A stretch of DNA of 63,816 nt, filler included, from Octopus bimaculoides (Eukaryota), in assembly GCF_001194135.2 (NCBI RefSeq). It is 5 parts of 4 records of this genome, joined end to end, with 100 filler letters (N's around TTAATTAATTAA, not from the genome) between each part and the next. Parts side by side here need not be neighbours in the genome. Positions count along the whole stretch, not along the records: positions 13,337 to 38,632 come from NC_068985.1; 4 more parts are not named here. One strand, 5' to 3'. The notes beneath the pieces are model-generated. The model was not told where the DNA came from, did no database searches, and saw only the letters and a program-made list of their open reading frames with translations. Of this stretch, positions 1 to 63,816 are shown piece after piece. Each line of letters starts with the position of its first letter. Position 1 is the first letter of the stretch. A program made the position numbers and the translations under genes.

Positions 1-12972: not shown

Positions 12973-13236
12973 TATATGCATGAGAATACATACATAAAAC
13001 AAAACATATAAATCTGCTCATATACATACATACACATATATATATATATACACATGTATATATGCACATATATATACATATATATATATATATATTATTT
13101 TGCTTAAAAGAGTTCCAACACTGTCTGTTTTTTATGTTTTATTTATATTCCTGCAGAACTAATGTGGGGTATAGAATATGGAATATACAATATATAATAT
13201 AATATACAATATATAATATAAAATAAAATAAAAATG

Positions 13237-13336
13237 NNNNNNNNNNNNNNNNNNNNNNNNNNNNNNNNNNNNNNNNNNNNTTAATTAATTAANNNNNNNN
13301 NNNNNNNNNNNNNNNNNNNNNNNNNNNNNNNNNNNN
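13237..13336. other. Artificial scaffold-join spacer
   Basis: 44 N + TTAATTAATTAA (13281-13292) + 44 N; an identical 100-bp block occurs four times. Confidence 0.9.
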
Positions 13337-13488
13337 ATTATTATTATTATTATTGAGTGGAACGCAGCACGTGCTATCAAAGTGACTCTGGGGTACAAAT
13401 ATAAGCCCAGTATTCCTATAACGACTCCCCGTCTGATACCAATGGCACAGAAGACATCACAGTTATACTCTCTATGTGATTCTCTCTT

Positions 13489-13545
<57 letters not shown>

Positions 13546-14180
13546 TGGTCTGCTCGTCTAGCCAGTGAGGTGGCGTCGTTCGAAAGCTAAAACAATTCAA
13601 ATGCATTGTGACCAGCGATGGAAACAACATCCGATAGTCTGCTACTTTCTTTTCACAGATTCAGTTTTGGTTTGGGTCAATATTTTACGTTTTCCATTTT
13701 AAATATTTTCTGATACAAAATCATCATTTTGTAGTTTCTATTTCGGCATTTCGTTCCCTGTATATTATCTTTTCGACTCACTTAGTTTGTAATGAAGTAG
13801 ACTACACTTGAAACCAGCACTTAAATTAGAATAGATTGTAATTTTTTAAAACGATTTATTGAATATTTTCAAGAATAAATATTAAAATTTCGTGTGACAA
13901 GAAAGTGGATTTCTTTCCAAACAAAAACTAATATATTAATGAACTTTACGATGGAAAATGTTGAACAGAATCTACGTAAGAGTTTAATGAAGCAACTGTG
14001 ATATCAATTAAAATAATCGAAGAGAAAAAAATTGAAAGCGTGTATAAACACTTTGATAATTTAAATTCACACGCACCATACATATGTTGTAGCAATTTAT
14101 ACATAGTGGAAAGAACCTTTCTTTAAGGATATAAAACAAAACTCAATGCCATGACGATATACGTATATATATATATATAT

Positions 14181-14727
14181 TGTTGTATTTCGGGATGGTC
14201 ATGTTGCCAGTTTAGCTAATGAAAACACACGCACTATATAGTTGGTGTTCACTTGCTTCAGCTTTATTTTATATCAGTTGTACTTGTACTTTTTGGTTTT
14301 TAAATCGCGAACAGCCGTCTTAATTATTCACACACACACACACACGTTTATATATTCGTTTTTGCAAGATTCTTGATGTGAATTCGTGTATTGCAACAGA
14401 TATTGTATTTCGTCTCACGTCTGCGACCTCATCAGTGGTCCTTTGCTTTCTTTTTTCTTTTTTGTGTCTCTCCGGCTGATCGTTAGTAAGGAGAGACACA
14501 AAAGAGAAAGAAGAAAGCAAAGGATCACTGATGAGGTCACAGAAGTCTGACCAAAGAACTCTGGTCGAAATACGATTAATACAAAATAAATCTGAAACAA
14601 GTGAACATCAAATATATTGTGCCTGTATTTTCACTGGCTAAACTTGCAACATAACCATCCCTAAATACAATATATGTTTCAATACACGAATTCACATCAA
14701 GAATCTTGGGAAACGAATATATAAACG

Positions 14728-14730
<3 letters not shown>
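14181..14730. repeat. Pair of inverted, permuted copies of a dispersed repeat
   Basis: 14181-14270 and 14345-14411 (+) match the reverse complement of 14580-14670 and 14663-14730. Confidence 0.8.
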
Positions 14731-14792
<62 letters not shown>

Positions 14793-15144
14793 GATAAAGA
14801 TGACTGCTCGCAATTTAACATCCAAAAGGTACAAGTAGAATGGATACTAAAGTGAGTAAAGTGTACATCAGTACCATCATTGCGAGAAACAAAAGTCAAA
14901 ATAACTCTTAGCCACGGGCAATGCATTCTTGTATTGACTGACAAGGGTGACAACCTCTCTACAGCAAATGTGGAGTGTCAGATCATCGATGATTTCAAAT
15001 TGAATTAATCCTCATCAGCGACATTTACTCCCTTGCCTAGGGTTAAATCGAACTCGCCTTGTCAGTTTATAGAAGATACCACAGGAATCAGTGGCTGACT
15101 TCAGGTTGTCTGTCTGTCTGTCAGTATGTCTGTCTGTCAGTCTG

Positions 15145-15220
<76 letters not shown>

Positions 15221-15429
15221 ATTCTTATATGCACAGATAGGCCTAACTCTAACAGATCAGTTGCCACTTTTCACGGCTATTACTTAAATTTCTACATTGC
15301 TTTTTTGTCTTTATTTTCTTAAGTTCTTAATGTGCCAGCGGAGAATCTTGACAAGTTAAGTTTAAATGACGGTTACACATTTTTTTGTTCTTATATCTGC
15401 TCTAATCTATATCTACTCTAGTCTATATC

Positions 15430-15830
15430 TACTCTAGCTAACTCCACGGAATCTTCTATTGCTATTAATCCTCTTCTACCTTTCCTTCTAGATAAGTATA
15501 ATCTTGCTAATCCTGTCGTTAGGTGGAGTCTTCCATTCATATTGAATTCTTTCCTATTTCTTCTGTCTAGCTTTGCTAATTCAGCTTTTGTCCAATCTAC
15601 AAAAGCTGTTACGCATCCAAGTATTTCCAGTCTTCACTAGAATCGGATCATTTCGCTTTGACTTCATTAGTTTCCTCACCGTTCTGATGAACTCCTCAAT
15701 TATCGTTTTCATATCTCTAGTTAGTACTCTGTCAGATTCTAATACCCCTAGACACTTATACCTCCCTCCTTCTTTCAATGATTTTAATGTCTGGCCATCT
15801 GTTTGTTAATTGGATGCCTTCGCTGTTGAC
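15430..15830 (-). mobile_element. R4-like LINE RT 3' fragment
   Basis: EGGRYKCLGVLESD...EEFIRTVRKLMKSKRNDPILVKTGNTW resembles YKYLG...RVRKLLKSKLNGGN..KAINTW. Confidence 0.7.
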
Positions 15831-16298
15831 TACCTGTCCCTTTTTCATGACTGATATTACACACTTATCTATGCAGAATATTTTAACATGTCAATAGTTT
15901 GAATGACAGCCACTAATTTTTTCTTGTTATATTCGCTTTGTTTTTGTCATTGCTATTGCCATATTTCGTCAATTAGCTTCAAATCAAATCAGTCGGTATT
16001 GAACAGATTTAAAATCTAAGACAATCTCGTCACGAACATTTCATCTGTCTACATAACTCACAATTTAATTCATAAGTCCTGAATTTAAAAACAATATAGG
16101 GGTGTTACTGACTTGGTATAGGCTCTTTAGTAATGGTAGTGTTGAACTACCTGGATAATCTTTCACTGAGATCTAAGTACATTCCAGAATATGTATACTG
16201 TTAAAGCACTTGAGGCCTACATGAAATATCTATCAAACGAATCTGCTTAAACATTTCTCTTATAAACTAATAAAGACATTTATATTAATGTGTATTTA

Positions 16299-16331
16299 TC
16301 TAATTATAAACTTTTTATTTTCTCTTTGCAG
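16299..16331 (+). promoter_or_regulatory. Candidate 3' splice acceptor ahead of the long coding exon
   Basis: ctaat (branch-like), then ctttttattttctctttgcag; the AG at 16330-16331 overlaps the ORF's GTG. Confidence 0.7.
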
Positions 16332-19210
16332 TGACTGGAGTTGAAACCAAGCTGACATTACATGACAATTCACTTCTTTATTGCCTGCTTGCTACTATTT
16401 TCATATTACCTGGGGTCAAGTCTTACAATGCGACGTTGAACACTACAACATTTGTCGTTAATTCTAATTGTAACATATATTTCTCTGAACCGGAATTCGC
16501 TAAGGAATTCATGGTAATTTATGAACATGTAGAGTTGGTGAATATACGGGTAGATTTCCCATCTGAATTTGTCAATCCTTTGTTCGAAGTCAAAGATTAT
16601 TATAATCCAGAAGTTTGGTATTTATCAACGTACGAGCATGGTTTAACCCTACTGAAACTCCCGTTTCAGCATGCAATTTTCTCGTTATCCACTTTAGAAA
16701 GGAGCGTGAGGTATATTGATTTACGCCTCCGACACTCACCTCGACGCTGTCTGGAGAAACTGCCGTTTCATGAAAGGATGAATGTGGTTCGCAAATTTCA
16801 GTTTGATAATCTAAAGCAGGATAAGCAGCTGGGCTTCATATCTATTTGTAATCAGATAATAAAATCTAAGGAAGGGCATGCTGAATTTGTTAATTTCTGT
16901 TGTAAGAAAAATAACGCTGGTAAGATAGTATGTCACGAGGAAGATATAGGAATTTGGGTATCGCTACTGTTCTGGCTGCTTGCGGCTTTGCGACTGATTA
17001 TCTTATTATTCTCGCCACTACTACTTCCACAGAGCATGTACAATGCGGCATATGTCATGTCTGAATATACAGTTAAACTAAAATCTCCTTTTCTATTGAA
17101 CTTATTCGTGTCAACCAATGAAGACTGTATTGTTCGATACAAGAAACGCTTGGTCAAATCAGACATTAAATCTTGGAACAGATTTAACCATTTAATTCAA
17201 TATATACCACAGGAGACAGTTGTTCCAATACAAATTAATGAACTAAACGTCAAAGTTAAAGGAAAAAGAATAGTTGAAGGAAACTATCCACCATCCGGTC
17301 TAATGAAATCTTTATACGATAATTTCATTCGATGCAAAGTAAAAAACATAGAAACCTTTACAGAATGTTGTGAAAGTAGTATTTACGGAAAATGTGTGGA
17401 TCTGTTCATTAATTACAACATCACTTGGCATACATGCATGAAGACATTTATTAAATTGGTGATGTTGTTACTACTTCCATTGCCATATTATATCAGAGTA
17501 ATAATTTATTACATATTTGAAGAACCTGTGTTTGATTTTCGCCGTATGTTTGTTGCAGCAAACAGACTGGATGTATCATATAATTTCGTATCACAAACAT
17601 TTTTACAATACTTTTCTCCAACTCATCCTGTATTCATTACAACATATTTCTGTTATATCTTATCCGGTTTTATAATTGGCTTCGTTAATCCAAGCGGCAG
17701 AGAAATATTAAAAGGTGTCATACGAGGTTCTCTGCAAAATATGCGCGATGTAACTTATGTTGGAGGCGTAGAGATGATTACAAAACTTGCCTTGAACCCC
17801 TTTAAAACATTCGGTATCCTTGGTTTATTATTAGCCCCAATATATTGGCTGTTCGTTATACCATTAGGATGTGTATTGTTTCTTATATATAGCATTCCAA
17901 TAATTTACTTAATCACTGCAATATTTCGACACGCCATACGGGCTTTTCCGCTATTTGAAAAGAAAAGGCATCTTCTACCCAAACGAGCAACACGAAAGAT
18001 CAAAGAGTTAACCGAGTCGATGAAGGTAAAATTTAAAAATGATCTGTTTTATTATAAAGAAACAGAACCAACTCGATCAGAACAGGTCGTTAAGATAATA
18101 AAGCTATTTGCTGTAACTTCTTATTGCATAACTGTTCTCTTCTCTTTTACGCTCCTTGTAAGTGAATGTCTTGCATTTCTGTTACAAGTGGCAACATATA
18201 CAATGATGGGATTCATAGTAAACGCCTCTTCCCTTCTTAAATATGTAACTATGGCTCTTCTTGTTATTGTTTATATGCACGACTGTTATCAGGACGTATA
18301 TCAAAATTACGTAACGTTCACGAAAGAAATAATTGACGATTTAATGGACAGAGCAGAAAATATCAAAGAAGTCGCATCTCAGTCAGCTGATGTTCAGGAA
18401 AATGCTGCTTTCCAAGTTTCCCTGCCAACGGATGTTACACCGATTTCAACAAAATTTAACAACGATAAAGGAGAACCTAGATGGAACATCGGGCATTTAT
18501 CCGTTTTCTTAGACAAATACGATACTCCAAGAATGCCATTAAGATTATTTAAAGATATGTGCAACATAAGGACCTGGGGTTCACCAGGACCTGTTTATAT
18601 AAATTTGCTTATAGCGACGAGAAAGTTTCTTACAATAGTTGTTTTTCTTGCCTTTGTATTAGTGGTTGTACTAGCTTTTGGTAATGTCTACAGAGTTTCA
18701 TCAACAAACCAAACCTTAGCGGCAATGGCAGGGGGATTTGTTCCTCTGCTGCTAAAGAATGTCCTCTCCTCGCGTGTCTTAAAATTAAATTTAAAGACAT
18801 TAGCATTTAAGGGCCAGTTGGATGAGGTGTTATCTGCATATAGACAAAATTGGCCTATAAGTGATCTTGTTTTCGAATGGGGAGAAAATATTGTTCCAAG
18901 TGTACCAAACGAAAATGGTTTAAATGTTACCAATAGTAACAGCACTGATCTTCCAAATAAACTTGAAGAAACATTCACGAATTCTGATAACAATCCATTT
19001 CATAAAAAGGAATCATTTAAAACATCGTCAAATAGTAACGGATCAATAGACGACTTACATTACAACAGTGACGAGATCGATCTATTTATCGATCTCTCAT
19101 CGACGATAAATTCAGATACATGGCTAGAGACACCTCATCATTCAAATCCCGATTTGACTTTAAACCATATTCTTACTGTACCTCCACAATATTCTGTCAA
19201 ACATTTATAA
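16331..19210 (+). CDS. Uncharacterised multi-pass membrane protein (about 959 aa) with signal peptide and Cys-containing ectodomain; single large coding exon, 5' end uncertain
   Basis: 2.88-kb stop-free frame in AT-rich DNA. Hydrophobic signal (aa 14-31), sequons N33/N37, six Cys in aa 47-201, hydrophobic stretches at about 208-232, 373-396, 434-452, 494-532, 589-650, 766-784 and 796-811. No TE motifs. Confidence 0.9.
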   Translation: MTGVETKLTLHDNSLLYCLLATIFILPGVKSYNATLNTTTFVVNSNCNIYFSEPEFAKEFMVIYEHVELVNIRVDFPSEFVNPLFEVKDYYNPEVWYLSTYEHGLTLLKLPFQHAIFSLSTLERSVRYIDLRLRHSPRRCLEKLPFHERMNVVRKFQFDNLKQDKQLGFISICNQIIKSKEGHAEFVNFCCKKNNAGKIVCHEEDIGIWVSLLFWLLAALRLIILLFSPLLLPQSMYNAAYVMSEYTVKLKSPFLLNLFVSTNEDCIVRYKKRLVKSDIKSWNRFNHLIQYIPQETVVPIQINELNVKVKGKRIVEGNYPPSGLMKSLYDNFIRCKVKNIETFTECCESSIYGKCVDLFINYNITWHTCMKTFIKLVMLLLLPLPYYIRVIIYYIFEEPVFDFRRMFVAANRLDVSYNFVSQTFLQYFSPTHPVFITTYFCYILSGFIIGFVNPSGREILKGVIRGSLQNMRDVTYVGGVEMITKLALNPFKTFGILGLLLAPIYWLFVIPLGCVLFLIYSIPIIYLITAIFRHAIRAFPLFEKKRHLLPKRATRKIKELTESMKVKFKNDLFYYKETEPTRSEQVVKIIKLFAVTSYCITVLFSFTLLVSECLAFLLQVATYTMMGFIVNASSLLKYVTMALLVIVYMHDCYQDVYQNYVTFTKEIIDDLMDRAENIKEVASQSADVQENAAFQVSLPTDVTPISTKFNNDKGEPRWNIGHLSVFLDKYDTPRMPLRLFKDMCNIRTWGSPGPVYINLLIATRKFLTIVVFLAFVLVVVLAFGNVYRVSSTNQTLAAMAGGFVPLLLKNVLSSRVLKLNLKTLAFKGQLDEVLSAYRQNWPISDLVFEWGENIVPSVPNENGLNVTNSNSTDLPNKLEETFTNSDNNPFHKKESFKTSSNSNGSIDDLHYNSDEIDLFIDLSSTINSDTWLETPHHSNPDLTLNHILTVPPQYSVKHL

Positions 19211-19732
19211 TCCACTGTCAACATTATCATAAAGAAATAGAAATATTTGCGGTTTTTTCCTCTGAATTTTTTCTGTGATACTTTTTAATGTAACCGTGTA
19301 TTTACTTGAAAATTTTATTCACAGGGTTGCAGCACATCAAGAAATATTCTAAACCAAGCCAGCTCTCATAGAACGGAATATTAATCAAAATATTTTAAGA
19401 GTGACTTTCAGAACTTGTTATAGTGTATCCAATACAACATTACCAAATGCATTCATCCATTTTTATAAAGTTTTAAGCAAGATGTATAACACTGACATAT
19501 TTACAAGTTACAAGCAAACTACATAATGTATTTTCGCACAAGGACATAAACTCGAAAGCTGAACCAATTAAACTAACATTCATCTAGAATTGCGAGAAAC
19601 CCTCACCCGAAACCAAGGTCATAGTATATCCGGCATTCCCATATATGCTAGATCAAAGTTTCTCAAACTTTTTGGGTCGCCGTCTCCCTCATAGTCACAT
19701 AATACCCTCAGTATTCCACCCCTATTTTTATG

Positions 19733-19742
19733 AATAAATAAA
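19733..19742 (+). promoter_or_regulatory. Possible polyadenylation signals (overlapping AATAAA) about 520 nt after the stop
   Basis: tgaataaataaat; may lie inside a repeat, so weak. Confidence 0.3.
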
Positions 19743-19944
19743 TATTTTATTACGGAGATGTACTTGCATAGCAAGTGGCCTGATCGGAGATCGTGTGCTG
19801 GAACGAAAAGAATTGCAGCGTGGAAGGTATTTATAAGCCATTTAAAATAACACACAAAAGCAATCAGATTCACTTCAACATTTAAATTTAATTTGTCAAA
19901 ATATTTTTGTCGCTTTGAGACCGCGACCTGTTCACTGACAAAAA

Positions 19945-20468
19945 AGGCGGACGTACAGGATGTGGACCGCAACCCCTTTCGTTTTTTTCTTTTACAGAAT
20001 CCCTCATTTTCGAGTACGGNNNNNNNNNNNNNNNNNNNNNNNNNNNNNNNNNNNNNNNNNNNNNNNNNNNNNNNNNNNNNNNNNNNNNNNNNNNNNNNNN
20101 NNNNNNNNNNNNNNNNNAAAAAAAAAAAAAAAAAGGCATTCTATAATTCTAATTTCCCTCCGCCCCCACCCAATTCTTCAATTTTCACTATTTTTTTAAA
20201 AATTGAAATTAAAAAAAAATTTTTTTTTCAGAATCATAATCTCGTATTTATTACGTATTTTGCAAAAAAAAAAAGGTAAAAAAAAAAATTCTGAAAAAAG
20301 TGAAAACTGAATTTTTTTTATGGGGTGTGTGTGTGTGAGGTAAATTGAAATTTTAAAATTCGTTTTTTTTTGGGGTGGATCAGAATCTCTGTACTCGAAA
20401 ATGGGGGATTCTATATAAAAAAAAAAAATACGAAAGAGGGTGTTGCCCACATTCCTTACGTCGGCTCC
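19945..20468. mobile_element. Diverged TIR element (MITE), gap in the middle
   Basis: Left ggcggacgtacaggatgtgg...agaatccctcattttcgagtac is imperfectly inverted to right gtactcgaaaatgggggattct...ccacattccttacgtcggctcc; no clean TSD. Confidence 0.5.
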
Positions 20469-20973
20469 TTAATGGATCCCCTTTAACTATATCTATGTAT
20501 GTTGGTGTTTATATTTTAAAAGCTCAAGTCGTTTACTTGTATATAAGTCTTTTTCTGTTATATAGCACATTAATATCTGTTCATGTGTATGAAAGTAGCA
20601 TTATGAATAAAAGCAACAAGCTACGGGAATGATAAAATATATCATATTTTGAAACTTGTGTGAGATTAAATTCAAAGAAAGCAACGAAACTTATTTTCAG
20701 TTTTATTTTATGTTAATTGGAAGAGGACGACAGAATCTGAAATCGCCTGAATAAAATATTAGCATCATTAACAAAGAACCTACTTCATGTAATATGCAAA
20801 GTATATCAATATATATATATTATTATAAGGCTTCGTGTTTGTAATACTTCAGTGAAGGCAAGGCAACTTTTAGGGCTTCAACACTAAGCGCTTTTCCGAA
20901 GATTTACTGTTAATTTAATACCATATATGGTCACACACACACACACACACACGCATGCACATATGTATGTATG

Positions 20974-21013
<40 letters not shown>

Positions 21014-21265
21014 NNNNNNNNNNNNNNNNNNNNNNNNNNNNNNNNNNNNNNNNNNNNNNNNNNNNNNNNNNNNNNNNNNNNNNNNNNNNNNNNNNNNNNN
21101 NNNNNNNNNNNNNNNNNNNNNNNNNNNNNNNNNNNNNNNNNNNNNNNNNNNNNNNNNNNNNNNNNNNNNNNNNNNNNNNNNNNNNNNNNNNNNACATGCA
21201 GACATATATTCTTAAATAAGAAAACTGTTGACAGTGACCTCGAAATATTGTTCAGTTGATTCATG

Positions 21266-21331
<66 letters not shown>

Positions 21332-21336
21332 AATAG

Positions 21337-21630
21337 CAGTACCAGGCAGTGGCTCTCATGGTTTCTGATCTTAATTGATTGGAAGTGTTATCATGTACAT
21401 TGTTTTGTCTTGGTATAAAAGATGGGCTACAGCAAATATTCTGCTGAATGCCACAGATTTGCTTGTCAGTTGTTTGACCTTAACCAGTTGAGCATTCCCT
21501 TGGTGGCTGACGATATGTGCCTCTCTGATCATGAGCAGAAGTAGTGGGGAGCATTATAGCGATGTGTTGAGTGCAATTCTTTGGGGTTTGAATAATGCAC
21601 CTTTGGAAACATGGATGTTTTGCTCAACCT
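21337..21630 (-). mobile_element. Retroposon 3' end with (TTA)n tail, unclassified
   Basis: Abuts the (AAT)n array at 21267-21335; weak GALFKPQRIALNT similarity to LINE C-termini. Confidence 0.45.
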
Positions 21631-21654
21631 CCTTAAAGTTGGATCTGACCCCCG

Positions 21655-21900
21655 GAAGGTTCACAGAGACAATTGATCATATTGTTTCTGACTGCCCAGT
21701 CCTCGCTGAAAAGGAATACCTCATTATAAAAATAAGATTACTGAATATTAATAATAACCAGATCAAGTTCGGTCACGTCATCATAAGAGGGCGAATACTC
21801 CAATGTGATAGACTCTCGCCGCTGCTATTCGTGGTTACCCTTATTTCTGTTACATTGATCTTGAAAGATACGAAATCATGTTACGAACGAGAAAATGACC
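21655..21900 (+). mobile_element. R4-like LINE fragments (CCHC region and RT region)
   Basis: ETIDHIVSDCPVLAEKEYL and IIRGRILQCDRLSPLLFVVTLI (compare GIFQGDSLSPLLF). Confidence 0.7.
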
Positions 21901-21931
21901 ACTTCCTGCTTCTATATAAATACGTGTATAT

Positions 21932-21976
21932 GCAGTCCGACGATGGCTTAACTGACCGAAACTTCGAAGTTACTGT
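21932..21976 (+). ncRNA. Minimal type I hammerhead-ribozyme-like motif
   Basis: GCAGT-CCGACGA-T-GG..CC-GAA-ACTTCGAAGT-T-ACTGT: 5-bp stem I, palindromic stem III, GUH triplet; U4 replaced by C. Confidence 0.55.
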
Positions 21977-22562
21977 CAACAATATTCTTCTTTAAGAATA
22001 AAGACATACACACACACATTCACTCACTCACACAGACACGCGCGCGCACACAAGTGTGTGTGTATTTGCGTGTACCTCACATTTAATTAATGGCAAACTG
22101 TATTCATTTCAATTATTTCATTTTATATACGAACAGTTTTTATTGAATATTTTTCAACAAAGTTATCCAGGCACAATAATATTCTTTGTTCCTATTTCGT
22201 AAACAAAACATAAAAATGAATGCATATTAATTTTTGAGGCTATCTTCAAAAATAATTTATAGAAGTATCGCGAATGAATCGTTCATATAGTCTTTATATT
22301 GTTAATTTTCAGTATTAAATGTATTTCATTATATCAGTAACCAGTCGTTATCATTTGTTTTTCTCGAAAAACGAGAAATGTCACTTCTATTCATGATTTA
22401 TTAAAACATTATTAATTAACAACAAATCTCTGAAATAGCCTAATCGTTAATTAATAGTAAGGATATAATATTGAATATGAGCGTCCTTTAAATCTGTAAC
22501 TTATTTCTAAGTTTCATTTTGATTCCAAAATGTATAGCTATCATTTATTTCCAAATTATTAA

Positions 22563-22880
22563 CAGGCACTCCGTCGGTTACGACGGCGAGGGTTCCATTT
22601 GAGTCGATCAACGGAACAGCATGCTCGTAAATTTAACGTGCAAGGAACAAAGCAATCCACAGGAATGCATAATCTTAATGCAATTCTAAGGGAAGTTAAC
22701 ACACAATGTGACAAGGCTGACATTTGAAATACAATTGCAACTCACTTTTGTCAGATGAGCGAACTGGAGCAACCCAAAATAAAGTGTCTTGGTCGAGGAC
22801 ACAACGCGCCGCTGGGAATCGAACTAATGATCTTACGATCGTCAGTCCAGTAGCCTAACTATTAAGCCACGTGCCTTCAG
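22563..22880 (-). mobile_element. SINE family D
   Basis: Reverse complement of the 11457 family, including tRNA-like head and CORE-like box. Confidence 0.75.
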
Positions 22881-22942
22881 CTTCACAACATTATTCGCAT
22901 CTTTGCCGACGTACTTAGATTGAGATTCATTTGCATTTTATA

Positions 22943-23154
22943 CAGGGTGTCCACAAAGTCTGGGTACATGGAATAAATAAAATCTTAACATAAACAATTA
23001 AATATAAGAAATGATAATTTCTTAAAGTAGGTGTTAATCCCCATGTGGGTACATGGAGTAAATGAAATCATAATATAAACAATTAGATATAGAAAATAAT
23101 AATTTCTTAGTGTATGTGTTAATCCCCATGTACCCAGACTTTGTGGACACCCTG
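22943..23154. mobile_element. Tc1/mariner-type MITE, 29-bp perfect TIRs, TA target duplication
   Basis: TA|cagggtgtccacaaagtctgggtacatgg...ccatgtacccagactttgtggacaccctg|TA. Confidence 0.92.
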
Positions 23155-23705
23155 TAGATTTCGCTGTCATAAATTTAAGACATTAACCCGAGCATTTGTG
23201 AGAGGTATTCAGACGATTCCAAGCACTGAAGGTGGGAAATTGAAGAGGAAGAGAATGACGTGGTGGTGAAGAATCTTGAGGAAAATTTTGAAGATACAGC
23301 AAGTTATATATATATGTGTGTATATATATAAATATATATATNNNNNNNNNNNNNNNNNNNNNNNNNNNNNNNNNNNNNNNNNNNNNNNNNNNNNNNNNNN
23401 NNNNNNNNNNNNNNNNNNNNNNNNNNNNNNNNNNNNNNNNNNNNNNNNNNNNNNNNNNNNNNNNNNNNNNNNNNNNNNNNNNNNNNNNNNNNNNNNNNNN
23501 NNNNNNNNNNNNNNNNNNNNNNNNNNNNNNNNNNNNNNNNNNNNNNNNNNNNNNNNNNNNNNNNNNNNNNNNNNNNNNNNNNNNNNNNNNNNNNNNNNNN
23601 NNNNNNNNNNNNNNNNNNNNNNNNNNNNNNNNNNNNNNNNNNNNNNNNNNNNNNNNNNNNNNNNNNNNNNNNNNNNNNNNNNNNNNNNNNNNNNNNNNNN
23701 NNNNN

Positions 23706-23762
<57 letters not shown>

Positions 23763-25589
23763 ATTCGCAAGCAGTCCGATTAAAAGAAATCTGACATTAA
23801 CTACAAACGTAAACATTGAAACCTGCCAATAAATATGAATATGTATATTTCTATAATTTTGCTTAGATGGATCCTAAGATTAATAGCTTCTCGCCAAAAG
23901 CTTCTGGATTTAATATATTACCGAACTTTGACATGGTAAGACAAAGAGACATAGGTATGAATGCAACCAACAAAACTGAGTAAGAGATGCACAATGAAAT
24001 GCGCGTTAGCGATTAGGCAGCTACCTTTTATATAAGTCGAAGAAAGTTTTCAGTTATTGATCACTTACAAAAATCACTTTTATCAGCCTTTCTTTCTTCT
24101 GCTGTAAAAGTAGATCCAGTTATACAGAACACATAAAATGCTACTCGAAAGATATAATTTTGGAATAGGGCAAAAAATGTATTGCCATGTGAATCGCGCG
24201 TTTACTCGTACAAAGAAAAATATATCGATTTGCAATAGAGAACGCACAGCTTCACAAAGCCATTCGTTTATATTTTGTCATCAAAACGTGTGACGCATAT
24301 TGAGAATTTTATATACGTGGTTAGATGCGAAATACACTACGCCTTTATTTAAAATGTAGGCACAGTTAAGTATAATGAGAAAACGTGAATTATAAATGTA
24401 CTGCTAAGGTTTTTAAAATGAAAGGTAATCATATTAAAAAGTAATCATATTAGAAGTTATAGTTTCATTTCTACATAATATTAGAACTTCGATTTGAATA
24501 GTGTTGATATATTTTCGATTATTTTAGATTGATAATATTTAATTAATAATTAGTCTTTATTGTTTATAATATCGTTAAAGGTTTTTTTTATTAAAACTTT
24601 GTATATATATATAAAGTTTAATCTTTTATTCTTAATAATTTTTTTCTTTCCTAATTTTTTCATTCATAATTTTTTCATTCATATTTTTATTCTTACGTTT
24701 GTAGAAATAAATATTCTTGCATTTTTCTATTATTCAATTGATTTTTAATGATAATTAAATAAACGTTTTTAGCTTTAAATAGTATAGCTTTAACTATTAC
24801 ACCGGTTAAATATGTACTAATTTTATCTTCATTATTATTTTAAACTTAAACTTCGTTCAAATTGTATTTAANNNNNNNNNNNNNNNNNNNNNNNNNNNNN
24901 NNNNNNNNNNNNNNNNNNNNNNNNNNNNNNNNNNNNNNNNNNNNNNNNNNNNNNNNNNNNNNNNNNNNNNNNNNNNNNNNNNNNNNNNNNNNNNNNNNNN
25001 NNNNNNNNNNNNNNNNNNNNNNNNNNNNNNNNNNNNNNNNNNNNNNNNNNNNNNNNNNNNNNNNNNNNNNNNNNNNNNNNNNNNNNNNNNNNNNNNNNNN
25101 NNNNNNNNNNNNNNNNNNNNNNNNNNNNNNNNNNNNNNNNNNNNNNNNNNNNNNNNNNNNNNNNNNNNNNNNNNNNNNNNNNNNNNNNNNNNNNNNNNNN
25201 NNNNNNNNNNNNNNNNNNNNNNNNNNNNNNNNNNNNNNNNNNNNNNNNNNNNNNNNNNNNNNNNNNNNNNNNNNNNNNNNNNNNNNNNNNNNNNNNNNNN
25301 NNNNNNNNNNNNNNNNNNNNNNNNNNNNNNNNNNNNNNNNNNNNNNNNNNNNNATATATATATATATATATAAATAATATTTCATATTACTGTATGATTG
25401 AATGCCACGCATCCATTTCCAAGTAAGTTTGTGTTGATAATTTTGATGCGACTCTACCCTGTACTGTTCTCTCTCTCTTCTTTCCTCTAATTCTTTTTTC
25501 TCTTCTTCTCCCCCTTTCGTTTTTTTCTCTCCTACTTTCTCTAATTCTTTTTCTCCCCTTCACCGTTTTCTATCTGTCTTTCTGTATGT

Positions 25590-26110
25590 CTGTCTGTCTC
25601 TCCCTCTTTCTCCTTTACTCTCTCTCATTGCTCAGGCGTGAACGTCGTCCATCTTTCATTTCTTCACGTGATCATCTTTCTTTTCGTTCAGTCTGTCGCA
25701 CAGATCAGACGCATCCTTATCAATCTTCTTGTCAAAGAATATTCCTCCAGCGTTCGCTAACTTACCTCGTCTGGTCTAACCACCTTCCATGTTTGTTTTC
25801 GTTTGGTTTGTTGTATGTATCCACTGTCCTGTTTTTGTTACCAACTTTGACCCTCCACAAATCCCACATTTTATTTTGGTTCACGGAAGCAACTGTTCTT
25901 CGAAACCTCATATTGTCGTTAATTTCTCGAAATGCGGAGTAGGTGAACAGCCGACAACTGATGAAGGGCCGTTCTTTATGTTACTTGTCTTGTTTCCCAT
26001 TTGTTTCTCTCGTTGTTCGCTTACTCAAGTTTGCCTTTGCATTTCACGTTGTGTTCGTATTTCGTAATTCGTGTTGTTTACGTTTTGTGACGTCCTATAC
26101 TTGAGTATAT
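25590..26110 (+). repeat. Unclassified dispersed repeat (partial copies at 26745-26880 and, reversed, near 26600)
   Basis: Shared ttgtttctctcgttgtt...gtgacgtcct(a/g)tac ending in a (TA)n tail. Confidence 0.55.
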
Positions 26111-27044
26111 ATAAAGGGCAGCAAAACTTTGCACATTTTACTACCAGTGGCCTAGCATGTAAAAAAAGTCAACAGACAACATATTCAATATAAAATACAA
26201 GACGAATTACCTTTTTTAACAAGCAATTTCTACACGCTAGAAGACCACAAAAAAGTTAAAACATTTTAAAGGGAAGAAAAAATAAAAACTTTTACCATAT
26301 TTCTAATGGCTAGACCTATAGGCCTATAGTAAAATTTTGTAAAGTTTTGTTACCCTTTATATATACTAAAGTATTTGATATTAGCATTTCAAAGTTCGTT
26401 TCGGCATTTTTCATTTACTGAAACTGCGCCTGCACAGTGGATTTTGAAAGAATTATAACATATATCTAGGAGACATGTGCGTATTGCCTTTTGTCTCATA
26501 GTTATACGTTAATCTTTGACTTTTGGTTACTGAAGAGAATTTGCCTAGTAAATTTTTTTTATTTACTAAAAAAATTCGAAACCTATAGTTTCAATACGCA
26601 AACAACGAGAAACAAATGGTAAACAACACAAGTAACACCAAAGCGACTCTATCATTTGTCGTCTGTCTATCTATACCTCATTTCAAGTATTGAACGACTA
26701 TATTACTCTTCGAAGACAGTTGCTTACATAAGTGCCAAAATAAAAGTTGGCGTTTATGGAAGGTTGTCCTATTGTCTATTTGTTTCTCTCGTTGTTTGAA
26801 TATCGAATTCATTTGTTTTCGTATTTCATGTTGTTTACTATTAGTGACGTCCTGTACCCTTATATGCATATATATATATATATANNNNNNNNNNNNNNNN
26901 NNNNNNNNNNNNNNNNNNNNNNNNNNNNNNNNNNNNNNNNNNNNNNNNNNNNNNNNNNNNNNNNNNNNNNNNNNNNNNNNNNNNNNNNNNNNNNNNNNNN
27001 NNNNNNNNNNNNNNNNNNNNNNNNNNNNNNNNNNNNNNNNNNNN

Positions 27045-27101
<57 letters not shown>

Positions 27102-27569
27102 CTGTATATATAATCGTATGAGCGGTCATGTTGCTGCAATTGTTAATTGTGCCATAACGATAAATGCAACGATTGCTATATATTACAACAGATGTCCCTC
27201 GAAATTACATTAGTCTCGAATTGAACTGCAACATGACAAAAGCAATTAACGTCCAGCATTAATTGTAAGCAATACGTTTGATATTTTATCGACTGGTGTA
27301 TTTACAGTGAAAATAGCATGGAGTATATTTGCTTTGTATTCTGTGTTGCGAGTAGGAATCGAATATATGCCATCTCCAGAGCCGTGTATCCCTACTATAG
27401 AGGCATTTTGTTGGAAAATACCAGAATAAATAACAGACTGACATTTCTTGAAAGAGTTATTGGAAAGCTGGCCAACGATAAACATAGAGATGAGTATTGG
27501 TTACAATTGTTAGTTTTAATTTATGGCTATATATCCTCAACAAAATACATATGCACACGAAACATTGTC

Positions 27570-27617
<48 letters not shown>

Positions 27618-28217
27618 NNNNNNNNNNNNNNNNNNNNNNNNNNNNNNNNNNNNNNNNNNNNNNNNNNNNNNNNNNNNNNNNNNNNNNNNNNNNNNNNNNN
27701 NNNNNNNNNNNNNNNNNNNNNNNNNNNNNNNNNNNNNNNNNNNNNNNNNNNNNNNNNNNNNNNNNNNNNNNNNNNNNNNNNNNNNNNNNNNNNNNNNNNN
27801 NNNNNNNNNNNNNNNNNNNNNNNNNNNNNNNNNNNNNNNNNNNNNNNNNNNNNNNNNNNNNNNNNNNNNNNNNNNNNNNNNNNNNNNNNNNNNNNNNNNN
27901 NNNNNNNNNNNNNNNNNNNNNNNNNNNNNNNNNNNNNNNNNNNNNNNNNNNNNNNNNNNNNNNNNNNNNNNNNNNNNNNNNNNNNNNNNNNNNNNNNNNN
28001 NNNNNNNNNNNNNNNNNNNNNNNNNNNNNNNNNNNNNNNNNNNNNNNNNNNNNNNNNNNNNNNNNNNNNNNNNNNNNNNNNNNNNNNNNNNNNNNNNNNN
28101 NNNNNNNNNNNNNNNNNNNNNNNNNNNNNNNNNNNNNNNNNNNNNNNNNNNNNNNNNNNNNNNNNNNNNNNNNNNNNNNNNNNNNNNNNNNNNNNNNNNN
28201 NNNNNNNNNNNNNNNNN

Positions 28218-28264
<47 letters not shown>

Positions 28265-28283
28265 ATACATATATATGTACAGT

Positions 28284-28325
<42 letters not shown>

Positions 28326-28707
28326 TAGATAGATAGATAGATAGAGAGATAGAGAGAGAGAGAGAGATAGAGAGATAGAGAGAGTTCCTCAGTCGGATTG
28401 AATGTCTTGCGATAATTACCGCGGATGTGCGTGATATGATTTCAAATCCTGCCGAGAAATCTGTAACGTTTCGACGTCGATAAATAATAGCCTCAAATTT
28501 TGGACAGAATCCAGCAATATTTTGTTGTTAGGGAACAGGAAACAATCAATTGTATCGATCTAGGAATGTTAGAATTTAGAATCAAATTCTCCGCAAAGTG
28601 AACTCAGTGACTAAGTAAACTGTAAGCACTGATAGGCATTGTGTGAGATGTGCTAATGTTTCTGCAAGATCGCGGTTTTACGGCGATAAATACTCAATCA
28701 ACCAAAA

Positions 28708-28848
28708 ATGGCGGACTTGTCGAAATTAAAACGGTTTTTGCTTCTGTTCTGTGCGTTTGGAGCTCAGTTAATACGTGTTTTACCCACTGGAGGAAAGGCC
28801 ATTCGATCGCAGCGAAAATTTACGTTACGTTTGGAAATTCTTTCGTGA
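28708..28848 (+). CDS. Possible 46-aa small ORF or first exon, signal-peptide-like
   Basis: aaaaATGGCGG start context; MADLSKLKRFLLLFCAFGAQLIRVLPTGGK...; CpG-rich region; no good splice donor found. Confidence 0.2.
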   Translation: MADLSKLKRFLLLFCAFGAQLIRVLPTGGKAIRSQRKFTLRLEILS

Positions 28849-29681
28849 ATTGGCCAAGTATTTCATTTCATCTTTGCTCTTGCCTTGCAGGAGAAAATAC
28901 TCGAGGACGTTCCTGCTCTACGTTTACAACAAACGGTATTATAAAAATTCTCGCCTACATGCGCATTAACCTCAGACACTCATGTTGGTCTGGGATTTGA
29001 TCTTTGACATAAAAGTAACAATGCACGAAAAAATTTCATCACGTTATACCTTATCATAAAAGCGTTAACTGATTGTAACGGAACATATTTGATACCAATA
29101 GCGATCGTTGAGATTACGTTGGTGAGGTGGCAGCATTGTTAGCATGCTGAGGGGTGGTGGAATTCTTAGTGGCATTCAGTCAGTCTTTTCGTTCTGAGTT
29201 CAAATCTCACTGAGGTCCAATTTGGTCGTTCATCCTTTTTGGTTCGATACACTAAGTACGAGTTGAGTGCTAGGTCTAGACTTCTTCTTTGAAATTGCTA
29301 TCCTTTTACTAAAATTTGAAACCACTAATTAGCGTTGGGATTTTGGAGATGGAACACACTCTGCTACTTTCTGGTAATTTAAGTGAGTTTTAGTCTTAGA
29401 CTTTCTTCATCAGGTTTAGTCATTAAGAAAATGAGTAATTGCGCTCGGTGTAAGATTAAATTTAATTTATTAATTTCACTTAAATTAATGCACATTCTTA
29501 CTGATTGATTTATACATGTAGCATATTTGGTTACTTAGGCATTTTACCCCNNNNNNNNNNCCCGCTGTTTTAAATGCTTGGATTTTAGCATATATTAGGT
29601 ACTTATCTGCTTTGAATACACATGTTCGTATACATATTGCACTAGCAAAATAGCGTTGGCACATACATACACATTATCACA

Positions 29682-29727
<46 letters not shown>

Positions 29728-31045
29728 TATACACATGTATATATTGAAACACACACAAATAAATAAGGTTATGTATACATACACTCAAATAATTAAGGTT
29801 ACTGAAATTCCAGCTCGCTAGAAATAGGAGTCAACACCCCAAAGCCACAAATCTCTCACTATAAGAAACCTCGCACGGTTAATAGAGCAAATAAAACAAA
29901 AATAGGACTTACCTTTGCAAAAACTAGATACAAAGTAAAAAGATAGATATCTTGGTATCAATTGATTTCATCTTTTAGGATCATCAGCCAAGCTTACTGT
30001 ATACAACTAGTTTTCAAAATATATTNNNNNNNNNNNNNNNNNNNNNNNNNNNNNNNNNNNNNNNNNNNNNNNNNNNNNNNNNNNNNNNNNNNNNNNNNNN
30101 NNNNNNNNNNNNNNNNNNNNNNNNNNNNNNNNNNNNNNNNNNNNNNNNNNNNNNNNNNNNNNNNNNNNNNNNNNNNNNNNNNNNNNNNNNNNNNNNNNNN
30201 NNNNNNNNNNNNNNNNNNNNNNNNNNNNNNNNNNNNNNNNNNNNNNNNNNNNNNNNNNNNNNNNNNNNNNNNNNNNNNNNNNNNNNNNNNNNNNNNNNNN
30301 NNNNNNNNNNNNNNNNNNNNNNNNNNNNNNNNNNNNNNNNNNNNNNNNNNNNNNNNNNNNNNNNNNNNNNNNNNNNNNNNNNNNNNNNNNNNNNNNNNNN
30401 NNNNNNNNNNNNNNNNNNNNNNNNNNNNNNNNNNNNNNNNNNNNNNNNNNNNNNNNNNNNNNNNNNNNNNNNNNNNNNNNNNNNNNNNNNNNNNNNNNNN
30501 NNNNNNNNNNNNNNNNNNNNNNNNNNNNNNNNNNNNNNNNNNNNNNNNNNNNNNNNNNNNNNNNNNNNNNNNNNNNNNNNNNNNNNNNNNNNNNNNNNNN
30601 NNNNNNNNNNNNNNNNNNNNNNNNNNNNNNNNNNNNNNNNNNNNNNNNNNNNNNNNNNNNNNNNNNNNNNNNNNNNNNNNNNNNNNNNNNNNNNNNNNNN
30701 NNNNNNNNNNNNNNNNNNNNNNNNNNNNNNNNNNNNNNNNNNNNNNNNNNNNNNNNNNNNNNNNNNNNNNNNNNNNNNNNNNNNNNNNNNNNNNNNNNNN
30801 NNNNNNNNNNNNNNNNNNNNNNNNNNNNNNNNNNNNNNNNNNNNNNNNNNNNNNNNNNNNNNNNNNNNNNNNNNNNNNNNNNNNNNNNNNNNNNNNNNNN
30901 GAATAAACAAACAAGCAAAAAAGCTATATATATATATAACTACTCCCCCCCCCAAAGAAGAACAAACACAACAAGAAAAAACAACAACGTGAGGACGTGG
31001 TACATACAAAGTATTAACAGACTCTCAGGGAAGGAAGGAAATGTG

Positions 31046-31080
31046 GTTTTACGTTTCGAGCAAAGCTGTTCATCAGGAAC
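31046..31080 (-). ncRNA. Minimal hammerhead-ribozyme-like motif, degraded, inside a repeat (about 30985-31140)
   Basis: Minus strand GTTC-CTGATGA-A-CAGC-TTT-GCTC-GAA-ACGT-A-AAAC; intact core, one mismatch each in stems I and II. Confidence 0.55.
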
Positions 31081-31137
31081 AGGAGACAGAGTAAAGGAAG
31101 ATGGAGGAAAAAATCTCCGACGATCCACATGTGATTA

Positions 31138-31239
<102 letters not shown>

Positions 31240-31464
31240 GAGAAAGATATATATATATTTAGGGGATAAAAAAGCACTCAAATATTGTAGACTCTGCCAA
31301 GAAACAACTGTGAGCTAAAATAGTTCGTGTAATAATTTCATGTTCCCTTGTTTATTTAAATTGATTTCATTGCTTTGTACAGTCCACTGACGCTTTGTTC
31401 TGAAGCATATGTATATTGAATTATAACACCAGATTATTATGCCTAAGAGACCTATCTATCTATG

Positions 31465-31552
<88 letters not shown>

Positions 31553-31561
31553 AATTGTTGT

Positions 31562-32035
31562 GTGTGATATATTTAACCCCTCCGCAATCTTTCGTAAAGT
31601 TATATGAGAATCAGCATCAATTATGGCTTTGATTCGGCCATCATCAACTTCAGTAGGTCAACCAGAACGTTGGTCATATTTGAGTGGAAAATCTCCAGAA
31701 CGGAATTTCTAAAACAATTTCTGACACGTATGTTCTGTTGTTAAGCAATCAACACCATAAATTTCACATACCTCTTTGTGAGCCTCAGCAGCTTTCTTGC
31801 CTTTATGTAAATTAAAAAGAAAAATATGGCGAAACTTTTCGTTTTTGTACTCCATGTTAAAACTGACACTGAATTAACAGCTATATAAAAAAAAAAATAG
31901 GCGCAATTTGCTTCTAGTGTAAGCTAAAAGTAACGGCTATCAAATGTCAAAAGGAAAATATCATAACATCGACAAAAGTCATTCAAAAACAACGTAACTC
32001 AGTATTTCTTCTAGGCGTTAGCCATTATTTCTCAT
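31562..32035 (-). mobile_element. Mariner transposon 5' fragment (HTH domains)
   Basis: ATG at 31855: MEYKNEKFRHIFLFNLHKGKKAAEAHKEVCEIYG...KFRSGDF...RSG*PTEVDDGRIKAIIDADSHITLRKIAEGLNISH. Confidence 0.85.
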
Positions 32036-32959
32036 ATTTGACCGAAGGGCCGTATTTATTCCGTCTTCGTCAATCGTTTCACATTACAGTCGTTTACTTT
32101 CGTACGGCCACTTTGCATCGTTTTGTTTGTTCGAGCCTTAATTCTCTGCAAATTTTGCGGGTGCCGCCGATATGCGAAGTACTCAGTCTTATCATTAAAG
32201 ACCTGAAACTGTGTATTGGTATTCTATCTATTTGCGAAAAACGAAATTACTTTCTTGTCAGCCCGACGTGTATGTGTATGTGTGTGTGTGTGTACGCGTT
32301 TCTTTGTGTTTGTGCCTGTACCACGCCAACACATGACAACTAGTGTTGGTTTGTCTACGTCCACATAAATCCATCCCTTCCGTAAAAGAGATCGACAGAA
32401 TAAGCACCAAAATTAGAAAAAAATAGTACAAGGGGTTGATTTGTTGGAGTAAACTCTTCTCAGCCTGGTAGCTATCCAATGAATGAAACAAATAAAAGAT
32501 AAAGAACAAAACATGACCAAAATGTTATTATTTGAAAACTAGGCCATCTACTTTACGCATGTATCTGACCAGTTCTATACAGGCAAGAGGGAAACGAGCT
32601 GTAATAGCCATAGGCATAAGAGCGTTGCAAAACTTTCCCTGAAAAGAATTAAATCTGATATCTTCCTATATTTAGATGAATACAATCCACTCCACGCCCC
32701 CTTTTAGATATTTCGTTTTAGTTTTCTGACTGTTACTATATTTTACATTATGGTTTCTTTACTGTTTATTTCTGGGTTTTTTTTTTTCATTTTCTTTGTT
32801 AGTATTTTTATATGTATGAAAACTGATTATCTTAATATTTAGTGAATAGTGAATTGACGTTTCGGTTAATTTATACAAGTTTTCAATCTGTCAATACTAT
32901 TTTTTTATCGACATTATAACTTCTCACCGTCAATGACATAGTTCAAAATCCAGTTGTAT

Positions 32960-33300
32960 TAGTTCGTCCGTCGTTGTCGACGATAACCAAGGCATCGCAT
33001 GGCAGAGGAAGATGGCGTCCAGCTGTGGCCGACCAGTCTCATGCGTGCTCAGAAGTCTGTGTCGCCGGTGGTCTGAAGGTAAGGAGTTGACTCTAGACTA
33101 GCGCAGTTTATGTTTTCTGTGTGCTCCTGCAGCCCTGTTCTGTTCGGAAGAGGTGGAACTTCTACTGATCCCCCATCACCAGGCAGAATGGTTTTATGCT
33201 TGCCTTTCACAGATGTCAGACTTGATCTCAAAGCTCTTTAATTGTAGAATCCCTTGTTGTCTGCGACATACCTGAACAATCTGGGAAGGTATCAGATTTC
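32960..33300 (-). mobile_element. RTE/BovB-like LINE 3' end, decayed
   Basis: Across frames: CERQA*NHSAW*WGI...EQNRAAGAHRKHK and DF*ARMRLVGHSW (compare FRARIGLVGHLR). Confidence 0.65.
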
Positions 33301-34371
33301 AATTCTTTTCGTGGTCAGATGAACAATTCCTCGAAGCTTACTGGTATTACAGCTCCCTTCCCCCGTGCCTATGTCGTACTGGTCAGATACATGCTTAAAA
33401 TAAATGACCTGGTTTACAAACAGTGCCATTTTGGTCAAATTCTTTTCGTTTGTCAGTCAATTTATTGTGGATCTGAAGAATATAAATGCTTTGGATTGTT
33501 CTCTTTTCTTAGTCTTCTTTTAATCGATAGACTGTGAATCGATTACTTAATAAGATTGAACTATGAAACCCCTCCAAATTTTATTGGAAACATATGTAAG
33601 CATTCAGCATTATCTGTGTGTATTTTCTAAATTACCTTGAAGCAACATACTAATTTCCCTTGATAACCATAGCGCGGATTAACAAATTTGATTGATGACA
33701 GCTTGTTGAATTCGTATTACCAGAATTCTCACTACTAACACAGGACATACTTGTTAGCCTGGTGTATTTTCCTGTACAGAGAGCTTACGAAGTATTTCCT
33801 CTAGATTATTAATTCTTTTTATTTTGATGTGTGTGTGTGTGTGTGTGTGTATGTGTGTGTGTGTGTGTATGTGCGATGAGTTTCGAAAAGTACATATTCG
33901 CCTAAATGTGCGGACTCTGATCTATCACAAGAACATGCTACTGTATACGTGGTTGCGTCTAGTAATTCCTAATCCGAATTTAAATACCTTTTGACGCTTT
34001 TTATAACGTTCAATGGTACTTCTTAGATTTCAAATCGGAATGATTTTCAATAAAGCAGCTGCACAATGTATGCCTAAATCTATTTAGATAATGTTTGTTA
34101 ATATTAGTTTTTTCCGTTCAGTAATTTCTGTAAATTTAGTGTTCTTTAACATTTCAATATTATCCATCATTGTTCTCGTAATTGCATACGATGCTTCCAC
34201 TCTCTAAAAAGATTCTCGGTCCAGTTTTATTTATTGTTATTATCTGATTCTTCCTCGATAGGCATCTCATATATCTCATCTGATATAGATCAAACATTCC
34301 TATTGTTGAAAGTTCCAGTTCATAATTGAGTCGGTGTTAGCTAGGAATTGTCTCTCATAGTGGGTTTGTGT

Positions 34372-34504
34372 GGCGCAGGAGTGGCTGTGTGGTAAGTAAC
34401 TTGCTTACCAACCACATGGTTCCAGGTTCAGTCCCACTGCGCAGTACATTGGACAAGTGTCTTCTTCTATAGCCTCGGGTCGACCGAAGCCTTGTGAGTG
34501 AATT
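34372..34504 (+). mobile_element. SINE family A 5' part (cut by gap)
   Basis: ggcgcaggagtggctgtgtggtaagtaacttgcttaccaaccacatggttccaggttcagtccc. Confidence 0.85.
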
Positions 34505-35139
34505 NNNNNNNNNNNNNNNNNNNNNNNNNNNNNNNNNNNNNNNNNNNNNNNNNNNNNNNNNNNNNNNNNNNNNNNNNNNNNNNNNNNNNNNNNNNNNNNN
34601 NNNNNNNNNNNNNNNNNNNNNNNNNNNNNNNNNNNNNNNNNNNNNNNNNNNNNNNNNNNNNNNNNNNNNNNNNNNNNNNNNNNNNNNNNNNNNNNNNNNN
34701 NNNNNNNNNNNNNNNNNNNNNNNNNNNNNNNNNNNNNNNNNNNNNNNNNNNNNNNNNNNNNNNNNNNNNNNNNNNNNNNNNNNNNNNNNNNNNNNNNNNN
34801 NNNNNNNNNNNNNNNNNNNNNNNNNNNNNNNNNNNNNNNNNNNNNNNNNNNNNNNNNNNNNNNNNNNNNNNNNNNNNNNNNNNNNNNNNNNNNNNNNNNN
34901 NNNNNNNNNNNNNNNNNNNNNNNNNNNNNNNNNNNNNNNNNNNNNNNNNNNNNNNNNNNNNNNNNNNNNNNNNNNNNNNNNNNNNNNNNNNNNNNNNNNN
35001 NNNNNNNNNNNNNNNNNNNNNNNNNNNNNNNNNNNNNNNNNNNNNNNNNNNNNNNNNNNNNNNNNNNNNNNNNNNNNNNNNNNNNNNNNNNNNTCCCCAC
35101 AGGAAAAAAAAAAAGAAACAAATACTGCGAGGAATATCA

Positions 35140-35790
35140 ATGTAGTATATGGGGATCGGACAATAAGGGTAAGCCAGTGTCAATGGTGGTTCCAGAAATT
35201 CTGAGTCGGAAACTACAGACTAAAAGACGAGCCTCGTATTGGAAGATATGTAGAGCTCGAGGAGGACGACCTGCAAACCCTGGTGGAACAAAATCCCATC
35301 GTAACTGTTGAGGAACTAACAGAAAAGAGTGGATTTGGTCATTCAACCATTCATCGACACCTGTGCTAGAAAAAATAAATGAATAAAACGACCATTTTTG
35401 GTTTCAAGACGAAATGTGTTCTTCCATCAGGTTAATGCTCGGCCACATACAGGGAGGATGACATTCCAAAGGCTGGGGCAATGTGAATGGAAAACGATGC
35501 CCCACCCAGCATATTTGCCGGGCATTAACCTATATGATTATCATTTATCCCACAGTCTTCAAAATCATTTGGACTGAAAAATATCAATTCTGTAGACGAG
35601 GCCAGAACAGTATTTGAGGAGTATGGTTCATCACGAACAAGTGAATTTTGGAAGAGGGGCCTTCCAAGTCTACCAGATAGATGGAAGAGCATTATAGAAA
35701 ATTAAGGAGAGTATATGTTATATTAAAGAAGTAGTTCGTTTATCTTAATTTTGAAAAATAAAAGAAGTATAAAAGACCGCAACTCATCTG
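35140..35790 (+). mobile_element. Mariner (DD34D) remnant, internally deleted
   Basis: ELEEDDLQTLVEQNPIVTVEELTEKSGFGHSTIHRHL joined to FFHQ(V)NARPH-...-YDYHL, with 34 residues between the catalytic positions. Confidence 0.85.
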
Positions 35791-36043
35791 AAACTGAGCC
35801 ACTTATCAAAATATATCTTCAATAAAATGAATAATTTAGAGTTGTAATAATGTCTTGTGAAAGTGGAACATAAATGGAACAATCTCGAATATAAAATGCG
35901 TGTTTTGTTAGTCTGAATTCGTTGTATGTCTATCAATGGATAAATGAACGCTGTGTCGAGCGGTACACAACATGGGAAGGTCAAGAATGTGAGAGGGATG
36001 TAGGAGAGAGAGAGAGAGAGAGAGAGATTTCAGAAAATTAAAT

Positions 36044-36625
36044 GGATCTTTTTTAAAACGGGGGCCACATTTTTCATTAATGTTTTACGTAGTGTTTTTG
36101 GTACCGAAAGACTTTCAAACTTCGTATACTTATCTATTTTGTGTTATAGAACAGAAAAATATTTTTGTATTCGAATTTATTTCATGTAAAAAATTGTCTT
36201 ATTTCGATAATTTCAACCAATCACTGACAAGTATTCAGTTGTTTACATTTACTCCTTTGGCTGATTAAGCCATAGCTTCGTTTTATTTGCTTTTTTCATT
36301 TTCTTTTTTTTTCTTCGTTTTATTTGCTCTTTTCTTTTTAAATTTGCTGTTTTACCCTAACCCTAACGCTAACCCTATCAGCGATAGAATTGTTTCAGAA
36401 TCGTTTGTTTATGTAGTCGGCACTTAATGTATATCGGCTGAATGGACGTCAGTGATTGGTTGAAATTACAGAAATACGACAACTTTAACATGGAATAACT
36501 TAGGGATTTCTTTTTTTAAGAAGACTAAGAGAAAAAGATGTTTTATATGACACATTCTACCAGTGTTCCAAGTTTCAAAGTGTTCCGTTAATGAAAAATG
36601 TGGCCCCCGTTTTAAAAAAAGATCC
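36044..36625. mobile_element. MITE with about 37-bp TIRs, GG..CC ends, 8-bp TSD
   Basis: aattaaat|ggatcttttttaaaacgggggccacatttttcattaa...ttaatgaaaaatgtggcccccgttttaaaaaaagatcc|aattaaat; CCCTAA-like repeats at 36353-36377. Confidence 0.9.
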
Positions 36626-37362
36626 AATTAAATAATGTAAGAATCTATAATTATCTCCTCTACTTGTTTATATTCTCTAACACTGAATATTTCTCACTGC
36701 AAGATTTAATACTTGTGTTTCCAAGCGGCATTTAATTTAGCTGCGAAAACCGGTTGCGTATCACTCATATCAATATTGAACCATGTTTGTTTACTATTGC
36801 TAATTATTCCCGCAAATATTTTATCTTCATAAAACACAGCATAATTAGATGAATATTATTTCAAAAACACTGTAATGTTATTATAATTATAAATTCATTT
36901 TGTTATAGGATTAATACTGTTATTTTATAACATTGTTGACTGTATTCCTATTTTGTATTGACACTATTCATATTGTTGGATCTGCATGAAATATCTTTTA
37001 GCATCATCTTTGGTGTGTATAAATAGCCGATGGCTTCGTTGTTGATAAAAAAAAAAACTGACAAGCCAAACTTCACAGTAAAATCTTTGGCTGGATTTAT
37101 ACAATATGTTGGAAAATAATATTCGAAGAACAAACAATGAGAAAAAAATTATACATGCATATAGAAATAGGAAAGAAAGAATAAAAATAATTTTAAGACG
37201 GGCAAAAATAGACAAAGAGAGAATTTATGGTAAGAAATGCAAAAGCTATTTATCAAGAAAAGTTTCTTTTCGATACTGAAAATAGTATTCGTAAGGATGT
37301 TCTTAAAACAGATGACAGCAGTGTACCTGCGTCTACTGCGACAACAATATTGATAGTTAAGA

Positions 37363-38150
37363 AAGTGGGTGAGCTGGCAGAAACGTTAGCACGCCGGCCG
37401 AAATGCTGTCGTTACGTTCTGAGTTCAAATTCCGCCGAGGTCGACTTCGCCTTTTATCCTTTCGCGCTCAATAAATTAAGTACCAGTTGCGTAATGGGGT
37501 CGATCTAATCGACTGGCCCCCTGCCCCAAAATTCCGGACCTTGTGTCTAGAGTAGGAAAGAATATTGATAATTAAGGAAGGTGGTGAGCTGGGAGAAACG
37601 TTAGCACGCAAGGCGAAATGCTTAGGGGTATTTCGTCTGCTGTTGCGTTCTGAGTTCAAATTCCGCCGAGGTCGACTTTGCCTTTCATCCTTTCGCGGTC
37701 GATTGNNNNNNNNNNNNNNNNNNNNNNNNNNNNNNNNNNNNNNNNNNNNNNNNNNNNNNNNNNNNNNNNNNNNNNNNNNNNNNNNNNNNNNNNNNNNNNN
37801 NNNNNNNNNNNNNNNNNNNNNNNNNNNNNNNNNNNNNNNNNNNNNNNNNNNNNNNNNNNNNNNNNNNNNNNNNNNNNGGGTATTTCGTCTGCTGTTGCGT
37901 TCTGAGTTCAAATTCCGCCGAGGTCGACTTTGCCTTTCATCCTTTCGCGGTCGATTGAATAAGTACCAGTTACGCACTGGGGTTCATGTAATCGATTTAA
38001 TCCCTTTGTCTGTCCTTGTTTGTCCCCTCTATGTTTAGCCCCTTGTGGGCAATGAAGAAATACGAAATGTTAGTAAGCTAGGCGAAATGCTTAGAGGTAT
38101 TTCGTCTGTTGTTGCGTTCTGAGTTCAAATTCCGCCGAGGTTGACCTTTT
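37363..38150 (+). mobile_element. Tandem cluster of SINE family B copies
   Basis: Heads at about 37365, 37578 and 38065; the middle copy is split by a gap whose flanks overlap. Confidence 0.85.
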
Positions 38151-38632
38151 GCTTTAGAATAATAGCATATATTTAATATGCATATAAAATCTACTGAAAG
38201 AATTTAGAAATTTTTCTCTCGTCTGAAACGAAGGGTGAATATACTACCCTATTCTGAGCGCCACCGATTTCTTTCTCATGTTTCTACTTACGTCTTCCTT
38301 CGCCATGTAAAATACCTTATATTTATGTAAAAGTAATTCTACTAACCACATTTATCGGATGTTGTTTGTTATAAGACATCGTCTCAAGTCAACAGACGTT
38401 ATAAGAAAAGAAAAGGAAATTACACGCTATGAACATAATCGAAAGCCCGTAGCAATATCAGTATACTGAACAGCCCCTCTAGGCACGAAATATGGGTGTA
38501 TTGATCATGTAAAGAAGACAGGCGCTTTCGAATCAACGGGAATCAGATATGCTTGCGCCCTAAGCTATGAGCAAGTTAAGAACTGCAAGTAAATCACGAA
38601 GAATATATATATGTATATATATATATATATAT

Positions 38633-38732
38633 NNNNNNNNNNNNNNNNNNNNNNNNNNNNNNNNNNNNNNNNNNNNTTAATTAATTAANNNNNNNNNNNN
38701 NNNNNNNNNNNNNNNNNNNNNNNNNNNNNNNN
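38633..38732. other. Artificial scaffold-join spacer
   Basis: 44 N + TTAATTAATTAA (38677-38688) + 44 N. Confidence 0.9.
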
Positions 38733-38944
38733 GCCTGAGGCAGGATGGCCACTGAAAACCACCCACAAGATGTAGCACAAACACACACAAAGAAAAATGA
38801 AAGAAATGAATGTGCACTCGTGAGAACATGCATGCAACGTACAAATGAAAGAAAATGTGTGAGTGCACAAGTGTGTGTGAGAAAAAACACAGAACATATT
38901 AAAAGTGTCTGTAGAGAAAAAATCCAGTTCGTATAAGAGTTACA

Positions 38945-39320
38945 CAAGATTATAGTATGTCCATACGCAGGAAGTTGTGGTCCGTGAGCAGTGCTGTAGT
39001 TGAGCGTCGGATGCTAGTTGAGACCTGTTACCTGGTATTAAATATCCTAGTCGGTTAGTTCTGACTGTTGTGCGCGAGTGGATATTCCACTCATACAGTG
39101 AAGATAAAACCGAGTGTGTTGATCTTGGTGTGTCCCTGGTGGTGGGGTTGTTGGCGCACGACATTGTGGTAGACAGTACATTGATGGAGAAGACGTCGGC
39201 GCAGGAACTGTAATATAGCTGTGTTCTGTATGTGTGGTGGTAATGATTTCCTGTTGAAACTTGGCGATGTCGGGGGAATGCTTGTAGTTGGTAGTAGTAG
39301 TTGTTGTCGTCGCGGTGGNN
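38945..39320 (-). mobile_element. Possible LINE ORF1 end / AP-endonuclease start, decayed
   Basis: LSSLYEWNIHS..RTNRLGYLI loosely resembles the APE N-terminal WN motif. Confidence 0.3.
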
Positions 39321-39939
39321 NNNNNNNNNNNNNNNNNNNNNNNNNNNNNNNNNNNNNNNNNNNNNNNNNNNNNNNNNNNNNNNNNNNNNNNNNNNNNNNN
39401 NNNNNNNNNNNNNNNNNNTACCACTTTGTCATTTCTCAGGCAAACACATGCCTATCGCACCGACACTCTACAAAAACACACTACATTCTGGTGACTCCAC
39501 TACACGTCCCTGGAAGATGATGAGCAATCTGAAAGATCTTCCACGGAAATGTGATATTGTGCATCGAGAATTCTTCCCCCATGATCAGACCAACATAACT
39601 AGCCTGGGAACCTTTTGAAACCACCTCGTACACAACCACAGAAAGAACAATTCACTTAGCTTATAAGCATGCTCGAACAGAATTGATTTGTGGTTTAACT
39701 GCACTATGATAACCACAACCATAGCAACAACATAATCAACAACAACAACAACAAAATTTAGTACACGACCACCAAGAAATAAATGTAAGTGAAAGTCAGA
39801 CCATTATTATTTCAGACCATTATTATTTCAACTATTTTGGCGGAACAACTTCCGCTCTTTTGATAGTAGGTTATCAATGTCTTGGTCGTAAATAACGGTA
39901 TCTCTCTCTGTTGTTTACCGTCTACTTACAACTTTTATA

Positions 39940-39978
<39 letters not shown>

Positions 39979-40173
39979 ATTACATAAAGTTAAGTCGACT
40001 ATCGTTGTCGTATTTAGCTTAATAATATGTAATTTCTAAGCGACATGTCTCATGCTTCGTTTAACTAACTACACACTCACTGTTCAGATCAGATAACTAA
40101 CTTCATTTTTCAACCGCTTATTAACGGAGAGAGGCTCTACATCGAAACCACCTACCAATTTCTCACTCAAAAC

Positions 40174-40204
<31 letters not shown>

Positions 40205-40288
40205 GTCTTTTGATTCGGAGGTCAAAGCGGGTCAAATTTTTTTTTTCAAGTTTCTTTCCTCTTCTTTTCTTTTAATTGATCAAGCACC

Positions 40289-40450
40289 TGCATGGCTATG
40301 TGATTGACAAGCTCACCTTGCAACCTCGTGAGTTCGGGTTCAGTCCCACTACGCAGCACCTTGAGCAAATGTCATCTACTACAGCCCCAAGCCAAACAAA
40401 GCATTTTGAGTGAATTTGGTAGCCGGAAATTATAAAGAAGCTCGTCGTAT
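40289..40450 (+). mobile_element. SINE family A 5' part, diverged
   Basis: gttcgggttcagtcccactacgcagcaccttgagcaaatgtc...gagtgaatttggtag. Confidence 0.7.
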
Positions 40451-40518
40451 ACCTACCTACCTACCTACCTACCTACCTGCCTGCCTACCTACCAACATAC
40501 ATACATACATACATACAT

Positions 40519-40860
40519 AGGCTAAAGACCCCCTTCGGTCGTGAATGACTATGGTGATTGCACCTAGAAAGTTCTCCTGCGAGGTACAGGTCCGGGCACT
40601 GTTGTTTATGGAAGACCAGCAGTCACCCATGCATACCAGTCTCCCCTCCCCGTGCCACCGGTGTTGTCCAAGGGAAAGGTGAAGGCCAATATAGCTTGGC
40701 ACCAATGACGTCGCAACTCATTTCTGCAGCTGAGTGAACTGGTGCAATGTCAAATAAAGCGTCTTGCTCGAGAACACAACATACAGCCCGGCCTGGGAAT
40801 CGAACTCCCTACCTCATGATTGTGAACCCGACGCTCTAATCTCTGAGCCATATGCTTTCG
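40519..40860 (-). mobile_element. tRNA-derived SINE (D-like head and CORE-like box, different 3' body)
   Basis: Minus strand ggctcagagattagagcgtcggg...gttcgattccc...tgtgttctcgagcaagacgcttt...; ends in a (TATG)/(TAGG) tail. Confidence 0.75.
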
Positions 40861-41306
40861 ACACATGCATACGTGTGTGTGTGTGTGTGTGTGTAATGCG
40901 TTTGTCGTTTGTTTTCGCTCCCGGATCTTTCCGGTTTGGCAAATAAGAGTGATAAAATAAGTTCCAGATTAAAAAAAAGAAAACACAGGGGGCAATTTGA
41001 TCGACTAAACCTTTCAAGATGGTGTCCAAGCATGGCCGCAGCTCAATGGTGAAACAAGTAAACAATGGAAGATATTCATTTCAGCCCTTCTGAGTTCAAA
41101 TCCTATCGAGAGCAACGTCCCTTTTTATCCTTCAGGCGTTGATAAATGATGTACTAATCGTGCAATGGGATTTATTCCTCTGCTTGTCTCTCTATGGAAA
41201 ACATCATGGATGGTCTTTTAGCTGTGGTGGTCATAAAGTCTCTCTTGGTTTACTATAGAATGTTTCATACCACTATATAACATGTTGCGTGTTAATTCGT
41301 GGACAA

Positions 41307-41488
41307 AATCCTTTCTGCTATAGGCACAAGGCCTGAAACTTTGGGGGAAGGAACTAGTCGATTACATCGACCCCAGTACTCAACTGGTACCTAATTTATC
41401 GACCTAGAAATGATGAAAGGCAAAGTCGACCTCGGCGGAATTTGAACTCATACCGTAGTAACGGGTGAAAAACCGCTAAGCATTTTGC
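41307..41488 (-). mobile_element. SINE family B, 5' end missing, adjoining a MITE insertion
   Basis: atgaaaggcaaagtcgacctcggcggaatttgaactc...gctaagcattttgc. Confidence 0.8.
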
Positions 41489-41871
41489 GGCGATCTTACG
41501 GTACGAGTCCTAAATATCGGCCTTTTCCGTAAAAAGTGTCTTCGGCGATCTTTACCAAAGATCGGCCTTTTCCGTAAAAAGTGTTGGAGAGAAACTGGGA
41601 AACGACGTCATAAAAGCGAACGACATACAAAGAGCGCGATTTATTTTGAAGGGTTTAGGGTTAGGCTTAGGGTTAGCGTTTGGGTTTTAGGGTTTGGGTT
41701 AGGGAATTCCGTCCCTAACCCTAAACACTAACTCTAACCCTAAAACCCTAACCTTAACACCGTACTGAAGATCGTGCGGGTGTTACGGAAAAGGCTGATC
41801 TTTGGTAAAGATCGCCGAAGACACTTTTTACGGAAAAGGCCGATATTTAGGACTCGTACCGTAAGATCGCC
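41489..41871. mobile_element. Young fold-back MITE: 89-bp TIRs, 8-bp TSD, head-to-head telomere-like core
   Basis: cattttgc at 41481-41488 and 41872-41879; TIRs 41489-41577 and 41783-41871 differ at one base. Confidence 0.95.
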
Positions 41872-42292
41872 CATTTTGCATACCACTATATAACATGTCG
41901 CATGTTAACTTGTGGAAATATTACAAGAGACTTTATTCCTTTGCTAAATTATGCAGTGGACCAAATTAATACATCGTGGATTCTGTTGGTTCATCCCTCG
42001 TTTGGATAATTCAGCTCTGGCCGCCGTTGGTTACACGTGCTTCGTTATGAATATCATGACGCGTCCTTCAGGAATTCTCTCACCTCTCTCCTAGAGAAGT
42101 TTTTGATAAGACTATACATAAGCAAAAATAGACTCTTGTACAACAAGATTCGTGACAGACGAACTGTAGACAGAAACTTCGCTGCGGGCTAGCTAGGAAG
42201 TTGGCCAGCAGGAAAACAAATGGGACTCCCGGTAAGAGAAACAAAACAAAAAATATCAACAGTGAGTGTGAAACGAATCTGAGTGAACTAAA

Positions 42293-43786
42293 CAGAAATA
42301 ACTTACGACTTAAGCCCTGATGTACATAAAGTAATAAATCTTTGATAAAAGTATTCTCGTCTCCACTAGTTTGTTTGCGTATAGCTTAACAAAGCTATAA
42401 CTGGTGACCCCGACGATAGAACAAAAGCTCTCGGTATCGGAACAAACATGGCTAGCAACAAAACAACACTGAGGCGACCACAGTTCTGGCTTAAGAGGAC
42501 TGAACTGTGGTTCGTGCAGGCGGAAGCTCAATTCGATTTAAACAAGGTAATGGCCGACCAAACGAAGTACTCGCACGTTGTAGTGGCACTAGACGAAGAC
42601 ATGGCAACGAGGGTGATGGACATTTTAACCCATCCCCCACCAACGAAAGATAGACTAGTTGATACATTCCGACGCAGTGAAAGAGAAGAGGCAGCCAAGA
42701 TACTGGAGGAGGAATTTGGCGATTCCAAGCCTTCGGACAAGATGTTGGCATTAGCCCCTCGCCCGTGAGTCACCTTCCTTTTTGTTTAAAGAAATATTCC
42801 TCCGCAAGCTGCCACCCCAGGTCCAGGCCCTCATAATTCAGACCAAAATCAAGGACCAGCGGTAATTAGCAAAGGCAGCTGGCAAACATTTTTTATCCAG
42901 TGGTGTCATGGTCAACACCATNNNNNNNNNNNNNNNNNNNNNNNNNNNNNNNNNNNNNNNNNNNNNNNNNNNNNNNNNNNNNNNNNNNNNNNNNNNNNNN
43001 NNNNNNNNNNNNNNNNNNNNNNNNNNNNNNNNNNNNNNNNNNNNNNNNNNNNNNNNNNNNNNNNNNNNNNNNNNNNNNNNNNNNNNNNNNNNNNNNNNNN
43101 NNNNNNNNNNNNNNNNNNNNNNNNNNNNNNNNNNNNNNNNNNNNNNNNNNNNNNNNNNNNNNNNNNNNNNNNNNNNNNNNNNNNNNNNNNNNNNNNNNNN
43201 NNNNNNNNNNNNNNNNNNNNNNNNNNNNNNNNNNNNNNNNNNNNNNNNNNNNNNNNNNNNNNNNNNNNNNNNNNNNNNNNNNNNNNNNNNNNNNNNNNNN
43301 NNNNNNNNNNNNNNNNNNNNNNNNNNNNNNNNNNNNNNNNNNNNNNNNNNNNNNNNNNNNNNNNNNNNNNNNNNNNNNNNNNNNNNNNNNATAATCGGTG
43401 CAGACTTTCTTCGAGCACACTTGCTGCTGGTGGATTTGCGGAGAAGACGACTCCTCGACAACAACACATATGCTTCCATGCCTCTTGCAACATCTGCATA
43501 TGCTGCTCCCCCCACCCCCGCATAGCAACCATCTCACAGACCAAGAACGAATTCGCGGATCTTCTTGTAAGTCGCCCCACTCTAACATTCTCCAAACCTA
43601 TAGCCCGCCACGGGTGATACACCAGACAAATTTGCAATCGCAAAGGCCGAGTTCGACAATATGGAGGCATTGGGCATAGTTCGCAGAAATAACTGACGAC
43701 TTAAGCCCTGATGAACGTAAAGTAATAAACCTTTGATAAAAGTATTCTCGTCTCCACTAGTTTGTGTATGGCTTAACAAAGCTATA
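42293..43786 (+). mobile_element. Ty3/gypsy LTR retrotransposon remnant (partial LTRs, tRNA-Trp PBS, gag, protease, RT start)
   Basis: Direct repeats 42293-42399 and 43684-43786 containing AATAAA; PBS tggtgaccccgacg at 42402-42415; gag PQFWLKRTELWFVQAEAQF; IIGADFLRAHLLLVDL; PDKFAIAKAEFDNMEALGIVR. Confidence 0.88.
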
Positions 43787-44689
43787 CTCCCAGCAACAGT
43801 TCAAGTTGGTTATTTAGAAAGTATTATGCACAACGTGATTAGATCCGAGATCTACATCCTGCTCAATACTTGACCAATCAAAATACAAGACACAGCCAAA
43901 TGTTCCAAACTGACACGATAGGCCAAACGACCAATCATTATAGATGTGGAGCCTATTTAAGGCTAGTCGATTACAAAATGCCACAGCACAAATGGATCTC
44001 GCTACAATCTAATTCCTTGCAGTGATGGGGCTGCATAACACTTCATATAGCCAACCTGTGGTCCGCGGGACTTTCTGGATGGCACACGTAAAAGGAAAAT
44101 TACTTGATTTTTTTTTTGTGTGTGTGTGTGTGTGCATTGCAGCCCACCTGATAATGAATCCTGTCTCAGGCGGCCCCCTGAGTAAAGATTTCCCATATCT
44201 GCTTTAAACTCACAAAACATACCGTGGTTCACAATAGCGTCCCTTAAGTCTCTCTTTGGAGTTAAGGCCCCCACTCCATTAACTTTAGTACTTGCTTCAG
44301 TTGAGGATTTATTTTATTAGTCTAATGGCTAGGTTACTTTTTGACTGCATGGACGCCTTTCTTATCAACCGTAATGGCTTACAATTTAGGCACAAGAGTA
44401 GCAATTTTTTGAGGTGAGGAGATAAGAAAATACCATCAATTCTGGTAGTTGACTGGTATTTTACTTTTTATAGATCCAGAGAGATAAAAAGCTAAGTTGA
44501 CTTCGGCGAGACAATTAAGCAAGGGATTTATCAGGAGTTAAGTCCCTTGTCCCCACCCGCACCCAAAAAACTTCAGTTAGCTTTGATGCTGCCTTCTCTA
44601 CGAAATGCTGCATTGATACACACACACACACACATGTATATCCCCATAAACCGGCCTCCCCATTATAATATATGTATGTATGTACGTAT

Positions 44690-45104
44690 GTATGGCTGTG
44701 TAGTAACAAACTTGCTTCTCAAACACTTGGTTCTGGGTTCTGTCCCACAACATGGCACAATGGACAAGTCTCTTATGCTAAACCACCAGACCGACAAAAG
44801 CTTTCTGAGTAGATTTAGTTGACGGAAACTGAAATAAACTCGTAGTATGTATGTATGTATGTATGTATGTATGTATGTATGTATGTATGTATGCGTGTAT
44901 GTGTGTGTGTGCGTTTGTCCCCACCACTGCTTGACAACCGATGTTGGTTTGTTTATGTCACTGTAACTTAGCGATTCGGCAAAATCGAGCGATAGCGTAA
45001 ATACCATGCTTATAATTAGTTCAGGGGTAGATTTGTTCGACTAAACCTTCAAGGCGGTGCTCCAGTATGGTCGCAGTCCAATAATTGAAACAAGTAAAAG
45101 ATAA

Positions 45105-45105
<1 letters not shown>
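44690..45105 (+). mobile_element. SINE family A
   Basis: Colinear with 12586-12972; (GTAT)n middle. Confidence 0.8.
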
Positions 45106-45165
<60 letters not shown>

Positions 45166-45401
45166 CGTCTGTGTGTGTAATTGTAAAATTTGGAGTCAAC
45201 AAGGAGTTTGACAACAGTCCTCCAGCAACAACACACCTTGATAAACTCAGTGGCTTCTACTAACTTCAGGTCACGACAGACCGAGAGGATGCCTATGAGG
45301 CTGAGAATTTGAACTTAAGGAGACAATATTTATATATCGCCTGAGGAAACACAACTAGATCTCATAATGCAGGAAAACTGTTGCATAATCAAGTACTTGG
45401 A

Positions 45402-45439
45402 CGCCTGAAGAACTACGTTGCATAGAAACAATTGTAGTG
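45402..45439 (+). ncRNA. Degenerate hammerhead-like motif
   Basis: CGC-CTGAAGA-actacgttgcata-GAA-ACAATTGT-A-GTG; palindromic stem III, poor stem II. Confidence 0.35.
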
Positions 45440-45699
45440 ATTGAAAATAACTGTACTCCTTTGTGTTGACTCCAATTTTTTTCAATAATCTATTCACACA
45501 CAGCAGAAGCCCAAACGCAAACCTAGAAGTACGTATAATACTACTACTACTGGATAGCATAGGGTGAAATCTGAAGGTGGACGAGCTTTATACTGTTCTC
45601 TACTACGTTCTTAACAGAATATACTATAACTCTGTGTGTGTGTGTGTGCATACATATATATCACAGTATCAACGAGACCATCAAATGCTGTTATATGCA

Positions 45700-46330
45700 A
45701 TTGGTCACAATGCACTTCCAATTCTGTCTTGATTGTTTTCCATCTTGGTCCAAATTGCTTAATTAAATCGTCTTCCCATTGTCGTAGAAGCCTTCCAAAT
45801 GGCCTTTTCCGGTCTCTTAGATACCACTCGGCAACTGCACGGATCCACCTGTTCTCTGTGAACCTTACGACATGTTCGACACAGTGTAACTTGTGCTTTC
45901 GATATTCTGCGATAGCATTGTTCACTCCACTTCATTTTTGAATAATCTCATTTTGAGTGTGCTGTCTTAGTGATATTCTCAGAATGGATCTGTCCATGGC
46001 CCTTTGCATAGTAGCCAATCGATGTTCTATCATCTTCATAGTAGCTCACATCTCACTTGCGCATAAGAACGCAGGTAGGACGACGCTATTGAAGTATTTG
46101 GCACATATGGTGGTATTGTCTAGCTTTGTTTCAAGCACATCCTTTTTTTTAGTTAAATGCCTTCCATTTTACCCTTATTCTCTTTGAGATTTCAGCATCC
46201 ATATCTCAGCATATATTCACTGTGTCCTAACTAGACGTACTCCTTTACCGCCTCGATTTCATCGCAGAATATATAAACAAGTATGCCTGCCTCTGAATTT
46301 GTTTCCCCATAACTTCCAAACAAATGAATA
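45700..46330 (-). mobile_element. RTE-clade LINE 3' fragment
   Basis: EIEAVKEYV*LG...FNSVVLPAFLCASE...AMDRSIL...HVVRFTENRWIRAVAEWYLRDRKRPFGR. Confidence 0.8.
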
Positions 46331-46719
46331 TTATTTAATGATATTTTCTACGCTTCAGACGGTGTAGATTCTGATTGCATCGGAATTTGTTGTGAAAAGA
46401 TTTTTCTAAAGGTGAGGGAGAGGATTTTCGGTAAATTCACAAGAGGCGGCTTTGTCACCTCGTAACTTTCAGAAAAAATAGGTATTTTTTTTTTCATGAA
46501 ATTTTCTACAAATACCTAATAAATGGTGTAGATTACCATTATATCGGAATTTAATGAGAAAATTAAAATTGTTGGGCACACACACATACATACTGTCATA
46601 GATAAATTCTTTTCGAAATTGCAAGTTTCATTTTGTTGATGTATGTCAGTATGTATGGGTGCGAGCCCACCAGATTTATCTATTTATTTATTTTTAATAT
46701 AATTTATCCTTTATCTTTT

Positions 46720-47085
46720 ACCTGCTTCTGTCATTAGGCTGCAGCCATGCTGGGGCACTGCCTTGAATTTTTGTCAAATGAATCGACCCCAGAACTTATT
46801 TTTTTAAGCCTGGTACTTATTCTGTCGGTCTTTTTTGCTGATCCGCTATTGATACGGGGACGTAAACACACCAACACCGGTTATCAAGTAGTAATAGGGG
46901 AAGCCATACACACACACACATACGACGAGCTTCTTTCAGTTTCCGTCAACCAAATCCACTCACAAAGCTTTGATCGACCCAAGGCTATAGTATAAGACAC
47001 TTGCCCAAGGTGCCACGCAGTGGGACTGAACCTGGAACCACGTGGTTGGGAGGCAAGCTTCTCACCACACAACTACGCCTGCACC
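46720..47085 (-). mobile_element. SINE family A
   Basis: Reverse complement of family A including the head. Confidence 0.85.
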
Positions 47086-48677
47086 AANNNNNNNNNNNNN
47101 NNNNNNNNNNNNNNNNNNNNNNNNNNNNNNNNNNNNNNNNNNNNNNNNNNNNNNNNNNNNNNNNNNNNNNNNNNNNNNNNNNNNNNNNNNNNNNNNNNNN
47201 NNNNNNNNNNNNNNNNNNNNNNNNNNNNNNNNNNNNNNNNNNNNNNNNNNNNNNNNNNNNNNNNNNNNNNNNNNNNNNNNNNNNNNNNNNNNNNNNNNNN
47301 NNNNNNNNNNNNNNNNNNNNNNNNNNNNNNNNNNNNNNNNNNNNNNNNNNNNNNNNNNNNNNNNNNNNNNNNNNNNNNNNNNNNNNNNNNNNNNNNNNNN
47401 NNNNNNNNNNNNNNNNNNNTATATATATATATATATATATATTTCGATTCAATTGTAACCTACACCATCTGAAAAGAGTATTTGTAGAAAATTTCGACTA
47501 TCTTTTAATAAAAGCAGACGGATAATGAAAATATTCGTTCGGCAATTTCCGTAAACAATTTTTATTTCTTGAATTATTTTCAGCTGAATCGCTTATTTAT
47601 ATACTTTTTGTGTATATGTGTGAATCTATGTATATTTGTGTATGTTGGTATATATTTATGTGCATGTATGTATGTGTATACACAAATACACATACATATT
47701 CAGTACTTACATAAATATGCATACATACAAATACATAGACAAACAAATATATAAACATAAGCGACTAAGCTGAAAACATTTAAAGAAATAAAACTTTTTA
47801 CGGAAACTGTCAAACAAATACTTTCATTATCCCTCTACCGTTATCAAAAGGTAGCCAAAATTTCATTTTTCTGGAAGTTATGAGGAAACAAAATCGATAG
47901 TGGGAGGGGCACTAGGTCTACCTTCATCACTTCGCACTTCTATTCAGTATACACTTTGTTTTCATATGGTTTGTATATAATGGCCAGAACATATATATGA
48001 AAACAGTCACCTTTTATTTAATATGTTAAATGAAATAAGGAAATACATAACTAAATCAATAATTTATTATAGTTTTTCTGTGACATTTTCCCCTGATATA
48101 TTTTTTTTACGAGATACATATGTACTTCAGGGGAGATAACTCTCATACTACTTTGCGCGGCAAATCTGAAAACAAGTGTTGTTTTGTATACGCCTTTACG
48201 TTTTATACAGNNNNNNNNNNNNNNNNNNNNNNNNNNNNNNNNNNNNNNNNNNNNNNNNNNNNNNNNNNNNNNNNNNNNNNNNNNNNNNNNNNNNNNNNNN
48301 NNNNNNNNNNNNNNNNNNNNNNNNNNNNNNNNNNNNNNNNNNNNNNNNNNNNNNNNNNNNNNNNNNNNNNNNNNNNNNNNNNNNNNNNNNNNNNNNNNNN
48401 NNNNNNNNNNNNNNNNNNNNNNNNNNNNNNNNNNNNNNNNNNNNNNNNNNNNNNNNNNNNNNNNNNNNNNNNNNNNNNNNNNNNNNNNNNNNNNNNNNNN
48501 NNNNNNNNNNNNNNNNNNNNNNNNNNNNNNNNNNNNNNNNNNNNNNNNNNNNNNNNNNNNNNNNNNNNNNNNNNNNNNNNNNNNNNNNNNNNNNNNNNNN
48601 NNNNNNNNNNNNNNNNNNNNNNNNNNNNNNNNNNNNNNNNNNNNNNNTGTGTGTGTGTGTGTATTTATGTATATAAC

Positions 48678-48920
48678 GGTAATCTTCAAGTTTAGGGGGA
48701 TAAAAAAAAATTCAAGGGAAGTAACTGAACGTCTTACCAGTATTCTCCGTACATCTCTGTTTATAAATAGATCACACACGTGATTTGATTGACGTTAGGG
48801 TTAGGGTGTGATTTATTTATAAACAGCTAGAAGAAAACGGATAATACTGGTAAGTCGTTCAGTTATTTCCCTTGAATACTTTTATTTATTTTTTTTATCC
48901 CCCTAAACTTGAAGATTACC
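48678..48920. mobile_element. Fold-back MITE, almost entirely one hairpin, 8-bp TSD
   Basis: tatataac|ggtaatcttcaagtttaggggga...tccccctaaacttgaagattacc|tatataac; loop contains gttagggttaggg. Confidence 0.92.
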
Positions 48921-50974
48921 TATATAACATTGTCGGTTTTACCATTAATTTGGACCCTCTGTGTTTTATGTACTATTACCGTATTACTTAATATCATATC
49001 CCACTGAATAGGAATACTTGTGGTCCGGAACACAAGCCTATCTGCCTTCATTTGTCGCGTCTCGTCACTTCTTTTAAAGGTTAGTATGATTGAACTAAAA
49101 TATTTTAACGAAGGTCGACTTTGCCTTGCATCCTTTCGGGATCGGTAAAAGAAGTACCTGTCGAGTTCAAGGGTTGATGTAATCAGCTTCCCCACCCTCG
49201 TAGGTACTGGTCTTGTGTCGAAATTAGAATATTATATAATGAAGCATCACGGAATTGGAGATCCTAAACAGAAAGTATTCAAACTTGAACATATGTTAGT
49301 TAATTCCTTGGTGTATGCAAAAATATGCGTTTATTATTATAAGACTGTGAGTTCGAAGTTACGGTTTGGATTAGAGTTACGATGACGTAAATGAAAATTT
49401 AATAATTGTTTCGGCGGACTTTCAGAATAGCTGTCAAAAATTAAATTGGTTTTTTTTTTTTGTTATTTTATAATATCCCTTATTCTGAAACACAGGTAAA
49501 TCGCATTTAAAAAAGACATTTTTTCATAAATCCATGTTTATCAAACTTCTTAATCACATCGTTCGTTGTGCTTTCGGAATAGCTGTCACAATTAAAATGA
49601 TTTTGTTGTCGGTATTTTTCGTCATTGGCATTCTTTCGATATTAGTCTCAAATGAAAATCATATTTTATCGATGTGTTCGGCTATTTACAGAAAAACCTA
49701 TTTCTTTATTTTTTTATTTTATTTTGTCAGATTTGTACACCTCTGTCAAGCAAATCAAAGACAGTGTCGGTATCACCAGCACCCCCCTCCGTAAATTGCT
49801 GAGCACGTGGATAAAACAGCTGATTTTCATTTGAACTATAGGGTTCCACGAGAAAGAGTGAGATAAGCTAATGCTAATTTCATGATCGTAATATTACTAT
49901 ACATGCACAACATATTACTGGTTATTGTAATATTGTAGTGTATATATAATTATATATATAAATATATCTCCACGTGCGGTTAACACAACCCTACCATTTA
50001 CTGACTTATATATATAAATGATTTTATAATTATAACAAGGGATCAGCTTAATGCATCACCACGCATTGCTAGAAATAGACGTTAAAGTCTTTTTTACTAC
50101 CTTAAAATATCTGAGAATAACACACTTATTATTAAGTAAAAGAAAGATAATGAATCAAATTTGGTTAACCATAGACACATTTTGAACTCAAAGTAAAAAT
50201 AGTTTTACTTACTGTCTCATTAGTATGGTACTCTTTAAAGCATAAATTTGCAAGTATTTCGAAAATATGCACCTGATCATGTGACATCCTGTCCATGACA
50301 AAATTGCAGACGACAACATACACGTGATCACAATTTGCGAAGTAAACACTGGTACCACATGACACATTGCCCCATGAAGGTCACTACTAGCTTTCACTGC
50401 GCACGCAACCATGTGCTGCTATCTGTTGGTGTACTACAAAACTAGTCCGGCAACATTTTGATATCACCTCGTATGTATGCAAGCTTTTCCACTTTGTTTT
50501 GTTTCTATCTATGCATGGTTATGTTTTTAGTAAAAAAAATATGAAAAATATTTTTTAAACAAAATATAAAAAATTGCAAGTTACAGAAAATGCGTACATG
50601 GACATTAACGAACTGTTTGTATATGCTCTCTCAGCTACTTATATGCGTGCGTAACCTACTCATATTCAGCACATTGGCTTAATATAATTATCTTCAGAAG
50701 ACCCCTTCACTATACGATTTGTTCATTTAGTGTACTGTTCGTAAATGCTTCTCCAGCACATATACAAATGTAGTCTATTTGTAGTTTTTTCTTAAAATTT
50801 TAGTTCACTAAATGAATGGGCTGCAAATTACTTATACGTATGCATAGTCTGCTAGTGGATTGTTGATCAAACTTCAGTTCGTTATGCGAGTTTAATTTCC
50901 TTCAGAAAACCATTTCGTATATGGGTATCACACTGTACAGAAATAACTGACCTATCGACAGTGTGTGTATATTC

Positions 50975-51103
50975 TTTTCTACTCTAGGCACAAGACACGA
51001 AATTTTGGGGGAGGGGGCCAATTGATTACATCAGCCCCTGTACACAACTAGTACTTAATTTATCGATCCTGAAAGGATGAAAGGCAAAGTAGACTTCGGC
51101 GGA
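50975..51103 (-). mobile_element. SINE family B 3' part
   Basis: ctactctaggcacaag...ttttgggggagggggcc...aaggatgaaaggcaaagtagacttcggcggaa. Confidence 0.75.
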
Positions 51104-51890
51104 AACTTTTTCTTGCAAATGTGTAATTAATGGTCTTAATATATTTATCACTTGTGTTCAAACTTTCATTGTCTTGAAAATGGAGGCATTTCATGATTAA
51201 ATCAAATCGATTCCTTCTCATAGCTTCATACACAGCCACATTTCTCAAGTCGTCACTGACTGCCCAGTAGTGTGCTTTACTTGGCAATGGATTATAGCCT
51301 AATATCAAAATAGCAAAAAATACTTTTAACTCTTCTTTAGTCACACTTATGTCTTGCCTGTTTCTACACAGCGAATATTTTGTATTTTCACTGAACTAGC
51401 TCTTCGTCAAAAAACAACTCGAAAAGTTCTACCGCAGAAAAATCTCTGTATGCGGAATAATTTCGTTGAGGAAATATAGGTCGCGATTTAAAGCTTCGTT
51501 TTTGGGGCCAAACATACGATGGCTTTGGCGTAGTTATTTTTCATTTCCGACTACCAGATGGACCCACAGACGTTGTTGGATGAGAAGTGGAAGTTAGGGA
51601 TGTAGATTCAACTTCAGCATCTTCTTGCTCTTACATAAGCTTGTGCTGGGGCAATAAGTTGCTTTCCTGACAAATTTTCAATAAAGTATTCTTCCTCGCC
51701 TCCTGAATCTTCATCAGTTAGTGTACTAACGTCTGGAGGCTCTATGAAAATATCCGTTGCCCCTGCATCTGCATCATTTCCAAGATTATCCAATACTGTG
51801 TTCAAATCTGAAAACCTGCAATTGAGCATATTTTATATGAAAATGTACACTCATTCTCGTAACGTGCCGTATATGGCACGTTGATATTTA
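51104..51890 (-). mobile_element. piggyBac (PGBD-type) transposase 5' remnant
   Basis: DIFIEPPDVSTLTDEDSG; VELFELFFDEELV; VTKEELKVFFAIL...GYNPLP...YEAMRRNRFDLIMKCLHFQDN; frameshifted and cut off by a SINE. Confidence 0.85.
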
Positions 51891-52234
51891 CACATTGCTG
51901 CTACAGTTACCTTGTGCAAGAATGTTATCAAAGTGAAATAGAATACACACCAGTACCTCATGTGACTGTCACTAAAAAAAAAACTGTTTCCATAAAAATA
52001 AAATGCAAAACTACTTTTTATTAGACTTCACAAGAATCTTCCTTCAAAATTCTATACCTCAAAAGTGAAGCAATTTACATGCACTAAAACAACTTGGTAC
52101 TAATCAAATTGATAAAAAAATTTAAATACTAACCTAGCAGTCTACAAAATAGTAATAAATCATTAAATGAGTATTGTACAATAAAAGTTATGGACATGCA
52201 AATGAAGCATACACTTTGTGGTAGATATCGTCGA

Positions 52235-53140
52235 CTCCAGCTCGTATCCGAGCATTGGGTTCGTCAGTTTCCTTCCAGTCTCCTCGGCTGATGTTTGTGC
52301 TGATAGTGACTTTGGAATCCAAGCCGGTGGTGAAAGAGCCATGGGCAGAACTCGCACGGGATGGTCGGTGCGGGTCGAGGATGTTGAAGACGCTCCTTTC
52401 TTCTGCGTTTTGCCTCGCTTGAAGGAGTTAGCTCCATTGCGGATAGCAGTCCTCCGGGCTGTCCTATCCATGGCAATCTGTTCCCATGAGGATGACTGGA
52501 TGTTAGCTTGAGCCAAGGTCCATTTGAGCTTGTCTTTAAAACGGAATTTCGGACCTCCTCTGGATCTTGTTCCGATTGCAAGTTCTCTGTAGAGCATGAT
52601 CCTTGGGAGACGAGAGTGTTCCATACACTAAACGTGACCTGCCCAGGGTAGACGATGGCGAAGAACGGTGGCTTCGACACTTGGCAGAGAGGCGCGGCGA
52701 AGAACCTCATTGTTTGGTAACGTGATCTTCCCATTGTATGTTGATGGTATGTCGTAACTTCGATTGCTGGAATCATTCAAGGCGCATAAAGTCACGGCGG
52801 TACAACGTCCAAGTCTCACAAGAGTAGAGTTGACAGGACAATGGCACGGAAGACCATGATCTTTGTCCGGATGGTCAGCGGGTGATTGAAAATTACACGT
52901 TGGCTGAGTCTGCCGAAGGCGGAGTGGGCTGCTCCAATCCAGTTATCCACGTCCTTTTCACACGTGTGCGTCTTCGAAAGGATACTTCCAAGGTATGTGT
53001 AGTATTCAACTTCTAGGGGTTGGCCATTGATGCTAATGTTTGTAGGTGGACTGTTCTGGCCTGGTGCAGGCTGGATCAATGTCTTGGTCATTAATGTGTT
53101 TACCCGCATCCCAAAGCGTTCGTAAGCCGCGTGGTGACAA
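52235..53140 (-). mobile_element. RTE/BovB-like LINE 3' fragment with C-terminal C2H2 finger
   Basis: YYTYLGSILS...AHSAFGRL...RHRLPWAGHV...LPRIMLYRELAIGTRSRGGPKFRFKD; CEFCPWLFHHRLGFQSH. Confidence 0.9.
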
Positions 53141-53944
53141 ATAAGACACGCCAGGTTAGGAGCAGCAGGGGAGGGAACTCTCGAATTTAACTAACCATGA
53201 TTTATAGCAAGCGAGATAATTCGCAATAGTTACCTCCCTTCAAAATTAAGTTTCGTGGTAGAGACAATTTAGTCCTTCGAGCAGCTATAAATAACAACCA
53301 AATAATACCTTATTGTCTTAAAAAAAAAAAAATAAACGAAATAACATAACGTAATTTTACATACGCCGTATTTGAGTAGAAGACTGGAACACTTTTAACC
53401 CTTCGACTGCAAAATTAACTTTCGTAGTTATTCTAGTAGCGATGTTAAATATTTACCAGAAAATAGAACTTTCCTCTAAGTGACATTGGACTTGTGGCAT
53501 GTATACCTTTGCTAAAGTTTACTGCACAGTATGTAATCATCCTCCTTTTTAGTCACTTTATACTGGAAATAGTTTCAAAGATGACCTTCTTCAGCAAAAG
53601 ATAAATTGGAAAAAACAAAATTTTGAGTGAATATATTTATTATCTGAAGTAAATGAGTTAATCGTGAGTCTGCTTGAGCTGGAGCTAACAACATTTGTTT
53701 CAAGTTCCTTATTGCTCTGAGACAGCTGAGATCAGACATTGATGAATTTTAAACAACGACGAAGACATTCTGCTTTAAATATGGATGTAACGTTTTAGGG
53801 AGTGTCTCATTGCGACTTTTTCTGTAAATTAAGTTCTTTGTGTTTGACTTTATTTTATTCTGTCTTCTATTGGTGTCTATATTAAACAATTATGTATGCA
53901 TTTACTGGATTTCTGTTTATATCAGGGTTTGGCAACGTGATCAG

Positions 53945-54585
53945 TATTGACTTTTGGGCGCCTATTTGGCAAGGTTTCTACAGCTGAATGCCCTTCCTAA
54001 TACCAACCACTCCGAGAGTGTAGTGGGTGCTTTTTATGTGTCACTGGCACGTCAGGTGGCGCTGGCATCACTCGAATGGTGCTTTTTACATACTACAGTC
54101 ATGGGTGCCAGTCAGGCGGCACTGGCATCAACCACAACTATGATCTCACTTGACTTACCTGGTCTTCTCAAGCACAGCATATCTCCAAAGGTCTTGGTTG
54201 CTTATTATTGCCTCTGTGAAGCCCAATGTTTCAAGGTCGTGCTTCACCACCTCATCCCATGTCTTCCTGGGTCAACCTTTTCCACAGGTTCCCTCCATTG
54301 TTAGGATGTGACACTTCTTCACAGCTGTCCTCATCCGTACGCAACACATGACCATACCAGCACAGTCGTCTCTCTTGCACACCACATTTGATGCGTCTTA
54401 TGTCCAACTTTTCTCTCAAGGTGCTTACACTCTCATGTATGCACATTACACATCCAGTGAAGCATACTAGCTTCATTTCTTTCAAGCCTACGCATGTCCT
54501 CAGCAGTCGCAGCCCATGTTTCACTGCCGTGTAGCATGGCTGTTCACACATCATACAGTCTACCTTTCACTCTGAGCAAGAAGCC
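53945..54585 (-). mobile_element. RTE LINE 3' end plus family C-like tail
   Basis: ESVSTLREKLDIRRIKCGVQERRLCWYGHVLRTDEDSC. Confidence 0.8.
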
Positions 54586-54677
<92 letters not shown>

Positions 54678-54701
54678 ATGTATGTATGTGTGTGTGTCTT
54701 T

Positions 54702-54801
54702 NNNNNNNNNNNNNNNNNNNNNNNNNNNNNNNNNNNNNNNNNNNNTTAATTAATTAANNNNNNNNNNNNNNNNNNNNNNNNNNNNNNNNNNNNNNNNNNN
54801 N
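54702..54801. other. Artificial scaffold-join spacer
   Basis: 44 N + TTAATTAATTAA (54746-54757) + 44 N. Confidence 0.9.
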
Positions 54802-57800
54802 ATATATATATATATATATATATAAAAACGTGTGTATCTACCCTTTCTTAATGCAGTAATTTGTATTTTAACTGTGGCTCTAAATATTGCAAACAGTTTA
54901 CTGATATTTTGATTTGGAAGGAAAAGCAAAGCACACACACACAAGCTCATCCCCTGCTTTTAAATAGAGTAGCTTACAGATTAAAATCTGTTGGGAAAGG
55001 CTCAAGAGTTGATGGAATGACTCTAAAAAGTAATTTGCATTCTTTTTTTTATCAAAATCTCTAGTGTTAAATTTATTCTGGGTCATTTTTTTTTTCTTGT
55101 CTGAATTTGTGTATACAAAGCCTTTCCTTGTTTTTGTCTGTCTATATGCTAAGACAGTGTATGCACATGTAATGTATATACAATGTATGTGCACTACAAA
55201 GTCTGTTGGTTTATGGCATGTCCATTTTTCACTCTAAAAGGTATCAATATAGTTGTGTGTGTGCATTTATAAAAAAAAAAATTAATACAGCTGAGGCAGT
55301 ACAATTAAGTGGAGGTTTTAGTGCATCTATATTGATACCTCATAGTTCAAATCCTGCCAGTGACAGCTTTGATTTTTGTCCTGAGGTTGATAAGGTACCA
55401 GAAATATGCTAGAGATGATTGAATTGATAACTAAAAGGAAATTTATACTAAAAAAAATTACAGCTTCATATGTAATAAATCTATGTATCATTCTAATTGT
55501 TTTTTTGCCCTGAGGCATTTTATTCTTTGACTCTGGTGTTATTCTATTTGTCACAACATTCGTATGTTTGAACGTTAGGCTTTTGAAGGGAATTAACCTT
55601 GTCTTTACTTCAATTGTTATTATGTAATTTAGTCAGATAGGCAGACTAAGATGGCAGGAGAGATCTAACTATTGTTAGTGGAGCGAGGCAGCAATAGTCA
55701 GAGAGGAAACACATCAACAAAAAAGATTATGTACAGTGAAATCCTGGACTAAATACCAGAAATTTCCAATTTTATAAACTCATCTTCCAAACAATTTTGG
55801 TTAAATTTACATCTGCTCTAAATCTTAATTTTTCAATAACCTCAATCTTGCTTATTGTCATAAAAGTAAATAACATGATGAAATAATGTTATGAAATCAT
55901 TATATAAATTTATGCATCAAGATAGAAATAGTAAAACTTATAAATCATAGAATTTCAACATGTCCTGCTTACATTACCTTCACTGTTACTCTGTCTCTTG
56001 TAGTTAGACTATAAGTCAGCAAGGAAAGTATTTTAGTTTCTTAAATTTTATTCTTTAAGGTTATATAAATGACCTTAAACTAAGGAATAAAATTGAAAAC
56101 ATGAAGCAGATAAGAAGTTTATCTTTTTATACTTAGGTGCAGGCATGTGGTTTCAGGTTCAATCCCACAGCTCAGTAACTTTGGTGCCTTCGACTTAGCC
56201 CTGGGTTAACCAATACTTTGTGAGGGAGTTTGGTAGCTGGAAAGTGTGCAGAAGTCTGTTATGTATGTTAAAATAAATATAAATTAGATACAGGTGTGTG
56301 TGTGTATACATACACAATTATATATATATATATATATATATCACATACACACATACATATATATATAACACATTTTTATATGTTACACACTTATACATAT
56401 GTATATTCATGTGTGTAGTGTGTATGTATGCACGGATATGCATGAAAGTTGATATTCCAAGCTTGTCATCAGTTGTGCAAAGCGGTAGTAATGTTGACAT
56501 TCCTTGTTGACTGGTTGCCCTGTGCTAAAAATAAAAAAAAAATTTTAATCTCTTATTTGAAAGCAGATAAAAGCTGGTGACAGGAAGAGCATCCAGTCAT
56601 AAAAATTTTTTTCTTTTATATGCAGTTTTTAGAGAAGAGCAAAACAAAATAACAAAGTCTATCAAATAGAATGTCAGTGATAACATTAACAGAGAACAAA
56701 TGCAACTAAATAACTCAAAGAACAGCTGGTAGAATATCTAGAACCTCAAGAAAGGAATCAAACACAAGAAATACTGAATGAGTACTTACTTGATTTGAGA
56801 AATGTTCAGACAAGAAGACAACATTAGAGACAATTTGCAATCTGGTGCTCCTATGATATGGCAAAAGAATGAACAAGTTTCAATTGAACCCTACAATTTA
56901 CATCAGAGTAATGGCTAGATTCTATCTTCATTGTAATAATTTGAGATCCAGAATTGAGCTTATACACTGTGGTCATAATGGTAAAATTTGACTTTCTTTT
57001 CTGCAGTCTTATTTTGAAAGAAGCTAATAATATCTAAAAGTATAGCTGTACAGTTTCTTTCATTTTATTTGGTACAAAAATTACCATACCTGTGCATAGA
57101 AAATGATCACCCAGCATATAGCCAATTTTACACTATTGTTGCTGTTCAAAATTTAGAATGTGTACTTAATAATTTATTTTATAAGTAATGAAATTGCCAG
57201 TGTTTATCGGTGAAAATGAAGTCCCTCTAGAAAATAGAGACATAATTTATACTAGAGATGTGCCATTAACAAGTGTCTCATACCGTACCATCTTGATTTT
57301 ATTTTTCAAACTAAGATGACTATACAAAAGTTCTACTGTTGACATCTAAAATACAGAAGTGGCTTCTGTTATTCATAGATCAGGAAAGGTTTTTCAACTA
57401 TATTTAATCAGTATACATCAAAATTTAAAGGGTGCTATTTACAGTTTTTAAGAAGCAACCTATTTCAGCTGTAAGTTGGACAATGAACTTACAGCTGGAG
57501 GGAGAGAAAAAACAACTTAAAACTATGAATAGTAGAGATTTTCCAGCTGTTATAACAATAGTAGCGATGTATAGTACATCTAACTTTTTAGCGTACACCT
57601 GTATTCTAAACACATGCCAAAATTGTAAACACTCTAACAAGAAATAAACTGGAAAATTAATGAAACTTGCTAACATCTACCATAAAATTTAAATGTCAAG
57701 CTTGTTCATTGGACAGATTAAACTGTTGATTATGTTCAATGAACCATTTTCATGTCATGGAAATGCCCATCATCTTAAATAAATTACTATTCAGTACAAT

Positions 57801-58479
57801 GGTATTGAGAACTTGTTCTTTCGTTTATTACAGCCAACATATATATTTCTTTGAAGTTGATGACACAGTCCTGTCACAAATCAGTTCTGCTTTTTGTTGA
57901 GTAGTGATGGAGCGACTCATCAGTCGTAAATGGATATACTTTACATATATTGTCCAGTTTGTTTACCCAAATTCGTGTAAATAAATATGTATACAATGTG
58001 AATTCATTAGACTAGCCCCCTCAACTGACAGGGAAGTTGTATTGAGGGTAGGTGGCTTTGTACTAGCTAATGAAAGGTTAGAGTATGATACAGGGATAAA
58101 AACAGGTTTCTTGCTGTAGATGAGATACATGGCTACCCCAGTTAGGAAAGGAGAAAGAGAAAATGATGAAGATGTATTGGAACCCAGCCTCATATTACAA
58201 GAAGTATATAAGTGGTACAGAGGATTAGATAGGGTGAGTGGGCAGGTAAGTTCATGAAAGTGCAAAAGGAGAATATTTGATGGGGAAGCGAATGCAATGA
58301 GTGTATACATGTGTGTTTAGGAATATGAGTTGCTGAGGAAAGAGACAAGTTATGCATAGGTAAGTTTGTGTGAGAGAGATGGAGGTGAAATGAGTGAAGG
58401 GAGGGAAATGTGTTAGGAAGATGACGAGCATAGACATGATCAATGTGCCTTTAGAGTTTCATTACTACTTAGATAGACA

Positions 58480-59600
58480 GGTCTTCTGAAGTACAGCAAA
58501 TCACCAATTATCTCGGTCCTTTATCATATTTTATGTGAGCTTCAACATCTGAAGGTCATTTCTCACCACTTTTTCCTGAGTCTACCTCTTCCATAGGTTC
58601 CATTCACATTTAGTGATCAGTGCTTCTTTATGCTAGTGCTTTCATCCATATACATCACATGACAATACCAGTGCAGTCTTTTGCATACCACATCTAATGT
58701 ATCTTATGCACAGTTTTGCTTTTAACACATTTACTCTTTGTCATACATGCACACTGACATTGCATATCCAACAGAACATGCTAGCTTCATTTCTTTTGCG
58801 CTTAAGTATGTTCTCTGCATTCACAGACCACGTTTCACTACCATGTAGCATTGCTGTTAATACATGAACATCATATGATCTGTCTTTCATCCTGAGGGAG
58901 AGGCCCTTTGTTACCAACGAAGGTAATAGTTTTCTGAACTTTCTCCAGCCAGTTCTGATTCTAGTGACTATTCTTTCAGAGCATCCTCCTCCACTGCTAT
59001 TTAGGGTGCTGTGATAACAAAACTATTTACTATCTTTAAGGTATCTCCTCCTGAGCATTTGAGAGAATCTATTTCCAATGTGTTCTTAGTGTTTATTGTT
59101 CCTGCACATCTAGTACACACAAAAACTAATTTTTTCTCTGTTAATTTTCTGCACCTTTTATGTGTCCATAACTTGTACTGAATACACCATATGGAATTTC
59201 TAACTACACCTTTTCTACATATTGGGCAGGGCCATTTTCCTGAAGGAATTAGTAATTTGTTTGCTTTCTTGCTTATTCAGGTTTCAATCTTTGTTAAGTT
59301 AATTTTAAGACACTTTGATTCTACACCTGAAACTTTTCTGATTCTACTATAAATTCAGCTATAAGAATAAGGTCTCCAGTGTAGAGGAGCTCCTATGGGC
59401 ACTCAGTCTTAAACAACTCTGTTATGGCCTGGAGGATTATAATAAATAAGAGCAGACTGGGAAATGAGCCCAAGTGGACTCCTACCTGCACACTAAGTTC
59501 ATTACTATATTTATTACTGACTTTCATTTTACTAACAAAGCACCCCTGTATATAACTGGGATGACTGTCATATGTACACTTATGTAATTGCTTCATGAGA
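58480..59600 (-). mobile_element. RTE LINE RT-to-3' fragment, decayed (same family as 54150-54585)
   Basis: KVSNKYSNELSVQVGVHLGSFPSLLLFIIILQAITELFKTECPWELL; nucleotide similarity with 54330-54580. Confidence 0.75.
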
Positions 59601-60208
59601 AAAAACTTAAGAGAATGCAGACAATATTAGATGCAGTCTCCAAGAAGCAATGAATGTGTGAAGAAAAACCAGAGCCGGGAGCAAATATATCCCCCTATTG
59701 CCCTATTTTGTACTTTTGCTTTTCAACTGAATGAGAAGCATGTAGGTTTGTGTACACAAGGCTTAAGTTGATTAATTAAACCTGTTTCATGATTGAATAA
59801 TAACATTGCATCTTAATGAAACTAGTTTTCTATTTTATCAATTCTAGATTACAGTGTGTTACATGAAATTGCTTGATGACACCTAAAGTTGTTAAGCATT
59901 GCCTACACCTTCACTTGTATTCACACCACTAAAAATAGCTTGTATCTCTATGCTGTTATAACCCCATGTAGTGCTGTTTTCTTTATATTTGCATTGTTTT
60001 AGAAACATAATTGAGAGGTAACCAAAGTATTACTGTGTGCATATATATATCTATGTTTTTCTGAACCCGGAACCATGTGGTTGGTAAGCAAGCTACTTAC
60101 CACACAGCNNNNNNNNNNNNNNNNNNNNNNNNNNNNNNNNNNNNNNNNNNNNNNNNNNNNNNNNNNNNNNNNNNNNNNNNNNNNNNNNNNNNNNNNNNNN
60201 NNNNNNNN

Positions 60209-61320
60209 CTCCGGACATTGAACATATAACAGTCGTCTGCTATAAGTTGTCACTACAGGGATATAACATTAATTTGTATTTTCGGTGGTCGCATCACTAC
60301 CCCTTCCCTAGTTCTTTGTCGTCCCGACAAAAACAAACAACATTTCTAACTCCTTCCTCGATGCCTTTTCCCGGTGCGTAGTGACTTCGACTCTTCTGCA
60401 CAATGCAACCGACTCTGCTGCTGGTCCACTGCCTGGCACAGTCCCATGATTTGCCCTCTACAAATCTTCTGCGCCACTGTAGAAGAGTTGGCTGCTACAA
60501 CTAGCACTTCATTAGCTCCTGCTTCCACCAGTGTTCTTCCGACTATCATTCCAGCTTTCGTCTTGCCTCGTCTGTCGGGCTCCACCAGCCCCAGACAGCT
60601 ATCAATCAGGTTGCTCACATGACACTGGAGCAGCTTTTCCGACCGCGGTGGTATCACGTCGTCCGTAGCGCTCTTACCTCGCTACCGGGCGTGGTCCGTC
60701 TTACCACCTTAACAGGGACCGATCTTCCCTGCACTGAAAGCTTCATTAACTGCAAGTCCAGCTGACAAGCCATGGACGTTAAATAGTCCAGTCCTAAAAT
60801 GCATGGGTCCTCCATCTCAACCACATAAACAGGAAGCACAACTTCCAATCCGGCAACATCGATCCGGACTTTAACTGGCCCTCTCAGCTCAGTGCAATGT
60901 CCGGTAACTCCACACAACTGCTGCGATGCCTCTGGCAGGTCTAGATCCTGTAACACATCGGACCTCACAAAAGTTTGTCCCGAGGCCGAATCAATTACCA
61001 GAGAACACGTCCGGCCATTAACCTTTCCGCTCACTCGTAGGCTGTCCATCACAGTCCTGGTACGCCGTCTCGAGTGTGGAGCTCCTTTGGACCGTCTGGC
61101 TGGTGGTTGCCCCTTAACACCAGCTCCTCTTAGTTTTCCGACTCTATTTCTTGTTGGGCAGTCATAACTCAGGTGTCCCTGTTTCTTGCAACACCAACAC
61201 TCGCCCTTGAAAATAGACTCTGCTTTTCCGTTCTGTTTCTTCTCTCACCGCCAACTGTAGCAGTCCCGCCGCCTGTGTCCACTTCTCCCACAGTGCCAAC
61301 AACACACACCAGTCATCTCT
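60209..61320 (-). mobile_element. Ty3/gypsy remnant: two gag zinc knuckles, aspartic protease, PPT and probable 3' LTR start
   Basis: CWHCGRSGHRRRDC and CWCCKKQGHLSYDC; LVIDSASGQTFV...CILGLDYL; purine tract aggaaggggtag (60308-60297) followed by TG. Confidence 0.88.
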
Positions 61321-61420
61321 NNNNNNNNNNNNNNNNNNNNNNNNNNNNNNNNNNNNNNNNNNNNTTAATTAATTAANNNNNNNNNNNNNNNNNNNNNNNN
61401 NNNNNNNNNNNNNNNNNNNN
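61321..61420. other. Artificial scaffold-join spacer
   Basis: 44 N + TTAATTAATTAA (61365-61376) + 44 N. Confidence 0.9.
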
Positions 61421-61625
61421 AAGAAGAAGAAGAAGAAGAAGAAGAAAGAGGAGGAGAAGAAGAAGAAGAAGAAGAAGAAGAAGAAGAAAGAGGAGGAGGA
61501 GAAGAAGAAGAAGAAAGAGGAGGAGGAGGAGAAGAAGAAGAAGAAGAAGAAAGAGGAGGAGGAGGAGAAGAAGAAGAAGAAGAAGAAGAAGAAGAAGAAG
61601 AAGAAGGAGGTGGAAGAAGAAGAAA
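61421..61625. repeat. Compound (GAA)/(GAG) microsatellite
   Basis: Direct reading. Confidence 0.95.
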
Positions 61626-62105
61626 AAAAGAAAAGAAAAGAAAAGGAAAAAGGTAATGATGAGGCTGATGCGGGTGAAGATGACTCTAAACCATAAGTTC
61701 TTAATAAGAAAACGCAGGTTATACCGACTTTCAGTTGCACTTATAAAGTCGAGTAAACATTTACTGCTGCTTTCGATTGTCGTCAGTTACACTTCATCCT
61801 CTTATCAAATCCCGGAGTTAAGGAAGAGGGAAAACCATCTTCGTATCGTATGGATTACAGGAAGGATAAACCCCCCAAACAGACTTGAGAATTAGATAAA
61901 AAGTTAGAATCCTTTCCTGCAATTGTTGTTTATTTTATTTCATATTATTCTATTTTAGTTTCATAACATATCCATTTGGCCGGGACTTAACTGCAGTTTC
62001 CATAGCAAGTAAGAGATAAAACTCTCTCCTTGGATATGATGTTTTAGAACCGTCTGGTGATGACTATGAAAATAATGATGGCGAATTCGATGATTCTGCC
62101 GGCTG

Positions 62106-62136
<31 letters not shown>

Positions 62137-63081
62137 CTACGGTGGCAGCGGCTGCAGCGGTTGCGTCGGCGGTGATGATGACGCCAATGATGATGATGAT
62201 GATGATGATGATNNNNNNNNNNNNNNNNNNNNNNNNNNNNNNNNNNNNNNNNNNNNNNNNNNNNNNNNNNNNNNNNNNNNNNNNNNNNNNNNNNNNNNNN
62301 NNNNNNNNNNNNNNNNNNNNNNNNNNNNNNNNNNNNNNNNNNNNNNNNNNNNNNNNNNNNNNNNNNNNNNNNNNNNNNNNNNNNNNNNNNNNNNNNNNNN
62401 NNNNNNNNNNNNNNNNNNNNNNNNNNNNNNNNNNNNNNNNNNNNNNNNNNNNNNNNNNNNNNNNNNNNNNNNNNNNNNNNNNNNNNNNNNNNNNNNNNNN
62501 NNNNNNNNNNNNNNNNNNNNNNNNNNNNNNNNNNNNNNNNNNNNNNNNNNNNNNNNNNNNNNNNNNNNNNNNNNNNNNNNNNNNNNNNNNNNNNNNNNNN
62601 NNNNNNNNNNNNNNNNNNNNNNNNNNNNNNNNNNNNNNNNNNNNNNNNNNNNNNNNNNNNNNNNNNNNNNNNNNNNNNNNNNNNNNNNNNNNNNNNNNNN
62701 NNNNNNNNNNNNNNNNNNNNNNNNNNNNNNNNNNNNNNNNNNNNNNNNNNNNNNNNNNNNNNNNNNNNNNNNNNNNNNNNNNNNNNNNNNNNNNNNNNNN
62801 NNNNNNNNNNNNNNNNNNNNNNNNNNNNNNNNNNNNNNNNNNNNNNNNNNNNNNNNNNNNNNNNNNNNNNNNNNNNNNNNNNNNNNNNNNNNNNNNNNNN
62901 NNNNNNNNNNNNNNNNNNNNNNNNNNNNNNNNNNNNNNNNNNNNNNNNNNNNNNNNNNNNNNNNNNNNNNNNNNNNNNNNNNNNNNNNNNNNNNNNNNNN
63001 NNNNNNNNNNNNNNNNNNNNNNNNNNNNNNNNNNNNNNNNNNNNNNNNNNNNNNNNNNNNNNNNNNNNNNNNNNNNNNNNN

Positions 63082-63082
63082 N

Positions 63083-63124
<42 letters not shown>

Positions 63125-63140
63125 TTTCTCTATTTCTTTA

Positions 63141-63201
<61 letters not shown>

Positions 63202-63320
63202 TTCTTAGTATTTCTCTTTGTTTCTCTTTCGAATTTTCCTTTCATTCATTATTCTTCCTTCCTCTTTCATTCATTCGTTCTTTCTTTCTTTCTGTCTTTC
63301 TTTCTTTCTTTCTTTCTTTC
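63082..63320. repeat. (TTTC)n microsatellite, degenerating rightwards
   Basis: Direct reading. Confidence 0.9.
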
Positions 63321-63365
63321 ATTCTTTCTTTCTTTCAATCGTTCCTATCTTTTTGTTAGCCCGAT

Positions 63366-63406
<41 letters not shown>

Positions 63407-63734
63407 NNNNNNNNNNTCCCTCTATCCCACCCAGCTTTCTCTTACTTCTTTTCTCTCATTCTGTCAATCCTTCACTTCCGTTAATTTCTTAATTAATTTT
63501 TTTTCATCCAACAGTAGTCATTAAATCAGATCTTTTATAATCCCAAAAGTAGTCATGACTATATCAACGCAAGCATCTTGCTTCCCCTCAAACTCTCTCA
63601 CTTCCTCTGTCTTAAATGTCTCTCTCCTCGACTTTCTCTTTCTATCTCTTCCGCGTACAACTGTTGCTAGGCAACATGATATTGTTACGTCTCTCTCGGA
63701 GAAAACAGCATCACTGGCAGTGCGTCTGTATAAG

Positions 63735-63735
<1 letters not shown>

Positions 63736-63808
<73 letters not shown>

Positions 63809-63809
63809 G
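63736..63809. repeat. (TATC)n microsatellite
   Basis: Direct reading; similar arrays at 15146-15219, 31451-31515 and 54587-54627. Confidence 0.95.
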
Positions 63810-63816
63810 CTAGCTA

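What the first reader, a model, noticed from the sequence alone, without database searches (positions are those of the whole stretch)
16331..19210. Intact 959-aa orphan-looking polytopic membrane protein with a disulfide-type ectodomain, encoded in one exon
Seen: the only long intact host-like ORF in 64 kb. Signal peptide; ectodomain of about 175 aa with sequons N33/N37 and Cys at 47, 140, 173, 190, 191 and 201; one TM, then a 140-aa Cys-containing loop; about 7 further hydrophobic segments; basic patch (aa 533-568); a late hairpin KFLTIVVFLAFVLVVVLAFG...TLAAMAGGFVPLLL; S/N/D-rich tail. I recognise no GPCR, Cys-loop, DEG/ENaC, TRP or transporter motif. Inference: a receptor, channel or transporter of an uncharacterised invertebrate family. 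The short AMAGGFVP segment could be a re-entrant loop. This is the best candidate here for an undescribed system, for example a sensory or immune receptor.
Basis: partly seen in the sequence, partly recalled or inferred. Interest (0 to 1): 0.75.

Follow-up and report, generated by a model that had tools for sequence, protein, structure and literature searches.

The report
Uncharacterised DUF8415 membrane protein gene of octopus
The long reading frame is real: it holds 959 of the 964 codons of an annotated Octopus bimaculoides gene for a many-pass membrane glycoprotein, which belongs to a large family (Pfam DUF8415) seen so far only in molluscs and annelids and with no known function.

Summary
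The ORF at 16331-19210 (+) exists as described. It runs 966 stop-free codons; shuffled sequence gave at most 213. It is not a complete gene, though. It has no ATG of its own and follows a splice acceptor (AG at 16330-16331). The RefSeq protein LOC106884358 (964 aa) takes its first five codons from a mini-exon about 31.8 kb upstream, outside this piece.

It is not an orphan. An exhaustive HMMER search found 484 clusters of relatives (217 below 1e-30), and the protein already carries Pfam PF28478 (DUF8415). All 11 relatives that carry an organism name, plus the octopus protein, come from molluscs or annelids. Relatives usually have an intronless coding sequence, and some paralogues appear to be clustered. 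Close relatives show dN/dS of about 0.06-0.07.

No relation to a characterised family was found in Pfam (51 members scanned), NCBIfam, PDB sequences or the literature. Both AlphaFold runs failed (pLDDT 35 and 43, five-sequence alignments), so no fold comparison was possible.

Sequence statistics favour a topology with the N-terminus outside, about 9 transmembrane segments, and the C-terminus inside. The most conserved parts are the membrane core, which has buried R/E/N and Gly/Pro motifs, and the cytoplasmic domains. I tentatively infer a transporter- or channel-like machine. The sensory or immune receptor idea is untested.

The parts
16310..16331 (+). 3' splice site of intron 1: a polypyrimidine tract followed by AG at 16330-16331. 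The ORF's apparent GTG start is the intron's last G plus the exon's TG.
   Evidence: Sequence read. The exon 1 donor and the split codon G|TG were reconstructed from the chromosome locus L001. P0001 = MLRQL + ORF.
16332..19210 (+). Large terminal coding exon of LOC106884358. It carries codons 6 (last two bases) to 964 plus the TAA stop at 19208-19210.
   Evidence: exact match to L001 41807-44686. The open frame is far beyond chance.
16373..16423 (+). Signal-peptide-like hydrophobic stretch (residues 20-36, LLYCLLATIFILPGVKS).
   Evidence: Hydropathy. Relatives have classical N-terminal signal peptides, but these align to a different place. Cleavage is inferred, not tested.
16424..16942 (+). 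Extracellular/luminal ectodomain (residues 37-209). It has six family-conserved Cys (52, 145, 178, 195, 196, 206) and N-glycosylation sequons at N38 and N42.
   Evidence: Cys are conserved in 84-97% of 114 members. This is the only region with sequon enrichment, 1.74x. No Pfam or PDB-sequence relative was found.
16949..17023 (+). TM1 (residues 212-236).
   Evidence: Family-averaged hydropathy peak of 2.23.
17039..17443 (+). Cytoplasmic loop 1 (residues 242-376). It is basic and carries the conserved PVGL..LY....RCKIR.......CC motif.
   Evidence: Net charge about +10 per sequence and no sequon enrichment. C340/C351/C352 are conserved in 93-95%. It is 64-70% identical to the closest relatives.
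17444..17938 (+). TM2-TM5 block (residues 377-541). Conserved residues include R394 within TM2, E402 just after TM2, P435/H437 before TM3, and P495, G500, P516 and P528 in and around the TM4-TM5 hairpin.
17939..18094 (+). Variable basic cytoplasmic loop (residues 542-593).
   Evidence: Low conservation (0.7-1.05 bits) and K/R excess. Only 31-38% identical to the closest relatives.
18095..18283 (+). TM6-TM7 block (residues 594-656), with E617, G632, N636 and Y653. The family motif is EC.GF.VE..VYTLMGIIVNA...LKY.
   Evidence: E617 94%, G632 99%, N636 89%, Y653 99%.
18284..18598 (+). Conserved soluble domain (residues 657-761), inferred to be cytoplasmic. It ends in the invariant G.PGP motif (P757/G758).
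   Evidence: No sequon enrichment. 78-80% identical to the closest relatives. P757 100%, G758 98%.
18599..18766 (+). Terminal helical hairpin: TM8 (762-791), polar tip Y.vSSTNQ (792-799), and TM9 or re-entrant arm LA.MAGGFVP (800-817). It is the most conserved block of the protein.
   Evidence: 2.6-2.75 bits per column. S795, N798, Q799, G807 and P810 are 81-100% conserved. 86-91% identical to the closest relatives.
18767..18895 (+). Conserved juxtamembrane C-terminal segment (residues 818-860) with F831, W846 and D850.
18896..19207 (+). Poorly conserved acidic S/N/D-rich tail (residues 861-964). It contains one conserved short motif, D(L/I)FI(D/E)L, at about residues 920-926.
   Evidence: 21-28% identity. 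Net charge about -9 per sequence.

Best explanation
SHOWN. Window 16332-19210 (+) is the large terminal coding exon of Octopus bimaculoides gene LOC106884358. It holds 959 of 964 codons. The ATG and four more codons sit in a mini-exon about 31.8 kb upstream. The product belongs to Pfam DUF8415 (PF28478). This is a large family of 880-1100-aa polytopic membrane proteins under purifying selection. Every member examined that carries an organism name comes from a mollusc or an annelid. Relatives usually have an intronless coding sequence, and some genomes hold several paralogues.

INFERRED FROM SEQUENCE STATISTICS. The topology has the N-terminus outside and the C-terminus inside, in this order:
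- a signal peptide;
- a glycosylated ectodomain of about 170 aa, probably beta-rich, with three presumed disulfides;
- TM1;
- a basic cytoplasmic domain of 135 aa with a juxtamembrane CC pair;
- TM2 to TM7;
- a conserved cytoplasmic domain of about 100 aa;
- a highly conserved TM8 / SSTNQ tip / GG..P hairpin;
- a conserved juxtamembrane segment;
- a disordered acidic tail.

TENTATIVE MECHANISM (inference only, my estimate about 0.3). The strongest constraint is on the membrane core. That core has near-invariant charged or polar residues inside or at the edge of TM segments (R394, E617, N636, the SSTNQ tip; E402 just after TM2) and helix-breaking Pro/Gly motifs. I therefore think the protein works within the membrane as a solute- or ion-conducting (transporter- or channel-like) or lipid-handling machine. 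The faster-evolving ectodomain would act as a ligand-binding or regulatory module, and the conserved cytoplasmic domains would couple to intracellular partners.
For: Identity and gene model: a 100% match to the RefSeq protein, with PF28478 attached. The family name DUF8415 and a gene span of 34.9 kb come. The exon 1 sequence, its donor and the exact position of exon 2 come, and the acceptor.

Real and constrained: 966 open codons against at most 213 in shuffles. dN/dS is 0.06-0.07 among the closest relatives, and dS against octopus is saturated at dN 0.40. One relative sits on a 3.3-kb contig that ends in an A run, as an mRNA would.

Family size and range: 484 clusters at E<=1e-3 and 217 at <=1e-30. 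The named members are Octopus, Candidula, Liolophura (two), Mizuhopecten, Pinctada, Argopecten, Owenia (two) and Capitella.

Intronless coding sequence in relatives: P0004 spans 2961 bp on a 214-kb contig, and Owenia P0005 spans 2655 bp in its genome.

Clustered paralogues: the clusters of P0015, P0016 and P0039 list the same four contig lengths.

Topology: sequons are enriched only in residues 37-209 (1.74x). Loop 1 has net charge +10. Residues 657-758 and the tail show no enrichment. K/R residues flank the cytoplasmic ends of the TM8/TM9 hairpin, and the tip is uncharged.

Constraint centred on the membrane core: conservation by block, near-invariant residues, and regional identities (ectodomain 38-40%, TM8-9 86-91%, cytoplasmic domain 78-80%).
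Against: Nothing bears on the mechanism directly. There is no usable 3D model: pLDDT was 35 and 43. I found no detectable homology to any transporter, channel, enzyme or receptor family. No internal or inverted repeat of the kind many transporters have was found.

The number of crossings in residues 594-656 is ambiguous. If it is two TMs, the total is 9 and the C-terminus is inside. If it is three, everything after it flips.

The octopus N-terminus is unusual. Its n-region is 19 residues long, and its hydrophobic stretch does not align with the signal peptides of the relatives. The Gnomon-type 5' exon has not been checked against RNA reads here, and no expression data for the octopus gene were available.

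The mollusc-and-annelid range rests on 11 named relatives among the 34 relatives' clusters whose names or sources I saw. The weaker 334 hits were not listed.
Confidence: 0.55

Rival explanations
1. It is a cell-surface receptor, sensory or immune. The variable glycosylated ectodomain binds ligands, and the polytopic core with its conserved cytoplasmic domains transduces the signal without conducting anything.
For: The ectodomain evolves fastest among the folded parts (38-40% against 55-91% identity). It carries variable sequons. The family has several copies per genome and apparently clustered paralogues. The coding sequence is intronless, as in many chemoreceptor families. The cytoplasmic domains are strongly conserved and could dock partners.
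Against: No signalling domain (kinase, TIR, death, G-protein-coupling 7TM) was detected in 51 members. The ectodomain is small, and its conserved core residues are shared across the whole family. The near-invariant intramembrane R/E/N and Gly/Pro motifs are not needed for a mere anchor. No expression data place it in sensory or immune tissue.
Confidence: 0.2
2. It is an intramembrane enzyme or a trafficking/biogenesis factor of the secretory pathway, for example a lipid- or glycan-modifying enzyme, a scramblase or a cargo receptor. It would be analogous in layout to the TM9SF, SPPL2 or GOLD-7TM proteins.
For: The layout is a signal peptide, a luminal domain of about 170 aa and about nine TM segments with the N-terminus outside and the C-terminus inside. 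From memory, TM9SF and SPPL2 share that layout. Conserved E402, H437, an Asp at alignment position 475 (Asn in octopus) and D850 could be catalytic. The acidic tail has a conserved short motif that could be a sorting signal.
Against: No match to EMP70, Peptidase_A22B or any enzyme family appeared in Pfam for 51 members at E<=1. The YD/GxGD/PAL protease motifs are absent from the TM segments. No conserved His/Asp constellation stands out in the membrane.
Confidence: 0.2
3. It is a decaying or mis-annotated locus. The ORF lost its own start codon and is no longer a functional gene in O. bimaculoides.
For: There is no in-frame ATG before Met-66 of the 964-aa protein. Relatives start inside the big exon with their own signal peptide. 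No transcript assembly containing this exact protein was seen; its sources are annotation databases only.
Against: A 2.9-kb frame stays open in 35% GC DNA. All family-invariant residues are kept. A strong acceptor sits at the exon start, and a matching donor with an in-frame ATG lies upstream. A hydrophobic signal-like stretch is retained.
Confidence: 0.04
4. It is a gene of viral or mobile-element origin, for example an envelope-like membrane glycoprotein, that spread among lophotrochozoans.
For: The coding sequence is intronless, the family is multi-copy, and its range is restricted to one lineage.
Against: No relative was found in the IMG/VR viral contigs. No LTR or TIR-type repeats flank the ORF; only microsatellites are present. 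The gene has a spliced 5' exon and strong purifying selection. The family spans molluscs and annelids, which fits vertical descent.
Confidence: 0.03

Closest known systems
Pfam PF28478 (DUF8415), a family of unknown function
   Same: This exact protein and all the relatives returned by the search for homologous proteins carry the precomputed PF28478 hit. Homology runs full length to hundreds of members.
   Different: Nothing differs; it is a member. The family has no described function, structure or literature. The octopus copy differs from its relatives in taking its start codon from an upstream mini-exon.
TM9SF / nonaspanin (EMP70) proteins (recalled from memory as an architectural analogue)
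   Same: A signal peptide, an N-terminal luminal beta-rich domain, then about nine TM segments with a cytoplasmic C-terminus.
   Different: No EMP70 Pfam match in 51 members. DUF8415 has large conserved cytoplasmic inserts (135 aa after TM1, about 100 aa before TM8) and a long tail.
SPPL2-type signal peptide peptidases (recalled from memory)
   Same: A glycosylated ectodomain of about 170 aa followed by 9 TM segments with the N-terminus outside and the C-terminus inside, and a conserved Pro-containing motif in the last TM.
   Different: There are no YD, GxGD or PAL motifs in the membrane segments and no Peptidase_A22B match. The protein is about twice as long.
OSCA/TMEM63-TMEM16-TMC superfamily channels and scramblases (recalled from memory)
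   Same: A polytopic core with a large cytoplasmic domain inserted between early TM segments, and conserved charged residues lining the membrane helices.
   Different: No RSN1_7TM, Anoctamin or TMC Pfam match. The position of the insert and the presence of a signal peptide and ectodomain both differ. No structural comparison was possible.

Membership tests
Pfam DUF8415 (PF28478) | Match to the PF28478 profile | tested here: met
   A precomputed Pfam hit PF28478.1 is listed for P0001 (100% identical to the window ORF) and for P0002-P0005. One search names it DUF8415. The local Pfam copy predates the model, so my own hmmscan could not reproduce the hit.
Pfam DUF8415 (PF28478) | Full-length homology to other members, sharing the conserved Cys pattern and TM-core motifs | tested here: met
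   phmmer: 484 clusters, many aligned across residues about 50-860. Invariant or near-invariant columns appear in the 52- and 114-sequence alignments.
GPCR / 7TM receptors | Seven TM helices and a match to a 7tm profile | tested here: not met
   Nine or ten hydrophobic segments. No 7tm Pfam hit in 51 members at E<=1.
Cys-loop, DEG/ENaC, TRP/polycystin channels | Match to Neur_chan_LBD/memb, ASC, Ion_trans or PKD_channel/PLAT profiles | tested here: not met
   No hits. One member of 51 gave Neur_chan_memb at E=0.088, which is noise. No PDB-sequence match.
TM9SF / nonaspanin | Match to the EMP70 profile | tested here: not met
   No hit in 51 members.
TM9SF / nonaspanin | Signal peptide, luminal N-domain and nine TM segments | tested here: inconclusive
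   The layout is compatible according to hydropathy, sequon and charge statistics. The TM count across residues 594-656 is ambiguous, and there is no structure.
Signal peptide peptidase (SPP/SPPL) | Catalytic YD and GxGD motifs in TM6/TM7 and a PAL motif in TM9 | tested here: not met
   A regex search of P0001 found no GxGD and no PAL. The only YD dipeptides (334, 735) lie in soluble regions.
Transporters with internal or inverted structural repeats | Detectable internal sequence repeat between the two TM halves | tested here: not met
   hhalign of the 114-sequence profile against itself gave a best off-diagonal probability of 0.9%. Repeats visible only in a structure cannot be excluded.
Any family with a solved structure | Fold similarity | not testable with these tools
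   Only five sequences could be given to AlphaFold. Mean pLDDT was 35 and 43, too low for a meaningful Foldseek search.

The most novel reading that the evidence does not exclude
DUF8415 could be a new class of membrane machine restricted to lophotrochozoans, either a ligand-regulated channel or transporter or a new receptor type. Its fold would be unrelated to any characterised superfamily. It would have diversified by tandem duplication in molluscs and annelids, and the octopus would keep one divergent copy.
Probability: 0.25. Interest if true: 0.7.

Novelty: already known. Interest (0 to 1): 0.35.

Why it matters
This is a 'known unknown'. The gene and its family are already in RefSeq, UniRef and Pfam, so the window adds no new entity. 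The family is still large (484 clusters at 50% identity), strongly constrained, apparently confined to molluscs and annelids, and without any detectable link to a characterised channel, transporter, receptor or enzyme. Families of this kind are where lineage-specific physiology may be hiding. It would be a reasonable target for structure prediction with a deep alignment, followed by expression and electrophysiology. The practical lesson for the scan is that an 'orphan-looking' long ORF in an animal genome should first be checked against protein databases, and should be checked for a splice acceptor at its apparent start.

Tried and rejected
1. Two further homologous-protein searches with profiles returned only the same four proteins, because the candidate cap was swamped. 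The alignment allowed for structure prediction therefore stayed at five sequences.
2. AlphaFold on the full length (pLDDT 35) and on the TM core, residues 370-860 (pLDDT 43), were both unusable. I ran no fold search, because matches to such models are meaningless.
3. Profile searches against PDB sequences gave only noise. These were the full-length profile (best hit MsbA TM helices at E=0.019, then phospholamban) and the ectodomain alone (best E=1.2).
4. Pfam on 51 members at E<=1, Pfam on eight long members to look for extra domains, and NCBIfam showed no consistent family.
5. hhalign self-comparison for internal repeats found none.
6. Mean-field DCA on 177 sequences (Neff 139) gave top couplings that form cliques typical of phylogenetic or gap artefacts, not helix-helix ladders. 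I discarded the result.
7. The viral-origin check in IMG/VR found no relative.
8. Literature searches found no papers. The terms were PF28478, DUF8415, LOC106884358, six homologue accessions and three sample accessions. A search on spiralian-specific gene families returned nothing relevant.
9. A search for exon 1 inside the piece found nothing. It lies beyond a 4.2-kb assembly gap upstream.
10. A search for paralogous fragments in the piece and its chromosome flanks found only the one copy.
Full report
OBSERVATION. The piece (13337-38632) contains one outstanding reading frame, 16331..19210 on the + strand, listed as 959 aa from GTG. Its translation has no internal stop. The stop-free run is 966 codons. 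In 200 shuffles of the non-N bases (34.7% GC) the longest run averaged 117 codons and never exceeded 213. The analytic probability of 959 open codons is about 4e-31. The other ORFs of 150 aa or more overlap each other on both strands and run across runs of N (assembly gaps) or microsatellites. These are sequons at N38/N42; Cys at 52, 145, 178, 195, 196 and 206; a strong TM at 210-241; a loop of about 135 aa with Cys at 271, 340, 351, 352, 360 and 374; further hydrophobic segments at 377-401, 438-458, 496-541, 590-656, 759-797 and 800-817; the basic stretch; and the S/N/D-rich tail.

The frame has no ATG before Met-61 of the ORF (Met-66 of the 964-aa protein), which lies beyond the signal-like stretch. 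The bases just upstream are a canonical 3' splice site, ttttattttctctttgcAG, with the AG at 16330-16331. The 'GTG start' is therefore the intron's last G plus the first two exon bases. The database protein, RefSeq 'uncharacterized protein LOC106884358 isoform X1' of Octopus bimaculoides (964 aa), equals MLRQL plus this ORF. In the chromosome-level assembly (GCA_001194135.2, CM046605.1) the gene spans 34.9 kb. Exon 1 reads ATGCTGCGTCAATTAG|GTAAAC, and its last G completes the split Val codon. The large exon follows about 31.8 kb downstream, after several gaps, one of which (4.2 kb) ends exactly where this piece begins. Exon 1 is accordingly not in the window. So 959 of 964 codons are in one exon, but the start codon is not.

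NOT AN ORPHAN. The word-indexed search found four close relatives (56-58% identity, unnamed, from ENA and Logan assemblies) and an Owenia fusiformis protein (30%). All carry the precomputed Pfam hit PF28478.1, which names DUF8415. My local Pfam copy is older and gives no hit. The exhaustive HMMER search over 1.84 billion cluster representatives found 484 clusters at E<=1e-3, 378 at <=1e-10 and 217 at <=1e-30. Most of the best 150 are 880-1100 aa and align across residues about 50-860. I looked up 30 of these clusters; together with the four unnamed close relatives, I saw names or sources for 34 relatives' clusters. Every relative that carries an organism name is a mollusc or an annelid: Candidula, Liolophura (two genes), Mizuhopecten, Pinctada, Argopecten, Owenia (two genes) and Capitella. 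All are called 'uncharacterized', 'hypothetical' or 'unnamed protein product'. The clusters of P0015, P0016 and P0039 list the same four contig lengths. That indicates three paralogues on one contig in each of four assemblies, an inference made from contig lengths only. No paper mentions the Pfam accession, the DUF name, the locus or six homologue accessions.

GENE STRUCTURE IN RELATIVES. P0004 occupies exactly 2961 bp (986 codons plus stop) on a 214-kb genomic contig. Owenia P0005 occupies exactly 2655 bp in its genome assembly. Both therefore have an intronless coding sequence with their own ATG. Many other full-length members were called as single ORFs on contigs of 0.2 to 3 Mb. About 45 nt upstream of the P0004 ATG there is a polypyrimidine-CAG that looks like an acceptor. 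A 5'-UTR intron may therefore be ancestral in this clade, with the octopus start codon having moved into the upstream exon; this is inference. In the five-sequence alignment, the N-terminal signal peptides of the relatives have no counterpart in the octopus exon. The octopus hydrophobic stretch (residues 20-33) aligns with their linker region instead.

SELECTION AND EXPRESSION. By Nei-Gojobori counts, P0004 against P0002 and against P0003 gives dN 0.17-0.20, dS about 2.7-2.9 and dN/dS of 0.06-0.07. Against the octopus gene dS is saturated, with dN 0.40. The P0002 contig is 3.3 kb long, has 174 and 146 nt of flank, and ends in an A run, as an mRNA would. That cluster has 24 member sequences from run assemblies. 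No expression data for the octopus gene itself were available.

NO LINK TO A CHARACTERISED FAMILY.
- Pfam: nothing for the octopus protein at E<=1, nothing consistent in 51 members at E<=1 (26 families, no more than 2 members each), and no accessory domains in eight long members.
- NCBIfam: nothing.
- PDB sequences: only noise with the single protein, the 52-sequence profile (best hit MsbA TM helices at E=0.019) and an ectodomain-only profile.
- Internal repeats: none by profile self-comparison.
- Viral contigs: no relative in IMG/VR.
- Structure: only the five proteins returned by the search for homologous proteins could be used. Both AlphaFold jobs gave unusable models, with mean pLDDT 35 for the full length and 43 for residues 370-860. 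No fold comparison was attempted.
- Coevolution: a DCA attempt (Neff 139) gave only artefactual cliques.

ANATOMY AND TOPOLOGY (INFERRED). Family-averaged hydropathy reproduces the segments seen in the octopus protein. Across 114 full-length members, N-glycosylation sequons exceed the compositional expectation only in the N-terminal domain, residues 37-209 (2.46 observed against 1.42 expected, 1.74x). Loop 242-376 carries a net charge of about +10 and shows no enrichment. Residues 657-758 and the tail show none either. K/R residues flank both cytoplasmic ends of the last two hydrophobic segments, and the tip (Y.vSSTNQ) is uncharged.

The simplest model has the N-terminus outside and the C-terminus inside, with about nine crossings, in this order:
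- signal peptide;
- ectodomain with six conserved Cys;
- TM1;
- basic cytoplasmic domain with the motif PVGL..LY....RCKIR.......CC;
- TM2 (LP.PWYIR, R394 97%; E402 98% just after it);
- short outer loop (P435 98%, H437 88%);
- TM3;
- inner loop;
- TM4/TM5 hairpin (P495, G500, P516, P528);
- variable basic inner loop;
- TM6/TM7 (EC.GF.VE..VYTLMGIIVNA...LKY; E617 94%, G632 99%, N636 89%, Y653 99%);
- conserved inner domain ending in G.PGP (P757 100%);
- TM8, SSTNQ tip, TM9 (LATLAGGFLP; G807 96%, P810 100%);
- conserved juxtamembrane segment (W846, D850);
- acidic disordered tail with one conserved D(L/I)FI(D/E)L-like motif.

The number of crossings within residues 594-656 is uncertain. Whether 800-817 fully crosses the membrane or re-enters it cannot be told.

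WHERE THE CONSTRAINT LIES. Identity between the octopus protein and its three closest relatives, by region, is as follows:
- ectodomain, 38-40%;
- TM1, 56-59%;
- loop 1, 64-70%;
- TM2-5, 54-61%;
- variable loop, 31-38%;
- TM6-7, 59-62%;
- inner domain, 78-80%;
- TM8-9, 86-91%;
- juxtamembrane segment, 72-77%;
- tail, 21-28%.

Family-wide conservation peaks at 2.6-2.75 bits per column in TM8-9. The conserved business end is therefore in and under the membrane, and it includes buried charged or polar residues and Gly/Pro kinks. The ectodomain diverges faster.

MECHANISM. Shown: a real, constrained gene for a polytopic glycoprotein of family DUF8415. Inferred: the topology given above. My best guess, held at about 0.3, is that the protein works within the membrane as a transporter- or channel-like or lipid-handling core, regulated through the ectodomain and coupled to cytoplasmic partners. 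Pseudogene or mis-annotation (about 0.04) and viral or mobile-element origin (about 0.03) are unlikely. The evidence available here does not decide between the first three.

COMPARISON WITH KNOWN FAMILIES, AND NOVELTY. The protein is a member of Pfam DUF8415. The layouts of TM9SF, SPPL2 and OSCA/TMEM63 are recalled analogues only. Their defining profiles or motifs were tested and not met. The gene, the protein and the family are already catalogued, so I rate novelty as 'already known', in the sense of known as an unknown. The open question is what DUF8415 does. A deep-alignment structure prediction with a fold search, RNA-seq at the locus and heterologous expression are the decisive steps.

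Noticed in passing
window 29139-29223, 37364-37448, 37595-37679, 37847-37931, 38064-38148: Five copies of an interspersed repeat about 170 nt long. Four of them lie within 0.8 kb at roughly 230-bp spacing. They share a conserved core, GCGTTCTGAGTTCAAATTCCGCCGAGGTCGAC, that resembles a tRNA B-box/T-arm, so this is probably a tRNA-derived SINE of the octopus genome. ARAGORN and Rfam call nothing there.
   Followed up: partly
window 20020-37877 (11 runs of N, 10-875 nt long) and L001 34564-38812: The piece is a draft-assembly scaffold full of gaps. Most of the other 'ORFs' and the 'inverted repeats' of 200-526 nt reported by the tools are artefacts of N runs. The piece starts right after a 4.2-kb gap inside intron 1 of the gene.
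   Followed up: yes
window 22961-23131: An 85-bp unit repeated twice in tandem at 87% identity, AT-rich and of unknown meaning. Many microsatellites surround the gene: (AC)n at 13492, (TCTA)n at 15141 and 31452, (ATA)n at 21267, and (GA)n at 28284 and 31142.
   Followed up: no
L002 about 9950-10000 (relative P0004) compared with window 16310-16331: The closest genomic relative has its own ATG inside the big exon. About 45 nt upstream of that ATG there is also a polypyrimidine-CAG, so a 5' intron may be shared. The octopus appears to have lost the in-exon ATG and the relatives' signal peptide, and to use a different hydrophobic stretch.
   Followed up: partly
P0001 residues 535/538 and 624 (window about 17918-17929 and 18185-18187): The octopus and its close relatives have Ala where 86% of the family has Arg in TM5; they have an Arg three residues later instead. 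They also have Gln where the family consensus has a second Glu in the EC.GF.VE motif. These are lineage-specific changes at otherwise conserved intramembrane charges.
   Followed up: no
This suggests tandem or clustered duplication in some unnamed ENA genomes.
   Followed up: no
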